A stretch of 64,000 nt of DNA from Trypanosoma brucei (Eukaryota), in contig CH464491.1 in the NCBI GenBank assembly GCA_000002445.1, positions 2,624,001 to 2,688,000 of the forward strand. Direction: 5' to 3'. Below, piece after piece: positions 1-64,000 of this stretch. Under the pieces are notes generated by a model, which searched no databases, was not told where the DNA came from, and saw only the letters and a program-made list of their open reading frames with translations. Positions within the stretch are counted from its first letter, which is position 1. Every line of letters starts with the position of its first letter. The position numbers were made by a program, and so were the translations under genes.

Positions 1-771
1 ATGATGCCGAACTCTTATTGTTTTGTGATTGGGTATTATAAATTGTGGGGAAATTCTTTGTGGGTGAGCTAAGCTCACCGTCGGTAGTTGCATTGTCTTG
101 TTGCTGTTGTGGTTAGTGTTTTTGTTTAGTGTTGGTTGCCGCATTTTGAGTTGTTGCTCTTTTTGTTTTGTTTTGGAACATTATTCTGAATTGGGTGACG
201 CATGTTAGTGGTGTTTATGCTTGTGTGCGGAGAACCCCTTGTAAAAGAAGAACGAAATTGAACTTTTGTGCTATCTCCAAGCCTTTCCATATAACTGTGA
301 GAGGTGGGGTGGTGCGCATCAATCTTTATTTGCTTTGGGTGGCTCCAGTTTTGCTGTAATGCACTGAAGCTTCCAATACCTTTGGTACTGGTGCTCTGTG
401 GTTGGGCGTGTTTTTGTGTTGCCTGATTTTTTTTCTTTTGTTAACGGAGTGTCGGTGCTGTAGACGGTTGCGGTAATGATGTTTAAACTTGTTTTTTCGT
501 TTGTTTACGGGTTATGTAACACATTGCTTTACTTCCGGCGTTGGTGGGACCGCTGTTGACACGTGTGTTCTGGTTTCAGTGTGTTTTATCTGTGTCCAAC
601 GGTAGCATTGACATCTTACGCCTTTGTTGTCCTCGTTGCCTTGTCACACTTACTTATGGGTATGTGCACTTACCATTTGGAGAGTTTTAGGTGTCGTTTT
701 CTGGCTTTTGCGGGGAGCGCTGTTGCTAGGACGAGTGACGGTTACTTGTTCCCCATTATCACGTTGGGCGC

Positions 772-1563
772 GTGTGTCAGTCCGTTGAAGTGATGACCGT
801 CGCGCGCGACCATGACATCGATGACCATGACACCTCTTTTACGTCATTCGGCGGTGAGCGCCCTCCGTTTGAGCGCATTCCGGTGCCGTCAATGGCGTCA
901 AAGGAGTACACGGAAAACCTCCCCGCTTTTGACAGCGACAGGCCGATGCCCCCTCCACGTAGTGTATTTGAACGTTTTTCGCGTGTGATGCAGCTGCAAT
1001 TTGGACAGGACCCGGACATGCCGCTTTTAGGGAGTCGTGCGGAGCGAAAATACAGGAGCTGGTTGGACTATGTGACAAGCCCCCCGTCACCACTGCTTCC
1101 TCGTAACTACGTAGACGCATATACTCGCCCAAATCCTTGTCCCGAGGAATACTGGTGGGCCTCATGGAGGTGGCCGCGGATTAAATACGTGAACGCCAAG
1201 GTTCCACCTCCCGTAGACGGGAAATACAACGACTACTATCATTACCTGGCCTACAAGAACTGGATGGAACGTGAGCGCGATGTGTACGTGGCGCACGCGA
1301 ACTTGGTTAACGAAATGGCTATGCGGTGTCTAGTGAAGGAAGGACAGTACAACGCCGCCAAGAATTGTCGCCATCTTTATCATAAGGGATTTGCCATGTC
1401 TCGGATGGAGGAGCTTAATCAGACTCTGCTGTACATGGCGCTCACGGGGAACGCGGCTATCCGTGAGACACCATATCCAGAGAACTTTGTGGAAGAAAAG
1501 CGGAAGATCTATGACGATTGGCTGTTCCGCACACGCATGAAGAAACCTGGGGATGTCGCATAG
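772..1563 (+). CDS. hypothetical protein (263 aa), Trp/Tyr-rich, conserved-looking
   Basis: Long + strand ORF in the same orientation as all neighbours; non-repetitive composition; overlapping minus ORFs are shorter. No family recognised. Confidence 0.5.
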   Translation: MCQSVEVMTVARDHDIDDHDTSFTSFGGERPPFERIPVPSMASKEYTENLPAFDSDRPMPPPRSVFERFSRVMQLQFGQDPDMPLLGSRAERKYRSWLDYVTSPPSPLLPRNYVDAYTRPNPCPEEYWWASWRWPRIKYVNAKVPPPVDGKYNDYYHYLAYKNWMERERDVYVAHANLVNEMAMRCLVKEGQYNAAKNCRHLYHKGFAMSRMEELNQTLLYMALTGNAAIRETPYPENFVEEKRKIYDDWLFRTRMKKPGDVA

Positions 1564-2172
1564 TAGTAGTTAGGAGTGCGACAGTGTTTGCCGAAAGGTG
1601 AATGCTAACGGCGGAAATAGCGTATGAAATTGGACGTTTATTCGCTTATTCTTCACCTCACCAAGCTTTTGTCCTCACCTGTCGAATGTGAACGTATTCA
1701 TAAAGATGAAATGTCGCCCATATGGATACACATGAGCGTAAACATGGATTCATATGTACGTGAGCATGTGTTCCCGCGTAGGATATTACTTCTTGTTCAT
1801 TGTTTCGAGACCAATGTATTAGGGTTGTTGGTAGGAATGTCGCCTAGGGGTATGGTGGTTGCCCGTGGTGGGGCGTTACCACTTCAGTGGTGACGTAGTC
1901 TAATGCAACGCAGTCAAGATAGGTTCTGAATTCGTGTTTGGCTTCTGAGCTTGTTTGTCAGATGCGAACTGTACCTTGTCTGGGGTTCTGGGCATGTGCT
2001 GTGCTGTGCTGGGATGGGAATGAAAATATTCCATTCCTAACTTTGTTCATTTTCGTTGTTGTTTTCCCTTATTTGTGTTTAGTAAGCCCCCGTGGTCGAG
2101 TGTCCCCCCCCCCCCACCCCCTGGGGAAAATTGGTATCATATCAGAGTGGTGTCGCAGTGTGAACACGGAGA

Positions 2173-2757
2173 GTGGATAACCAGAGGCGCATCACCATGA
2201 CGGAGGGTGTTGGGCAGGACGGGAACGTAGCTAAAATGATGGACAATATTCGCATCCAGAAACTCATCCGAGCTGTAGATGAGCTCGTCGCGTGGAGCTT
2301 TGTTATGGACGAAAAGGATGTGATCCTTTCAGAGTTGGAGAAGTGTGTGGATGAAGCCGAGAAGGAATTGTTGCGGGCGAGTGACGCCGTTGAGGATCAA
2401 CAACGGCGCTGTGCTCTCGTTCAAGTCCATCGAAGCACGAAGCAGGAAAGAAAAATTCCACAGTCGGCGAGGGGCAGCGATCACAAACTTGAAGAACTGT
2501 GGAAGTCAAAAGGTGAGGCGTTTAAGCGACAGTATGAGTTACACCTGACTACTTATAAACGACTCTTTGATGAGCTGTTGGAGGAGGAACTCCAGCGACT
2601 CAACGGCACCACCACTTCTGCGGGTGACCTCAGACGGCCTCCAGAAGATGTGTGTGGGTCCAGCAGCATGACTGAAATCAGCATCTCTGCGTCCCCTGCT
2701 GCGGGAGGTAACTGTAGTGACGGTGCCGATAGTGATGCTGCGGGTGCCATAGCCTAG
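2173..2757 (+). CDS. hypothetical acidic protein (194 aa), predicted coiled-coil N-terminal half
   Basis: + strand ORF; E/K/L-rich heptad-like segment (ELEKCVDEAEKELLRASDAVEDQQRR); start could also be Met at 2197 (MTEGV..). Confidence 0.45.
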   Translation: MDNQRRITMTEGVGQDGNVAKMMDNIRIQKLIRAVDELVAWSFVMDEKDVILSELEKCVDEAEKELLRASDAVEDQQRRCALVQVHRSTKQERKIPQSARGSDHKLEELWKSKGEAFKRQYELHLTTYKRLFDELLEEELQRLNGTTTSAGDLRRPPEDVCGSSSMTEISISASPAAGGNCSDGADSDAAGAIA

Positions 2758-2888
2758 CTTTCTGTGCTTTGCTCACAAGGGTGCTGAGTTGGCACTTGAC
2801 GAGCAGTATAGTAGTTTCACAGTTGCCCTTTATACCCCCCTTTTAACTTCGTTTGTGCCTATGTCCTTAACACAGACACATTAAGCAG

Positions 2889-5357
2889 TTGTCATGCTCC
2901 GACTTTCAATACGCTTTTAAACTTGTCTTCTTCATATTCCACGTTTTCTCACCTTACGTTGAGGCAAGGACGTTCAAGGGAGGTAAAACCTCCGGAACAA
3001 GTGAGGGAGAGTACGTTATTACTGCCCATAAAGAGGACATGGACCCCCTTTTACTTTCCAGGGAAGAGTTGGAGGAGGCACAACGCGCAATAAAGCGGAG
3101 AAGGGATACGATTCGGACTGCCACAACGGAACGTATCCAGACTGAGCTTCAGCCTACCGGAAGCGGTAGTTTAGCAAAAAGAACCGTCCCAAACTCTATT
3201 CCAGATAAGGAAAAGGCGGAGAGCAACTCGGGTGTTGTGAAAAAATTGAAGGAAGAGCTACGTCGGCGTACGGAAGAGTTAGAAAACTCAGTAAATGAGC
3301 AGCGACGGGCAAGGGAGGAGTACAAGCGTCTGAAGTCCGTCTTTGAGTCATTTGTTGTTGAGGTTTGCGAGCGTGAAGAGGCGTACAAAATTGTTTTTTC
3401 CAAGGCTTATGAAGAAGTTGAAAAGCACAAGAAGCATTGTGAAGGTTTGCAACGCCAGCTTGAGGAGCGGTCATCTACTACCACAGTAGCTGCTACCGTG
3501 CAAGTGCCTGTAGCCGACACCACCACTCCACCCGTTGCCGTTGGTTCAAGGACTTTGCACGAGATCATTGATCAATTCCGCACCATGATCGATGAACTCG
3601 AATGCCGGGTGGGGTGCCATGGAAGTGATGACAACCAAAGCCGTGTGGCTGCCACAGACATTAGCAATCCCGACAAACATAGGCGTAGTGCTGCCACGGG
3701 TACACGTAACCGAGCCGAGCAAAAGCAAAAGCAGCAGGTCAGTGAGGGTAAACACCAGCTACAACCACATGGCCAGAATGATCAGCCGAAGGAGGAAGTG
3801 GTTGGGGTCGTTTCCGGCTCGGTGGTTCCCGCCCGAGGCGCAGCGGTGTTGAGCAGACCGCAAGCCCCGGTGGCGCGAAGTGCCGTTTCTGCCCCCAAGA
3901 AACGAAGAGCGGCGAAAAGTGAATCAGCGGCTGCTGTTAAGCGTGCCGCTGCGGAGAAGTGTAATCAAGCAAGTACCTCCTCACTTTTCACAAGCTTTTC
4001 AACTTTGTCGGAGCGACCGAAGAAGTCAGAGGTGAATTTTGGCAGTGAGCCCATTGAGGATTACTTGGCTCTACTAAAGAAAACAGACTTGAGCAAAGTT
4101 GATGTTCTTCGTCGGGAATTGATGAACTTTTGCAACTCGGATGTTAATGTTGTTGCGACTTATGTGGTGGAACACTTTCTAAGAAAGGCTCTGTTAACCC
4201 CCCCTATGACCGCGCTGTGGAATGAAACTGTTGAAGCCATGCACATTGATGTCGACGTTTTTCCCGCATTTGTTCGGCTCGTTGTTCGCAAGCTCGTCCA
4301 CCTTCTAGGGCCAGACACCGCGGTGTCGGCGGGAAATACTTTGGATCACAGCCCACAGCTCCAACGCTTGTCGCTTGTGCTGCGTCTAGCTTGTGTCGTC
4401 CGGCTGCGTGAGACCGAGAGCGGTGGAGATGCACTCTTTTTTGCCTTTTACGAGTCCACGATAAGCGCCTTACGGAGCTGGCGTCTCTCAAGCACCGCGG
4501 AGGGTCAGCGAGACGTGCTGAAATTATGGATGATTGCGGTGCGACACCTCTATGGATTTGTAGAGGACTTCCACATGTTGACGCGGTACTACGCTAATAC
4601 CGATGGTGTGATGGAGGCGTTGACTCTTCCGAAGTTGCTTACCTGCTACGCAGTGCGGGCTGTTATGGGTAACTGCTACTTCATTCCGTCTGCGCAGCCG
4701 TCACTGGTGGAGGTAGAAGCCGATGTGCAGCTTTGGACTACCTTTTGTGACGCTATGGATTGGAGCGGGAGTGAGCTGCCCATTGACGGTATCGGCGCTG
4801 CTGCCGTTAACATTCTTTCGCATAGCACTGACGAACGCAGTCGCGGTGAGGCGCTCCTCTCCTTGCGCCTGCTAGTTCTCCAGAAGGGCTTTGGGTTCTT
4901 GCAATCTCTAACAGAGCGGTTGCGTGTTGCTAGTGGTGATGTAGACGTCGACGAGGCTTTCGCAGAACTGTTTAGCCTCGCTGTTGTTGATCTACAGTTA
5001 GAAGACCCTCTGGACGATCAATGGGATCGAGCGATGTCGTTTTTCATGGATTACCTGTACAACTGCTCTGTTGAGCAAGTGAACTCCGTGGAAGAGTTGC
5101 TCACTGGCTGCAAGGAAGCCCACCTGCTTGTGCTGCGCGCCGTGTTCCAGTTGTGCAGTGGTACTGGAGCGCTGGCAGAGCAACGGGTTGAGCATGCAAC
5201 CAGAGCTCTGCGGTGGCTGAAGGCGCTTCGAGTTGGTCTTGACCGCTCCGCGCGTGGAGTTGCTTCATCACCGTTGACTTCTGTGTCTAAAGGTCATCTA
5301 CTTGACCGGACGTCGCTCGGGAAAGATCTAGTTTATCTTTGCCGACATGACTTGTAG
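2889..5357 (+). CDS. hypothetical protein (822 aa); N-terminal coiled-coil, Ala/Lys-rich linker, Leu-rich helical C-terminal domain
   Basis: Uninterrupted 2.4 kb + ORF; true start may be the downstream Met (MDPLLLSREELEEAQ..) because the first ~50 codons are Phe-rich, pyrimidine-tract-like sequence. Confidence 0.6.
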   Translation: MSCSDFQYAFKLVFFIFHVFSPYVEARTFKGGKTSGTSEGEYVITAHKEDMDPLLLSREELEEAQRAIKRRRDTIRTATTERIQTELQPTGSGSLAKRTVPNSIPDKEKAESNSGVVKKLKEELRRRTEELENSVNEQRRAREEYKRLKSVFESFVVEVCEREEAYKIVFSKAYEEVEKHKKHCEGLQRQLEERSSTTTVAATVQVPVADTTTPPVAVGSRTLHEIIDQFRTMIDELECRVGCHGSDDNQSRVAATDISNPDKHRRSAATGTRNRAEQKQKQQVSEGKHQLQPHGQNDQPKEEVVGVVSGSVVPARGAAVLSRPQAPVARSAVSAPKKRRAAKSESAAAVKRAAAEKCNQASTSSLFTSFSTLSERPKKSEVNFGSEPIEDYLALLKKTDLSKVDVLRRELMNFCNSDVNVVATYVVEHFLRKALLTPPMTALWNETVEAMHIDVDVFPAFVRLVVRKLVHLLGPDTAVSAGNTLDHSPQLQRLSLVLRLACVVRLRETESGGDALFFAFYESTISALRSWRLSSTAEGQRDVLKLWMIAVRHLYGFVEDFHMLTRYYANTDGVMEALTLPKLLTCYAVRAVMGNCYFIPSAQPSLVEVEADVQLWTTFCDAMDWSGSELPIDGIGAAAVNILSHSTDERSRGEALLSLRLLVLQKGFGFLQSLTERLRVASGDVDVDEAFAELFSLAVVDLQLEDPLDDQWDRAMSFFMDYLYNCSVEQVNSVEELLTGCKEAHLLVLRAVFQLCSGTGALAEQRVEHATRALRWLKALRVGLDRSARGVASSPLTSVSKGHLLDRTSLGKDLVYLCRHDL

Positions 5358-5572
5358 TGTTTGCCTGTCTTTCAGTTCTGTAACAATAATGCACTATTCC
5401 CCCTGCACACACTACGATTTAACTCTGCATTTACAGCACTGCAAGCATTTCGTTGTGTGTTGTTTTGATTCTCTACCAGCGTGGAGCGTTCAGTTATACT
5501 TGTGGTATCTGTGCACGATGTTTTTTTTTTCCACCTTCGTTCATTGTGCTCGTTTAGGGACACGATAAATAG

Positions 5573-6457
5573 ATGGTCTTACTGAGTGTTAAGGGTACGA
5601 CATTTCCCGATGAGTTTGTCTACGAATGCACAGCTGCTACAGCCATTTACCCTGATTTAGCTAGGAACCTTTGCCACATTCAAAATAGCCGTCACCTAGT
5701 GAAGTTGATACTACTTTCTGCTCGTGAGTTGCTCGACGAGGCTAGGTGCAAGAAACGGGTGGAGGTAGTTGATGAGGGTCCTGGGGATGGTGGTGCCAAT
5801 AGCTACTCTGCACTTTTAACGGAGTACGGCGCCATAATCGAGTCAACCAGTGCGCGGCTAAAGGACAGGGTCGTGCCCGTCAGTTTAGAGGAATTTGATC
5901 AATATGCCGACCGTTTGCGCGAGCTGACCGAACGGCTGTACCCCGAGGAGTGCTGTGTTCCAGAGGGTGGGCGGAGTGCCGCAGTGGATCGGCTCTATCA
6001 ATTGCATGATGACCCCAACCTTGATGAGGACCGCCGCCTCGCTGTTTACCACTGCCGTGCCATTCTGGACCCCCAGTGGAAGTCACATGAGCAGCAGAAG
6101 GAAGACAAGGCAGGTCTGTGGTTCTGTGGGAAGTTGATGGAGGACACTATCGCAAGATACTCTGGCAAAAATGAGAAGAGCCGGCTGACGGTTAAAGTGC
6201 ATCCAAAGGACAGTGTTCCCCCAAGCACGGAGCCGAGGATAAGTTACGATGACCAGAGAGCGTTGTATGAACGGATGCGCACAAGGCGTGAAGAGTACAA
6301 GGGACTTGAGGAGTCGGAGTTGCGTGATCGTGTGGTGGCTCAGGCGAGGGGGAAGGTAGCATTAACCGCTCCGGCCGCCGCCTCTCCCGCTATGTCAATG
6401 GATTTGTCGCGGCTTCGACCGATCTGTCCCAAGCGAGAGGAACATGAGGTGAATTGA
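5573..6457 (+). CDS. hypothetical protein (294 aa)
   Basis: + ORF with normal composition, in an 885-bp interval between flanking + genes. Confidence 0.5.
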   Translation: MVLLSVKGTTFPDEFVYECTAATAIYPDLARNLCHIQNSRHLVKLILLSARELLDEARCKKRVEVVDEGPGDGGANSYSALLTEYGAIIESTSARLKDRVVPVSLEEFDQYADRLRELTERLYPEECCVPEGGRSAAVDRLYQLHDDPNLDEDRRLAVYHCRAILDPQWKSHEQQKEDKAGLWFCGKLMEDTIARYSGKNEKSRLTVKVHPKDSVPPSTEPRISYDDQRALYERMRTRREEYKGLEESELRDRVVAQARGKVALTAPAAASPAMSMDLSRLRPICPKREEHEVN

Positions 6458-6880
6458 GGCACCCGGAGGCGCTTCGGTTTGTATGTTTATGTGCGGCCGT
6501 CGTTGGCTGATAGCTGTGCCACATTCTCCGATGTGCTATGGCTCCTTGTTCATCATGTGCATCCAGAGTTGAGGGGTGGTGTGTGTATGGGGAGTGTCCG
6601 AGATCACAGTTAGAATAACGCCCCACCGCCTCTTCTGCGCAGGGGTGGCTGTTCGCGTGCTTTCCCGGGTAGGTGATGTTCTCGAGGAAGGGGCCTCCAG
6701 GTAATTGGGTGCTTGAAGCGGCTTATTTGCCCTTTCTCTATTTTTAGTTCTACTTTCCCTCTTTTTTGTTTTTATTCGATGCGTCACGTGATCTTCTTTA
6801 TGGAAACAGCAGCAAGTGGAGGAGGGATATAGAGGAAAGGTCTAGGGCTCTGGGGTGCGCCTTCGAGTTTTTTCACGTAC

Positions 6881-7453
6881 TTGCAGTTCATGAGCTCCCT
6901 TAAGTCGGTAGCAAGAGAGCTGCGCGAGTTCGCTGCTGGGCTCGCCGATTCGCGCGGGGTGCAGTCTGAAGAGCTCACCTCACGGCAGGACGCCCTTCTG
7001 CTTTTAGCTTTGAGTGCCTTGAAGGAATTGGAGACATCCGGTTCACCTGCGGATTTGGCACAAGCCGCCAAGAGTGCTAGGCGACTGCTGCGGGTGTTTC
7101 TTCCCCACCCCGTAGTTGAGAAAGGCCAGAGTTTGGAATATGAACAACAGGATTCGGAAAGGCCTAGTCGGAAACGGGAACGAGAGAGCAAGGACGACAC
7201 GGGAAAGGCTGAAAAGGAGGAGTCTGATAACGTCAGCGTGGATCTCGGCCAGTACGCAAAGGCGCATGTCTTCGATGACAATGCGAAGAAACGCGACAAA
7301 TTTGCGCGACTCATGGGTGGACGGAGGAATGAAGGGTCCCATCACAACACATTTGCACCTGACAAAACCACTATAAAGCGGATCAACGGCGAACTGGAGG
7401 AGCAGTTTAACAACGCTCTTGTAAGATCTGGTAGGAAGGGTCTTGGCGCGTGA
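6881..7453 (+). CDS. small acidic protein-like (SMAP family motif KFARLMGG near C-terminus)
   Basis: 190-aa acidic, Ser/Glu-rich ORF ending in KRDKFARLMGGRR, resembling the conserved KF(L/A)RLMG signature of the eukaryotic 'small acidic protein' family. From memory, not verified. Confidence 0.45.
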   Translation: MQFMSSLKSVARELREFAAGLADSRGVQSEELTSRQDALLLLALSALKELETSGSPADLAQAAKSARRLLRVFLPHPVVEKGQSLEYEQQDSERPSRKRERESKDDTGKAEKEESDNVSVDLGQYAKAHVFDDNAKKRDKFARLMGGRRNEGSHHNTFAPDKTTIKRINGELEEQFNNALVRSGRKGLGA

Positions 7454-7538
7454 GTCGCAACTTACACATGTAAGAATGTTACTCTGCATTGTGAGATGCA
7501 CCGGGAGTAACATTGCCTGGAAGGTGGTACTGATGCCA

Positions 7539-7560
7539 CCCCCCCCCCACACACACACAC
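7539..7560. repeat. C10 homopolymer followed by (AC)6
   Basis: ccccccccccacacacacacac read directly. Confidence 0.85.
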
Positions 7561-7800
7561 AATTTTCCCCCCTAGTCCTAGGTTTTTACTTGTCGGAACT
7601 TTTTGTGACGTCGAGCTGTTCGTAGGGACAGCTTTAACAACTCCGTGTAAGGGTACACAATTAACCCCCGTCCCTCAGGCGAAGGAAGGGGCCGACCGAA
7701 GGGCCTTTTGAGCTGCACCTGGACATAAGATTATTGATTGTCTTCTCTAAGGTAGCTTTCCGTTTGTGCTAGTCTCCCTTGTAGTATTCAAAATTTTAAA

Positions 7801-7914
7801 TTTCCGCTTCGCTTCCCTTTCCTCGTTCTGTTGTTCAGCATGTTACCGCGAACCATGCAGTGTAATCATATGTCTTCATTTAACCCCCTCTCCTCGTTTT
7901 CTTCTTTTCCACTA
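7801..7914 (+). promoter_or_regulatory. two pyrimidine-rich tracts with downstream AGs upstream of the 2-OGDH E1 gene (trans-splice acceptor candidates)
   Basis: tttccgcttcgcttccctttcctcgttctgttgttcAG (7801-7838) and tgtcttcatttaaccccctctcctcgttttcttcttttccactAG (7861-7905). Confidence 0.45.
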
Positions 7915-8109
7915 GGAAGTTAACCTACGCAAAACTTTTGTTGACGCCGACCACGGATCTTGCGATCGCACAAACGAGCAGACACGGATTCGCACTGCAC
8001 TTGGGTATTAGCATTGATAACGGAACAACTGTCAGTGTGGGGACAGTTAGAAAAAATTAATTAAGGAAGCGAAAAAGAAAGAAGAGACGAGGTGACTGAA
8101 TTCTGAACG

Positions 8110-11100
8110 ATGATGCGAAGGCTCAGTCCTGTGAACGGTTCGGTGGTTTCGCCCAATGTCGTAGCAGCGGTGTCATCGGTGCTTCAGCGGCAGCAACGCC
8201 ATCAGTCCGACGCCCCACTCAGGCGACTGTTGTATGAAAACGACAGTTTTCTCAGCGGCACCTCGGCTAGGTACATCGAATCGATGTACGAAAATTGGAA
8301 GGCAGATAAAAGTTCCGTGAACGAATCGTGGAATGAGGTATTCTCCTCAAGGGACCTGCAGTCATTTGAGAGACCACTCCTAACTTCACCCATCCGTGTT
8401 GTACCAGCTTCAGCTGAGGACAAGATGGAGGTGGCACAATCGCAGGATATCTGCGCGCGACTGACGTTAATGATCCAAGCGTTTGAGGACTACGGGCATC
8501 TTGCAGCTCGAACTGACCCTCTGGATGCTGAGGATGACTCTCTTCACCGTTCCCCGCAGGTTAAACCCAGAGAGAGGGTACACCTTGGTCTTGAAAGCTT
8601 TGGTTTTTCGAAGGAAGATCATGACCGTGTCGTACGTGTGGGTTTCATGGATCAATTGGGAGGCGCGATGAGCTCGAGCAGCAGGGCCATGACTATCAAG
8701 GAGCTGCACGACCATTTGACGAAGTGTTTCTGTGGGCGCGTGGGATGCGAATTAGGACACGTTGATGATGCAAATGTCGTCTGTTTCGTCCGTGAAGTTG
8801 TGGAGGGTTATAACACTGAGCACAATCCACTGCGGCGCCCGTTGTCCAAGGAGGAGAAACTGTGGGTGTGGGACCTTGTTGCCTCCGCCGTGCACTTTGA
8901 AGATTTCTTCAAGCGTAAGTATACCACACAGAAGAGGTTCGGTTGCGATGGCGCAGAGTCACTTATTGTTGGTTTGCGTTCACTCATGGAGTCAGCCTCT
9001 GATCACGGTGTTGAGAAGGTTAATTTCGGTATGGCACATCGTGGTCGTTTGAATACACTGTATAACGTTATCGGTAAGTCATTCCCAGTGATATTAAAAG
9101 AGTTTGTAGGTATCACGGCCCCTGAACTGGAACCATTTAAGGTACAATCCGATGTGAAGTACCATCTTGGGGCCAAATCTACGGTGAAGATGCGCAATGG
9201 AAAGTTGATGTTTACAGAATTGCTCGCCAACCCATCACATCTGGAGGCAGTCAACCCGGTCTTGCAAGGGTACACCAGGGCAGCACAACTCAAGCACGGA
9301 GACGCTGGGCAGTCGAAGGTACTCCCCGTGGAGATACACGGCGATGCTGCTTTTGCTGGGCAAGGTGTCACATTCGAGACGATGTGCATCAGTGAGGTTC
9401 CCAAGTTTACGACAGGTGGTACTATTCACGTTGTGGTTAACAACCAGATTGGCTTCACTACGGACCCCCGGTGCTCCCGAAGCAGTCCGTACTGCTCTGA
9501 CCTGGGCCGTGCCTTTCAGTGTCCCATTTTCCATGTAAATGGTGATTGTCCTGAGGATGTCGCTCGTGTGTTTGCGTTCGCTGTGGACCTCCGTTCAAGG
9601 TTCAACAAGTCTGTTGTTATTGATCTGGTGTGCTATCGCCGGTATGGACACAACGAAAATGACGATCCCACTATCACGCAGCCCCTCTTATACAAGCGAG
9701 TTCACGCGACACCCGATGTGTTTGCCCGCTACTCAGAAAAGCTTGTTGAAGAGGGAGTCGTGACCAAAGAGCAACAGACGGCCAAGGCCAAGGAGCAGAA
9801 GGATCACTACGGAAAATATCAGAGTGAGGTCGGGAATATACGGTACAGCGATTACCTCAAGTCCGGCATACCTGAGCTGTGGAGAGGCATGAAGTACTCA
9901 GATGAACTCGGAGAAGTGACATTGGAGCCCACCGCTGTTGCGCGGGAAAGTCTCCAACCGGTGATTGATTCGCTTAAAAAGGTGCCGGAGGGGTTTGTGG
10001 TTAATTCCAAACTCAAGGCGGTGCTCGAGCAGCGAGTCCAGTCTCTGGAGAAGGGTGAAAAGATTGATTGGGGCGCTGCTGAAGCGCTTGCCTTTGGTTC
10101 ACTATTACTGGAGGGCACTCATGTACGGGTGATGGGTCAGGACGTGGAGCGCGGCACATTTTCGCACAGACACGCAGTTTTACATGACCAGAACAAAGTT
10201 GACACGTACACGCCGCTCGCCCATATAAGGAAGGACCAGGCACCGTTCATAATCACTAACAGCCCTCTCAATGAGTATGGGGTACTGGGTTATGCCAGCG
10301 GTTACGCCATTTACGACCCCAATGCGCTTGTTTTGTGGGAAGCACAATTCGGTGACTTTGCTAACGGAGCCGCCATTATTTTTGATCAATTCCTTTCCAG
10401 TGGAGAAACCAAATGGAATCAGCAGCAGGCGGTCGTCGTTTCTCTTCCCCATGGATTCGATGGGCGCGGAGCGGAACACAGCAGCGGCCGCATTGAGAGG
10501 TTCTTGCAAGCCGTCGCAGAAGACGTGGACACTCCGGCGTACTCCCCTGAGGAGCGCGCCCACCGTGTAAATATGGAGGTTGTGTTCCCCAGCACACCGG
10601 CGCAGTACTTCCACTTGTTGCGCCGGCACGTCCGTCGCAATTTCCGCAAGCCGCTTATGTTATTCTTTTCGAAACAGTTCTTGCGCACACCGAACGAGTC
10701 ATCCATGGAACAAATAACCAGTGGCGGTTTCCAACCTGTTATCGGTGACCCATCCGTTCCACCCGAGAAGGCGCGTCGCCTCGTGATGTGCACTGGGCAA
10801 ATATACCACATCCTCAATAGGTACCGTGAATCCAACAACTGTGGACGGGACGTGGCGCTTGTGCGGATCGAGGAGCTCTCACCATTCCCAGTTGCTGAGG
10901 TGCAGAAGTTGTTGGCGGATTACAGTGGTGTCGAGCTGATGTGGGCACAGGAAGAGCCACGCAATCAAGGCGCCTTTTATCACGTTGAATCGCGTGTGGA
11001 GTACTACACGGGAGGAGCCCGAGAGCTGCGATATGCTGGGCGTGCGATCAGTGCTGCCCCTTCTACGGCCTACAAGAGCACTCACGACGCCGAGGAGAGG

Positions 11101-11127
11101 TACATTTGCGAATGCGTATTTTCATAA
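8110..11127 (+). CDS. 2-oxoglutarate dehydrogenase E1 component (TPP-dependent), mitochondrial
   Basis: 1005 aa. N-terminal 2-OGDH_N-like segment (YIESMYENWKADKSSVNESWNEVF), ThDP-binding region (IHGDAAFAGQGV.. GFTTDP), transketolase-like and C-terminal OGDH domain blocks (QEEPRNQGAFYHV). N-terminus is Arg/Ser-rich, consistent with a mitochondrial presequence. Confidence 0.95.
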   Translation: MMRRLSPVNGSVVSPNVVAAVSSVLQRQQRHQSDAPLRRLLYENDSFLSGTSARYIESMYENWKADKSSVNESWNEVFSSRDLQSFERPLLTSPIRVVPASAEDKMEVAQSQDICARLTLMIQAFEDYGHLAARTDPLDAEDDSLHRSPQVKPRERVHLGLESFGFSKEDHDRVVRVGFMDQLGGAMSSSSRAMTIKELHDHLTKCFCGRVGCELGHVDDANVVCFVREVVEGYNTEHNPLRRPLSKEEKLWVWDLVASAVHFEDFFKRKYTTQKRFGCDGAESLIVGLRSLMESASDHGVEKVNFGMAHRGRLNTLYNVIGKSFPVILKEFVGITAPELEPFKVQSDVKYHLGAKSTVKMRNGKLMFTELLANPSHLEAVNPVLQGYTRAAQLKHGDAGQSKVLPVEIHGDAAFAGQGVTFETMCISEVPKFTTGGTIHVVVNNQIGFTTDPRCSRSSPYCSDLGRAFQCPIFHVNGDCPEDVARVFAFAVDLRSRFNKSVVIDLVCYRRYGHNENDDPTITQPLLYKRVHATPDVFARYSEKLVEEGVVTKEQQTAKAKEQKDHYGKYQSEVGNIRYSDYLKSGIPELWRGMKYSDELGEVTLEPTAVARESLQPVIDSLKKVPEGFVVNSKLKAVLEQRVQSLEKGEKIDWGAAEALAFGSLLLEGTHVRVMGQDVERGTFSHRHAVLHDQNKVDTYTPLAHIRKDQAPFIITNSPLNEYGVLGYASGYAIYDPNALVLWEAQFGDFANGAAIIFDQFLSSGETKWNQQQAVVVSLPHGFDGRGAEHSSGRIERFLQAVAEDVDTPAYSPEERAHRVNMEVVFPSTPAQYFHLLRRHVRRNFRKPLMLFFSKQFLRTPNESSMEQITSGGFQPVIGDPSVPPEKARRLVMCTGQIYHILNRYRESNNCGRDVALVRIEELSPFPVAEVQKLLADYSGVELMWAQEEPRNQGAFYHVESRVEYYTGGARELRYAGRAISAAPSTAYKSTHDAEERYICECVFS

Positions 11128-12919
11128 ACTCCGAACGGCTGATGCGAATGCGCCGTGGAAAAGAAAATGGGCAGATGACTATAGGCGGAGCAAGATGAAA
11201 GACTAAGTAAAGTGAATGTCGGTTGATGAGAGGGGAATGGTTGCGAGCACAGTATACAGAAAAGGAGGCAATAGGAAGAAAATGACAGCTTCGAGGTGGC
11301 AAATTACGAGGTTGAAGACACGTGGCGAGGCGAGGTGTATTAACATTTCGGCTGAGTGGGGGTTTCAGTTAAAGTGGCGCGTTACTGCGACGGGTTCCCT
11401 TGTGCTTGTTGTAGACGTCTAAGATAGATGAATTGATACAAGGAGAATTTCTATTCATAAAACTGTCGTGTGTGCACGCGAACGAATGGAAGCAACTGCG
11501 TAATCCAAGCACAAGCACAGATGCACCTAAAAACACGACATCATTAGCCGAGTGAAAAAGCTGCACAAACCCCTGTGGGTATGTAAAAGAGCGCTTGTAA
11601 ATGAAAAAAAAATGAGCGAGATAAAACCCATAGGTAAATAAGAGTATACAAAGGACATAATATCGTTTTTTCCCCTTTTGGAGCGCAGTAGCGTGACAAA
11701 TATAGCTGAGGAGAGTAGCTGATGCTCGTGCTGCATTATACCACATGCAGTACTTTCACACTCCTCTTCCTCTTCTTATTTTCATCCTCCTTTATTTTTC
11801 TTCCCGTCAATGTGTGAGGATGGCTAATTTTTTTCTTTTTTCGTTACGTAAAATTTTCTTTCTTTGTTCCGTGGGTTTTCCCCCCTTTTATGCTTTTATT
11901 TGTTGTTCACATGTTAGCGTTCGATCGGAGCGGCGATTGATAATGAGAGGGAGGGGGATGATGTGGGTCTACCAGTTTGGTAGCCGGTTGCCGTTGATTT
12001 CGTTTTTGTTTTTGTTTTTTTTATTTCTTACGTTTTGGTATGAACATATGCCGCTCCACCTCATTTCCTTTCCAATTGAGCACCTGGTGGGAAGCCGAAA
12101 AAATAGGGATGGTTTGAGTAAAAGAAAGGGAATGAGGCGGAGCGGCATGTGATCTTCATAGGTGAGTGAACGTGGGGAGTAACTCCCCTTTTTTTTTTCC
12201 TAAAAAAAGGCACCAAGTACAACAAAGCGAATATAACGCACTTCAACTATAATGAACGAACGCTTCGAGTTTCTTTTTGTTTTTCTCTCTTATTTGTAAA
12301 AGCGATGTGTGCATATACGTGGTTAAGGAATTGACCTAGTGAAGCAGTGTTGAAAGGGTTTAATCCCTAAGAAAAAGGGGTAATAGGTGATGGAGGGGAA
12401 AGTCACAAAAAGGAAATTAAAGCAAAAGAGCTGGAGGAGGGGGGGGGGTAAAGCAATGTTAGGTGTACCTGTGGGAGAAAATTATTGCGAAAGAAGTGAA
12501 TGCACGCAATGAGTTTGTTTTCCCCCTTTTCTATTCTTTATTACTTTTTTTCAAGAGTGTAACGTACGCCGTGGTTGGGGTTAAAATGTCGCCACACGCC
12601 ACTTCGGCGCTTGTGTGCTCTGCCACACTGTGAGTGTACTGATGTTGGGTGCTCGCCCCTGCAGAGCTTGTGTGACTACTCCCAAATATATTATGGATAA
12701 GTGATTATTTTTCATTTGCGTTTTTATTTTTCCATCCGTTTCTCCTCTTGGTAGTTTTTTTTTTTTTGCGCAAGCTGAAAGGTCACGCATTGATATGTGT
12801 GCCCAAGGATATCGAACCTAGGTGAATTAGGTGTGTTTGAAGTTGAATAGGCGTAGAAGGATATTGCACTTGTTGTGGTTCCGTCACCGTTTTTTTTTAT
12901 TTCTCCCTCCACGCCTTAC

Positions 12920-12940
12920 GGGGGTGGGGGGGGGTGGGGG
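12920..12940 (+). repeat. G5-T-G9-T-G5 tract (potential G-quadruplex-forming sequence) in a long intergenic gap
   Basis: gggggtgggggggggtggggg read directly. Confidence 0.8.
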
Positions 12941-13685
12941 AAAGGTATCCGCTTAGTTGAATGCGGTGGCAGCCACAAGCACTCGGCTGTACTGCAGCCT
13001 CCGACTTTACACAAAAGTGAGTAGATGTGTTATACCCTCATTTTTTGTCTTTCTTTTTTTTTTTTAGCGTGTAACCAACTGGTTGATCATTTGTTTCTCT
13101 TTAGGCTTGCCCCCGATGACGGGGGAGGGGAGCATCAAAATATGTATCCGGCGAGTTGTTACCTAATCAAGAAAAGAAGAGGAGCAGCGAGACGCGTTGT
13201 CTGTGTGCACACGTGTGTAAATATGGTTGTTTGATGAAGGGATAAAACTCAATGCTCGCGAAGTGACTTTGCAAACCAGTTTATTTACTAGTACTATTGC
13301 CATGTCAGTAGCTGTTTCTGTGCTGTTTTGTCAAAAGTTGGGTGGAGGGAAGAGGAAGAGGGAAAGTGTGTGTTGCAGTGGCTACGTCCCCGCTTCTATT
13401 TAACTATCCCTTTTATTTTACTGTGGTTTCTGCCACTATTTTGCATACTTCAAAAAAAAAAATAAATAAATAATAAAAACAAGAAAAAAACTCATCGTCA
13501 CGCTGCCATTCTTATTACTCCATTTTGTAGGGTGCCTTGTTTAATAGTAGGTGGGGCCTTGAAGTGTTGGTGTAGTGTCGCTCGACTATTGAAACGTGTG
13601 TGGCTCCAGTCCTGAATGCTGACTTGCATACGGGACAGGAAATAGCAAGGGCCCCCCTCCAAAACGGCGACAACAGCAACGAAAT

Positions 13686-14609
13686 ATGTCACTACCAAGA
13701 AGAATGTGCATGTTTGCTACCTGTCAAAGCAACAGGAAGAGTTGCAGTATGCGCCAAAGCTCAGTGACTTCTGAGGGCTACCGGTATTCTTCTACATTTG
13801 CTGCGGGTCGGTTGTTTGATGCCGTGTACGTCATTAACCTTGACCGACGTCCAGACCGCTGGGAGTTTGCGACGCAGCAGTTGAGCCGCGCAGGTTTCCT
13901 TCATGAGGAATACGTTCGGTTTCCGGCAGTAGATGGCAGGAATGTTGATCTTCAGAAGGCACACGCATGCGGTTTGATTTCGCGGCTCGGGTTACTTCGT
14001 CTGCAGGAACCTGAGCATCGCCGTATTTGGGGGATGGACTTGAATCCCGGGGCTGTGGGATGCGCGTTAAGCCACGCATTGTTGTGGGCGCAGATCGCTG
14101 CGAGTCGTCATCGATCTGTTCTTGTTGTGGAAGACGATTCTTTGTTCCCGCAAGACTTTCATCACAAATACGAGGCTCGTGCAAAGCAAGTTCCAAGCGA
14201 CTGGGAGCTGCTATATGTTAGCGGTCTTGACACGGCGGGGCAGGCTCCGCAGTTGCGAGTGGCTGAGGGTGTGTGTCGAGTGCCACAAATGCATCGTACA
14301 ACAAATTGTTACGTGGTTTCGCACAGGGGTGCCCGCCTCTTGTTGGATGCTTGCTTCCCTGTAACTTACCAATTGGATACAATGATGACGCTGAGGACTG
14401 CGGGTGACGGCGCTGGTGGTGTACCTTACGTAACGGTGCCCAACTGTTATACACTGCAGCCTCCGCTGGTGGTGCAAGCGACCCGAATGGGTTCAGACAT
14501 TCAAAGTGCGAGCGGTGGCGTATGTGATAGGGATGAGGTGGAAGAGGAAAGGGCAAGGTGTAGGGCCGCAGGGTGGGAAGTTCAGGAGACTGGAACCCTT
14601 GTACCGTAG
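13686..14609 (+). CDS. glycosyltransferase family 25-like protein (LPS/collagen beta-galactosyltransferase fold)
   Basis: VYVINLDRRPDRWEF..FPAVDG N-terminal signature and DxD-type motif (VLVVEDDSLF), typical of GT25 (Lic2A/LgtB, GLT25D). Confidence 0.7.
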   Translation: MSLPRRMCMFATCQSNRKSCSMRQSSVTSEGYRYSSTFAAGRLFDAVYVINLDRRPDRWEFATQQLSRAGFLHEEYVRFPAVDGRNVDLQKAHACGLISRLGLLRLQEPEHRRIWGMDLNPGAVGCALSHALLWAQIAASRHRSVLVVEDDSLFPQDFHHKYEARAKQVPSDWELLYVSGLDTAGQAPQLRVAEGVCRVPQMHRTTNCYVVSHRGARLLLDACFPVTYQLDTMMTLRTAGDGAGGVPYVTVPNCYTLQPPLVVQATRMGSDIQSASGGVCDRDEVEEERARCRAAGWEVQETGTLVP

Positions 14610-14990
14610 TGGGTAACCCTGAAGGCATGCAGATATGGTTGATATAACCGTGCTCTATCCACGTAAACTGGTCTAAATGAAATGTTAAGTGTGCACTTTA
14701 CAACGTACTATTTCCATTGTTTATGTGTTGATTGCTTGCAGCATCGTGTGTAGGCGGAAACTATTGGGATACTGTTTCTGTAGCTGGTTTATTTTTGGTC
14801 ACCAAAGTGGTGTTAAACTTGCGCTGTTCTCATACTACCCTCTCTGTTTATCGTCGGTTTTATATCCTTGTTGTGTCGGAATGTGCGGCACAGGGCTGTT
14901 GCCGACGGTCAAGCGTTTGTTGATTACTTTCTAGTAGGTACACACGTGTTTCCGGTCAAAGCAACGCGTCCGTCGACGGCAACCGGTTTG

Positions 14991-15032
14991 CTTTCTGTTT
15001 CGCTCTGATCCTTTTTTTTTAGCTGCTTCCAG
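14991..15032 (+). promoter_or_regulatory. polypyrimidine tract + AG: candidate spliced-leader trans-splice acceptor for the Snf7/CHMP3 gene
   Basis: ctttctgtttcgctctgatcctttttttttagctgcttccAG immediately 5' of ATG 15037. Confidence 0.55.
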
Positions 15033-15036
15033 GTGG

Positions 15037-15696
15037 ATGTTTTCCGGGTGGTTCAAAAGGGTGCCCCCCGAGGAAAAGGCCAAAGAGTGGCGGCGACAGT
15101 TGAACTCAGAAATGCGGAAGCTCGATCTTCAAATTAGAAAAATTCAACGAGAGGAAATGAAGGTGAAACAAACCGCCAGGCAGGCTGCAAAGAAAGGTGA
15201 CACTGTGGTTCTGCGGATGTTGGCGAAGGAGATTATTCATTCTCGCAAAGCCGTGAGGCGCCTCCATACCGCACGCACTCAAATGAACTCCGTTTCTATG
15301 CAGCTGCAGCAACAGGTGTCGCAGATTAAGCTTGCTGGGCGCATCGAGGCAAGCGCTGTTGTTATGACACAGATGAATCAATTGATGCACATACGCGAGG
15401 TGCGCGAGTCGATACAGTCACTAGGCAGAGAGATGACCAAAGCCGGGTTGATTGAAGAAATGATGAACGACACGATTGACGATGTATTGGACGGGGACAT
15501 CAGTGATACGGAACTGGAGGATGAAGTTGAGAAGGTTGTGGTGGAGGTTACGCAGGGGAAAATGGAGGGCACAGTGGTTGGTACATCGAGGCTCCCAGAA
15601 GTGCAACAGGAGCAAGAAGTGGAGAACGAAGGGGAGTTGGAGAGTGATGACGAGTTAGTGGCAAGGTTGAATATGCTTCGTGGGACTGTTAGTTGA
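15037..15696 (+). CDS. ESCRT-III Snf7-family protein, CHMP3/Vps24-like
   Basis: N-terminus aligns with CHMP3 (EWRRQLNSEMRKLDLQIRKIQREEMKVKQTARQAAKKGD.. LAKEIIHSRKAVRRLHTARTQMNSV); basic N-half, acidic C-half typical of Snf7 proteins. Confidence 0.85.
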   Translation: MFSGWFKRVPPEEKAKEWRRQLNSEMRKLDLQIRKIQREEMKVKQTARQAAKKGDTVVLRMLAKEIIHSRKAVRRLHTARTQMNSVSMQLQQQVSQIKLAGRIEASAVVMTQMNQLMHIREVRESIQSLGREMTKAGLIEEMMNDTIDDVLDGDISDTELEDEVEKVVVEVTQGKMEGTVVGTSRLPEVQQEQEVENEGELESDDELVARLNMLRGTVS

Positions 15697-16739
15697 CTAT
15701 TTCACTTTCTCTACTTCCTCAGGTGTGGAAGGACTGCCGGGTGTGAATGCGTCTGTGTCCGTGTGCAGAGAGGAGGGACTGTCGGTGGGAATACGATTAT
15801 ATTGTAGTCTGTGATTTCCCACCCTTTTTCTTTTTATTGAGTGCTTTTGCCTTTTTGCCTCTCAATAATCTTAGCGCTTCGCAACATGCGCCTCCCCTAC
15901 ATCCCTTGCTGATGGCGCGGCGGAAGTGTGAAGCATCTCGAAGAAGTTTTACGACGCGTCAACAGCAACGAGTCGACTAGAGGAAGTATGTGGAGATTTC
16001 GCTGCGGCACTTGGTTACACAAACGAGCGTAGGGAAGTGTTTTTACCACCTTTTTCGTGCCCTCTTCATTTATGATTTTCTTGCATACCTTCTCCACTTT
16101 CATTGGTGAATACTATTGCAAAGACGATGGGGGGGGGGTTTCATATAACGGCTTATCGCCTGCATCGCCAACCCAACACACGAAGTGGTCAGTTCAGGGC
16201 CAGTCTGATGGGGGCCGTTGCTCTTAGGCATTTCTTACGGTGTTGTGTGGAGTTGCTTTCCACACGGGTATGTGTGGGAACAACCTCTGTTGGCTCATGA
16301 TGCCGTGTGTTCTGGCTGCCGCTGGGAACAGAGCTGAGCGGCAGGGTGCAATAAGGGCCGCGGCAACTACTACAAAATTCGTCTCTTTTTCCTTTTCCTC
16401 CCTCTTTTCTCTCTTTCCACTTCCCCACCACTGGTGGAGGTGACGGTTCGCTCAGCGGTACATGCATATGTATGTGTGTCGGCGCATGTATGCATCTGTT
16501 TGTGAACGTTTTGCGAGTTTTCTAGTTTCTCTCTTTTTTTCGCTACGTTTTGGACGTTTCTTTTCTTTCCCCCCTCAATTTTGTGTGCGGTTCGCCTCAA
16601 CGACTGAAAAGCGGAGTACTAGTTGCTGCCTTACGCTCCATTCCTATTATCAGTTCCTTTACCTCGTGGACTGGTTTACACTCCAGTTCCCCACCGCCAC
16701 CTCCGCATCGTGGACGAAGTTTTATTTTAACCACTAGTT

Positions 16740-17813
16740 ATGTTGGAGCGGGAGCGGCCCCAAGAAAAGGAGCGGGGCGCTGGGCTTTTCAGCCGCTTCT
16801 TCCGCAAGATGGATGGCTGTGATGTGAAGATAATTCTGGATGGCAAAAGCGAATCTGATGTGGTGCGGGTTCACGACCCTCGCGACAACACAAGTGAGCG
16901 GCTCTACCGCTATTCTTGCGAAGAGCCAGTTAACGGCCGCGTAATGTTGAATCCCAAGGGCTCCTACCGCCACAACGGTGTCGATGTGATGCTTTTGGCC
17001 TACGCCGTGCTCCCTCAAGCAAGCGACCACAAAGTTGAATTTATCACACAAGTGAAGCGGTTTGAACCCGACACACTGCAGGGTGCCACTCCTTTGGAGT
17101 TCTCATTCACTGTGCTCAAGGAACACGAGTCTTACCGGGGTATAAATGCACGGGTGATGTACGTTCTCCGTGTGGTCGTCCATCGCCCGCTGAAGAATGT
17201 CACGGAACAAATGGAGTTTTGGGTGACTCGCGTGGACACCGTATTGAGCGATACTCAGCCGGACGCTCTACGGCATAGGAGCTACTTCCGTGAGACCGTT
17301 TTTGGTCCGAATTCCACTACCATGGACGTGGGTGTCACTAACATGCTACACATTGAGTTTATGTACGATAAAAGGTTCTTTCATCTCCAGGAACGAGTTT
17401 TGGGGAAGGTGACCTTTAAAGTGACCCACATGGATATTCGCTACGGCGAAGTGGGTGTGGTAAGGAAGGAAACTGTCGTTCCCCCACTCAGTGAATCGGA
17501 GGCGGTGAACATGGAGACATTGCAAAAGTTTGAGATAATGGATGGCACGCCTATTGTGGGCGAGGTAGTTCCCATACGGTTGTATCTGAATTGCATTCCC
17601 AACCTTACGCCAACTTACAAAAATGTGCAAGATTGCGTTAATGTACAGTACTTCCTAAATCTTGTGCTGATAACTGCTGACGGCAAACGGTTCTTCAAGC
17701 AACAGGAAATTGAATTGTACCGTAGACGTGGTCAGGAGGCATTGACATGGACGGCGTGGAGGCAAGATGATCCGGGTAAAGGGGACGGAGAGGCGGGTGA
17801 AACATCTCATTAA
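16740..17813 (+). CDS. retromer subunit Vps26 (vacuolar protein sorting 26)
   Basis: Strong colinear similarity to Vps26: ..HIEFMYDKRFFHLQERVLGKVTF.., KFEIMDGTPIVGEVVPIRLYL, VQYFLNLVLITADGKRFFKQQEIELYRR. Real start may be Met at 16809 (MDGCDVKIILDG). Confidence 0.9.
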   Translation: MLERERPQEKERGAGLFSRFFRKMDGCDVKIILDGKSESDVVRVHDPRDNTSERLYRYSCEEPVNGRVMLNPKGSYRHNGVDVMLLAYAVLPQASDHKVEFITQVKRFEPDTLQGATPLEFSFTVLKEHESYRGINARVMYVLRVVVHRPLKNVTEQMEFWVTRVDTVLSDTQPDALRHRSYFRETVFGPNSTTMDVGVTNMLHIEFMYDKRFFHLQERVLGKVTFKVTHMDIRYGEVGVVRKETVVPPLSESEAVNMETLQKFEIMDGTPIVGEVVPIRLYLNCIPNLTPTYKNVQDCVNVQYFLNLVLITADGKRFFKQQEIELYRRRGQEALTWTAWRQDDPGKGDGEAGETSH

Positions 17814-18883
17814 ATAGGTTGGAGGGGCGTCGGTGTGTAACGAAGAACATAAGACAAGTGTGGTGAATTGTGAGTGCATAGAACCAAAGTGGAAGAGTGT
17901 GAGAGATACGCCACCGTGTGAGGCTCCTGTGCTCACTTTTTTTTCTTTTGTGGTGGCGCATGAATGGGTGTCTGTTCCTTGCAAGTGGTGCCGACACGCA
18001 GAGGAAGGGCCAGTTGTGAAGGAAAGCAGGGGAACTGAGGGAAGTGGGGTGAGTTGAGCCAAAATCGCAAACAGTTGCTTTTTGTGTGGACCATGAACAG
18101 TATCCGGAGGGCTTCGGGCCGGTTTGTGTGAAGTCGCTACCGTTCCAGAGGTGTATCGAACTTTGAAGCATTCCGCTCGTACCTTTCCTCCTTTTTTGTT
18201 CGGTTCCTTTACCTTTACCTTTTCTAAACCTTTTCCTTACCTGCAGCTTAATTGTCATTTATTGCTTGTTTGACGTACGCTCGTTCTTTTGAAAGAGACA
18301 GTGCTTCTTCAGTGAAGAGACCGACACTTTTTTATCTTTGCTATTGGTATGCTTTCTTTTTTTTTTTTGCCGCAGCCTTCATGTCCCTTCATCATGGAGC
18401 TGGCGGTTGGGCTGGGGTGAAGGAGGCCAACAACGGTGGTGTGTGGTTGGTGATCGTTTAGCAGCCCGCTTATGCGTGTGTCTTTGTGTATTCATGAGAA
18501 AGGTGATCTCAAGTGATTATTTCCCCCTTTTGCGTGTGTCCGTCTGGGGTTTCTTCTGGCTCTATGTCCACGCGGTGCCCTGACGCCCATGAGTGCATTT
18601 ACCCCTTCGTGCTTTCACTCCTCACATGCATACGCCAATGTGTGTTGTCATTGTTATTTGTTTTATCGCGTCGTGTGGGATCCGGGGTGCCGTTAGTGAC
18701 ACAGAGATAGAGGGGGGGGGGGAGGCCGCTGCAGAGCTTCACATAAGTGCAGCGACAAAATATTGAAGATTACACAGCCCCTAAAACTTTGTTTGTGGTA
18801 ATTCAGGTGACGAGTAACTACCGATTGCCAAGTTAAACGACTCTAATTTGTTAAAATAATAATAAAAGAACAAAGGAATAAAC

Positions 18884-19825
18884 ATGCAACTCTTATCGTG
18901 GTCTAGCGCTGCCAAAGCACTTTTTGGTTTAACGGTTGCCAGATTGCTGCTTGCCTTCCTGTATCGGCGGCTTTACCGCCACTTATACTACCACCCACTC
19001 GTCCCTGGCAGTGTGGCACTGATTACTGGTGGAGGGTCTGGAATGGGGTTGGAATTTGCTCGGTACTTCGCCCGTGCTAGATGCCACGTCGTACTGGTGG
19101 GGCGAGATGCCGATGCACTTCGATCGGCGTTAGCGTCATGCGTGGAATTGGGTTCGCCAAGCGCAGAAATGGTAGTTGCTGACTTGAACACGATAGAGGG
19201 AACAAATTTAGTTTGCTTTGGGCTGAGAGATATTATAGAGCAGAAAAGGCTCCATGGACAGTTTAGGTATCTTGTGCTCAACGCTGGACTCGGTGCGATT
19301 CTTCCCTTTTCCAGCGGCGTACACTTCTACGAGACGTGCGAGTCTGTAATGCAGATTAATTACTTTGCTAACGTGCGGCTACTGCAGGGACTTCTCTCAT
19401 TGTTGGAGGAAACGCATTCGGCGGCCAACCCCTCGCGTGTTATTGTTGTGTCATCACTGGCAGGCGTTTTACCCTCGGTCCTGCGTAGTGCTTACACTGC
19501 TTCCAAACACGCCATACAAGGCTTTGCAAACGCGTTGCGTGGGGAGACGGAAGTGGCAATAACTCTCTTTTGTCCCGGGTACGTCGACACCGATTTCCAC
19601 AGCAAGGCAACACTCATCAAAGGCGATGGTGCACCCGTGACATCTCATCGTCGTGGCATGGCTCCGGATGTAGCTGTTGGGAAGTGTATGGAAGGCGTGT
19701 TGAGCGGTCGATCAGAGGTGCTAACTCCCTTCGTAGGCAAGTTGGGCTACATCCTGCGTCCCTTATTTACCCGTTTGGTAGATTCTAGGGCAAAAAAGAT
19801 GAGTCATCGCTCTCTCCAGAAATGA
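18884..19825 (+). CDS. short-chain dehydrogenase/reductase (SDR) family oxidoreductase with N-terminal hydrophobic anchor
   Basis: Rossmann glycine motif ALITGGGSGMGLEFA, NAG-like LVLNAGLG, catalytic YTASKHA (YxxxK). Confidence 0.85.
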   Translation: MQLLSWSSAAKALFGLTVARLLLAFLYRRLYRHLYYHPLVPGSVALITGGGSGMGLEFARYFARARCHVVLVGRDADALRSALASCVELGSPSAEMVVADLNTIEGTNLVCFGLRDIIEQKRLHGQFRYLVLNAGLGAILPFSSGVHFYETCESVMQINYFANVRLLQGLLSLLEETHSAANPSRVIVVSSLAGVLPSVLRSAYTASKHAIQGFANALRGETEVAITLFCPGYVDTDFHSKATLIKGDGAPVTSHRRGMAPDVAVGKCMEGVLSGRSEVLTPFVGKLGYILRPLFTRLVDSRAKKMSHRSLQK

Positions 19826-20056
19826 AAGTACCCGGTACCACGACAGAGGGGGGTTAAGTAGGGGGTTTTCACTTTTTTCGGTTTACTTTATCTTATAACT
19901 TTTGCCTTGCGGTGGGGATTTGATGCGTGTGGTGCGCATCAGTCAACACTCCTGCGCAACCCCTTCTTATAACTACCATTTTTCTGTCTCCAGTTTACTT
20001 AGTCACCTATTCTCTCTTCTCTTTTTCTTTTTTTCCTTCTACGAAGGGGCCAAACC

Positions 20057-20272
20057 ATGGCGAAGTCGAAGAACCACACCAATCACAACCAGTCGCGGAA
20101 GAACCACCGCAATGGGATTAAACCCCCGCTGCCGTTGTACATGTACAACTCGAAGCGCGGTGGGTGGCTGCCGGCCCTCGTTAACACCCGACGTGTGAGG
20201 AAGAACAATCAGAAGGCTGCGCTGAAGGCGCGCCGTGAGCGACTCGCCGCCCATCAGGCCGCACAGAAATAA
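20057..20272 (+). CDS. RPL29: 60S ribosomal protein L29 (eL29), copy 1
   Basis: 71-aa MAKSKNHTNHNQSRKNHRNGIKPP.. matches the eL29 N-terminal signature; highly basic. Confidence 0.9.
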   Translation: MAKSKNHTNHNQSRKNHRNGIKPPLPLYMYNSKRGGWLPALVNTRRVRKNNQKAALKARRERLAAHQAAQK

Positions 20273-20673
20273 GGAGTCTGTCTTATCGCTGCATGGTTAA
20301 GCGCGTTGTGACGTTCTTGATGGCCCCATTGTCTATTTTGCTGCTGTATTGCTGTGATTTTCTCTTTCATACGCCCCTTTCAGTTCTCTTGGGTTGTTTT
20401 TGCGTGCCGTCACAGTCGTATTTCTGTGGCCGGGCTGCATTAGCTACATTTAGTTGTAAACATGCATTCGTGCCTCATCTTGTTGCTAGTGTACCTGTTG
20501 TTGTTATTCCTCCCAACTTCCTCTCCTTTCTCACTTGTTTTTCTTTTTTTGCTCGCACGCTGTTTGTCACAATCTGGCATTTATCACGTGTGCGCCACCA
20601 AACAAAACGTCGGCACCTGCCTCCTTTTGTTTAACTGCGCCGCTTCTTTAGGAAGGTTATTTGATACTCGAAC

Positions 20674-20889
20674 ATGGCGAAGTCGAAGAACCACACCAAT
20701 CACAACCAGTCGCGGAAGAACCACCGCAATGGGATTAAACCCCCGCTGCCGTTGTACATGTACAACTCGAAGCGCGGTGGGTGGCTGCCGGCCCTCGTTA
20801 ACACCCGACGTGTGAGGAAGAACAATCAGAAGGCTGCGCTGAAGGCGCGCCGTGAGCGACTCGCCGCCCATCAGGCCGCACAGAAATAA
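20674..20889 (+). CDS. RPL29: 60S ribosomal protein L29 (eL29), copy 2 (identical)
   Basis: Nucleotide-identical to copy 1 over CDS plus 25 nt of 3' flank. Confidence 0.9.
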   Translation: MAKSKNHTNHNQSRKNHRNGIKPPLPLYMYNSKRGGWLPALVNTRRVRKNNQKAALKARRERLAAHQAAQK

Positions 20890-21183
20890 GGAGTCTGTCT
20901 TATCGCTGCATGGTGATTGGGGAAAAGCAGTGTCGATACTTTCCGCTTTTATTTTTCACTTCCTTTTGACATTTTCTTTTCTTCTATTTCCCTGTTACAT
21001 GATCTCGTTCATGTTATGGGTGCTTTTCTTCCAGTAACGAGGGATGGGAGTCTATAACACTTTTCTCCTCTATTTTCTCCCCTCATGTTTTTTTGATATC
21101 CTCTACAAATCCCTCCGTGGTCTCCCCCTTGTCACTGCAGCTGAAGTTCCCACTAGGATTTCTTAGGCGCACGTGTAGACGAA

Positions 21184-21201
21184 ATATATATATATATATA
21201 T
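21184..21201. repeat. (AT)9 microsatellite
   Basis: atatatatatatatatat read directly. Confidence 0.9.
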
Positions 21202-21214
21202 TTCACTTAATTCA

Positions 21215-21610
21215 TTGGCCCAACCTTCCTTTCTTTGGAAGATGATGCGCCGAACGCCGCCGGTCGCGCGTGTGGTCGTGAGTTCTTTCCTTCGTGAGCC
21301 ATCAGAGCGGAAGTCATTTAAGGAGACATTGGCGGAGTGCGACGCCAATGGTATCGACATGGCGAGTAGCTTAACCTCTGACTTTGCGCTTTTGCAATCA
21401 AAACTATTCAAATATCGTGTTGTTCGCCTAGGTGACGAGCTGCAGTACGTGTGTCGACACCCGCTGGGCAGTTTGCCGTCACTCCCGGCACTTGTAGTAC
21501 ACATCATTTTACTCACAACTGTTTTCTTCCTGTTTCGTAACTTGGGTCGGTTTTCCTCCACGGCATTGGTGAAGCCACCGGTGGCACTCCCTGGCGAAGG
21601 AGATAGTTAA
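21215..21610 (+). CDS. hypothetical protein (131 aa) with C-terminal hydrophobic segment
   Basis: + ORF directly downstream of an (AT)9 tract; possible TM helix (LVVHIILLTTVFFLF). A 132-aa minus-strand ORF overlaps, so coding status is uncertain. Confidence 0.3.
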   Translation: MAQPSFLWKMMRRTPPVARVVVSSFLREPSERKSFKETLAECDANGIDMASSLTSDFALLQSKLFKYRVVRLGDELQYVCRHPLGSLPSLPALVVHIILLTTVFFLFRNLGRFSSTALVKPPVALPGEGDS

Positions 21611-22236
21611 CAACACCTACGCACTTGACTTGGGAGCGGGCGGGCGTTGCCAAGTGAACGTGCCGTTGAGTCGTACTGTGCTTTGGTTGTTTTGGAGGTA
21701 GCAGACACTGGTGAGATTCCCCTTTTATCATTACTACTATTATTATTATCATTATAATAATACATATATTATTGGTATTGACCTTTCTGACTCTTTGTTA
21801 AATACTGGTTCATTCGGGTTGATGTTCACTTGTTGGTTATTGATTGTGTTTAGTGGCGTTTGAATGCTTTGACCCCCACGGAGGGGTAGTTGTAGTGTTG
21901 TTGTGCGTCTCATGCACGAAGCAAGTTTCTCCATTAACAGAATTTGAAGAGTTTAAATGGTGTAAGTGGACACTGCAAGCACCGAATTGTTCTCTGCGAG
22001 TAGTGCTATTGTTACTATATTATTCCTGTTGATTCTCTGTCCCCCCTTTTCCTCGTTGGGACGTCGCATGCCTCCGTTCACTTTTTTTAAGTTCGATTTT
22101 CTCTTCCTTTCGCTTTTCCCCCTTTCTGTTTCTTCTTGTGCCTCATAATATTTCCAACTGTGGGCGAGGTGTTTTACTTCCTTTGAAGGTCTTACAGGAG
22201 GTGTAGAAGAGAAGGGGAGGGAGCCTTCGGTGCAGA

Positions 22237-22554
22237 TTGGAAGCGATGGCATTTCGCCGCTTGGTCAAACGGCACAAGATCACAAACAACCAAATGCTTT
22301 TAATGCGTCGCCGTGAGCCGTATAAACCAACCATGAAGGACCGTCAAGAAATTGCTGACCGCGCGAAGTTGGAGGAGTTTGAGCGTAAGAACGCGGACGG
22401 ACTGATGTTCGTCCCCGAAAAGGCCCTGCCACCGTGGCAGAAGTCACTCGCGCATAACGCGAAGGCTCTCGGCTCTCGCATTAACTTCAGAGGTTTCCGC
22501 GTCCGCGTGGCTGATGGGCAGGATGAGCCGGGATTCCCTACACCATTTCGTTAG
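22237..22554 (+). CDS. hypothetical small basic protein (105 aa)
   Basis: + ORF with normal composition in an otherwise empty 1.5 kb interval; no family recognised. Confidence 0.4.
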   Translation: MEAMAFRRLVKRHKITNNQMLLMRRREPYKPTMKDRQEIADRAKLEEFERKNADGLMFVPEKALPPWQKSLAHNAKALGSRINFRGFRVRVADGQDEPGFPTPFR

Positions 22555-23099
22555 CAGGACTTCTCGTCCCCTCCCTAACATTTATCTCTACTCGGGACTG
22601 GCGCGTCGTTGCATTCGCTTACGCCATTTTGTTTTTGTAGCTCATTATTTGGCAAGTATCCGGTAATGAAGGGAGGGGGGTATGTTTCGTGTGTATTGTT
22701 GGTCGCAGTAAACTTATTCCGTTACGGGTTCTTCTGCACCGTGGTGGAGTCAGTGATGATAGGGTTGTCGTTGCAAGGCGGTGTCTGTTGGCCTGCTTTT
22801 TCCCTACACAAATGTGGCAACGGTTTAGTCCATACGAGGGACTTTTCGTTGGTTATCGTAAGGGCATATTTGAGCAGGCGAAGAAAGGTAGAAGGAGACT
22901 CTGGACTTGTATTCTCGCGTATCATACAGCATTAGCGTTCACTTTTTTTTTTACTATTTAGTCGTGGCATCAAAGAATCGTTTAAGTGTTTTACCGCTAC
23001 CACTTCTTACCGACACCGTGTATCAACAAACGTGGAGGAGTGGTGGGAGTAATCTAAACAAAGCAAGAAGAATTCAAGATTAAGCGTTTTGGCGGAAAC

Positions 23100-23843
23100 A
23101 TGTCAGCCTTTTTAACACCCAAGATTCATCTTGTTGGTGATGTTTCGTCGACGATGGATGTTGTGCGAGAGATGCTGGCTGCCTCTCCATCGGACACCGA
23201 ACCTTTTGCAGTGTTAGCTGAGTCCCAATCCTCAGGCCGTGGCACTACAGGCAGGCAATGGTCGTCGCCACGGGGAAACATGTATTTTTCGTTGTGTCTT
23301 CCCACTACATTGGTTGCAGCAGAATTCCTCCCTGTTTTGCCGCTTGCCACGGGCCTTGCTTGCCGCGCTGCTATTATGGAGTTGGTCGAAGGCGCTGTTG
23401 TACACGTAAAATGGCCAAATGACATCATTTACGATGGAAAGAAAATCGGTGGGAGCATTGCGGAGTGCGAGGGAGAACACTTAATTGTTGGGATTGGGAT
23501 AAACATCGAAGTGGCTCCGCCTGTACCTGATGGAGGCCGGCCGTCATATGCTGTTAATTCGATTGCCTCGGTACTCGGAAAGGGGGCTGTGACACCGCAG
23601 TTGTTGGCGGAAGCCGTATGGCGTAACTTTTTCTCTGCTGTTGCAGATCAGGGATTCAAACGGCCTGAACTAATTAAGCAATTTGAGGCGGCAATGGACA
23701 AGAGCCTCGTGCTTCACAAGCGAACACCCACGGGACGTGACCCCATGCCTTTGCACGCCTTGAAGTTGAATGAGTGGGGCCACCTCGTCGTGGGGCGACC
23801 GGACGGCTCCGAAGAGGTGCTTGTGGCGGAGTACCTTTTTTAA
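23100..23843 (+). CDS. biotin--protein ligase (BirA-type, BPL/LplA/LipB superfamily)
   Basis: GRGTTGRQWSSPRGNMYFSL matches the BirA biotin-binding/adenylation motif (GRGRxGRxWxSPxGxxLYxS); KWPNDI(IY) motif follows. Confidence 0.8.
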   Translation: MSAFLTPKIHLVGDVSSTMDVVREMLAASPSDTEPFAVLAESQSSGRGTTGRQWSSPRGNMYFSLCLPTTLVAAEFLPVLPLATGLACRAAIMELVEGAVVHVKWPNDIIYDGKKIGGSIAECEGEHLIVGIGINIEVAPPVPDGGRPSYAVNSIASVLGKGAVTPQLLAEAVWRNFFSAVADQGFKRPELIKQFEAAMDKSLVLHKRTPTGRDPMPLHALKLNEWGHLVVGRPDGSEEVLVAEYLF

Positions 23844-23940
23844 ACCATCACAGGAGATATTTCAAAGCTTCAAATGCGGTGCTATCGAGTGTGTGCCGAT
23901 GTCCATCGGTGCGTAAGGGTTTAAATGAGGTATCAGTTAC

Positions 23941-23960
23941 ATATATATATATATATATAT
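23941..23960. repeat. (AT)10 microsatellite
   Basis: Read directly in the intergenic region after the biotin ligase gene. Confidence 0.9.
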
Positions 23961-24566
23961 GTTGCAGGATATTATGAGTGAAAAGTCCGCGTGTATTTGC
24001 GGTGAAGGGACACTGACGTGAAGGGGGGGGGGCACGTTTTCACTTCGTTCTGTCATGTGCAGCTATCGTTATCGTTATTATCATTTTTTATACTTCAAAT
24101 TGTACTTCAGCAATCCATCTTGCTGTTATTGGCTACGCACTTGTTTTCTTCTAAAATGCATCTCTTAAGGGGTAGACAGCGATGCCGACAGCAGCCAATA
24201 CGTACCATTGATGTGTGCTTGTCTGCTTGTGTGCAAACGCTTCATATTGGTGGTATCAAATAAGCCGCATTTTTTCTTAGCTTGTGCGTAAATAAACACC
24301 TTCGGTATGTGACACGGTATGTACCACTCAACATCTTGGTGAATGTTGTCACTTCTGCAGGAGCCGTGTATTCAAGAGTTAAATCTTACATCGTAAGTAG
24401 CTGGCTGTTTAAATTTGTATTTGCGTACGCTGTTTTTGCGCTCCAACAATAAAATCAACTTTTTTCATACCGTTGCCTTGGGGGGGGGGGGACGAAGTGA
24501 GAGCAAAAAAAGAAATTGTGTTACCGAAGTCACACATTGAGAGAACCTAGTGGCAACCAGTAAGTA

Positions 24567-25244
24567 TTGCGCGCATCGATGGTCCTCACAGGGGTCAAAC
24601 TTGCTGAAGATATAAACTATTGGATCAGGTACATCGACTGCGCACTCAGCCATCCACTACCGCTTCCAAAGAACAAGCACGTATTCCATAGTGACCAGAG
24701 GCTGGCACCAGAGATTCGCGACTTGTACGACTGCTTATACAAACTTTATGCAGAGGAGAGCGCCTCGGAATATTTCAGGGAACCTGTCGATGCACTGAGG
24801 GTGGGGGCGTGGAACTATTACAGTGTCATCACGGAACCAATGTCGCTGCGCACGGTGCTTGACTACATTGTCCAGGGCGGGCGCTACTCTCAAGTCGAAC
24901 AAATAATGAATGACGTCGAACTGATTTGGAAAAACTGTGAGAGGTATAACGGGGCCGAATCGCATCTTGCCGCCGACGCACGCAGGTGTAGGGCGATACT
25001 TGAGAAGCACCGGGAACGGCTTGCTGACGAGCAAACTGCACCCGCTGCAGAGGTGGATGAGCTGATTGAAGCGTTGGAATCGATGGATGACTCTGTCCTT
25101 AAGGCAGTGGAGGCGTACTTCCTCCGCGAAGACCCAACACTCATCCTTAGCAGCGGAGATGTGGATATTCCATCACTGCGAGTGAAGCACCTGAGAGCAA
25201 TGAAGGAGATTGTTCAGCGGGCGGCAAACGGGCAGTTGGAGTGA
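24567..25244 (+). CDS. bromodomain-containing factor (single bromodomain, ~225 aa)
   Basis: YFREPVD..YYSVITEPMSLRTVLDYI..MNDVELIWKNCERYNG contains the ZA-loop, conserved Tyr and Asn (N..Y) acetyl-lysine pocket pattern. Size and neighbourhood match a BDF3-like factor (recollection, unverified). Confidence 0.8.
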   Translation: MRASMVLTGVKLAEDINYWIRYIDCALSHPLPLPKNKHVFHSDQRLAPEIRDLYDCLYKLYAEESASEYFREPVDALRVGAWNYYSVITEPMSLRTVLDYIVQGGRYSQVEQIMNDVELIWKNCERYNGAESHLAADARRCRAILEKHRERLADEQTAPAAEVDELIEALESMDDSVLKAVEAYFLREDPTLILSSGDVDIPSLRVKHLRAMKEIVQRAANGQLE

Positions 25245-25941
25245 CTTGTGGACAGCGGCATGGTTGGTGGCACGGTCATATTTTTTTGTTTTCTTTCCCC
25301 CCTTTTGTGTTGCATTTCACTCGCTCTCTCCGCCTCCTTTCCATTTGTGGCGTTGAGCCCACCAGGTTGCCGTCGTTGTTTTCCCCTGGGTTTCAATGGA
25401 ATGTTGCAGCTGCTTACTCGAGCCGTGGAATGTGAGGAAAGGAGACAATGAGCGGCACAGGAGGACATTTTTGGCAGCCGTTGCGCTGCCCTTGTCGGCG
25501 CCTCCCAATTTCGCGGTGTCCCCGGCGTCTCTACGATGAGAGAAGAGGGAACGGGTTAGCTGCAGTGGTGCCTTATGCGTGCGGTGCGTTGTCGGGTGTT
25601 TTGTAGGATCCTTCTGTTGGGTAATGGAGCCTCAAAGGTGGTGACAAATGATTGTAGAAGTGTGAATATTTGTGTTATGCGGAGGCTAAAACGAGAGAAT
25701 GGATGGAAGTGTGCTATTTTTACTACTAACCAACCACTTGTATAAAGTCACATTCCTTGCTCCCCTCCATTCATCACTTTGCGGTTTGTATTTGCCGCTA
25801 TTTCATTGTTTTTTTTTTTTGTAACCCCCCCTTTCTGACTTATCTGCATTTCCCTCCTTCCAGTTCTCACATAGCCTATCGTAAGATCTATTGATCGTAG
25901 GTTCACAATAGGCTGTCACGGTTCGCTTGGAGTAGCAAGAG

Positions 25942-26238
25942 TTGCCAAGGTGTGGGGCAGAGTTAGGCCCCTGCCAAAACTTTATTAGAGATTGCATCAT
26001 GACTGACGTTAACAGATATCTTCAAAGTGATGTTGCGACGGCTCTGAACCGGCTCGCGTCCGCCATGGCTCGTGATCTCGACGCGGACAAGCAGCAGGCT
26101 GCTGCGGCATTTGCTGTTGGGCGAAATACTTCTCCTGAGGCCTTCATGCGCGTTGGAGAGGAAGTGCCGCTGCCGCCGCGCGTAGCGGAGCTTCGCAGGA
26201 GTCAAGGGCGGCTGTCGTGTGGTTTGCCCTTTCAGTAA
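25942..26238 (+). CDS. hypothetical small protein; probable start at Met 25999 (MTDVNRYLQ.., ~80 aa)
   Basis: + ORF preceded by a long pyrimidine tract (25806-25866) and AG. A longer minus ORF (25963-26313) overlaps, so uncertain. Confidence 0.3.
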   Translation: MPRCGAELGPCQNFIRDCIMTDVNRYLQSDVATALNRLASAMARDLDADKQQAAAAFAVGRNTSPEAFMRVGEEVPLPPRVAELRRSQGRLSCGLPFQ

Positions 26239-26732
26239 AGTCGGCTTTTGCAGACGCAGAGGGTGTTGAGTAAGCTGTCGTCGCTGCTGAACTTTGTATG
26301 AAAAACACGGCATGGTGAAGTTTTTTTTCCCCTTCAGTCCTACTGTTATTGTTGGTTCACCCAGTTATTTTCTTCTTTTGTGCAGGGTGTGTGAAAGAGG
26401 GACCACTTACCGCCCTTGTGATGTGGAATTTGTACAACCGCAGCCAAACCCGCTGGTCAGAGGCATTTTTAGTACCACATTTGGGGAACGAAGCTCTTCA
26501 TTTATCCTTCCACGTTGCTATTCTTGAAGTCAACGGTGATTACCGAGGGGGGCTTGTCTCCACTTCGATTTACTTACTGGAAGCACTCACTCACTATTTC
26601 TTTTTTACCGTTTCTCATTACTTTTTTTTTTTTAAATGATTAACGCCCAATTATTGCAACAGTGCCACTAGCAAAGGGGGCGAAGGAGACCGAAGAGGAA
26701 GGGGTTAATAATTTGTGTAACTATTACCTGTA

Positions 26733-27302
26733 ATGTTGCGTCTCTGCCGTGTGTCACTGCGTGTCCAGTCACACCAGAAGAAGCGCGCACAGCACCCCAA
26801 CGCCGGCACACGGTTTGGACGTGTGTACAATCGCGGTTTCATTCGGTACGGCTTCGGTGGTTTCGGCATGAGCGTCTACACGCCCAAAAAGGACCGCCGA
26901 TTTCGCGTTCAGCCACTTCCTTCTTTACATGCAAATTCATTGGCTGATGATACTCCTCTAGTGACAACGACGCGAACGTTGTCTCCAAACTTCCGTGCCT
27001 TTGCATTGCAGGATGGCGGGGTTTTCTTTACCCACCCGTCACATGAGCAAGTGATGCGCGTGGGGCAAAACATACTGGCGGAAGAGACGAAGGCCACCGG
27101 TATGACGTCCATGGACACTTACGTAAACTCACGTATTCAATCCATCATAGCGGAAAACACTGTCGAGAATGTTGCTCTGAGTCACTGGCGGAGGCGGCAC
27201 ATGTGGAATCTAGTAAGGACGCACGGCAAGTTACAGCGGCACTGGGGTGTGTCGGATGCGACTAAAGGGGCGCGGTCGAATATATACGGAAGGCCCTCAT
27301 AG
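26733..27302 (+). CDS. hypothetical protein (189 aa), basic N-terminus
   Basis: + ORF; Arg-rich N-terminus (possible organellar presequence); no recognisable domain. Confidence 0.4.
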   Translation: MLRLCRVSLRVQSHQKKRAQHPNAGTRFGRVYNRGFIRYGFGGFGMSVYTPKKDRRFRVQPLPSLHANSLADDTPLVTTTRTLSPNFRAFALQDGGVFFTHPSHEQVMRVGQNILAEETKATGMTSMDTYVNSRIQSIIAENTVENVALSHWRRRHMWNLVRTHGKLQRHWGVSDATKGARSNIYGRPS

Positions 27303-27868
27303 AAGGCTCCGTGGGTTTGTGTTATGTGTTTCTGTGCTTTCTTATCGTCGAGACAACTGTGCGCTTGTATGTTTAGGTATATGTTTTCCGTGGCGTCTGC
27401 TAGTACACTTACACGCGTTCGTACGTTGTTTTTAACGAGAGATGCGTTTATGGATGGGGTTGATGTTTAATTCCCTGGTTGAATTGACGGAAGGAAAAGA
27501 CGTTGACTCAGACGGCAATGCTTTTTACGTGCTCTTTTTTCTTAAAATTTTCCCGCATCGACACTCAACTCCCGGTACCCCCTTCACTTTTTTTTTTGTA
27601 CCACAGAAACGGACTCTTTTTCCTTTCTTTTGTCCTTATCTCGTCTATTTTGCGGTTCGCGAAGGTGCGAAGAGGTGTTTCTCTCGTATACATTTCTTTA
27701 GGGAACGACATCACATTAGATAAGAGGTTAATTATCTAGAAAAAACGGCTGGAATTACGCCACGGAGGGAAGGAATTTAAATACAATATATCAAAGGGAA
27801 AGAGAGGGAAGATACGATACGACACGTGTGGGAAAACCGAAAATTTCGGTTGTAGAAATTTAAATATC

Positions 27869-29116
27869 ATGTCATCACCCATGTGTTCAGTCCATTCTAA
27901 CCCTCTTGGAGGATCCCGCTCACGCCTCCACATTGCGCCGCAGATCATACCAGCAGGAAGACAGGGCAGTAGAGATGGTACCACGGTGAGGGAACTCACT
28001 TCCAATCATTACTCTTCGGGACGCGTAACGCCAGAGTTGCAGCGCACTTACCATCGCTTCGGGGAGGTCGGGTGCACACGCCGTCACTACGGCCGAGCCC
28101 GGGACCCACCTATCGACGAAACGTTTCGCCACGGTATAAGAACGGAGGCCGGTGAAGGGGCGCGGGGATGCCTGCAACCCGAGACGGGTGGTCGAATGAT
28201 GGCGTTGATGGAGCAACAGTTGGAACGTGCGTATTTGTCAAACGTTCGCCGACCACTCGGCAAGGTCCCTGCTGCAATGTATGATGTCCAAGTGCCTCAC
28301 AGCGGGTTTGGTATTCCATCGGAGAAATCTGAGAGTGTCAAGACGCTGTTGTACGCGGGGAGGGATTCCGGCACTGTCCACCCGGTGGGGGAGTGCAAAA
28401 ATCGAGGTTACGATTGGGAACGTGCGGGCATTAACCCCATGCATCACCGTTTTGGCTGGTGTGAACAGCGCGGCGAGGCGACAGCTGGGGAAGTGATGTG
28501 CGAGACGAAGCTGGTGACTAGGTTGCTGCCGAAGGTGGTGACGGATGTGCGGAAATTGACAAAGCAAGAGGTGGGGAAGGGGCTGCCGCCTCCGTGGGAC
28601 ACCAAGTACTTTGATGACACACTTGAGAGTCGCACGATACGTCGTAATGGCAGGGGTGAGGGTGATGCGGTGCGCCAGTTGCTTAGCTCCTGGATGCACC
28701 ATCCCTTCCCACCGAAACGGCAATTGGTGGCGGAGGAAGAGGATGCATCGCTTAAGGGGACTGGATCGCTGGAGGGCAGCAGAAAGGAGGGTCTAGAAAA
28801 GGATGCCTTGCGCTCGCGGTTCCTGTGCACATACAGGAGAGGGGGCCGCTACAACTCGGCAGACCACACAAGGCTCGACGATGATGTACGCGCACCTCAT
28901 GTTTTGTATCCCTGCCATTACGTCCAGATGGGTGTGAACTCTTCTCGCTTTGCCGGTGGCTGCACACTGGAAAATGTACGGGATCTATGTAAAAGTGTTG
29001 GTATGGATCTCGCCGAGAATCAGATGCAGGAAGTGTTCAACCATGTTGCCGTCGACGGTGTTTGCGGTATTGAGCAATTCAAGAACAAAGCCGTAGAAAT
29101 GGGGTACCTATCTTAG
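27869..29116 (+). CDS. hypothetical protein (415 aa)
   Basis: 1.25 kb + ORF with normal composition; overlapping minus ORFs are short or low complexity. Confidence 0.55.
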   Translation: MSSPMCSVHSNPLGGSRSRLHIAPQIIPAGRQGSRDGTTVRELTSNHYSSGRVTPELQRTYHRFGEVGCTRRHYGRARDPPIDETFRHGIRTEAGEGARGCLQPETGGRMMALMEQQLERAYLSNVRRPLGKVPAAMYDVQVPHSGFGIPSEKSESVKTLLYAGRDSGTVHPVGECKNRGYDWERAGINPMHHRFGWCEQRGEATAGEVMCETKLVTRLLPKVVTDVRKLTKQEVGKGLPPPWDTKYFDDTLESRTIRRNGRGEGDAVRQLLSSWMHHPFPPKRQLVAEEEDASLKGTGSLEGSRKEGLEKDALRSRFLCTYRRGGRYNSADHTRLDDDVRAPHVLYPCHYVQMGVNSSRFAGGCTLENVRDLCKSVGMDLAENQMQEVFNHVAVDGVCGIEQFKNKAVEMGYLS

Positions 29117-29881
29117 TTGCACACAACGGAGGCGTTTGGACTCCATCGCGTTGGATGGGTGACCATTTAGAAAACCCGATCTACAGGAAGGGGTGATGTG
29201 TGAGCGATGGATGAATGTATATATGCACTTTCTTTTCCCCCTTTCAGAAAGCGTCGGTGTCTGTGTGCTGCGGCGGAGGGGATGGAGGATGTAAGATTTT
29301 AAAAGAAAGTTAGACCGGCAGAGTGGCTTGCTGACATTGGCTTCACCCGCTTCAACCATTTATGGGGAGGAAAGCAAGGTGGATGAGACGGGAGTGGGTG
29401 TGGGTACACGCCCTCGTTTATAACGAAGTTCAGGGGTGCGGCGCAAAGTCTATGAGGCCCCACGTTTATATCATCAAAAATGCTAAATTTTTAAACTCAC
29501 ATTTCCCCTTTTCTGTGTGTACAAGTGTGGATCCTTTTTTTTTCTTATCTCACTTCTGAATCATTTACGTCGCCTGTAATTTTCCTCGTTTTCTTCAGGT
29601 TCATTCGACGGTTGGTGTATGGTACTTGAGCTTTTGCATCCTCCTTTCTCCTTGTTGTTTGTTTCCTACTGCCGCACCTCTTCACCACACTCTTGTAAAC
29701 TTGATAAAGCAATATCGTACTCGCGAATAGTAGCACACTTTTTTACCTTCTGTAGGAAGCAAATTGATTTGTTTACAAGTGTAGGGATCCGCGTGAAGAA
29801 AGCAGCGACAACAACGCCAGTAAGCGAACGTTAAAGCGAACGAAGCAGTAAGGGTAAAAAGGTTATTAAAAGAGGATCGTC

Positions 29882-30364
29882 ATGCTTCGACGCACTTCAC
29901 TGAGGGCGATAAAGCCGTATTTACACGCCTTTTCCCCCGGGGCCCGTGCCTCCGAGAAGGGGATGTTGTACCGCAACAGTAACATGAATGCCCACGCGCG
30001 CGTCGCTTCCATTCAACAAGCGCAGCGGACGCATCGCGAAGGTAAAATTTTCCTTATGTTGTTAGTTCCAGATCAAGTTTTTCTATCGGTAGTGCTTGTT
30101 GGCGTTTCCCTTGTTGCTGTCCTCCTTTACTTTCGTCAGCAGCCATTCAGCTTCAACACCCACAAACAGCGGTGGATCTTAGGTGCCATAAATGAGCACG
30201 AGTTTTATCAGCGCAATCGGGAGATGAGCAACGTTTTGGCGGCTCACAGGGAGGCAATTGAGGGGACCAGGGACGTCATTGGCGATTGTCCCAAAGTATT
30301 CGAACCGCCAGTGGGGTCGCATTACATTAGTCGTTCCGGTGACTTTGCACCGCGGAGTGATTAA
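29882..30364 (+). CDS. hypothetical small membrane protein (160 aa) with presequence-like N-terminus and one TM helix
   Basis: MLRRTSLRAIKPY.. (Arg/Ser-rich, no acidic residues) then hydrophobic helix VFLSVVLVGVSLVAVLLYF. Confidence 0.45.
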   Translation: MLRRTSLRAIKPYLHAFSPGARASEKGMLYRNSNMNAHARVASIQQAQRTHREGKIFLMLLVPDQVFLSVVLVGVSLVAVLLYFRQQPFSFNTHKQRWILGAINEHEFYQRNREMSNVLAAHREAIEGTRDVIGDCPKVFEPPVGSHYISRSGDFAPRSD

Positions 30365-31025
30365 AGGCCGTTGGAAGTACGGTCCCGGGGTTCAGTTACC
30401 GTAGGTTCCACCTTTTCGCCAGTGTTGTTTTATTCCTCTAACTCATAGCTGTGACCCTTCCACTGCTGATCCCATGATCTGAACCGTACGTATGGTGTTC
30501 TGTTGCTTGTGTAAGTAGAGGTAGTGGTAGCTGAAGTTTCTGCGTTTGTGTATTGTCATTGTTTAGAATCGTCACGACTCCCACACATTTGGCGATTTGC
30601 TCCATACTTCGAAGAGGATGAAGAGAGGGGATAGCAGAGGGGGGGGGGGAAAGCGTGGAAGAAGTCCAAAATCGCATCCGTATGTTTGCTGCGTAGTGAG
30701 AAGATCCGCCATTTAACCTGAGGTTCGCACAAGGGTGCATTCGTGTATTAATGGTTGAGCTCAAATTGTGCACGACACTCCTCATCAGAGTCGTAGTTTC
30801 AGAATCGTCAATGGAAGCCGTTCGTTTGCTTGAACGAGAGGAAACATATCCTTCTTGTGCTGGTGCCATCACGTCATTTGCCGGTAGCTGTTTTTCCTGT
30901 CTTCTTTATCCCTTTCCTGTCTCTCTTTTCGTTGTTATCCTGTTTCCCGCCCTGTTTGCTTCAGTCTTTGGGGACGTGGCGGCAGCTTATCCCCAGTCTC
31001 ATTCATTGATACATATTAGAGAAAG

Positions 31026-32210
31026 ATGGTACAACAACAGCCCGTTGTTGTATTTGATATGGGATCTAACAAGACGCGCGTTGGCTTCGCGGGTGAGGAG
31101 GCCCCGCGTGTCATCTCGAGCACAGTCGTGGGCGTGCCGCGACAACGCGGTCTTGTTGGGTCCCTTATGCAACATTACAGTGACGACTACGCAGGAGATG
31201 CCGCATGCGCGCAGGAGGGTATGCTCAACCTTAGCTACCCCGTACGGAACCGCCGCATCACAAGCATGCCCGAGGTGGAACACTTTTTGCAAGATGTTTT
31301 CTATAGTCGGCTTCCACTTGTACCGAGTAACACGATGATGTTGTGGGTGGAATCTGTGCGCACTTCACGTGAAGACCGAGAGAGGCTCTGTGAAATGATG
31401 TTTGAGAGCTTTGGTCTTCCTCAGTTGGGCCTCGTTGCCGCCTCCGCGACGACAGTCTTCTCCACGGGAAGAACGACAGGTCTTGTGGTTGATAGTGGCG
31501 AGGGATGCACGAACTTCAATGCCGTATGGGAGGGTTACAACTTGCAGTACGCCACGCACACATCTGACGTAGCCGGCCGCGTGCTAACTGATAGACTTCT
31601 GGCGTTCCTGCGCGCGAAGGGATACCCGCTCTCCACTCCGAATGACCGCCGAGTTGTGGAGGACGTCAAGCACACCCTTTGTTACGTTGCAGCCGATGTA
31701 CAGGAGGAGGTGAAGAAGATGCACAAAAAGTTACAGAAAGAGTATTATGGCCTACCAGACGAGCAACGGATTTATGTTGAGGAGAGCCAGTTTATGGTGC
31801 CCGAGCTCCTCTTCAATCCATCAGCAGAGGGTGACATTGGGTGTTGTGGTAGGAATAATGCAGAAGTGAATGTAGATGCTAGCGGGGTTGGTGCTGGAGG
31901 TTGGACAGATGCGATAGCAAAAGTTGTGGAGTCCGCCCCACACTTCACTCGACCTCACCTTCTGAAGAGCATTGTGTTGGGTGGTGGCAACACCATGTTC
32001 CCCGGAATTGAGCAAAGGCTACGCCGTGAAGTGTCAGCGCTACCTGCAAGCGCGGAGTGTGAGGCGAATTGTGTGGCTTTCCGGGACCGTGACTTGGCCG
32101 CGTGGATCGGCGGGTCTGTTGTTGCATCAATGCCAACATTTCCACATATGTGCCTGTCACGCAAGGACTACTTAGAAAAAGGTGCTACCGTCGTTCACGA
32201 GAGGATTTAG
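31026..32210 (+). CDS. actin-related protein (ARP/actin-like)
   Basis: VVVFDMGSNKTRVGFAGEEAPRVISSTVVGVPRQ matches the actin phosphate-1 motif (DNGSGxxKAGFAGDDAPR..IVGRPR); ATPase-fold blocks continue (LVVDSGEGCT, GGG..F). Confidence 0.85.
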   Translation: MVQQQPVVVFDMGSNKTRVGFAGEEAPRVISSTVVGVPRQRGLVGSLMQHYSDDYAGDAACAQEGMLNLSYPVRNRRITSMPEVEHFLQDVFYSRLPLVPSNTMMLWVESVRTSREDRERLCEMMFESFGLPQLGLVAASATTVFSTGRTTGLVVDSGEGCTNFNAVWEGYNLQYATHTSDVAGRVLTDRLLAFLRAKGYPLSTPNDRRVVEDVKHTLCYVAADVQEEVKKMHKKLQKEYYGLPDEQRIYVEESQFMVPELLFNPSAEGDIGCCGRNNAEVNVDASGVGAGGWTDAIAKVVESAPHFTRPHLLKSIVLGGGNTMFPGIEQRLRREVSALPASAECEANCVAFRDRDLAAWIGGSVVASMPTFPHMCLSRKDYLEKGATVVHERI

Positions 32211-32529
32211 AACCGTGTCGGGTTGGACAACAGGGTCATGTACATCAATGGAAAGATGTGTAGGGAGATGTGAGTATGACGGGTTTAGGAATCAAAAAAA
32301 GGGAACTACCCTGGAGGTTGAGCTTGGGTCCACACATTCTCCAACATGTGGAGGGAGTGCAACTAATGACGACATGGAATATGTTGCTGGCAAAAGTAAC
32401 CTGAATGCCCTCTACATTCACTTCTTAAGCATTCTAACCTACTATTTTTTTTTCCATACTTTTACCCTGACTATTCCTAACGACTGCTGTCGTTCCTGTG
32501 CTTGAGCACTTGCTCTGTTTGTCTTTCCC

Positions 32530-35127
32530 ATGTCCCAGAGCCGTCATCTCAATAATTTTTTGTGCCTCAAAGGGAAGTTGTTAGAGGGCCGGTGTTTGTG
32601 TGCGCGTGGGAATCCAGAGTGTGCCCTTTTTTCGTTAAGACGCTCCAAGCGCCTGACCACATCGTGCATTTGTGCGTGTGACGAGAGGTTTGCTTTGACT
32701 GAGGCTGTGGCTGTGGAAATGTCCCTCAACCGCAAGTATAGCAGTGCGAAGGACCGTGGGCCCACTATTGTTATCCCTAACATACCAAAAATTACTGACA
32801 TACGGTCTCGTGGGAAGCTTATGTGTGAGTATGAGAAATATGAAGCGGAGTTATTCAAGCACCACCTTGGCCCGCCGGACACAACGTGCACAATGAGCGT
32901 CAAGCAGGCTCCTACGGATTTCGATAGACGCGTCCCGGGGATGGATGAGCCAACAGCAGCCGATCTCCTCCACGAAAGACGCAAGACTCGAGGTGGGGCC
33001 AGGTGGGGATTGGAGAAAAGATTTGGAGCACCCGTTTTCGCAGCAGGTGGCACTGGGGGAAACACTAGCACAAAGCAACAAGCTGCTGGTAGGCATGGGA
33101 GTGTGCCATACTCTGCAGCGGATGGAGGAAATAGTAGGGGGGCACTACCCGCGGTACCATCGGTGACACCCCTAGATGTTTCTACTAATAATCCTCCCAA
33201 TCAGCAGGGCACTGCTGGTAATAACCGAGATAATACGTCAACGTACTCACCATTGTCAATACGCGCGCCTGAAGAGGACCCTGAGGATGTGCTTTCTTCA
33301 TCAGCGAGAAGGAGGGGAACAAAAGGACAAAGGGTTTCGCTTCAGGTACCGCGGCGACCACCACAAGGTGCTGATCCTACGGTGAAAATCGAGGAAGCGG
33401 AGGGGAAGGAGCCTTTAGGCCGTACGCAAGAGGGGAAGTCCAAAGGGGGCCGGCGGTTTCGTAGTTTGCCGAGACGGGCACCGCTTCGTGTGCAGTCTCC
33501 TTTGTTTGATACAGAGTTTTTGGCTCCTGGAGGTTGTAATTGGACTGTGTGTACGGGACAGGACTACTCTTCGTGGAACGCTGAGCATTGCGCGGAGGTT
33601 TTACGTGTCCTCCTGAAACCCCCACCGGAGTATGGTGAATCCTTCAAAGTAGACATGAGCCACACAGACCTTCGCTGGATGTGGAACGGACGTATGCCCA
33701 AGAACTTCACATCATTGCAGTCATGGCGAGTAGAAGAAGTGAAGGGCAGAGTTGTTCCTGTTGTCAATTCACCGCGCTCCGCTCTTGTAATGCTGCGCTG
33801 TGGTATCACAGTTCCAGACTTGTTAGTTCACGAGATAGGGGATGACGCTCCACTTCTTCCAACGGACCCTGAGGACCGTACAATGGTGAAGAGTATTCGT
33901 ATGAAGCAACATAAAGCATCAGTTATATCAATCTTGGAGCAGGTGCGAAATGAGTACTGCTCGTTATGTTGCGCAGTAAGCCTCCCGGATCTAGTTGAGG
34001 CGTTTCGTAGGAAGCGGCAGGTCAATATTGAGGTGGCTAAGTCTGCAATGATACGGGATGCTCTGGAGAAGCAGAAGCGCTTGTTTGAGTGTGCCGAGAG
34101 GAAGTTAGAGGTTGAGGCTAACCGTGCAAAGAACTTACAAGAGCGGGAGCGATTGATAGAACTCCGGAACGAACGACTACAGGAAATGATGATGGAGAAG
34201 GTACGACGCAAGAGGGAAGAGGATCTCATCGCGCAGCAAAACGCTGCTGCTCGAATCAAGCTTCAGCAAGAACGTAATGCCGAACGGGAGAAGGAATATC
34301 AGCGGGAGTTGCAGGAACGGCTTGAACGCGCCGAGGAACGGACCGCCAGGCAGCAGGCTGCGCGGGACCACCTGTTGGAACAGCGTCGTATTCGGCGGAA
34401 GAAAAATGCTGAGGAGCGGCAGGCACGAATAGAACGTATGGCAGAGATGCAGGAGCAGCAAAGTGAAATACTCAGGCGGAAGTATGAGGAGAGGGATGCA
34501 AAAGTACAGCTTGTGCAAGAGGAACGAGAACGCAAACAACGGGAGGCACAAGAATTACTTGCCGCGAGGGCCGCCAAATCGCAAGAGTTGAGGGAGCAGG
34601 CGCGTCAGCGAGCCCTGCTGCGCGAAGAAGAGGTGCGCCAGGCCGCGCTTGGACAGCAACAAGAGGTGGAGAACCGTCTGCGGCAGCTCACTAAGCAACG
34701 GGAGGAGGAGGTTGCGGAGCGTGCGAAGAAAGAGGCCGAGAAGCGAGAGCGTTTGAAGGGCGTGCTTACGTTGACCGCAGAGAAGCAAATCAGTCTAAAG
34801 GAGGTATCTTTGAAGAAGCAGGAAAAATTCAAGGAACGCCATGATGAGATTCAGCGCCACCAGGCGGAAGAAATCATGCTTAAACGCGAGCGTGAGCGAG
34901 ATCTCATGGAGGCAAAAGCCTTTGCCGTGCTTCAAAAGAAACGTGTCGCTGAATTTAACAAAGTAGAGGTGGTATTGCAACTAATTGCTAAGCGTGAGGC
35001 AACCGAAGCTCTCGAAACTCAGCGTGAGATGCTCCTCCGCGAGAACTTTAAGAATCATGCAACCTTGACACAACACAGGAAATCGTTGAAGGAGGATATT
35101 GCTAGAAAAAAGTCACTACAGGGATAA
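32530..35127 (+). CDS. large coiled-coil protein with extended E/R/K/Q-rich helical region (865 aa as called; start may be Met at 32719)
   Basis: ~230 residues of uninterrupted charged heptad-free ER/K sequence (RERLIELRNERLQEMMMEKVRRKREEDLIAQQNAAARIKLQQERNAEREKEYQRELQERLERAEERTARQQ..); Ser/Pro/Gly-rich low-complexity N-terminal third. Confidence 0.7.
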   Translation: MSQSRHLNNFLCLKGKLLEGRCLCARGNPECALFSLRRSKRLTTSCICACDERFALTEAVAVEMSLNRKYSSAKDRGPTIVIPNIPKITDIRSRGKLMCEYEKYEAELFKHHLGPPDTTCTMSVKQAPTDFDRRVPGMDEPTAADLLHERRKTRGGARWGLEKRFGAPVFAAGGTGGNTSTKQQAAGRHGSVPYSAADGGNSRGALPAVPSVTPLDVSTNNPPNQQGTAGNNRDNTSTYSPLSIRAPEEDPEDVLSSSARRRGTKGQRVSLQVPRRPPQGADPTVKIEEAEGKEPLGRTQEGKSKGGRRFRSLPRRAPLRVQSPLFDTEFLAPGGCNWTVCTGQDYSSWNAEHCAEVLRVLLKPPPEYGESFKVDMSHTDLRWMWNGRMPKNFTSLQSWRVEEVKGRVVPVVNSPRSALVMLRCGITVPDLLVHEIGDDAPLLPTDPEDRTMVKSIRMKQHKASVISILEQVRNEYCSLCCAVSLPDLVEAFRRKRQVNIEVAKSAMIRDALEKQKRLFECAERKLEVEANRAKNLQERERLIELRNERLQEMMMEKVRRKREEDLIAQQNAAARIKLQQERNAEREKEYQRELQERLERAEERTARQQAARDHLLEQRRIRRKKNAEERQARIERMAEMQEQQSEILRRKYEERDAKVQLVQEERERKQREAQELLAARAAKSQELREQARQRALLREEEVRQAALGQQQEVENRLRQLTKQREEEVAERAKKEAEKRERLKGVLTLTAEKQISLKEVSLKKQEKFKERHDEIQRHQAEEIMLKRERERDLMEAKAFAVLQKKRVAEFNKVEVVLQLIAKREATEALETQREMLLRENFKNHATLTQHRKSLKEDIARKKSLQG

Positions 35128-35815
35128 ACCGGGCCAGTCAGCAACAGCAACAAAAAGTGGTAATACGCCGGCTAGCGGATAGGAAGGTGTGGCTGTGGTA
35201 CCAATCCCTGTTCTGGAGCGGAAGGGTCTCCAAACTCTGATGCTTGTCGATCACGATGAATGGTGTAGTATTTGTTATGTAATTAGAAAGCAAGGAAGGA
35301 TGAAGGGAGAAGACATATATTAAAAGTTTTTTTTTTGTGTGTTAGGGCAGGTGTATTTTCCACTTGGTCCGCACCGAGAAGAGTGTTTTGAGCACATACC
35401 AGAGAAATGTTTGTGAAGGATATGTATATCTGTTCGTCCATTCGCTTTTACTTATTTTGTACATTTTTCTTATTTCGTGCTTATTTATTTAAAAACTCCG
35501 TCGTACCCAGCGTTTCAAGTTCTCCATTGGTCGATGTCGGCTACGAGTAACGCTTAGAGGGCTATTTGATGCTGTTCTCCTCTCTCCGCAGTCTTTGCTG
35601 TTTGCAGGACTGGACTTGATTACCTTTTGAAGGACGTGCTGCGGAGGCCTTGAATCCGCCGCGGGTAAACCGTTGCTGTGGAATATTGTGCGTAGGAGTC
35701 GTGAAGGTAAACGATGTACATCGCGGTGTTTTTATCCTTGTGTATTATTTATTTTCTTAGATTGAGGTTACAAGCAATCTCTCACAGGTGGAGAGCATAG
35801 TTTCACAGTACTACA

Positions 35816-36790
35816 ATGACAGACATGGAACTTGTGGAAGCTTTAAATGCAACGGAGGTGCCTATTGCACGGGCAGTTTTTCTTATGATTTCTGCAGTTC
35901 AAGACGCAGACGCCGGTGACAACAAAACTTGGTCGTGTTGTCATCCCGACCGGAGTCCAGCTGCGTCGCCGGGCTCAACGACCGGATGGAGGTCGCTTCG
36001 TGAAAGTCCATCGGGACCTGCAGTTATTGAGGTGTGTTACAATGATGGCGCTGACAGTTTTTTGACAGTTAAATGGGTTCCTATGGACAAAACTCATTTG
36101 GTGATGATTACCCAGCGGAGTGATAGGGAACGGTCACACCAACCCCTAAACACGTCATTTTGCATTGAAGATGAACCCCTTGCCTCACTTGTTTTAGGGC
36201 AGCAAACGGGATCGGGGGCTTCAGCGGCAGCAATGTGGACTGCTGAGAGTCTCGGGTCAGCTCTTCACCGACTGCGTTGTTTGCTTCAGTCTGCAATCGG
36301 CAATACCGGTCGTGGTTCCGAGCAGAATGAGAAGTTTTCTGCAGCGCAAGACAGTGACTGTGGACGGGAATTGCCGAGCCCGCGGGAGACGCAACCTCGT
36401 CCTCTTGAATTCCACTGCGGTGGACCCGCCCCTCCTCCTTCCCCTCCCGTGCCTTCCCAAGGCAGTTTGCTATTTGCGGGAGTGGTCCCGCGTCCTCCCG
36501 GCGCCCGTTACGGCGAAGCGGATCTCATCCCCGGTGGTGGAGGTTTTGGTATGGGTGGCGGCATGATGCTCGGCCGTGAAGCCTTCCAAGGCTCGCATAT
36601 AGTCCCTGCTCGCTACAATCCAATGTTTCCGGGCGATGTCCCGCCTAGGGTGCGGCCTCCTGGTCGGTACGGTTCAACGTTTCCTGGGGAACCCGATCCT
36701 GACAACTTTTTGCCCCCAGGTGGCCCGGCTTTTAGTTCCAGTTTTGGACCCGGACGAATGAACGGTTTTGGCGGACATTTTTACCGTTGA
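35816..36790 (+). CDS. hypothetical protein (324 aa) with Pro/Gly-rich C-terminal tail
   Basis: + ORF; C-terminal ~110 aa low complexity (PPPSPPVPSQ.., GGGFGMGGGMMLG, PGG repeats). Confidence 0.5.
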   Translation: MTDMELVEALNATEVPIARAVFLMISAVQDADAGDNKTWSCCHPDRSPAASPGSTTGWRSLRESPSGPAVIEVCYNDGADSFLTVKWVPMDKTHLVMITQRSDRERSHQPLNTSFCIEDEPLASLVLGQQTGSGASAAAMWTAESLGSALHRLRCLLQSAIGNTGRGSEQNEKFSAAQDSDCGRELPSPRETQPRPLEFHCGGPAPPPSPPVPSQGSLLFAGVVPRPPGARYGEADLIPGGGGFGMGGGMMLGREAFQGSHIVPARYNPMFPGDVPPRVRPPGRYGSTFPGEPDPDNFLPPGGPAFSSSFGPGRMNGFGGHFYR

Positions 36791-36946
36791 CGGTCCTGGT
36801 GAGTAGTTTTCCTTCAGTGTTGTTTTTATTGGCTTAGGTGTCTGGGCCTAGCAAACCACCACATGATTTCATTCCTTTTCTGTGTGCTCCATTCTTTGCT
36901 TCGCTGAATGTGTGGGATAGACTGATCCGTTTTCACCTCCTCACTG

Positions 36947-37828
36947 TTGGTTGTTGTACACCTCTCCACTACGTTTCCCCTCATTTCTTCAACATCATCG
37001 ATTCTTCTAGACCTAGAGATGGTGTCGTACGCCTCTGCATTGACAAAGGATGGCCGCAAACGCGCTCCGCGACCACTTTTTGGCGTTAACATTGTGAAGC
37101 CATTTCCGTGGGTGCGTGTCGTGCTGGGCCTTGGCGCAGTGGCCTTCCTTACCCGACGGGAGTACAATGCAAGGTATCAAGTATCACCCCGTGATCAGTT
37201 CCTGCGCAAGGTTGTTGTCGTGCCATACGGCGTTCTTGGTATGCAGATGACTCTACAAGGTGGCCTTGTACGGGCTGGCAGTGAGCCGGACGAAAGCACG
37301 TTTATTGTGGACCCGGCCAACTTGCGCCACATCTTCACGACGGCGGTGGGCGCAACCGGCGCCTCTGGGGCGATCTACAACATGTTAGGTCTTCGTGGTC
37401 CGTTTCCCGATGAGGTGGTGCAGGCCATTTCCCGTGTGTGTGACACCAAATTTTACAAATACGGCGAGAGGGCTAACGTCATTCACGTGGTTGACCCCGA
37501 TTTCCGTGAGGGTGCCTGGTCAGAGCGCGAGGCAGCAGTTGAGCTTTCACGTGCATACCGAAATGTGTTTCACGAGTTCGTAAGAGGTGATGGAGATGTG
37601 TTGCGTGTGCCGCCGCTATCGAGTGGTGTGCTTTCTGGCTCACTTTACAACCAGCTTCCCATCATAACACAGTCTGCGGTAGCTATGGCCTTTGAGCAGT
37701 TACATACGTTTGATCGTGAATATCTGTTGCGCCGCGACAAGCAGGTTGAGTTGTGCGTGTTTATGAACAGAGAGTGGGATATGTACCAGAATGTCTTCAA
37801 GAACTGCACGCAGCCCTCCAAATTGTAG
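36947..37828 (+). CDS. macro-domain-like protein (ADP-ribose-binding fold), tentative
   Basis: NVIHVVDPDF.. and ..VLRVPPLSSGVLSGSLY.. resemble the macro-domain blocks (VIHtVGP.. / ..iAFPaIstGiyGyP). Predicted N-terminal TM segment (VVLGLGAVAFL). Recognition is by eye only. Confidence 0.5.
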   Translation: MVVVHLSTTFPLISSTSSILLDLEMVSYASALTKDGRKRAPRPLFGVNIVKPFPWVRVVLGLGAVAFLTRREYNARYQVSPRDQFLRKVVVVPYGVLGMQMTLQGGLVRAGSEPDESTFIVDPANLRHIFTTAVGATGASGAIYNMLGLRGPFPDEVVQAISRVCDTKFYKYGERANVIHVVDPDFREGAWSEREAAVELSRAYRNVFHEFVRGDGDVLRVPPLSSGVLSGSLYNQLPIITQSAVAMAFEQLHTFDREYLLRRDKQVELCVFMNREWDMYQNVFKNCTQPSKL

Positions 37829-38160
37829 GGCAGGCCCAATAGGTTAGACTGTCTAGACGTCGCTGCCTGTGTTGGGCGGGTGCTGCGTTTCTGCTGATGG
37901 TCAGTTTGTGAGAGGGGAAACCATATGTTGGGTTTATTAGCAAAGCGGTGTATGCGGACTTTGCAGGACGTTAGTACTATCATTTACAACATTACTCTAG
38001 CTGTAGTTTTTAACTTTCTCTCACACGTTGTTAGTCTATTACCGTTATTATTATTTTTTTTGTGGTGGTGTTAGTTTATATTTGTTCTTAACGAGTGCTG
38101 TTTAACTGTTTTTTTTTTTAAAACCAACGAAGTGGTGTGTTTGTTGCGCACATTTGTGTG

Positions 38161-38175
38161 TATATATATATATAT
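38161..38175. repeat. (TA)7 microsatellite preceded by (TG)3
   Basis: Read directly. Confidence 0.85.
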
Positions 38176-38694
38176 GTTTGTTCACTGTTAGCTCTGCGGG
38201 GCAGCCAAACGGAGGGTGCGGTATAGTTACTTGCCTTTCTTTGTTCCTTGTATGGGTTGACGTTGACCCGGAGCTATTACAAGTTGGTTGTGTGTCTTCT
38301 TCAGTGCAACAAAGGTATGCGTGTGTAATTATTATCTTTTTTTGGTGCGTTTATTAAAGGCATTCCTTCACTTTCTCATACACACTTCTTGCACTTTGTT
38401 GCGGTAGCCACTGCTGTCTTGTTTAGTCTGGTCCCTTGGGTGTTGACCAGAGAGAGTTGCAGTGCGCTCTTAGACACAGAGGGGGAGTTTTATCACGATA
38501 TCACCACTCTTGTCTTCACACGGTTCCATCCAGTACTGTGATAGCGGACTGGAGGCACGTGACAAATCCACACTCTTGTGCGTGTGTGCTTATCCGTGGT
38601 GTATATAGGCATACACTAATCTGGTGAAGCTTCTATTAGCCACTGGGAGCAAAGTTAAGGTTTTAGTCAGAAGGGGACATCATCTACTAGTAGT

Positions 38695-41600
38695 GTGGGT
38701 CATAGAACGCGGGTAGGTATGGAGCGAAGGAGGTTGTTGCACGATGGTCGGTGGTTTACTCCGCCAGTCCTATACGGTAGTGCGCGGCGTGGTTTGAAGA
38801 CGCTTGATGTTCGCGAGTATCGGCCGCTTGCGATGCCGATAGAGTTCCGATTTTACCAACGGTACGCAAATCATCCGAATCGGCAGTCTGGCATACAATT
38901 TCTCACCCACTACAATACCCATCAGAGGTTTCGTGTTAACAAAGACTACATTGACTACATGCACTGGGGAAAAGAGCAGGGGCAAGCTAGACTTCCACAT
39001 CGTCACCAGCGTGTAGCATTCGACTTTAACGACCAGTTGCACCCGACGCGCATTGGGACTCCAGAGGATGGTGGTAATGCCAACCACTGCTATCCCGAGG
39101 ATGGGGAAGACGGCTCATACGCATGGTTTGCTTCACAGGACCCAACGTTTGGACACCACCCCGACTTGAGTTCATCATTTGACCCTAACTATCGGGTTTT
39201 CTCGCACCCAGAGCATTGGAACAAAATGTTCACGAAGCGACGGCCAGGTGAAGGTGATATTGATCTCAGTGTGCTTCCGTCACGCAGTTTATTGGGGCCG
39301 CTAATGGCACATTCTGATACTAAAGGAATTCCATACTTTAAGGTAGACAACCGGGGACACAGTAACGGGAGAGTACCGGGTGTTAACGCTCCATTTTTTG
39401 GTGAATTTGATCAGAAGATGATGCAAGCCATGTCACGTCCACTCAACGCAAACCGCACTATCACTGGCAACGATGGGCGTTTCTCAAAGACCATTATGAT
39501 AAACGAACCCCAATGTAATCAAGCGTTGAGTGCTAAGACGGCTAGTGAGTTGAGCAAGGAGATTGACAAGGCAACGAATGCTGTGTACTCGAAGCTTAGT
39601 GTTCTTGAAGCTGCTCAGTCAGGTCTTACTGATTACTTCTGTGGGGGTCTCAACTTTGAGATTGTTGGGTTTGAGCTGCACATGGCGGCGATGTTGCGTG
39701 AGCGCGCAGCAGCCATTCTTGAGAGAAGTGGTGCTGGAGGACTGCCGAGCGCTTCATCGGCAACGCTGTCATCGTCTTCGACAACCAGAAGATGTGCTAT
39801 GCTTTTGGAGAAAGCGGACGAACGTGAAGTAAACAAGTTGCTGCGGGACGCCTCAAGGTACGAGGATCGTGTAGATGATGCCCTCCGCCAGCACGCGTCA
39901 CTCATATGGCGTGTATACACTGCGCCCCGCCCCCTTATGACGTTGACTAACGGCAAGTGCCGCGGCACTGGGTGTGGTCTATCTCTCTTCGCGAAGTATT
40001 GCGCCCTTAAGGATTCTTCAGAGTTTATATTTGATGGCCCTAACGTGGGCATTACACCGTACGGCGGTATGACGCGCCTGCTCGCGCGACCCGAAACGTC
40101 TCTCAAGTATCCGGGGTTGGCGGAGTTTGTTGTTTTGACCGGCGCTTCTCTTTTCGCTGGTGACGCACTGAGGCTGGGGTGGACTGACCTCTTCACAACT
40201 ATTCCTGATATGACTTACCACATCAAAGAATGGTTCGACACAACCGAGCATATGCACAACGATGCCGTTGCGTGGCAGCTTGGGCACTTGTTGGAGACGT
40301 GCTTCAAGATGAAAGAATCACATTCTTCCGCAATGGAGCGCGCGGCAATAACCCCTACAAGGGCGCGTTGGGTAGAGGATGCCTTTGCTGATCAACCATC
40401 AGTCAATGACATCATGAGGACCCTAACAGAAATTGAACAACTGCCATTTCAGTCGACCCACAACACAAGTGACGAGTCTCATATCACACCCTACACACTA
40501 GGGAGCGTAGCAGCTGGTGTGCAGCGATTGGGCGAACATCGCCTGCGGTACACACTTTCCCCGTGGGACATTACGCCTCCAGAAGATAGTGTGGTGTTGA
40601 AGCACACGTCGGAGATGTTCAGGGCGTACGTGTTGGAGCGACGCGGGGCGACGGATGTCGTAACTCACCGTGATGCGGAGAGGGCTGCTGCTTGGAGTCA
40701 GCAGAGGCAAAGGGAGTATGATGCTTACTGCAGTCTGAAGGAGGCGCCGCATCCGCGGCATGTGTATGCGCGTCTTGAAGGGTGTGAGGGGAAGATCGTA
40801 TCGTTTGAGTTTGTTTTCGAGATAAGTTGTAGAAGGAGTGGGCCACAAGGTACTGACGAAGTCCTCCAAGCTACCACAATTAGCCGACTGAAGAGTCGGA
40901 TATTGGATGCGCTTGGTATGCCCCGGGATCGGAACATCGATTTGGGTTGGTACCTTCCGACATTGGACACATGCCCTATTCATAGCGACGAGGAGTTGAT
41001 GCAAGTCCTGCATACGGATCCGGGCATCGAGGATCCGAAAGAAAAACTGAGGTACCCACCCATCTATTTTATTGTGAAGCGCTGTACCCTGTACTTCTCT
41101 GAGTGGGCCTATGCTGTGAAACACCAGTTGTTGCTGCAGTCTCCTTTTGCGCTCCGGGCGGCGTTTGGGTTGCTGCAGGAAGTGCGCGGGGATGGCGCGG
41201 CAGAGAATGTTATGCCGCTCGCAGAAACGCTAGGAACGGAGTTCAAGTATTTTACGCGGCTCATGCGTCGACCCGACTTTTACCGTGTAGGAGTTCATAC
41301 GGACAAATCTGTGGAGAAATGGGAAGAAATCAAGGAGGAGCGGCGGCATAATATCCACCACACTCACAGACCAACGCGTCCGCTTCCTGACTTCGAGGAG
41401 GTTTTCGAACGTGATGTTGAAATTGATGGGCATCGGTTTGTACTGCGGCCGCGCTGGAACCCTCGTACGCTACAGGATGTGGACGACTCCGACATCTTGC
41501 GGTTGCGGGCACCACTAACGTACGATATGGATTCCACGGCCGCTCTCCACGTTCCCACTCACTGCGGTAAAGCCTCCCGACTCGCTGGAATGCTGCAAGA

Positions 41601-42354
41601 CGCAGGAGGCGTCCAAGTTTTGGATGGTCTTGGCGAGGTAGACGACAAGGGGGAACCTAAAGTACCGCCGCTGCAGAGCAATGCATCTGTGCCGACAAAT
41701 GTTAGCTTTTATGAGATGGCGCGGCACCCATGGGAAGACAGGGCGTCGTCGTGGCGTCGTGACGGCTTCACTGAGGGATCACTTGAGTATTTTGAGTCCC
41801 AATACCGTTCTGCAGAGCGAGCTGTTTACGATGAAGAGGGTCGAGGCGTGCGGAATTACTGGCCTTCGCGTGATGCCGTTGAGGGTATTGCGCAAGAGGA
41901 AGAGAATGACGCACAGCTACTGCAAGAGCGCCTTTTCAACACACTTGAAACTGCAGGTACAAGCGTGGAACCATGGGCCCGTAATCTTCGGCTCAATGCA
42001 ACCACAGGAAAGTTCGGATACAAAACTGAGATTGCGACACAGGAAGAGAAGATATACGACGATGAGTATTACCGCTGGTTCATTCAACCCGGACGCCACC
42101 CGAACCCCAGTGGCCTCACCCTCAACGGCAGGAAGGGACAGTTCGAAGAAGGTCACTCTCGCGATGAAGAACTTGAGCGCATGTGGCGCAAGGTTGTTGC
42201 CGATGGAAACAACGACTTTGCTGCAACGACTTCCGGAATGCCCGTGTATGACGGGGACGCCAAAAACGCGGAAGATAGCTATGCTGCGGGTGATGATGTC
42301 GACGTGGTGACGACTGACGCCAATGTGCCGGTGGATGGGGACGATAGCAGCTGA
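38695..42354 (+). CDS. large protein (1219 aa) with central enoyl-CoA hydratase/isomerase (crotonase)-fold domain
   Basis: aa ~395-520: RPLMTLTNGKCRGTGCGLSLFAKYCALKDSSEFIFDGPNVGITPYGGMTRLLARPE.. LTGASLFAGDALRLGWTDLF mirrors ECH/HIBYL-CoA hydrolase motifs (GGG..la...d.r.a.e.a.f..pE..lGl.P..Ggs..L.r). Arg-rich N-terminus; long flanking extensions. Confidence 0.7.
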   Translation: MGHRTRVGMERRRLLHDGRWFTPPVLYGSARRGLKTLDVREYRPLAMPIEFRFYQRYANHPNRQSGIQFLTHYNTHQRFRVNKDYIDYMHWGKEQGQARLPHRHQRVAFDFNDQLHPTRIGTPEDGGNANHCYPEDGEDGSYAWFASQDPTFGHHPDLSSSFDPNYRVFSHPEHWNKMFTKRRPGEGDIDLSVLPSRSLLGPLMAHSDTKGIPYFKVDNRGHSNGRVPGVNAPFFGEFDQKMMQAMSRPLNANRTITGNDGRFSKTIMINEPQCNQALSAKTASELSKEIDKATNAVYSKLSVLEAAQSGLTDYFCGGLNFEIVGFELHMAAMLRERAAAILERSGAGGLPSASSATLSSSSTTRRCAMLLEKADEREVNKLLRDASRYEDRVDDALRQHASLIWRVYTAPRPLMTLTNGKCRGTGCGLSLFAKYCALKDSSEFIFDGPNVGITPYGGMTRLLARPETSLKYPGLAEFVVLTGASLFAGDALRLGWTDLFTTIPDMTYHIKEWFDTTEHMHNDAVAWQLGHLLETCFKMKESHSSAMERAAITPTRARWVEDAFADQPSVNDIMRTLTEIEQLPFQSTHNTSDESHITPYTLGSVAAGVQRLGEHRLRYTLSPWDITPPEDSVVLKHTSEMFRAYVLERRGATDVVTHRDAERAAAWSQQRQREYDAYCSLKEAPHPRHVYARLEGCEGKIVSFEFVFEISCRRSGPQGTDEVLQATTISRLKSRILDALGMPRDRNIDLGWYLPTLDTCPIHSDEELMQVLHTDPGIEDPKEKLRYPPIYFIVKRCTLYFSEWAYAVKHQLLLQSPFALRAAFGLLQEVRGDGAAENVMPLAETLGTEFKYFTRLMRRPDFYRVGVHTDKSVEKWEEIKEERRHNIHHTHRPTRPLPDFEEVFERDVEIDGHRFVLRPRWNPRTLQDVDDSDILRLRAPLTYDMDSTAALHVPTHCGKASRLAGMLQDAGGVQVLDGLGEVDDKGEPKVPPLQSNASVPTNVSFYEMARHPWEDRASSWRRDGFTEGSLEYFESQYRSAERAVYDEEGRGVRNYWPSRDAVEGIAQEEENDAQLLQERLFNTLETAGTSVEPWARNLRLNATTGKFGYKTEIATQEEKIYDDEYYRWFIQPGRHPNPSGLTLNGRKGQFEEGHSRDEELERMWRKVVADGNNDFAATTSGMPVYDGDAKNAEDSYAAGDDVDVVTTDANVPVDGDDSS

Positions 42355-42720
42355 AGAGTACAAAATGGGGGATAGTGAAGGCGGAATTATCGAAATGAGC
42401 GCACGGTAGCAAAAAAAAAGTGTGGAGGTGCGTAGGAAGATGAATGAAGGTGTCGTTAAGAGAATAGGATGGAGGGATGTGAGGCAGGCGCTTTGTGTTT
42501 GTGGATCACTGCTATAGGCACCGAGACGGAGGGGGCCGCGCGTCATGCACCAATGTGTGAGGGTGAGGAAGAGTGTGTTTACTCACGCTGCGATATTCCT
42601 CCCTTCTCTGTGCGCGCTAACCTCTTCTTTAATAGCATTTCCCTGTCCACCTTTCTCTGCATTCGCGTCCAGTCTCATTTTGGTTTGGCTGTGTTACCCT
42701 TAAAGTAACCCAGCACCGTC

Positions 42721-42799
42721 TCTGCTGTTCCTGTCTATGTTTTTTTCCTCTTTTTTGTAAACCTTAACACATTTTTCTTTTTGCTGAATGGGTTGACGT
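42721..42799 (+). promoter_or_regulatory. polypyrimidine tract + AG upstream of RPL22
   Basis: tctgctgttcctgtctatgtttttttcctcttttttgtaaaccttaacacatttttctttttgctg..gtAG, 20 nt before ATG 42819. Confidence 0.5.
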
Positions 42800-42818
42800 A
42801 GGGGAGAGAAAAGAGAAT

Positions 42819-43211
42819 ATGGTTGCTGTCCGCGCAAAGGTCGGCTCTCGCGGCTTCACTCGCCAGAGGCAGCTTGCGAAGGGAAAGAAGGTGTTCAAGA
42901 TTGACTGCAGCATCCCCGCCAGCGACGGTATCTTCAGTGATGATATTCTGAGCAACTTCCAGCAGTACTTTCAGGATAATGTGAAGCTAAACGGCCGCAA
43001 GGGAAAGCTCACCTCGAAGGTACGCGTCAACATGCGTGAAAACACGCTATCCATCACGACGACTATGGCTTACCGCAAGAAGTACTTCAAATACCTGACG
43101 AAGAAGTTCCTCAAGAAAAAGGACCTCCGTGATTGGATTCGTATTCTCGCAAAGGGGAAGGACACATACCAGTTGAAGTACTTCAACATCCAGGATCAGG
43201 AAGAAGCGTAA
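42819..43211 (+). CDS. RPL22: 60S ribosomal protein L22 (eL22)
   Basis: 130 aa; KKVFKIDCSIPASDGIF..SNFQQYFQDNVKLNGRKGKL..V..L.ITT..AYRKKYFKYLTKKFLKK is the eL22 signature. Confidence 0.9.
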   Translation: MVAVRAKVGSRGFTRQRQLAKGKKVFKIDCSIPASDGIFSDDILSNFQQYFQDNVKLNGRKGKLTSKVRVNMRENTLSITTTMAYRKKYFKYLTKKFLKKKDLRDWIRILAKGKDTYQLKYFNIQDQEEA

Positions 43212-43813
43212 GCAGCGGAAGGATACGGGCATGTGACTCACACATTTTCATGCTCTTTTCTCGTTACTCCACAGTATGCACATATGTTTCATTTTTGATT
43301 TGTTTTACTTTTTTCTCGCCTTCTTCTTATACCATTTACTTTTGTTCCCTCAGGTAAGCAGTGGGTAGTAGAGGCAAATTCTGTATCTGCTCCCTTTTCC
43401 TGTGGGTGGCTCGGTCGCATTTCATTTCTGCTATGTGATATCATGGAGGTAACTGTTTACAAACCCTTTTTTCTTTATTTTTTCACCTATTCTGATTGTA
43501 TATACATAAAAGTATGTATTGCTAGTGCGAGGTATAGTGGTAGTGCAGAAACACAGCAAAAGTGAGGAGAGAAACAGAAGCTGTTTCCCCCATTTTTCAT
43601 TCTTTCATTAGCGAGGGTAGCGGTGTTACCACGCCTTTTTTTTGTCCCGCATTCAGCAAAGTACCCTCATCTTCACTTTGTTTTAAGTTACGCTCGAGCT
43701 TTGAACACTCGGCAATTGGTGTGGCGATCGCAGCAAAAGAAGTAGTAGTGGCTGCGACCGTCTCTCGTTAACTCGTATTAATCACGCAGTTGTCACCAAT
43801 TGTGTGATCAAAC

Positions 43814-44455
43814 ATGTTGCGGCGTACTGTATGTGTCCAACACTACAGGGCGAAGTTGGAGCTTGACCGTATCCGCAGTATGCTGCGGGGCCGCGCACGT
43901 CTTGAAAGAAAGGTTGGACTAAAGCGACTATTTTTTCTCATGCGCACACAAACGCGGTACCGTGTGGAACAGCAGGCGCACTGGGAGCGTGCAATCGTCC
44001 GGAAAAACGTCGACAGCGCCGCCCGCGAGCATGGAACGGGATGGCAGCACCTCCGCAATGAATTAGGGCGGCAAAATGTTATGCTTCTTCCTCGCTCTCA
44101 ACAGTTGTTGGCACAATATGAACCATTGGCTTTTCGCGCCGTTGTGGAACTTTGTGCTTCGCGTATTCCGCCACCGCCGCCGCCCGTTGTTGCCTCCGTT
44201 CCGGAGGAATCCTACACATTATGGCCACCGGCGAGCCATGACAATAGTGAATGTGCCTCTACAGACGGCAGCGACGCCCCTCATGGGCAGCAGCAATCGC
44301 TCTCGCACCCGGCCGCCCGTGTGGAACTTCGGTGTGGTGTCGAGCGGGTTCTTCGGCGCGGACCGTCGGGTTTGGGTAATAACGTGAACGAGCTAATCGA
44401 TGCATGGAAGGAGTTCGACGTTTCTCCCCTGAGGAAGGGGGAGGTGAACAAGTAG
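43814..44455 (+). CDS. hypothetical protein (213 aa)
   Basis: + ORF between RPL22 and the next gene; basic N-terminus; no family recognised. Confidence 0.45.
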   Translation: MLRRTVCVQHYRAKLELDRIRSMLRGRARLERKVGLKRLFFLMRTQTRYRVEQQAHWERAIVRKNVDSAAREHGTGWQHLRNELGRQNVMLLPRSQQLLAQYEPLAFRAVVELCASRIPPPPPPVVASVPEESYTLWPPASHDNSECASTDGSDAPHGQQQSLSHPAARVELRCGVERVLRRGPSGLGNNVNELIDAWKEFDVSPLRKGEVNK

Positions 44456-44798
44456 TTGGTATAGTGGGTGAGGGAGACGGCATTAGGTGGTGACTGCGTC
44501 TAGCTTTCTTTTTTTATTTTACTTTCCTCGTATCACACGTTTCGTAACGGTATTCCCACAGACTGTGGAGGTTAGAAGCGGTGCATTGAATATAACCCGC
44601 TACTAACAGACATTTTTCACTACCGTGTTTGCATTACTTGTTCACAAGGACTTGTCGTTGTGTCGTGCGCAGGCGTTTCGTATTGTTGTCATTGTTTTTG
44701 TCCGATATTTTCACCTGTGAGAGTGCCAGCGCAGTGCATTTTCTTTCCCCTCTTTTTTTTTGCCAAAAACTGCACCAACAAACCAAAAATAAAAAATC

Positions 44799-46643
44799 GT
44801 GATTAAAAAAAAAAATTGTCACCACCTACAAATTAGATGCAGGACAGTGATGCACCTACTCGGTGATATTGTAGCGTCGAATTCGCTAAGCAGCAACGCG
44901 AGCAAAGACAATGAACCGTGCCTCATCACCTTGTGTATATATTGCCCCACTCTTTCAGGTGGGAAGGAGGAGCGGGCCATTGATAACGTCATCTTTTTTT
45001 ACCCCGCACGAACTCATCCCGACCAGCAGATGAACCAAGTAGGTTTCTGCATCGGCATGACGTGCTTAATGGAGCGCTTCATCCCCTTGTCTTCACGGGC
45101 GAAATCACCAGTGGAGGAAATACGCCTCAGCCATTCCATCATTACTCTTTGCAACCCGTTTGCAGATCTTTGGATTGCTGTTGAAACTACTCCTGCTTAT
45201 AACGCTTCTGTGGTGCTGCCGCTCGTACATCTAGGGTTTGATGCCTTCGTTCTGCGATATGGCATGGGGAGTGTTTCTGCGCTAGTGAACAATCCCCGGG
45301 AAGTGGCCTCGGGTGAGGATTGCGGTGTGGCGCGTGCCGCGTTACGAACCCACTTTGAGAAGTTTGCTACGCTACTGCAAACGTCTGTGCTAGTTGTTGA
45401 TCCTGATGCTAATCACCACACTGTCCCGAAATCTGGTGACCTGCAACCGCCGTCACAAGCAGAGTCAAGACGTTCTTCCCTTTCTTCGTCAATAATTTCA
45501 ATCGATGCGATGGGTAGCTCTAGAAGCACCTTGCATAATGTACAGCGTTGGAAGCGTCACCTGATGACGTTAGCAGCAACGGGGGGTCTGCTGACTTTTC
45601 CCGCTGTAATGCGTGCAACTCCGTCAGATGTCCAATTCATGTGTCACAGCATAGTGTTACGCCATCTTTCGTTCTTATCTTCGAGTATAAAGAGGAGGCA
45701 CACCTCTTGTTGGGGAAAAGAATGCCACGGTATTCCAAATCACACCGACTCTGAGCCAGCTGTAGAAGGTGCGGAGGAGCGCTTGCTGTGGACTAGCTGC
45801 CGTTATGCTGTGTTCATTGGCAAAACGTTGAAAGTAGTTGTATCAAACGCCCCTCAGGACATGATCTCTCAGCTCATATGTCTTTTTCTTATGGATCCCG
45901 AACTGCCAAGCTTCACCATATTTGTGGGAGAGGTCCCATTTTATTGTTGTGTGTATCGCGCTGAGAGCCTGTTGACTGTTGTAGTTTGTGACGAAGGCCT
46001 TTACGACACAATGTACACACCCCTCCTGAGTGCGTGTAAAAAGCTTACGGATTGCGTGGCAGATTGCCTAAGCAGCGGCGTGTGCGCCCCCAGCCGTGCG
46101 CCTGGGTCCAACGATGGTGGAGATGCACACCGAGTTAAGGGACATCAAAACACCCTCTCCCCCGCTGCCGGTCACAGCTCGTCTAACGCAACACCGTGCT
46201 TTGTTGATCCTTTATCTGGGGCTGGGAAGTTGCCCAATACAAAGTCAACCTTTCAGTTCACTGTGTGGTGTGACGGGGTGTTGGTCGGCTCATCACTGCA
46301 GGATTACTTTCGGAGTGTACAGTTCTCCCTGTCAGCCCCCATGCGAAAATTCATCAAATGTGTTCGCGCTGAACGTAGAGGCTCTCATGATTTTGGGGAG
46401 CACCGGGCAATCGAGTGCGCTGGTGCCCGTACCTCCGCTGACACTAATGGAGTAACTTCCGACACGAGTATAACATTGCGCGGAGCAAATGAGCTGTGGG
46501 TGTTGCTCCCGAGCTACACATGGTTGTGCGTGACAAGGGCCAGGAATCATGTGGGTGGTGTAGTGTTCTACAATGCCCCTCCTTTATCAAGTTGCTTCAA
46601 GGCTGTGGAGACAATATACGAAAATGTCTCGGTTACACTGTAG
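44799..46643 (+). CDS. CCZ1/INTU/HPS4-family protein (N-terminal first longin domain), candidate Mon1-Ccz1 Rab7-GEF subunit
   Basis: LITLCIYCPTLSGGKEERAIDNVIFFYPARTHPDQQMNQVGFCIGMTCLMERFIP parallels the Ccz1 N-terminal longin signature (fviFNPtlG..EE...kkILFYyP......eq.rkVGLcEA...FtrtF). Likely start at Met 44850 (MHLLGDIV). Confidence 0.6.
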   Translation: MIKKKNCHHLQIRCRTVMHLLGDIVASNSLSSNASKDNEPCLITLCIYCPTLSGGKEERAIDNVIFFYPARTHPDQQMNQVGFCIGMTCLMERFIPLSSRAKSPVEEIRLSHSIITLCNPFADLWIAVETTPAYNASVVLPLVHLGFDAFVLRYGMGSVSALVNNPREVASGEDCGVARAALRTHFEKFATLLQTSVLVVDPDANHHTVPKSGDLQPPSQAESRRSSLSSSIISIDAMGSSRSTLHNVQRWKRHLMTLAATGGLLTFPAVMRATPSDVQFMCHSIVLRHLSFLSSSIKRRHTSCWGKECHGIPNHTDSEPAVEGAEERLLWTSCRYAVFIGKTLKVVVSNAPQDMISQLICLFLMDPELPSFTIFVGEVPFYCCVYRAESLLTVVVCDEGLYDTMYTPLLSACKKLTDCVADCLSSGVCAPSRAPGSNDGGDAHRVKGHQNTLSPAAGHSSSNATPCFVDPLSGAGKLPNTKSTFQFTVWCDGVLVGSSLQDYFRSVQFSLSAPMRKFIKCVRAERRGSHDFGEHRAIECAGARTSADTNGVTSDTSITLRGANELWVLLPSYTWLCVTRARNHVGGVVFYNAPPLSSCFKAVETIYENVSVTL

Positions 46644-47118
46644 GATCACGAAACAGCATTTTCTGGTTGTTAGTTGCGACCTTTTTTTCTTATTTGGCTC
46701 TCCATTTCTTTTGCTTTCGTTGCTGAGCGCACCGCCACACATTTGAAACTCCCCTCCACTGATATCAGCGCGTATTTTTACTTACTTTCATGTGCCCTGA
46801 CGAAGAAGCAACAATAAAATGGAAAGTGTAAAGCAGGGGGAGGGTGAAGCCAGATGTGCGAAGGAAAAGTAATGCTGTTTCTGTCTGCATAACTGTTTTA
46901 AACTTTTCAGAATGTTTTTAACTTTTGTATGTGCTAGTGTTAAGGTACCTTTTTCGTGATCTACTTCAGTCGTCGTTTTGTCTCCTACTGCATAATATCC
47001 CGCAAATGGCATAATGGGACAAGGGAAGGGGGCCACTGAAAGTCGAAAAAGGGGGCGAAAAAACGCTCAGGACTGCACGTAGTGCCAATATTTCCACTAA
47101 CGTTGGACAGCCGACTAC

Positions 47119-50100
47119 ATGGCACAAATGTTCCCCTCTGTGCCGGGGTATGACGGTCCGTTTAGTTTAAAGGACTTCTTGCATAACTATATCGGTTTGC
47201 AGCTGCGTTGGAGCACACCTCAGGAAAATTCCACCACTTTACCTCCCTCAAACTCGAACGTTGTCGTTGTGCCCCCGACGGGAAACTTTCATGTTGTAGT
47301 GTATGTTTCACGGTCCGCGCCTCCACCCCAGCGGTCCGTACGTTCTGTCGCGGTACTGTCTTCGTGTAGTAATAAAATGGATGGAGACCATCCGCAGCCA
47401 TCGGTGCCAACACATTTTCATGGGAGGCCGCTAACTTCCTCAGTACTGAAGCACCCCTTTTGGGACGCTCTCTTCTCGCAGATTGGGCCAACAGCTGTCA
47501 GTTTCATCGTACTCTGGGCCCCTATAGTTGTGCAATTTGAGGCGTCTGGTGGTGGCCTACAGGTGTTGGGCCCCCCTCTGAAGCGTAGCGCCTCCTGCGC
47601 GGTGAAGCGTCAGCCAGGTGCTGGCTGGTGGGAGGGAAAATTAAAGGTGTCACGGACTGAAACACTAACGCAGAATGACCCTCACTGCTTCTGTATCGAG
47701 GGGACATCATCCCCTGTGGCATTGTATCGTTTAAATGTTCCTCGCCTGCATCTTGTTGAACAGTCACCCTTGAGGAGTACCGCGGATGCTCGCCATGCCG
47801 TTACTCTCATCCTGGAACAGTTGTGGATAGAGCATCACAAATCGAGCTGCTCTCCCTCGTCCGATAGGGACATTTCTCAGCGTCTCTGCGGCGTCGCCAC
47901 AGGTTCCGCCACGAATTGCTGCGGCGATAGTTGTGTTGTCTTGGCGCAGGCTAGAAATCAAGTTAATGCCGTTTTCCCGTACACTTTGTTGCCTGTTCAC
48001 GACGACGCTGTGTCTGGTAATGGAACCGTCAAGGAGTATCTCATCCATGTGCTGCACTGTGCGCTGGGGAGCGTGTGCCGTATGAACATACGCGGGGCTG
48101 CGATAAAACATACCGAATTCTTGGAAAAACGTGGCAAATCTGTTACCAGCATTTCTCAGAAGGCGCAGACCGCCGGGCAGGAGAATAAGATGCGCGCGAT
48201 TCCTGTTGGTGAGCTGACTGTGCCGGAGCCCGTTGTGGCTTCGTATCTGGAAACTCTCTTTAACATGATGTGGTGGCGTGTCCCTCCACGTTTTGTTGGC
48301 GGTGCGGTAACTGCCGATCGGGTTAAATTTTGGGGTGAAGAAGGAACTGTGCTGACAAGGTTGCGCGAGGTTACTGTGGATTGGTTGTGCTGCGGAAGAC
48401 ATGAGGTATTTCTTTTGAGTCATTTCTTGGATGGGGTGCCCGTTTCGAGGATTCCTTGGCTACGTGGTTTCTACACGAAGGAGCCTGCACGAAAGCGGCG
48501 GTCCATGATTCAGCAGCGAGTGTTCCTGCAGCTTGTGCTCTTCCTCTATCAATGCGTGGTACCATTTTTGATCCGTCGTTCGTTCCATGTTGCTTGTACC
48601 TCTAAAAGCCCGTATATATTTTTTTTCATACCAAGGGCTGTTTGGGTACGCCTCACTCGTCGTGAAATGCGACGTGTGTGCATTCGTCGCGTAAAAAGAA
48701 TGCGCTCCGATACTTTATCAGACCCACAAATGAGGGGGCACGCGGGGTTACCGCCAATGGCGCTGGAGCGTGTGACTTCCGAAGGACTGATGCAACTGAT
48801 AGGACCCTCGTCACAGCCGGTAGGTGATGACAGTGGCGGCGTAAGCGATGTTTGCAAACTCCGTGACAGTTCCTCACCACTTTTATATTCGGATGTCCGT
48901 TTTTTAGTTGATGGTAGTAAACTGCGGCCCATCGCCCGTCCTCGGTTTGGCTGGCAGCGCTCGCTTTTGAAAGCTGCCGACGGGGTTGGGTCGTCAACGC
49001 TTGCTTCAGCCCTTGCAAAGGCGGGGAAGTATTTGGCAACGGATGGTAAAGCCATGTGGCCGTCCCCTAACTCTGCTGTTTTACGGGATGCTTTGCGGTG
49101 CCTTGATGCGGGGGTGGAGGAGCGACGTATTACAACAGGGGCAAGGCAACGCGCCATTGGATCTCACAATGATGAATATATTGAAGTGCGGTCATTTATT
49201 CAATGCGCAAGGCAGTTTTGTACCATACCCACGTTGGTACAGGGTGAAACATCAGCGGCGCTGTTGGCGGATGCTACTGCCGTAACAATGGTGCGTGGCG
49301 ACGCCGCGCGGTGTTACGACCATTTACCGCAGGAGGCAGTAGTGAATATCATGCGGGGTCTCGTCACGCACGAGACTTATTACTCACTTAAGCTGACCGT
49401 TGTTACGCTGACTACGGTCAAAAATGTTAGCAAAAAGACTAGAAGTAGTCATGCAGAAAGTCAATTATCGTCGATGAAGGAGACGAATGGTTCGACTGTC
49501 AAGCACCGGAAGCTACAGTTGAGCAAACGTGTCAAACTTGTACCCGGGAGGTACGTACAAGAAGGCGTTCTCTATGGTATTGCTCGAGGATGCATTGCTT
49601 ATGAGGAACAGTCGGTAGGCTCCGATTCCTTGGTAAGCGGCGAGGAGATAAGAAGTGTGCTGCAGAAACATCTGCAGTCGCACCTCGTGATGCTGAACGG
49701 CAAGATGTACATACAGCGTATGGGTATAAATCAAGGATCTGCTGTGGCGATGTTGCTTTGTGATCAACTTCTCGAGCGAGTTGATGCGGCCCTTTCCAGT
49801 ATTCTCTCTGAACACGAGGAACCAGCGCTGTTGCTGCGTCGCGTGGATGATGTACTGGTGGTAACACTCTCTCGTGCTGCAGCGTCACGGTGCGAAGACG
49901 CTTTACGCAGTGGTTGGTCCGAAATTGGTTTCTTCTGCCAGGAGGAGAAATTGAGAAGAGTGACTTGTGGCCAACCCGTACGCTGGTGTGGGCTCCTTTG
50001 GGATCCGGTAACCTTGGAGTTTGCAGTGGACTGGGCGCGGCTGGCCAAGATGATGCCATATCTCGCCGTGCGTCCCAGGACAGGGTGTGAGCCACTACTT

Positions 50101-50697
50101 TCCTCACTACGTTTTATCAGGATACTTCGACTTCGAACGCCGATGACGGCACTCTGCCGACAAATAAACAGTAAGTCCCGTGTGGTGCAGACGTTATACG
50201 AGATCGGTCTGCTCTGGTCCCGCTTCTTCTTGGACAAACTGAAGGCCAACGCTGCCTTTTTTAGGCCGCATGTGCGCACTATATTACAACCTCTTGCCCT
50301 TGCGACTGCTACGCTGCGTCGCCTGGTGCGGAAACATTCCTTTGACCTGCAGCGGCTGGGTTCTTTTTGCGACGTTACTGATGTTGAAGTACGACTTTGT
50401 ATTTCCGCCGCGCTCTACCATACACTCCATCAGCGGCTGGCGTTCATGATCGGCAGGATGTCGAGCGTGGGGAAGAAAAAGTTCCTGATATTAATGACGG
50501 CGGTTTTAAAACGAAAAATGGGAGAACTGGGATCTAGGATCAACAGGAATAATCAAATGGAATCTTCTCTTCCCTCTGCAGCTGATTTGTTGCTGGTGGA
50601 GGGCGGTGATGGCGTAGTTTCAAGGGGTCTTGCGGCAGTGCGTTTCAGACCTGTCGAAACTGTGCGGTTTCAGGGATGTGCGACGCGCTCTGCATGA
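47119..50697 (+). CDS. TERT: telomerase reverse transcriptase (TERT)
   Basis: 1192 aa. RT motif A ..VRGDAARCYDHLPQEAVVNIM (cf. human ..VKVDVTGAYDTIPQDRL), motif B' QRMGINQGSAVAMLLCDQLLE (cf. QGIPQGSILSTLLC) at ~49720-49780, motif C LLLRRVDDVLVVT (cf. LLRLVDDFLLVT) at ~49831-49870. Long N-terminal TEN/TRBD-sized region and C-terminal extension. Confidence 0.9.
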   Translation: MAQMFPSVPGYDGPFSLKDFLHNYIGLQLRWSTPQENSTTLPPSNSNVVVVPPTGNFHVVVYVSRSAPPPQRSVRSVAVLSSCSNKMDGDHPQPSVPTHFHGRPLTSSVLKHPFWDALFSQIGPTAVSFIVLWAPIVVQFEASGGGLQVLGPPLKRSASCAVKRQPGAGWWEGKLKVSRTETLTQNDPHCFCIEGTSSPVALYRLNVPRLHLVEQSPLRSTADARHAVTLILEQLWIEHHKSSCSPSSDRDISQRLCGVATGSATNCCGDSCVVLAQARNQVNAVFPYTLLPVHDDAVSGNGTVKEYLIHVLHCALGSVCRMNIRGAAIKHTEFLEKRGKSVTSISQKAQTAGQENKMRAIPVGELTVPEPVVASYLETLFNMMWWRVPPRFVGGAVTADRVKFWGEEGTVLTRLREVTVDWLCCGRHEVFLLSHFLDGVPVSRIPWLRGFYTKEPARKRRSMIQQRVFLQLVLFLYQCVVPFLIRRSFHVACTSKSPYIFFFIPRAVWVRLTRREMRRVCIRRVKRMRSDTLSDPQMRGHAGLPPMALERVTSEGLMQLIGPSSQPVGDDSGGVSDVCKLRDSSSPLLYSDVRFLVDGSKLRPIARPRFGWQRSLLKAADGVGSSTLASALAKAGKYLATDGKAMWPSPNSAVLRDALRCLDAGVEERRITTGARQRAIGSHNDEYIEVRSFIQCARQFCTIPTLVQGETSAALLADATAVTMVRGDAARCYDHLPQEAVVNIMRGLVTHETYYSLKLTVVTLTTVKNVSKKTRSSHAESQLSSMKETNGSTVKHRKLQLSKRVKLVPGRYVQEGVLYGIARGCIAYEEQSVGSDSLVSGEEIRSVLQKHLQSHLVMLNGKMYIQRMGINQGSAVAMLLCDQLLERVDAALSSILSEHEEPALLLRRVDDVLVVTLSRAAASRCEDALRSGWSEIGFFCQEEKLRRVTCGQPVRWCGLLWDPVTLEFAVDWARLAKMMPYLAVRPRTGCEPLLSSLRFIRILRLRTPMTALCRQINSKSRVVQTLYEIGLLWSRFFLDKLKANAAFFRPHVRTILQPLALATATLRRLVRKHSFDLQRLGSFCDVTDVEVRLCISAALYHTLHQRLAFMIGRMSSVGKKKFLILMTAVLKRKMGELGSRINRNNQMESSLPSAADLLLVEGGDGVVSRGLAAVRFRPVETVRFQGCATRSA

Positions 50698-51060
50698 AAT
50701 GCAAGCTTTTCTCCTTCACGCGCACGCACAAGCGTCTTTTTTTATTTTATTTTGTTACCAACCTACATCCTTTTGATGTTTGCAGTTAATTTTGTTGCGA
50801 CCACTTGCTGCTTCCTCGAGGCACCGGTACGATTTTGGTTTTCCCTTATTTTATTGTGCGGAAAAAAAATGTCTTTCCCTTACTTATATTCGATTTCGCT
50901 CGTGCGTGTCTCTCTCTCCGTTAGCAATTAGTACATTCCTATAAGTAGGTGGGAGGAAAACGAACTTTGAGTGAAAGGAAACCCACTAGCTACAGGAAGG
51001 GTAGAAAGTGTTGAAATATACAATAAAAAAAAGAGGTAACAGCTGGCGGAGACGCTAATA

Positions 51061-52533
51061 ATGAAGTCCAAGGATGTGGAGGATGCTGGATGCGTTGGGC
51101 AGTGGATTGACAACCGAAAACGGGCAAGTGACGATGCTGACTCTTTCGTGAAATCAGCCATGACAATAAGTCAGTCGGCGTCATCCATTGGTGCCTCCGC
51201 GCAGACCCTACGCAATTTGGACAGAGGCCGAAAAAGGAGTGAATCCTCCAAGAAATCGGCTGGCAAGAAGACCAGTAGCGCACCGTCTTTACTTCCTCAG
51301 ATAAAGGTGAAATCTGCGAAGCAGGGCAAGGCGACGGGCAGACCACCGATTTCTGCCTCAAACCCCTCAGGAGGGGCGCGGAAGGGATCATTGAAGGGGA
51401 AGGCAACTGGTTCGATTTCTCTGACGTCTCAGAGCACAGGTGGTGGCAGCGTGGGGAAAAGGGGCAAGTCCCCCAAATCAAGAGGTGGGGCGAAAGGAGG
51501 GAAAAAGCGACCTTCATCGATTGGGAGGCCCTCAAGCAGGGGATCGAAGGGGTCATCTCGGCGGGGGTCTCGTTTAAGTCGAGGCAGTGGACGCACGAGC
51601 ACGAAGGGAAAAGGGGGGCGGAATTCGAGAGGAAAGAAAGGCAAAAAGTCTAAGCGTAGCAAATCTTTTGCGGGTGCCGATAAGATCACATATGCTATTT
51701 CTTCGTTAACTTTAGCGGAAGAAGACCAGCGAAGCAATATTTGGGCAATGGAAGAGACTGAGCGTGATGCTCTCCTCCCTGATTATCACCTACTCGTTAT
51801 AAACATGCTCCGGGCCCAAGTTGTTGAAGTAAATGCGCGCCAGCAGTCCTTAAACGATGCCTTCATGTCTAGACAGGGCAATGGTCTCAACTTTTTATTG
51901 GGAGATGACCCTGCCGCAGCACTGGAGCTTTTGCGGACGCAGATACGGTTAGAAATGCAGGGGGAAGTGGAAAAGCTCGCTTCGGCAAATGCGGTACTAA
52001 GTGGCCTTCTTGAGGAAAAGAAAGCTGAGTTAGAGGAAAAAACCAACGAGGCGCAGTCACTCCAGGACAAGGTCAATCGTAGGCTTGCCCGTTTTGAAGT
52101 GGATTGTGAAGCACTTCGCACTGAGGTCCAATCTGCATTGAAGACTGAACGTTTAGATATCGATAGAATGAAGCGTGAGCTCATTCGTCGCCTAGACATG
52201 GCAACCGCTGCGCTGCGTACGCCCAAGTATGATACAGCGCTGCGCTCCATGCAGGCACTGGTGCAGAGTGTGCAGGATGAGATACAGGAGCATCATGATA
52301 ACATGAGTAAGCTGATTGTATCAATTGAGGCTCAGGACACTTTTGTTCGCAACAAAAGCGATACAATGCACAGCAACTTTCCCGTCCGCTACAGAGAAGA
52401 GCTGAGGAAATTGGACAACGACAAGCTACTGAACCTGCTGGACATCTTGTCTTTCCACGATTCTGTAGTAGAAACTGTTGGTAAGACGTTGTATGTAATA
52501 AGTAGCACAGGTTACGCTACAAATGTTTTCTAG
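51061..52533 (+). CDS. hypothetical protein (490 aa): basic Ser/Gly/Lys/Arg low-complexity N-half, coiled-coil C-half
   Basis: aa ~60-210 ..SRGGAKGGKKRPSSIGRPSSRGSKGSSRRGSRLSRGSGRTSTKGKGGRNSRGKKGKKSKRSKS..; then heptad-like ELLRTQIRLEMQGEVEKLASANAVLSGLLEEKKAELEEK... Confidence 0.6.
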   Translation: MKSKDVEDAGCVGQWIDNRKRASDDADSFVKSAMTISQSASSIGASAQTLRNLDRGRKRSESSKKSAGKKTSSAPSLLPQIKVKSAKQGKATGRPPISASNPSGGARKGSLKGKATGSISLTSQSTGGGSVGKRGKSPKSRGGAKGGKKRPSSIGRPSSRGSKGSSRRGSRLSRGSGRTSTKGKGGRNSRGKKGKKSKRSKSFAGADKITYAISSLTLAEEDQRSNIWAMEETERDALLPDYHLLVINMLRAQVVEVNARQQSLNDAFMSRQGNGLNFLLGDDPAAALELLRTQIRLEMQGEVEKLASANAVLSGLLEEKKAELEEKTNEAQSLQDKVNRRLARFEVDCEALRTEVQSALKTERLDIDRMKRELIRRLDMATAALRTPKYDTALRSMQALVQSVQDEIQEHHDNMSKLIVSIEAQDTFVRNKSDTMHSNFPVRYREELRKLDNDKLLNLLDILSFHDSVVETVGKTLYVISSTGYATNVF

Positions 52534-53186
52534 TGAGGTGGCACCCGTGTTTTTGTTTTTCATTTTATTTTCAATTTTCACTCCCTTACATTCTTTCATC
52601 CCGTCACGCTCTGCCGCACACACTCTCCTTCGTGTTATTGACTTAAGTTATCTTAGCGTATTTCGTTATACGCTGTCCTAGAGGTTTGCTTTGTAACTCC
52701 AATGTATCTTTATGCGTCATAAATTAAGGCGGGCGACGGAGAAGGTGAGGGAACACAGAGAAAGAAAGAGAGTGCGGCTCCGTCCAGTTTCCCTGGTTGG
52801 TTGATGTAGTGTTAGAGCGAAGATAGGCGTATCCTTAAGTAGCCGCATGTTTTTCTATGTCCTCTTTGTCCCCCCGCCGTGTTTGCGTGGCATGTCGGTG
52901 TTACCCTCGTGCTTAAATTTTTTGGTTGGTACTCATTCGCCCCAAGCTTTTTTCCCACTTATGTCCCTCTTCTTTCAATTTCTTTTACATATATAAACTT
53001 TCATATATATATTTCCGTCCCCCAAAGGTACAAAATACTTTTAGTTGTTGCTTCATTAGTTCCTTTCCCCGTGTTTGACAGCCAACTGGGTTGCGAGAGA
53101 CAGTTGCGCGGCAGCACATCAAGGGGCGAACACTGGTGTTCTCCCCTGAGACGAAAAAGAAAGGGGAAAAGGCAAGGGATTGATCA

Positions 53187-56093
53187 TTGCCCGAACAGAT
53201 AGGAAGCAATATGAATCCATCTGGTCCCAGTGGTCACCATGAGGAGAGGTTAAGAAGCTCTGCACCGGTGTACACCAACGTGCGTCGCGAGGCACGAAGG
53301 ATGCAGCGTGAAGCGATGGAAGTTAACGCAAGGATAAGGGAAATAGAGGCTCGTGGGCAGATGAGACACAAACAAGAGCGGGTGATGTTGCGCGCCAAGG
53401 TTGACAACATCGTAGAGGGGCTTGTTGGAGGCACCGAAGGGATCGTCCCTCCCAGTGTGCTTGACCCACCTATTGAAAGGATACCAGAACCATGCTTTTT
53501 ACGGCCTACAGAGAAAAAACAAACATGTACAGGGTCGGGAATGGCTCCAGTGAAGTTAATTTCACTCGCTTCCAGTGCCGGCCGCATGCCCGATGACGTT
53601 CGTAGTGGCCGCTATCCAGGGGGCTCACCCTCTAAAGGTGTTACGCCTAGAAACCGTGTGGACGCCTCTGAATCCAAAGCGGGTGAGCCGCCGCGAGGGT
53701 TCCCCGTCCCCTTTGAATCCTCAGGGTTCCGGTGCCCCATTCAGTGGGCGGAGATGAGCCTTCATGAGGTGTTGATAACTGCATTAGGGCCCCGCTCCGA
53801 ACGGGAAAGGAGGGGTACGGATGTGCCTCCGAACCGTTTGCTTGTTAGTGTGGCGTCGCATCTACTAAATGAAGTTCTTTCGCGTGATACACGTTATGCG
53901 ACGTTATGGCCGCTTCTTCGGGACGTTGTCTTCAAGGGACTCTTCGCTCCGACAAATTTCAAGCAATCACCTTATATGGGTGGACGTGAACCCCCCAGTT
54001 ACCCCAGTTTTGTACCAGCAGCTGACTACTTTGGCTTGCGTTTGTGGTCGGATGAGTATCTTCTGAGTCGCAGGGCGGAGTTGCATCTTTCTGATAGGGT
54101 CACTGACTTGAACAGTGCGTTGAATAGCCGTGGGGATATTTTTCAATTTGCAGTCAAGCAAATTGAAAAAGCCAGCAAAAGGAGTGCTTTTCGAGCATGG
54201 CGAGCAGTTGTGCAGCGCAACCGAATTCTCCGAGACAACGTAGTAGCATACCTGAAGCGCGTCCGTCAGAGGATGGTTGTGGAGGGTAGCTTCCTGCGAT
54301 GGCGGCGCCTTGTTGTACAAACGAAGTTAGAGGAGCTGAGAGTGTCTCTGAAGGAATCGAATGTGCGCTTCTCTATTAGCGAGAGTAATAGTAAAGAAAC
54401 AATAAGGGAGCTGGAGGAGAGACTCGAGGAAGAGCGAAAGGGGGCTGAGGTGATGAAGTTGAAAATCGAATCACTCTCCATGCAGCTAGTTGAAAAGCAG
54501 ATGCTTGATCTCCGGACGCTGGACTCCACGTTGCGAAACTACCGCGCTATGTGTGGGGACGCCAAGAAGGAGAGTAAACGGTGGGAACGTTTGGCAAAAA
54601 CATTTTCGTGCCGTTCAGGGTGCCCGGTTTTCCCAGCATCGATGAAAAGGCATGCTCACAGCCTGCGTTCCATTGAGACTTCGTGTGTTGGTCAGGGCAC
54701 GCAAGCTTACGAACGTGTTGTGGACGCGCGCTGCTCCCTCGAGTCACTTCTGGTAGCCTGGATTAACTCTTTGATGAAGGATCAAAATGACCACTCTTGG
54801 AAGGCTGTAAGGAAGATTGAACTGGGGTCTGATGCTGGTGATTTCAGTGTCAGTGCTCTCTGTAAGTTAGTGCGGACATTGGATTCTATATACAACACCA
54901 GGGGCGCAGAGCATGTGATGTGTGGTTCAGCGGCCTCGACAAATCCAAGTCGTGCGACTTCTCTGACAAAATGTATCGAACTGCTGCGGGAAGGGAATGA
55001 ATCATCAACAGTAGTTTTCCAGGAGCTTGTCCAACTTATTCACAAGCAAACAGTGGATGGTCTTTTCCCTCCATTACTCTCCCACTGTTCGTATCTTGAC
55101 ACTTTTTACACCCCTTCAACCTTTTGTCAAAAACCCCATCCAACTGCTATGCTGTGGGTGCTGGCTACGCTTTTCGTTGGGTATGCGCGTTTGGTAGCGG
55201 GTGTTCCGTCATTTGCATCGCATGATATCGAGCAGCGGCTACGGTGTCAATCTGAGGCCTCAATAGGCTGCCTTGCCTTAGGCCCCGTGCCTGAGGAGGG
55301 GGAGGTTAACAAGCAACCTGAAGGCCGGAGCCGCAGCCAGAGTATCGTCAGTTCTCACATTTTGACGACAAACACGGTCATCAAAAAATCCGCCCGTCAC
55401 AGCCGTCCGCGAAGCACGGCGTCACGTAAAGTAGCCGAAGAGGCCGCTGACGAGAAAGATCAGGCGTGTGAGAAGGCAATTGTGGACACCGCTTCTGATG
55501 TTGAGGTGTACCTCAATTGCGAGTGTGGTACGGAGGAAGAGGGAGGATACTCCAGCGATGGCGAACTGACGACAAGTGAAACTGCCACGACTCACGAAAC
55601 CGATGGACTTGAAAAAAGCACGTCAGGTGCAACGGAAAAGATGAAGCATACGCCGGGTAGCAGCAGTAAACCACAGCGTCCTGCACGGAGGTCTCAGCTT
55701 CTCCCTTCAACGAGTAAACTGTTGGTTCCAGTTGGACAGCGAGAGTTTGTTAAGTTTCACCGAGACGAGGGAAAGCGTCAACGAATGTGGATAAGTGTTT
55801 GCCGTATTGTAACGTCACTAGTGGTGAGGTTTCGTATCCTCGACGTACCGACAAGCAGCGCCGTTCCTCCGAGCTTCGCTTCACCTATGTCGTTTTCTTC
55901 GTCTCTACCACGGCTTGTTAGTGGACGACACTCATTATTTTTTAACAGTGGACGGGAGTCAAGGAGGAGCCAGTCCGGTTTGTTTCCCGTTGCCAGTAGT
56001 CCCCCAAATCCAGCCACAAAACCCAAGAGAGGGGCGTCTCAGGCACACTCTACGCTGCGGCGGTGGCTGGATAAGGCTAGGAAGGCAGAGTAG
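53187..56093 (+). CDS. hypothetical protein (968 aa), central coiled-coil, Ser/Thr-rich C-terminus
   Basis: 2.9 kb + ORF with normal composition; coiled-coil segment (LEELRVSLKESNVRFSISESNSKETIRELEERLEEERKGAEVMKLKIESLSMQLVEKQ). No family recognised. Confidence 0.65.
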   Translation: MPEQIGSNMNPSGPSGHHEERLRSSAPVYTNVRREARRMQREAMEVNARIREIEARGQMRHKQERVMLRAKVDNIVEGLVGGTEGIVPPSVLDPPIERIPEPCFLRPTEKKQTCTGSGMAPVKLISLASSAGRMPDDVRSGRYPGGSPSKGVTPRNRVDASESKAGEPPRGFPVPFESSGFRCPIQWAEMSLHEVLITALGPRSERERRGTDVPPNRLLVSVASHLLNEVLSRDTRYATLWPLLRDVVFKGLFAPTNFKQSPYMGGREPPSYPSFVPAADYFGLRLWSDEYLLSRRAELHLSDRVTDLNSALNSRGDIFQFAVKQIEKASKRSAFRAWRAVVQRNRILRDNVVAYLKRVRQRMVVEGSFLRWRRLVVQTKLEELRVSLKESNVRFSISESNSKETIRELEERLEEERKGAEVMKLKIESLSMQLVEKQMLDLRTLDSTLRNYRAMCGDAKKESKRWERLAKTFSCRSGCPVFPASMKRHAHSLRSIETSCVGQGTQAYERVVDARCSLESLLVAWINSLMKDQNDHSWKAVRKIELGSDAGDFSVSALCKLVRTLDSIYNTRGAEHVMCGSAASTNPSRATSLTKCIELLREGNESSTVVFQELVQLIHKQTVDGLFPPLLSHCSYLDTFYTPSTFCQKPHPTAMLWVLATLFVGYARLVAGVPSFASHDIEQRLRCQSEASIGCLALGPVPEEGEVNKQPEGRSRSQSIVSSHILTTNTVIKKSARHSRPRSTASRKVAEEAADEKDQACEKAIVDTASDVEVYLNCECGTEEEGGYSSDGELTTSETATTHETDGLEKSTSGATEKMKHTPGSSSKPQRPARRSQLLPSTSKLLVPVGQREFVKFHRDEGKRQRMWISVCRIVTSLVVRFRILDVPTSSAVPPSFASPMSFSSSLPRLVSGRHSLFFNSGRESRRSQSGLFPVASSPPNPATKPKRGASQAHSTLRRWLDKARKAE

Positions 56094-56855
56094 GTGGGAG
56101 GTGTGAGTTGTTTGAAGAGGCATGCAGCGTCGCCAAAGCCAGGGGAAGTGTGGGCGCTTCCTCCACTATGTTATCTGTACCTTCGTGCTGTTAGATGTTA
56201 TATTATCACTTTATGTTTACGTCTGATCACTCTATTTCCGCATTATCGCGTTGGCTGGCCTAGGTGCCGAAAATGAGGCTCAACTTCATTTTTATGCGTG
56301 TGGGTGGGTGACGCAACAGACACAACAGATTTGACGTTTGCAACTGTTTCCCCCTTTCTCTTTCCCCCGTTATTCCTGCTTTCATTCTTTGTAGAATTCC
56401 CCCTTCCCACTTTCTGATGTTCACCTGTTGTGAATACGTGGGTATGCTTGCGTTGTGCTTCATGGTCCATGTCGCCAATCAGTTCACCCTACGGCCATGG
56501 ACTGACTCCCACAAACGCCTTTCCCTGTCCCCATGTTTGTAATTACTTCTGAATGATCTTTCTTCGTCTCCCCTCCCCTTCACGTACACACGCGCCATTG
56601 TCTCCTCGCTGTTTCTGGTTGACGTTGTGTAGTGTAATATGTTTGTGCCCGTGTTGGTGCTTGGATGGTTTGCTTTTATCTTCCTTTCTTCACCGTTTTT
56701 GGAAACACCCCAATACTCTGGAAGCGTGCCTACCTTGTGTGGTGCTCATTTCACTATTCTGAACACAATATAGAGAAGAGAAGCAGGCCCGAAAGGGAAA
56801 ATCAGGAGGGTGCTAAACGAGACAGGATAGTGTAGAAGGCACTGGTGCCACCATA

Positions 56856-57212
56856 ATGCCCCGTGGCGGCACTGACTATCTCGAGGCACTGTCAGTACCG
56901 AAACATGATGTGACGGGAGTAAAGGGGGAAGGTGTTCCACTCCGGAAGCGGTTACAACCCGTTCAGGTTACAGGGTATGACTCCACAGCCAAGATAGGGA
57001 GGAGTACCAGGCGTCAGGAACTGCGGGCAGCACTTCTTGAGGAGGAGCTGAGGGGAGGGGGTCTGTGTGGTGGCTGCCGTAGGGTGGCGCTGTGCGTTTC
57101 TGTTTTCGCACTTTTGGCGGTGCTTGCAGTGGCAGCAATGATGTACTTTCCACAAGGCAGAGAAATTCTTTTACCCCTACTGAGTCAGTTACGGGGCTAT
57201 CTGGGGGTATAG
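56856..57212 (+). CDS. hypothetical small tail-anchored-type protein (118 aa), tentative
   Basis: + ORF alone in a 1.5 kb interval, preceded by a pyrimidine-rich tract (56520-56720). Single C-terminal hydrophobic helix (VALCVSVFALLAVLAVAAMMYF). Confidence 0.35.
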   Translation: MPRGGTDYLEALSVPKHDVTGVKGEGVPLRKRLQPVQVTGYDSTAKIGRSTRRQELRAALLEEELRGGGLCGGCRRVALCVSVFALLAVLAVAAMMYFPQGREILLPLLSQLRGYLGV

Positions 57213-57595
57213 TGGTGGTGTTTGCTGCTGCGGGGTGGTGTTTTTTGTGGCCTAGTTTCCCTAGACACGTACAGTAGAGTTAAATGGGCGCGCGCATTCG
57301 TTATTTTCCAGTGGAAGGCATGATGAGACAGAAGAGAAGCAGTGGGTTCCCCTTCTTTTTGAGTCTGTTCGAAATGATGCGACTTTCTGATGTATTTTTG
57401 CTCTTCCACATTGTTTGGTGAAGAATGCCGAGGTACTCCGTTTTCTGTACCCCGCGGTGGGCATCATATACCCAATTTCGAATTATGTTTCTTAGTTTTC
57501 GCATCTCCCCCCACTTTCCACAATTCTTCAACGGACCCTTCGTCTGTTATCATCTCCCCCTCTTCCTCCCGGTGCTGCCGCTGTGAACGCACATA

Positions 57596-58771
57596 ATGTT
57601 TACCCGCCCACTCTTCAATTTTTCACCACGCCATCTGTGCCTCTTTTTAAGTGCTCACAGTTCCCCTCCAAGTCTTCGCGAACCAATGAGTCTTCGCGAG
57701 GACTGGGGTCGTCTTGTGGACGAGGTATGTAACATGGATAGCACTGAACCGCTCCCAGAAGAGTTTGTTCCCTCAGAATTCCTCCCTGGGGGTTGCGAAC
57801 TCCCTGCTGACTTGTTGCACTACCTCCGGAGCGGAGCAAATGCTTTTGAGGCTGAAACTGCTGATCTTTTTCAGCCGCAAACTTCCACTGAGGAGGGGTT
57901 TCACGCTGCACCCATTGTCAGTCGTTACGGCACGGCGGGAACCCTACGCAACCTAGTTGGTGATCGAGGCGAGAACCCGCGACTACCGAGGCACGAGGGA
58001 CCGAACTTTTACGAGGCCTATCGCGCTCACGCCGCCTTGAACGGCGAGGGAGGCGGAAGGAACAACCTCACTTCCTCTGCTTCTGCCGCTGCGGCGGCAG
58101 GAAGTGCGGGGGCTAACAATATTCTTCGTTCAATTGGGAATGGGATTCGTATCAATCCTGGATTCATGGTGCCGGAGTATCATTCGCAGAGGAACCGGAA
58201 ACTTAACTTTGTCCCCCTGATTCTCATTTCGCCTTCTGTTTCTTCTGTACTTCAGGTGATCAACATCAAAGATTTCTTGGAGGATGGTGTTTACGTTGAG
58301 CCGTCCTCACGGTTCTTGAACCCCGTAACGGGCGACATGAACGTTGAAGACGCGCCGAAGCACATCACTGTCAAACCGGGAAGCTTCCTAGATGCGGACA
58401 AGTACCGTGTAGCGTACAGAGAGTTTCGTGTTGTGAATGGACCAAAACAGGTAAAGAACTGGAACCATGTCTGTGCGTGCATCGTAGACGGCAATGAGTG
58501 GCAATTTAACCGTTGGTTTCCAGACGAAGTTCCTTCCTTGTGTGTGAGCCGACTTTTTCAGCGTGTGTGTGGTTTTTTACCTTACTTTGAGGAGGATAAA
58601 CCACCCAAGGCCCTTCAGGAGTGGCATGTTACTCCGTTGAAGTTGACACGCCGCGTTGTGAAGTCGCACACTCACATTCGCCAGGCGTCTGCCTTTTGGG
58701 AGCACTTGTACCTGTTTCTGGACACACATCCCCTCTTTAAGTTGTTCACCGTCCCGCCGGACCAGCCGTAG
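57596..58771 (+). CDS. Cdc73/parafibromin-like protein (PAF1-complex subunit), C-terminal Ras-like domain
   Basis: C-terminal ..KNWNHVCACIVDGNEWQFNRWFPDE.. matches the conserved Cdc73_C block (..drVvAVfv.G..WQFk.Wp..). Confidence 0.6.
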   Translation: MFTRPLFNFSPRHLCLFLSAHSSPPSLREPMSLREDWGRLVDEVCNMDSTEPLPEEFVPSEFLPGGCELPADLLHYLRSGANAFEAETADLFQPQTSTEEGFHAAPIVSRYGTAGTLRNLVGDRGENPRLPRHEGPNFYEAYRAHAALNGEGGGRNNLTSSASAAAAAGSAGANNILRSIGNGIRINPGFMVPEYHSQRNRKLNFVPLILISPSVSSVLQVINIKDFLEDGVYVEPSSRFLNPVTGDMNVEDAPKHITVKPGSFLDADKYRVAYREFRVVNGPKQVKNWNHVCACIVDGNEWQFNRWFPDEVPSLCVSRLFQRVCGFLPYFEEDKPPKALQEWHVTPLKLTRRVVKSHTHIRQASAFWEHLYLFLDTHPLFKLFTVPPDQP

Positions 58772-58990
58772 CTTTTGATTTTACCCCCATCAATTGCAAT
58801 AATCGGGCTGTACTGATCAAGAGTGAGAGGGAGGCGAAGTCGCCCAACTTTTTACTTCCCCCACAGCGTGAGGAATCGGGGTCGGCTAAACCTTCAGGAA
58901 GTGGTTAATTTCCTTTTTGTTGTTTCACTGCGAATGGCTTTGTCATTTTCTTTTTTTCTTTTTTCTTTCTGATGAAAGAGATAAGGGAGC

Positions 58991-59010
58991 ATATATATAT
59001 ATATATATAT
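58991..59010. repeat. (AT)10 microsatellite
   Basis: Read directly, 3' of the Cdc73-like gene. Confidence 0.9.
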
Positions 59011-59360
59011 TTATTTATAAAGGTGAGGGAAAGGAGCAGAGAGGGAAGGGAAGAGAGAGAGAGTGGGGATGTTTAAAAGCATGTGTATGCGCACGTAGTG
59101 TGCTTTAAAAAGAGTGATGTGATTGGCGTTGCGGTTGTGTGTGTGTGTGCATGGGAGAGGGGCGGGAGTCCGCGATGAAGAGAGAAGACAAAGTGCGTGG
59201 GGAATAATTTTATTGTCTTCCAGAATCTTTCTGTCGGAGCTGCAGTTGATTGCTGGTTCACTGTGTCCTGCCGATGGGCCTCTTGAAATATCAGTTGCGC
59301 TGATACGGTAGTTTGTAGGGGCTTACCACTTCTGTGTACGTTCCGTTGGTGAATCGGTAT

Positions 59361-59396
59361 TCTGTTCTTTTTTTTTTGTTTTATTACTTTGACGTC
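59361..59396 (+). promoter_or_regulatory. polypyrimidine tract upstream of HslV
   Basis: ttctgttcttttttttttgttttattactttgacg. Confidence 0.35.
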
Positions 59397-59577
59397 TTGT
59401 GTGCATGGGTTTAGAAGCTTAGACTTAACTTCGCACAGTTCGGCGCAGACGAAGAAAATAAAAGGATTTTTTTAAAAAAGGAAAATATAAATATACGTAC
59501 ATTCACAAGAACGACGAAGGGAGCGAGGCGCACACCAGTAACTCAAGCATACTTTTCCGACTTTATCACCCGTCATT

Positions 59578-60207
59578 ATGCTTCGCCGTGTCGGCCGCAC
59601 TACGTGTTCCCCTGCAGCGTGTCAACTACGTCACACAACCATCCTTTCTGTCCGCAAGGGTGATACGGTTGTGCTACTCGGTGATCGACAGGTTACCCTT
59701 GGTGAGCGCATTGTCGCCAAATCCAGTGCATGCAAGCTGCGTCGCATTAATGATGATGTTGTCATTGGTTTCGCGGGGAGCACTGCGGACGCGATTTCTC
59801 TTATGGAGAAACTTGAGAACAAAATTGGTGAGTTCCCAAATCAGCTTACCCGTGCGGCTGTTGAGCTAGCTAAAGAGTGGCGTACTGATCGCGCACTTCG
59901 CCGGTTGGAAGCCTCACTCATTGTTTGCAGTGCTGAGGAGACTCTGGAAATTGATGGACAGGGTAATGTTATTACGCCAGAGGCTGATGGAATTGTGGCA
60001 ATTGGGTCCGGTGGAACCTTCGCGAAGGCAGCGGCACGGGCGCTCATTGATGTGGACGGTTACGATGCGGAGAAAATCGCGCGGAAAGCGATGCGCATCG
60101 CCACAGATATCGATGTTTTCAGCAACGAACACTGGGATGTTGAGGTACTCAAGCGGAAATCCGAGAAGCAGGAAGGGTCGGAAGCGTCGGCGAAAACTAG
60201 CGAGTAA
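59578..60207 (+). CDS. hslV: ATP-dependent protease subunit HslV (bacterial-type proteasome-like peptidase), mitochondrial
   Basis: TTILSVRKGDTVVLLGDRQVTLGERIVAKSSACKLRRINDDVVIGFAGSTADAISLMEKLE.. closely parallels bacterial HslV from its mature N-terminal Thr (TTIL..). 19-aa Arg-rich leader (MLRRVGRTTCSPAACQLRH) precedes it. Confidence 0.92.
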   Translation: MLRRVGRTTCSPAACQLRHTTILSVRKGDTVVLLGDRQVTLGERIVAKSSACKLRRINDDVVIGFAGSTADAISLMEKLENKIGEFPNQLTRAAVELAKEWRTDRALRRLEASLIVCSAEETLEIDGQGNVITPEADGIVAIGSGGTFAKAAARALIDVDGYDAEKIARKAMRIATDIDVFSNEHWDVEVLKRKSEKQEGSEASAKTSE

Positions 60208-60463
60208 CCGAAGTTAGTGCAGTCATGGCGGTAAATTTGATCCATCGACCGAAGGCACATGTATTTGTGCTTGCGTGTCTAGTGTTTTGAACGTTCGCTG
60301 TGATATACTCGGGCAGCGGTGTATCCGAGTAGGTGGCAGCATGCGTGGACCACGTGAGATAAGAGAGCAAAAGGAATGTGACAACTGAAGGGCCTCTGAT
60401 AGGAGGCGAGTGAAGCAGGAGAGGGCGATTCACTCCACTGCGGTATGAGTGGGTGTCCGTGTT

Positions 60464-60482
60464 TTGTTGTTGTTGTTGTTGA
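60464..60482. repeat. (TTG)6 microsatellite
   Basis: ttgttgttgttgttgttg read directly. Confidence 0.85.
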
Positions 60483-61896
60483 TAGGGCGGCAGGTGTTGG
60501 GGGAGAAATGTTTTATGTTGTCGGGTGCCAAAATGTGGTTGTGGTTCCGCATGTGTACGTATCTGTAGCATAACCAGCATTCACTTCTTCGTGCATCTCG
60601 TCACACATGGCATTCGTGCTACAATTATTCCTTCATGCTTCTCTTGATATTCACACGCACGCGCACACACACGAGGAATTTCTCCGTTGTTGTCTTTTAT
60701 TTGTAGTTCCATTGCACTTCTTCCCCTTCTCCTTCCTCTCCGGAACGGGTTTAACCACTGGTTGAGGCTGTAGAACTCATTTCTCCTCTCACGGTATAAC
60801 GACGGCTGCAATGAGTAAACGACATCACCATCAAATTTTTTTAAAAAAAGAGAAAGGCAAAAAAAATAAATAATAATAAAGAAACTGCGCCCAGCGTTGT
60901 TCATTTCAAACAGTGCGATCTATGCAATTTCCCCCTTGGTTTCCCCCATTACTTTTGTCTTCTCTCTTCGGTTTGTCTCTTTGCTTTCCTTTTTTAATTA
61001 ATCCACCTTTGAGGTGGATATACCGCATAGAAAGAGCCCAATGCTGTCACTGTAGCAGAGATGGCGTAGGTACGAGTTTCGCGTAAGATCTTTCCTGTGT
61101 TTTTTTTACTTTTGTTTCCCGTTTTGGAAGAAACTGAAACTTAGTCACTTTAAGCACACTAGAGAGAAATGCAGAACTGGTCGTAAGTGGTGGCGGAGGA
61201 TGAAATGATGCTCTTTTTTCTGTGTGAAATCCCATCTAAACCATCAGAAAAGGGCGTCTACTTACATTTTCTTATTTTCTGTTACTCGGGTGTATTTTGT
61301 TGTTGAACTTATGCTAACGAACTGGCTGCACTTTACCGTTCCTCTTATATTTAGTGGGCGAGAGCGGTGTATTGCGTAAGTTTAGGTGACCTTCACGCTC
61401 TACGGGTCGCTGCTGTGTGGAAGCGAAGGAAACGGCAGGCTTTTAAATTTTTGTATGAACATTGAGTTGCATCAGGAATGATGTGTTTTGAGGGTCAGTT
61501 AAGGACTGTAGGGGCATAAATGAGGGTAGTGAATATATATATATTTGCCTCACATTATAAAAGGAAAGTCAAGAAATGATAGGAAGATGAATGACAAGCA
61601 GCTCTTCCACGTAGTGGTAATAGATGCATTTATGCACGTCTTTGTATGATATTTTTGCCATTCATATTGTTGTGCTTCTACGTTGTTACTATCGTTTCTT
61701 CCCTCCATTGCTTCGTGGTAAGAGTAGCATTATCTCTTTTATCGTGGTGTTTCAACATTCACATGTGTAGGTCAGAGTAAGGGTGAGTCAAATAGGAAAG
61801 GAAATAAAATAAACGAAGGAAAGAGAAAAGAACATTTTCCCCGAGAGACGAAGAGAGACGCATCAAGGGGAAACTAGTAGTAAGGAGTGAAGCCGC

Positions 61897-62523
61897 ATGG
61901 TGGAAAAGCACATGTACGACGGTTGGTCGTATGAGCGGCTCCGTCAACAACGCAACCGCGCTCACTTCCTTCTTGAGGAACCCTACCGGTTTATCACAGT
62001 TTTGCTTCATCATGGAAAGTTGTACGCCATCGATAGTCCATGTTATCACGGCTCCGGACCACTTGGCGAGGGTCAGATAGTTGATTTAGAAGATATGGAT
62101 ACTGTTGTGACATCAGGAGACGGAAAACTCGGGTCCTCACGAGTGCCTTGTTTACGCTGTCCATGGCACTCTTACCTTATTTCCATTGAAACGGGGGAAT
62201 TGGTGGAGGTGCTGTCAGTTGAAGGCACTAAAACTGGGAGAGAGAATCAAGCTGATAATGATGTTGCAGAAGAGATGCCGTCTTATCCACTTCAGCACCG
62301 CTTTGGCACTTGCGGAGGGGCCACACACGTCTCCCGGAAGGGTGTCGTTCAGCGTACTCATCAGGTGTCTCTCGATGAGGCCACTGGAATTTTAACAATT
62401 GAAGTGGAAGATGAGGAGGTGATGCGCCGACGCCCGTTGCCATCCGACAAAGTGGCGGGAGATATTAAGAACGGGGCCCTCACCATGCAAATATTTGACA
62501 TAAAGGCCAGAGGGCTTGAGTAA
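61897..62523 (+). CDS. Rieske [2Fe-2S] domain-containing protein (208 aa)
   Basis: Box I CYHGSGPL and box II CLRCPWHSY (CxH..CxxH pattern spaced ~35 aa apart) within a beta-rich region. Confidence 0.7.
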   Translation: MVEKHMYDGWSYERLRQQRNRAHFLLEEPYRFITVLLHHGKLYAIDSPCYHGSGPLGEGQIVDLEDMDTVVTSGDGKLGSSRVPCLRCPWHSYLISIETGELVEVLSVEGTKTGRENQADNDVAEEMPSYPLQHRFGTCGGATHVSRKGVVQRTHQVSLDEATGILTIEVEDEEVMRRRPLPSDKVAGDIKNGALTMQIFDIKARGLE

Positions 62524-63104
62524 ATGGCAAGCACTTTTCGGGAAGAGAGGCGATGTCATGTGCAACTTTCCTCTCTTTTTTTTTCTTTTTGCAGATGTGT
62601 TTGTTGTGTAAATTTTGATGTTGGGTTATGAAAGTCCGATTGCAGTGGGGGCACTACCCGACCCGCAGTCTTGGGATTACTGACTTTGTGTGTGGGTTTA
62701 TGTGCATTTGGAAAAGAAAAATAAAGGTGTATATTTTGAAGTTGAAGTTGTTTGGACTTCACTGATATCGGTTGTTTCTTCTAGCTCTTCTATTGTGGTA
62801 CTCGTGTGGGACCTATCTTTCCCTCTTTTCTTTCGGCATGTATGAAAGTGTTTTAAGACAGGGATAGTTGAGTAGCAACAGTAACACCAACCACAAATAC
62901 AGCTGCGGTGGTGGGGTATAAGAAAGACCTGAAGTTAAAAAAATAAATACCTAAAAAAAAAAGAACAAAAGGTAACTTTTCCTCCATTAAGATTTAACAA
63001 AGAAAAGGGTGACAGGGGGGGGGCAAGGGGTTAAGCAAGACGTTTGTTAAGCAAAAGGGTGTGCCGTTTGGTGGGAGGGCGTAATTAAGTGAGAGAAATA
63101 GCCA

Positions 63105-64000
63105 AATGTGTGACGAGTTCTTTGGAGACTTGTTAGAAGAAGAGTTGGAAAATTTGGGAAAAGCTGCATTTGTCGTTGGTGTTTCCGGTTTTCTTTTGAA
63201 GCAAGCGATAGGGGCGCGTAGTTTTCTTCGTGGGGACCCCGTGCAAAACAGCATTGTTGCGCACCTTCCCCAGGGATATGACCGGAGCATCATTGCCGCT
63301 CGAGTCAGCCAACCGCTCACAAAAAGCCTAATGATCGACGCACTGGCTATTGGCGCAATAAAAGAACGGTTACGGCGTGCCACTACTCCAGGTGATAAGG
63401 TGGCTATCTTCTCTGAACTCTTTAACACAACACTCGCGGGGATTCTTAGTGCCGCCTACATTCACAGTTTGACTATCACACTTCATGTGATGAGGCACAC
63501 AATGTCTCTCTTGGTATTCGTTCTTGGAAAGCAGGAAGCAAGCAGCGGTACGCGCCGCGCTAATACTTCCTTGCTCTCCAAATTTCGTAGTTGGTGGCAT
63601 CAGGGCACACAGAATTTCATGTTGCAGACACTCTTGGAAAACATGACTCAGCAAATGGAAGCTTCACCCTTCTCGCTCATGATGGATGATGATAATATGA
63701 AGACTGAGGATGTGAAGCAGGGATTTTGTGTAGACGCGCTTCTGCGGCTCGCTGTTCCTCGGGTTGTGGATACTGCACTCCATGTAGTGAATACCACGTT
63801 GGAGGGCAGAGATTCACAACTTTTTAACCTGACGGGAAGCGTGACCGAGGGCGAGATGCGTGATCTACTGCAAACATTGTGCGCAAAATTTGTTTCACGT
63901 GCCACACTCTCGGATTGGCTCACACCACCTTCTGAGGAATTAAAAGACTCGGATGGTGGCGTCTTAAACACCTCACCTCCTCCACAAGGTATGGGGGACG
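63105..64000 (+). CDS. partial CDS (5' part, runs off window end); hypothetical protein with N-terminal hydrophobic segment; possible divergent PEX3
   Basis: Not in supplied ORF track (no stop inside the window). Manual translation from ATG 63105 gives an uninterrupted frame to 64000: MCDEFFGDLLEEELENLGKAAFVVGVSGFLLKQAIGARSF.. N-terminal TM-like helix then helical domain. Position after HslV/Rieske matches my recollection of where the divergent trypanosome PEX3 lies (unverified). Confidence 0.45.

Follow-up and report, generated by a model that had tools for sequence, protein, structure and literature searches.

The Trypanosoma brucei telomerase reverse transcriptase gene in a same-strand gene cluster of chromosome 11

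The question raised by this locus is whether the long ORF at positions 47119..50697 is a complete gene for a telomerase reverse transcriptase (TERT), as the original prediction held, or encodes a reverse transcriptase (RT) of another kind. In the analyzed stretch of 64,000 nucleotides of Trypanosoma brucei DNA (hereinafter, the window), this ORF lies on the + strand, to which all coordinates below refer unless stated otherwise, and runs uninterrupted from the ATG at 47119 through 1192 codons to a stop (1192 aa plus stop in the ORF listing). The encoded protein is identical to Q383R0_TRYB2 / XP_829083.1 of T. brucei brucei TREU927 (100% identity, 100% coverage, 1192/1192 aa), and the annotated TERTs of T. 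equiperdum and Trypanozoon are 100% identical to it at full length; the accessions with the identical protein are EAN79971.1, XP_829083.1, and SCU72766.1. At the DNA level, a T. equiperdum contig matches with 99.93% identity across 15.6 kb, with the same gene order. The ORF is almost certainly TbTERT, the catalytic protein subunit of T. brucei telomerase; the present analysis demonstrates its identity, its domains and motifs, and its arrangement among the neighboring genes. No difference from TbTERT (Tb927.11.10190, UniProt Q383R0) is detectable, the likeness extending over all 1192 residues and the flanking gene order being that of the Trypanozoon contig, so that the window contains either this same gene or the allele of a near-identical Trypanozoon strain. 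The claim that the gene is intact is thus borne out by an uninterrupted ORF with a full-length match to an annotated TERT. Tb927.11.10190 has been linked to TbTERT previously (PMC10061497), and this protein is already catalogued, annotated, and experimentally characterized, so the finding is an ordinary one; a knock-out as well as proteomic and RNA-structure studies of the gene already exist, and its recovery here has no discovery value.

Profile searches gave a split outcome. The Pfam profile Telomerase_RBD (PF12009) matched significantly (E 4.8e-16, 59.6 bits against a cut-off of 25 bits), whereas RVT_1 stayed below the threshold (E 0.035, 14.2 bits vs the 29.6-bit cut-off), as is usual among divergent TERTs; of the two profiles that the original prediction proposed as a check, the former confirms it and the latter, taken alone, would look weak. 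Because RVT_1 was sub-threshold, the RT domain was judged from alignments with solved TERTs. When the PDB was searched with the ORF protein, all 8 of the 8 matches were TERT chains; the E-value of the match to human TERT was 8e-10 for the ORF protein alone and 6e-17 when a kinetoplastid profile was used, and the matches also include Candida, Tetrahymena, and fish RNA-binding domain (TRBD) chains. No kinetoplastid TERT structure was found in the PDB copy searched. The AF2 model built from an 8-sequence alignment was poor (mean pLDDT 42.7, pTM 0.32); the best 17 Foldseek matches of this model to the PDB were all TERT or TRBD, with global TM-scores that are low (0.16–0.20) because the model is poor. 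Given the quality of the AF2 model, the Foldseek result is weak support; the Foldseek 3Di+AA score also depends partly on sequence.

N-terminal of the RT lies the TRBD, which contains the telomerase-specific T motif. The TRBD core (aa 403–519; 48325..48675) covers positions 17–132 of the 133 in the PF12009 profile and aligns to human TERT 478–616; within it, the T motif SFHVACTSKSPYIFFFIPRAVWVRL (aa 488–512; 48580-48654) aligns to the human T motif, so that a TRBD with a T motif precedes the RT, as it does in TERTs. The fish TRBD crystal chains were matched by the profile as well (4o26 at 4.7e-5, 4lmo at 6.6e-3), and isolated TRBD crystal structures were matched both by sequence and by fold.

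In the RT itself, a block resembling motifs 1/2 of the fingers, VRFLVDGSKLRPIARPR (aa 593–609; 48895..48945), is co-linear with human LRFIPKPDGLRPIVNMD. Its part VRFLVDGSKLRPIA (aa 593–606), in which K601-L-R-P604 is invariant, is co-linear with human LRFIPKPDGLRPIV, the segment alone being non-significant at 0.3 bits; the R-F...L-R-P-I pattern common to both proteins and the position support the presence of fingers motifs 1 and 2. Motif A, claimed originally, is the block TMVRGDAARCYDHLPQ (aa 723–738; 49285..49332), which contains the invariant D728 and aligns with human VKVD712VTGAYDTIPQ. Between motifs A and B', at the position of the insertion known as IFD, lies a long insertion (aa ~739–860; 49333..49698) with a poorly conserved center (16–31% identity across aa 761–840); D728 and Q872 are 144 aa apart, whereas the human counterparts D712 and Q833 are separated by 121 aa. 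In retroviral RTs, the spacing between motifs A and B' is much shorter, a large insertion at this place distinguishing TERTs from retroviral and retroelement RTs. Motif B' GINQGSAVAMLLC (aa 869–881; 49723..49761), with Q872, G873, and S874 invariant, aligns with human GIPQGSILSTLLC; motif C LLLRRVDDVLVVT (aa 904–916; 49828..49866), with the invariant D910/D911, aligns with human LLLRLVD868D869FLLVT; and motif E (aa 956–960; 49984..49998), W956-C-G-L-L960, is invariant and aligns with human WCGLL. The strings quoted in the original prediction are all located here, namely, GINQGS at aa 869–874, LLC at aa 879–881, and motif C as given above. In the alignment with human TERT that had been proposed as a further check, D728, D910/D911, and Q872 line up with D712, D868/D869, and Q833, respectively, and across 8 kinetoplastid TERTs, the palm residues D728, Q872-G-S, and D910/D911 are invariant, with Q872-G-S aligned to Q833-G-S. 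D728, D910, and D911 would form the metal-binding catalytic triad.

The C-terminal extension, or thumb (aa 961–1192; 49999..50694), is covered in part by the human TERT alignment, which runs through WCGLL up to residue 1009 of 1132, and the whole-chain Foldseek matches are TERTs; the C-terminal helical domain is the best-modeled part of the AF2 prediction (pLDDT 60–89), and conservation is poor in the last ~90 aa. Human TERT (PDB 7qxa, 7trd, 7bg9) shows the same succession, from the TRBD and its T motif through motifs 1/2 and A, the insertion, and motifs B', C, and E to the beginning of the thumb; it also shares the Asp triad of the catalytic center and the motif B' QGS. Identity between the two is ~15%, with significant alignment in parts only; the linker and the far C-terminus cannot be aligned, and the TEN region gives a weak match limited to the GQ block. 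Together, the Telomerase_RBD match, the human TERT match, and the motif C aspartates support the claim of a complete TERT gene. Two outcomes had been named in advance as counting against it, namely, no match to TERT profiles and missing motif C aspartates; both were checked, and neither holds.

The presence of RT motifs A, B', and C together with a weak RVT_1 match could also be read as the signature of a retroelement. Non-LTR retrotransposons occur in trypanosome genomes, and the ORF might then encode the RT of an ingi/SLACS-type non-LTR retrotransposon or a Penelope-like element rather than telomerase. However, the upstream Telomerase_RBD with its T motif and the exclusive occurrence of TERTs among the sequence and structural neighbors contradict this explanation, and Pfam detected neither an endonuclease nor a gag-like domain in the ORF. 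Moreover, repeats of at least 40 nt are limited in the window to the eL29 gene pair (20–21 kb), far from the TERT ORF, the gene order is conserved in the T. equiperdum contig, full-length orthologs exist in other trypanosomatid genera, and the ORF is identical to annotated TbTERT. We consider a retroelement origin to be extremely improbable; given the TRBD, the TERT-exclusive neighbors, the synteny, and the identity to TbTERT, it is effectively refuted and was rejected.

Orthologs of the TERT were found in T. congolense, T. vivax, T. cruzi, T. rangeli, T. grayi, Leptomonas, and Leishmania, all of them full-length and all containing PF12009. Identity is 46–52% within Trypanosoma and 30–36% for the TERTs of the Leishmaniinae, which are ~200–260 aa longer than the window TERT, the extra residues being inserted in the N-terminal region, in linkers, and in the C-terminal tail. 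These sequences bear on another possibility, that the ORF is a dead or repurposed paralog derived from TERT, with telomerase activity supplied by another gene, for which one could cite the low RVT_1 score and an N-terminus unusually divergent from the canonical TEN domain. Yet neither the catalytic triad nor motif B' or E varies among Trypanosoma, Leptomonas, and Leishmania, and the homolog search recovered one TERT cluster per listed species, with no second Trypanozoon cluster. Furthermore, the literature treats the gene as functional TbTERT, and null cells have extremely short telomeres (PMC5855555, PMC10704157); telomerase activity is reported to depend on this ORF. With invariant catalytic residues, a single TERT cluster, and this published phenotype, the existence of a separate active gene has hardly any probability, and we rejected this reading as well.

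The N-terminal region of TbTERT resembles human TERT only weakly. A TEN domain is present in most TERTs but not in all; it is absent, for example, in Tribolium TERT (PMC5855555). At the position of TEN, TbTERT contains a conserved module (aa 1–~165; 47119..47613) that is marked by residues invariant among kinetoplastid TERTs and includes a GQ-like block (aa 104–163, ending in GGLQVLGPPL; 47428-47607) with a weak co-linear match to human TERT 126–184. In hhalign, this match has a P-value of 2.8e-4 and a probability of 41%, with LQVLGPPL placed on YQVCGPPL; the HMMER score of the module against human TERT is 1.1 bits. Profiles of the N-terminal region built from 7 and 13 sequences detected no TEN domain in the PDB, the best matches being at chance level (a DUF4040 protein, E 1.5; the IRE1 kinase C-lobe, E 0.23). 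An exhaustive search of a representative library of 1.84 billion proteins with the N-terminal profile yielded 16 representative clusters, all of them TERT N-termini, and no TERT outside the module's own small clade of relatives. The AF2 pLDDT is below 45 over the module. Conceivably, the N-terminal ~165–225 aa of kinetoplastid/euglenozoan TERTs are not a canonical TEN domain but a module restricted to this lineage, with a fold of its own, that assumed or replaced the TEN role in DNA anchoring and recruitment; we regard this as unlikely, although it would agree with T. brucei apparently lacking TPP1/POT1 homologs (PMC10704157). The remaining scientific question is a structural one, the homology of this module to TEN being unproven by sequence methods.

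The description of the N-terminus as very divergent applies to the comparison with non-kinetoplastid TERTs but not within kinetoplastids, among which identity in the N-terminal half is on a par with that in the C-terminal half (52/48/47/42/45/33/31% vs 50/51/48/46/48/34/34%). The Cys-rich stretches that had been noted for the same region reduce to the sole local cluster detected with a sliding window, 5 Cys in 40 aa, in a poorly conserved linker near aa ~240–283 (47836..47967); Trypanosoma TERTs retain these cysteines in part, and those of Leishmaniinae lack them. The label Cys-rich is an overstatement, the overall Cys content being 2.9% in aa 1–560 and 2.5% in the remainder, while the window's other ORFs have 1.9 ± 0.9% (maximum 4.4%).

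TbTERT has the canonical domain order: an N-terminal module at the TEN position, an RNA-binding domain with the T motif, an RT palm and fingers part (motifs 1/2 and A, the long insertion, and motifs B', C, and E), and a C-terminal thumb; an alignment of TEN, TRBD, RT, and CTE with human and Tetrahymena TERT has been published already (PMC5855555, Fig. 2). The protein would bind TbTER, the telomerase RNA, which is trans-spliced and encoded elsewhere, and copy the RNA template, 5'-CCCUAACCCUA-3', repeatedly onto the 3' G-overhang, adding TTAGGG repeats. The RNA binding, the activity, and the telomere-shortening phenotype of TbTERT are taken from the literature: TbTER copurifies with TbTERT, and a mutated template is copied into telomeres (PMC4229120), telomerase being the main telomere maintenance mechanism (PMC10704157). 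The TbTER gene lies beside Tb927.11.830/840 on chromosome 11, far from Tb927.11.10190 (PMC4229120). The template CCCTAACCCTA has no match in the window with up to 1 mismatch, and an Rfam scan, which may not cover kinetoplastid TER, returned 0 matches at the gathering threshold; with TbTER published elsewhere on the chromosome, the original statement that the telomerase RNA gene is not in this window is upheld.

All of the ~30 credible genes of the window are on the + strand, and the TERT gene sits among unrelated genes within this same-strand cluster. Such a polycistronic arrangement is the default in kinetoplastids, so the description of the locus as a housekeeping transcription unit is fair and points to no peculiarity. 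The TERT gene would have no promoter of its own, being a member of the long cluster, and its mRNA would be produced by trans-splicing and polyadenylation. The upstream intergenic region (475 nt; 46644..47118) contains pyrimidine-rich tracts (for example, 46680-46691) followed by AG and, from general kinetoplastid biology, is a candidate trans-splice acceptor region; the downstream intergenic region (363 nt; 50698..51060), which contains T-rich tracts, is presumed to comprise the 3'UTR and polyadenylation region of TERT together with the splice-acceptor region of the next gene. Scans of the window for tRNAs and for tandem repeats were both empty. With the TERT gene as an anchor, the window is identified as ordinary core-genome sequence of T. 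brucei (Trypanozoon) chromosome 11. Two – strand ORFs that run antisense inside the TERT gene (47764..48423, 48549..49157) are mechanical calls without support.

The open reading frame (ORF) on the plus strand at 47119–50697 begins with the ATG at 47119 and continues uninterrupted for 1192 codons; its stop codon ends at 50697. These are the boundaries of the original prediction of a complete telomerase reverse transcriptase (TERT) gene, and the peptides quoted in its favor were all found in the product (GINQGS, aa 869–874; LLC, aa 879–881; LLLRRVDDVLVVT, aa 904–916). Among 5.8 billion clustered proteins searched, a representative matches the ORF protein along its full length (100% coverage) at 100% identity; it is named telomerase reverse transcriptase from Trypanosoma equiperdum/T. 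brucei brucei TREU927 (UniProt Q383R0; XP_829083.1; EAN79971.1); the T. b. gambiense, T. b. equiperdum, and T. evansi proteins also belong to its 90% cluster. The gene, TbTERT, is Tb927.11.10190 (PMC10061497). For the exact protein, a single contig was retrieved, CZPT02001910.1 of T. equiperdum; it is 99.93% identical to the window DNA over 15.6 kb and contains the same flanking genes, which, together with the protein identity, indicates that the window is core chromosome 11 sequence of a Trypanozoon trypanosome and that the gene is known. The interpretation of the ORF as TERT is correct, and the gene had already been annotated and experimentally characterized.

The Pfam family Telomerase_RBD matches aa 403–519 (E 4.8e-16, 59.6 bits against a 25-bit cut-off), and the RVT_1 match is sub-threshold (E 0.035). 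All PDB sequence matches of the ORF protein are TERT chains (human, E 8e-10; Candida; Tetrahymena); with a profile of eight kinetoplastid orthologs, the human TERT match reaches 6e-17, and isolated fish RNA-binding domain (TRBD) crystal chains are matched as well. The PDB copy searched contains no kinetoplastid TERT structure; the nearest solved chain, human TERT, shares about 15% identity with TbTERT. We mapped the motifs using the PDB TERT alignments (single sequence and profile) together with the kinetoplastid ortholog alignment. The T motif SFHVACTSKSPYIFFFIPRAVW (aa 488–509) aligns with 22 letters of human TERT, and motif 1/2 VRFLVDGSKLRPIA (aa 593–606) with human LRFIPKPDGLRPIV, the latter being co-linear and not significant on its own. 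Motif A (MVRGD728AARCYDHLPQ on human VKVD712VTGAYDTIPQ) is followed by an insertion of 144 residues in the position of the IFD, the insertion between motifs A and B', and then by motif B' (GINQ872GSAVAMLLC on GIPQ833GSILSTLLC), motif C (LLLRRVD910D911VLVVT on LLLRLVD868D869FLLVT), and motif E (W956CGLL on WCGLL); the alignment extends into the first part of the thumb, as far as human residue 1009. Residues D728, Q872, G873, S874, D910, D911, and W956–L960 are invariant in T. congolense, T. grayi, T. cruzi, T. vivax, T. rangeli, Leptomonas, and Leishmania, and D728, D910, and D911 would coordinate the catalytic metals like their human counterparts. Because the Telomerase_RBD and human TERT matches are significant and the motif C aspartates are present and invariant, the TERT identity stands; by its sequence, the ORF encodes a complete TERT that has an RNA-binding domain and whose catalytic triad is intact.

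A reverse transcriptase of a retroelement is excluded by the TRBD with its T motif, by the lack of any endonuclease or gag domain among the Pfam matches of the ORF protein, by the gene order shared with the T. equiperdum contig, and by full-length orthologs in other trypanosomatid genera; moreover, the only repeat of at least 40 nt in the window, a pair of eL29 genes, is nowhere near the ORF. A dead TERT paralog is likewise excluded, given the invariant catalytic residues and a published loss-of-function phenotype. The enzyme consists of TbTERT and TbTER, a trans-spliced RNA of ~900 nt; deletion of either shortens the telomeres, template mutations in TbTER are copied into them, and the short telomeres of TbTERT-null cells raise VSG switching (PMC10704157; PMC4229120; PMC5855555).

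The AlphaFold2 model, built from a shallow 8-sequence alignment, is poor (mean pLDDT 42.7, pTM 0.32); pLDDT exceeds 60–70 only within parts of the TRBD and of the C-terminal extension. The first 17 Foldseek matches of this model in the PDB are all TERT or TRBD (human TERT, E 1.8e-9; Tetrahymena, 1.9e-6), with global TM-scores of 0.16–0.20. The corroboration of the TERT identity is weak, since Foldseek scoring draws partly on sequence and the domain packing of the model is unreliable.

The first ~560 aa of TbTERT had been described as very divergent and Cys-rich. The divergence holds relative to other eukaryotes but not within kinetoplastids, where aa 1–560 are as conserved as aa 561–1192. The Cys content is 2.9%, compared to 2.5% in the rest of the protein; the other ORFs of the window average 1.9 ± 0.9% and reach at most 4.4%. 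A single cluster, with 5 Cys within 40 aa, lies in a poorly conserved linker (aa ~240–283). In the ortholog alignment, aa 1 to ~165 form a conserved block with RPLTS..L.HPFW..LF.Q.GP....F....P.VVQFE..GGGLQVLGPPL. A profile of aa 1–225 (47119–47793) retrieved only 16 proteins (clusters) from 1.84 billion representatives, always with an N-terminal match, and Telomerase_RBD lies downstream in all seven more distant proteins tested (six at or above the Pfam cut-off and one, P0023, just below), so the module is TERT-specific; in the representative search, it is restricted to a small clade. The proteins retrieved include a 1843-aa TERT (P0024) and short fragments.

Two PDB searches for the TERT N-terminal (TEN) domain with N-terminal profiles gave chance-level matches only. 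Comparison with human TERT residues 1–212 using hhalign, where the human sequence agrees with the profile-search alignment over residues 128–186, yielded 59 co-linear columns (TbTERT 104–163, hTERT 126–184; pairwise P 2.8e-4, probability 41%), setting LQVLGPPL on YQVCGPPL of the human GQ motif; HMMER produced the same register with a non-significant score. A published alignment already assigns the TbTERT N-terminal region to TEN (PMC5855555, Fig. 2A). Homology of the module to the canonical TEN is likely but unproven, and a lineage-specific domain other than TEN seems improbable.

The credible genes across the window are all on the plus strand, and the ones that match a Pfam family are functionally unrelated. 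Upstream of TERT are genes for CFAP298-like, 2-oxoglutarate dehydrogenase E1, GT25 glycosyltransferase, Snf7, Vps26, SDR, two eL29, biotin/lipoate ligase-family, bromodomain, EFHB-like, and actin-family proteins and, flanking it, a 1219-aa ECH-domain protein and then a CCZ1/Intu-longin protein; downstream are two ORFs without a Pfam match, followed by CDC73, a proteasome subunit, and a Rieske protein. Nearly all 2-kb bins show positive GC skew, and no strand-switch region, tRNA, Rfam family, or tandem repeat array was found in the window, which is the interior of one directional gene cluster. Transcription of such kinetoplastid clusters is polycistronic, with trans-splicing and polyadenylation resolving the transcripts. 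The same has been stated for TER loci (PMC4229120). The placement of TERT in a housekeeping transcription unit is therefore right but not unusual. The intergenic regions beside TERT (475 nt and 363 nt) contain pyrimidine-rich tracts followed by AG, consistent with candidate splice-acceptor regions.

The proposal that the telomerase RNA gene lies outside the window is supported: the TbTER template, 5'-CCCTAACCCTA-3' (PMC4229120), has no match in the 64 kb even with one mismatch, the Rfam scan of the window reported nothing, and TbTER is located beside Tb927.11.830/840 on chromosome 11, far from Tb927.11.10190 (PMC4229120).

Two minus-strand ORFs within the TERT gene (47764–48423 and 48549–49157; 219 and 202 aa), for which no support was found, most likely reflect chance reading frames antisense to coding sequence. 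Several long plus-strand ORFs (490, 968, 822, 865, 324, and 293 aa), among them those at 51061–52533, 53187–56093, 2889–5357, 32530–35127, and 35816–37828, showed no Pfam family at E ≤ 0.001 and presumably encode kinetoplastid-specific "hypothetical conserved" proteins. The N-terminal half of the 490-aa product is rich in Lys, Ser, Gly, and Arg, and its C-terminal half resembles a coiled coil by eye. In the 1219-aa ORF (38695–42354, plus strand), the sole recognizable part is an enoyl-CoA hydratase/isomerase domain (ECH_2, aa ~385–580, E 1.4e-18); the other ~1000 aa lack a Pfam match, making the protein far larger than typical ECH proteins, and the T. equiperdum contig has a 1211-aa product at this position. 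A perfect 242-nt direct repeat (20056–20297 and 20673–20914, 617 nt apart) coincides with two identical tandem plus-strand eL29 genes of 71 aa (20057–20272 and 20674–20889; Ribosomal_L29e, E 1.8e-14 each), missing from the ORF lists because of their short length; tandem identical ribosomal protein genes are ordinary in trypanosomes.

What the first reader, a model, noticed from the sequence alone, without database searches (positions are those of the whole stretch)
63105..64000. Unlisted partial ORF running off the window end; candidate divergent PEX3
Manual translation from ATG 63105 gives ≥298 codons with no stop to position 64000 (hence missing from the ORF track). The minus-strand ORFs 62994-63428, 63370-63654 and 63648-63971 are its shadows. 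The product starts with an acidic stretch, then a hydrophobic helix (AAFVVGVSGFLLKQAIG) and a helical domain, which is PEX3-like topology. Its position directly after HslV and the Rieske gene matches my unverified memory of where the highly divergent trypanosome PEX3 (glycosome biogenesis) lies.
Basis: inference. Interest (0 to 1): 0.5.

Follow-up and report, generated by a model that had tools for sequence, protein, structure and literature searches.

The report
Trypanosoma brucei PEX3 gene, truncated

Summary
The ORF is real. Its ATG is at 63106-63108, one base after the stated 63105. An in-frame TAA lies at 63082, and 298 codons run open to the window end (chance about 3e-7).

It is the 5' 63% of TbPEX3:
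- The published TbPex3 (Tb927.11.10260) forward cloning primer matches 63106-63127 exactly.
- All five residues mutated in that paper (L89, K98, F102, L105, Y118) are at the stated positions.
- The product is 99% identical to a 474-aa T. b. equiperdum protein encoded in the same order, HslV, Rieske, this gene.

Sequence methods alone do not recognise it as PEX3. Pfam and NCBIfam give no hit, a PDB profile search gives E 0.23, and hhalign gives E 0.0014.

The weak sequence alignments place K98, F102 and L105 on human K100, W104 and L107, the PEX19-binding residues.

PEX19 binding, glycosomal location and essentiality were published in 2019. Novelty: already known. Interest: low.

The parts
63106..64000 (+). 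Coding sequence of TbPEX3 (Tb927.11.10260), codons 1-298 plus one base, cut by the window end. The full gene has 474 codons plus a stop, so it should end about 530 bases beyond the window.
   Evidence: Open frame. 99% identical to residues 1-298 of P0001, 474 aa. Exact match of the published cloning primer. Full-length gene seen at L001 6001-7425.
63082..63084 (+). Nearest upstream in-frame stop (TAA). It fixes ATG 63106 as the first possible start.
   Evidence: The N-terminus MxDEFLGDLFEEE is conserved across Trypanosoma species.
63106..63237 (+). Residues 1-44, the N-terminal membrane-anchor region: acidic stretch 1-16, then the hydrophobic helix. Residues 20-36, AAFVVGVSGFLLKQAIG, occupy 63163-63213.
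   Evidence: Sequence. Kyte-Doolittle 19-residue maximum of 1.38 at residues 17-35. One long N-terminal helix (residues 3-41) in the AF2 model. [quoted passage not shown]
63238..63930 (+). Residues 45-275, the first part of the cytosolic all-helical PEX3 bundle.
63397..63420 (+). Residues 98-105 (KVAIFSEL), the PEX19-docking motif K-x3-[F/W]-x2-L at the start of the long helix 95-151. F102 is at 63409-63411 and L105 at 63418-63420.
   Evidence: hhalign pairs K98/F102/L105 with human K100/W104/L107. hmmsearch pairs the same helix with yeast Pex3 residues 103-138. K98 is kept in 24 of 25 family members, and position 102 is W in 11 and F in 3 of 25. F102A and L105A abolish PEX19 binding (PMC6658674).
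63931..63999 (+). Residues 276-298, the beginning of a disordered, low-complexity insertion (residues about 276-358 of the full protein) that splits the helical bundle.
   Evidence: pLDDT below 50 for 286-347 and no secondary structure over about 280-358. The alignment has no consensus here, and the region varies widely in length across the family.
62524..63105 (+). Intergenic region between the Rieske gene and PEX3. It has polypyrimidine tracts at 62566-62590 and 62816-62834, which are candidate signals for trans-splicing of PEX3 mRNA and polyadenylation of the upstream mRNA (inference only).
   Evidence: Tracts listed. The role is inferred from established trypanosomatid mRNA processing and was not tested here.
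62994..63971 (-). Three minus-strand ORFs (62994-63428, 63370-63654, 63648-63971) that are antisense shadows of the PEX3 coding sequence, not genes.
   Evidence: for the coordinates. Codon-usage scores of -0.04, +0.04 and -0.09 bits per codon, against +0.115 for the PEX3 frame. Every long genic ORF in the window is on the plus strand.

Best explanation
Window 63106-64000 (+) is the 5' 63% of the Trypanosoma brucei PEX3 gene (Tb927.11.10260; 474 codons in full). It lies in a plus-strand polycistronic unit directly after the HslV and Rieske genes.

The product is the highly divergent kinetoplastid orthologue of peroxin 3. An N-terminal segment (residues 1-44, hydrophobic helix about 17-36) anchors it in the glycosomal membrane. 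The rest folds into the PEX3 helical bundle on the cytosolic face.

The bundle offers a hydrophobic groove around K98, F102 and L105, equivalent to human K100, W104 and L107. That groove docks the N-terminal helix of the cytosolic receptor PEX19, which arrives loaded with newly made glycosomal membrane proteins, so that they can be inserted into the membrane.

Shown here: the ORF, its identity with the published gene, the family, the PEX3 fold, and the motif correspondence. Taken from the literature on this same gene: PEX19 binding and its loss in F102A and L105A, glycosomal localisation, and lethality of knock-down. Inferred: the trans-splicing signals upstream.
For: The open frame and coding statistics are.

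The forward cloning primer of TbPex3 from PMC6658674 matches 63106-63127 exactly, and all five mutated residues sit at the published numbers. The gene-specific part of the reverse primer corresponds to the 3' end of the full gene in L001, read by eye rather than found by search.

The product is 99% identical over 298 aa to the 474-aa T. b. equiperdum protein, and orthologues exist in T. congolense, T. grayi, T. theileri, T. melophagium and T. vivax. Gene order is conserved: HslV, Rieske, this gene. Against T. b. equiperdum there are 5 synonymous and 2 non-synonymous differences.

hhalign of the family against vertebrate PEX3 gives E 0.0014 and aligns K98, F102 and L105 to K100, W104 and L107. 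The PDB profile search picks the same helix in yeast Pex3.

PMC8721105 and PMC12956874 use TbPEX3 lacking residues 1-44 as the soluble PEX19-binding domain.
Against: Sequence-only tests run here do not reach significance for PEX3:
- Pfam Peroxin-3 gives no hit even at E up to 10, for the fragment and for six full-length orthologues.
- NCBIfam gives no hit.
- hmmsearch of the family profile against PDB sequences gives yeast Pex3 only at E 0.23, level with unrelated proteins.
- The hhalign probability is only 17.8%. That run used no secondary-structure scoring and a narrow vertebrate-only profile.

The hydrophobic segment is weak for a transmembrane helix. Its Kyte-Doolittle maximum is 1.38, it contains a lysine, and it is no more hydrophobic than internal helices of the bundle. 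Membrane insertion therefore rests on the literature.

The window contains only 298 of 474 codons. The C-terminal third of the bundle was studied on the near-identical T. b. equiperdum protein, not on window sequence.
Confidence: 0.97

Rival explanations
1. A PEX3-fold protein that is a paralogue or functional offshoot, not the working PEX3 of the parasite.
For: Sequence identity to canonical PEX3 is only 8-12%. No curated PEX3 model detects it. It carries a large disordered insertion absent from the human structure.
Against: The exact primer match and residue numbering tie this ORF to the gene that was shown to bind TbPEX19, localise to glycosomes and be essential. The exhaustive profile search found one family, with no second T. 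brucei representative. The PEX19-contact residues are conserved in position.
Confidence: 0.02
2. A chance open frame in non-coding DNA, or the real genes are the minus-strand ORFs 62994-63971.
For: The ORF was missing from the mechanical ORF list, and three ORFs of 94-144 aa lie antisense to it.
Against: The ORF is unlisted only because it runs off the window end. The chance of 298 open codons is about 3e-7, and this is the only stop-free frame and the only one with a positive codon score. It has full-length homologues across trypanosomatids with E down to 1e-190. Long ORFs on the minus strand all overlap longer plus-strand ORFs.
Confidence: 0.005
3. The protein starts at a downstream methionine (for example M76) and lacks the N-terminal anchor.
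For: No transcript or trans-splice-site data were available here, and the hydrophobic segment is weak.
Against: The first 20 residues (MxDEFLGDLFEEE...GK) are conserved among six Trypanosoma species, with M1, D8, E13, G18 and K19 invariant. Published constructs use this ATG, and removing residues 1-44 was needed to obtain soluble protein.
Confidence: 0.01

Closest known systems
TbPEX3 / TbPex3, Tb927.11.10260 (Banerjee et al. 2019, PMC6658674; Kalel et al. 2019, BBA-MCR 1866:118520, as cited in PMC8721105)
   Same: It is this gene. The cloning primer matches exactly, the residue numbering is identical (L89, K98, F102, L105, Y118), the full length of the near-identical orthologue is 474 aa, and the chromosomal context is the same.
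   Different: Nothing of substance. The window holds only codons 1-298. There are two amino-acid differences (F6L, N153D) from the T. b. equiperdum copy.
Human PEX3 (PDB 3MK4, 3AJB) and yeast Pex3 (PDB 9I5R), Pfam PF04882 Peroxin-3
   Different: Identity is only 8-12%, and the Pfam model does not detect it. The key aromatic residue is F in T. brucei rather than W. An insertion of about 85 disordered residues (276-358) splits the bundle. The protein is about 100 residues longer than human PEX3. The organelle served is the glycosome.
Divergent euglenozoan PEX3 family (Leishmania LmjF.36.4010 and relatives; PMC6658674, PMC9512073)
   Same: The exhaustive HMM search retrieves 24 representatives sharing the N-terminal LPQGYDR motif, the K-x3-W/F motif and the C-terminal FCEE..R..C end.
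   Different: Members differ greatly in the length of the central insertion (438-801 aa overall). Most distant members keep W where T. brucei has F.

Membership tests
TbPEX3 locus (Tb927.11.10260) | Nucleotide identity with the published gene: the primers used to clone it must match | tested here: met
   The forward primer ATGTGTGACGAGTTCTTTGGAG matches window 63106-63127 exactly. The gene-specific part of the reverse primer corresponds, by eye, to the printed 3' end (...TAGAGTTACATGCCGCGATTTA-TAA) of the full gene in L001; the script's search for the whole primer found no exact match.
TbPEX3 locus (Tb927.11.10260) | Published residue numbering: L89, K98, F102, L105, Y118 | tested here: met
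   All five residues are found at those positions in the translation from 63106.
PEX3 (peroxin 3) | Fold of the cytosolic domain superposes on solved PEX3 structures | tested here: met
PEX3 (peroxin 3) | Significant match to the curated sequence model (Pfam PF04882 Peroxin-3) | tested here: not met
   No hit at E up to 1 for the fragment, or at E up to 10 for six full-length orthologues. Ten distant family members also gave no hit. This is a sensitivity limit of a detection tool, not a biological criterion. The discoverers likewise report that BLAST failed and that only HHpred (above 95%) found it.
PEX3 (peroxin 3) | Profile-profile sequence homology to canonical PEX3 | tested here: inconclusive
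   hhalign of the family against 17 vertebrate PEX3 sequences gave E 0.0014 but probability 17.8%, over Tb 71-265 and Hs 75-219. The alignment register agrees with the published one.
PEX3 (peroxin 3) | Conserved PEX19-docking residues (human K100, W104, L107) at the apex helix | tested here: met
   K98, F102 and L105 align to K100, W104 and L107. K98 is kept in 24 of 25 family members, position 102 is aromatic (W or F) in 14 of 25, and position 105 is aliphatic or Met in 23 of 25.
PEX3 (peroxin 3) | N-terminal membrane anchor preceding the cytosolic domain | tested here: inconclusive
   A hydrophobic helix at 17-36 is present and modelled as part of one long helix, 3-41. Its hydropathy is only 1.38. 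The literature treats residues 1-44 as the transmembrane domain.
PEX3 (peroxin 3) | Binds PEX19, localises to the peroxisome or glycosome membrane, and is required for organelle biogenesis | not testable with these tools
   Published for this gene: yeast two-hybrid and pull-down with TbPEX19, loss of binding in F102A and L105A, glycosomal localisation, lethal RNAi (PMC6658674; PMC8721105).

The most novel reading that the evidence does not exclude
The disordered, low-complexity insertion that splits the PEX3 bundle is absent from the human PEX3 chains, which the model nevertheless covers almost completely. In the full protein it spans residues about 276-358 and begins at window 63931. Across the euglenozoan family, overall protein length varies from 438 to 801 aa. 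It might carry a parasite-specific function rather than being a neutral linker, for example docking a euglenozoan-only factor in the PEX19/PEX38 pathway or a trafficking signal. Nothing here tests this. It is simply not excluded.
Probability: 0.1. Interest if true: 0.35.

Novelty: already known. Interest (0 to 1): 0.08.

Why it matters
For discovery, this is a correct re-identification of a gene characterised in 2019, not a new finding.

PEX3 is the earliest-acting factor in glycosome membrane biogenesis. It is essential in T. brucei and is so far diverged from human PEX3 (about 10% identity) that the PEX3-PEX19 interface is being pursued as a trypanocidal drug target (PMC8326762, PMC8721105).

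Tried and rejected
- Translation from the literal coordinate 63105 gave the wrong frame with many stops. The start was corrected to 63106.
- Pfam on the fragment and on six orthologues at E up to 10 gave no Peroxin-3 hit.
- NCBIfam gave nothing for the ORF.
- Pfam on ten distant family members, tried as a transitive link to Peroxin-3, gave nothing.
- hmmsearch of the 6-sequence profile against PDB sequences returned only a chance catalase hit.
- The 25-sequence profile placed yeast Pex3 at E 0.23, among unrelated DLG4 hits. This is not significant, though it falls on the right helix.
- The word-indexed profile search found no members beyond the first six. The exhaustive representative search was needed.
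- The first AF2 run, with six sequences, was poor (pLDDT 50). Its Foldseek hits to PEX3 were only marginal, E 0.036-0.2. It was superseded by the 25-sequence model.
- hhalign against a vertebrate-only PEX3 profile gave a modest score.
- The minus-strand ORFs were considered as genes and rejected.
- An alternative downstream start was considered and rejected on N-terminal conservation.

Full report
**1. The observation**

The sequence at 63100-63109 reads agccaaATGt, so the ATG occupies 63106-63108, not 63105. Translating literally from 63105 gives a frame full of stops. From 63106 the frame is open for 298 codons to the end of the window.

The nearest upstream in-frame stop is TAA at 63082, with no ATG in between.

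From the window's base composition, the chance of 298 consecutive non-stop codons is about 3e-7. Over 63106-63999 this is the only one of six frames without stops. It is also the only one with a positive codon-usage log-odds score against the three neighbouring genes: +0.115 bits per codon, against -0.10 to -0.37 for the others.

The three minus-strand ORFs exist at the stated coordinates but score near zero or negative. Every long ORF in the window that is not nested in a longer one lies on the plus strand, as expected for a trypanosomatid polycistronic unit. The ORF was missing from the mechanical list only because it runs off the window end.

**2. What it is**

A protein search gave a 474-aa Trypanosoma brucei equiperdum 'hypothetical protein' at 99% identity over all 298 residues (E 4e-190). 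Orthologues appear in T. congolense (61%), T. grayi, T. theileri and T. melophagium, and later T. vivax and Angomonas. None carries a Pfam domain.

Banerjee et al. 2019 (PMC6658674) identified TbPex3 as Tb927.11.10260. They cloned it with the forward primer CCCAAGCTT-ATGTGTGACGAGTTCTTTGGAG, and the gene-specific 22 bases match window 63106-63127 exactly. The residues they mutated (L89, K98, F102, L105, Y118) are all found at those numbers in the translation.

The genomic locus of the T. b. equiperdum protein (L001) shows the full 1425-base gene. The gene order is HslV, Rieske_4, this gene, V-SNARE_C, peptidase M14. The gene-specific part of the reverse primer corresponds, by eye, to the printed 3' end of the gene there; the script's search for the whole primer found no exact match.

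The window and L001 are near-identical in DNA. In the coding part there are 5 synonymous and 2 non-synonymous differences, F6L and N153D. The window's F6 agrees with the published primer, which was designed on strain TREU927. By inference, the window is probably T. b. brucei chromosome 11.

The upstream neighbours are confirmed as HslV (NCBIfam equivalog, 219 bits against a cut-off of 137) and a Rieske-type protein (Pfam Rieske_4, E 9e-11).

**3. Independent test of PEX3 homology**

Sequence models fail:
- Pfam Peroxin-3 is not hit at E up to 1 by the fragment, or at E up to 10 by six full-length orthologues.
- NCBIfam gives nothing.
- A 6-sequence profile finds no PEX3 among PDB sequences.

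An exhaustive HMM search of 1.84 billion representatives found 24 family members. Ten of the more distant ones, P0019-P0028, again have no Pfam match, and several of them are unnamed environmental sequences.

A 25-sequence alignment (A2) was compared by hhalign with 17 vertebrate PEX3 sequences (A3). I recalled the human sequence from memory; it matched PDB 3MK4 over residues 41-373 except for one substitution at C235. hhalign gave E 0.0014 but probability only 17.8%, aligning Tb 71-265 with Hs 75-219.

In that alignment KVAIFSEL pairs with KLEIWEDL. So K98, F102 and L105 fall on K100, W104 and L107, which is the register published from mutagenesis. hmmsearch of A2 against PDB sequences picks the same helix in yeast Pex3 (9i5r residues 103-138), but only at E 0.23.

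Within the family, K98 is kept in 24 of 25 sequences. Position 102 is W in 11, F in 3 and aliphatic or Met in the other 11. Position 105 is aliphatic or Met in 23 of 25.

**4. Structure**

AlphaFold2 with six sequences gave a poor model (pLDDT 50). Its top three Foldseek hits in the PDB were nevertheless human and yeast PEX3 (E 0.036-0.2).

With the 25-sequence alignment the model reached pLDDT 79.5 and pTM 0.73, with 248 residues at 90 or above. It is all-helical, and residues about 286-352 are disordered.

Foldseek then gave 9i5r (yeast Pex3) at E 2.2e-4, 3mk4 at 5.1e-4 and 3ajb at 2.7e-3, all at probability 1.00, with the fourth hit at E 0.74.

**5. How it works**

Shown here:
- an N-terminal helix with a moderately hydrophobic core, residues 17-36;
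- a PEX3-type helical bundle;
- the PEX19-docking motif at the equivalent position.

From the literature on this gene:
- the first 44 residues form the single-pass membrane anchor, and the construct lacking them is the soluble PEX19-binding domain (PMC8721105; PMC12956874);
- TbPex3 binds TbPex19 in two-hybrid and pull-down assays, and F102A or L105A abolishes binding;
- the protein is glycosomal, and RNAi is lethal (PMC6658674).

The mechanism is the canonical one. Membrane-anchored PEX3 docks cargo-loaded PEX19 so that glycosomal membrane proteins are inserted.

Inferred only: the polypyrimidine tracts at 62566-62590 and 62816-62834 serve trans-splicing and polyadenylation.

**6. Caveats**

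The window holds 298 of 474 codons. The C-terminal helices (359-472) were analysed on the 99%-identical T. b. equiperdum protein.

The hydrophobic segment is weak. Its Kyte-Doolittle maximum is 1.38, no higher than internal bundle helices. Membrane insertion therefore rests on published work.

Sequence-only evidence for PEX3 homology obtained here is sub-significant. The claim of homology rests on the predicted fold and on the identity of the gene with the published one.

**7. Verdict**

The feature is the already known, experimentally characterised TbPEX3 gene, truncated by the window edge. Novelty: already known. Interest: low.

The one feature not explained by the literature I read is the variable disordered insertion that splits the bundle. 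It is a speculative lead only.

Noticed in passing
window 1-64000: All long ORFs not nested inside a longer one lie on the plus strand. The whole window looks like one trypanosomatid polycistronic transcription unit.
   Followed up: partly
window 59578-60207 (+): Bacterial-type HslV protease subunit (NCBIfam equivalog, 219 bits against a cut-off of 137) encoded in a eukaryotic nuclear genome. From my own knowledge it is the known mitochondrial HslVU of trypanosomes. It is 99.7% identical in DNA to the T. b. equiperdum copy.
   Followed up: partly
window 61897-62523 (+): A 208-aa protein with a soluble Rieske-type ferredoxin domain (Pfam Rieske_4, E 9e-11), 100% identical in DNA to T. b. equiperdum. 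Its function was not examined.
   Followed up: no
window 57596-58771 (+): A 391-aa protein with a CDC73_C domain (E 1e-34), probably the Paf1-complex subunit Cdc73 homologue.
   Followed up: no
window 62524-63105: Intergenic region with long polypyrimidine tracts (62566-62590, 62816-62834) and A-rich and G-rich runs. The G-run at about 63016-63024 is one G longer than in T. b. equiperdum. These are candidate trans-splicing and polyadenylation signals; no transcript data were available.
   Followed up: no
P0021-P0028 (representatives): Distant, unnamed environmental members of the divergent PEX3 family (Logan, ENA and JGI assemblies) keep tryptophan at the position of TbPEX3 F102, and none hits Pfam Peroxin-3. 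They may be free-living euglenozoans and could bridge the kinetoplastid and canonical PEX3 families.
   Followed up: partly
P0013 (972 aa) and P0008 (383 aa): Two family representatives look like faulty gene models. P0013 has extra sequence before and after the PEX3-like part, which suggests a fusion with a neighbouring gene. The C-terminus of P0008 diverges into unrelated sequence after about residue 280, which suggests a frameshift.
   Followed up: no
L001 7959-8756 and 10232-13425: Downstream of PEX3 in T. b. equiperdum lie a V-SNARE_C protein (265 aa) and a large peptidase M14 protein (1192 aa). Both are beyond the end of the window.
   Followed up: no
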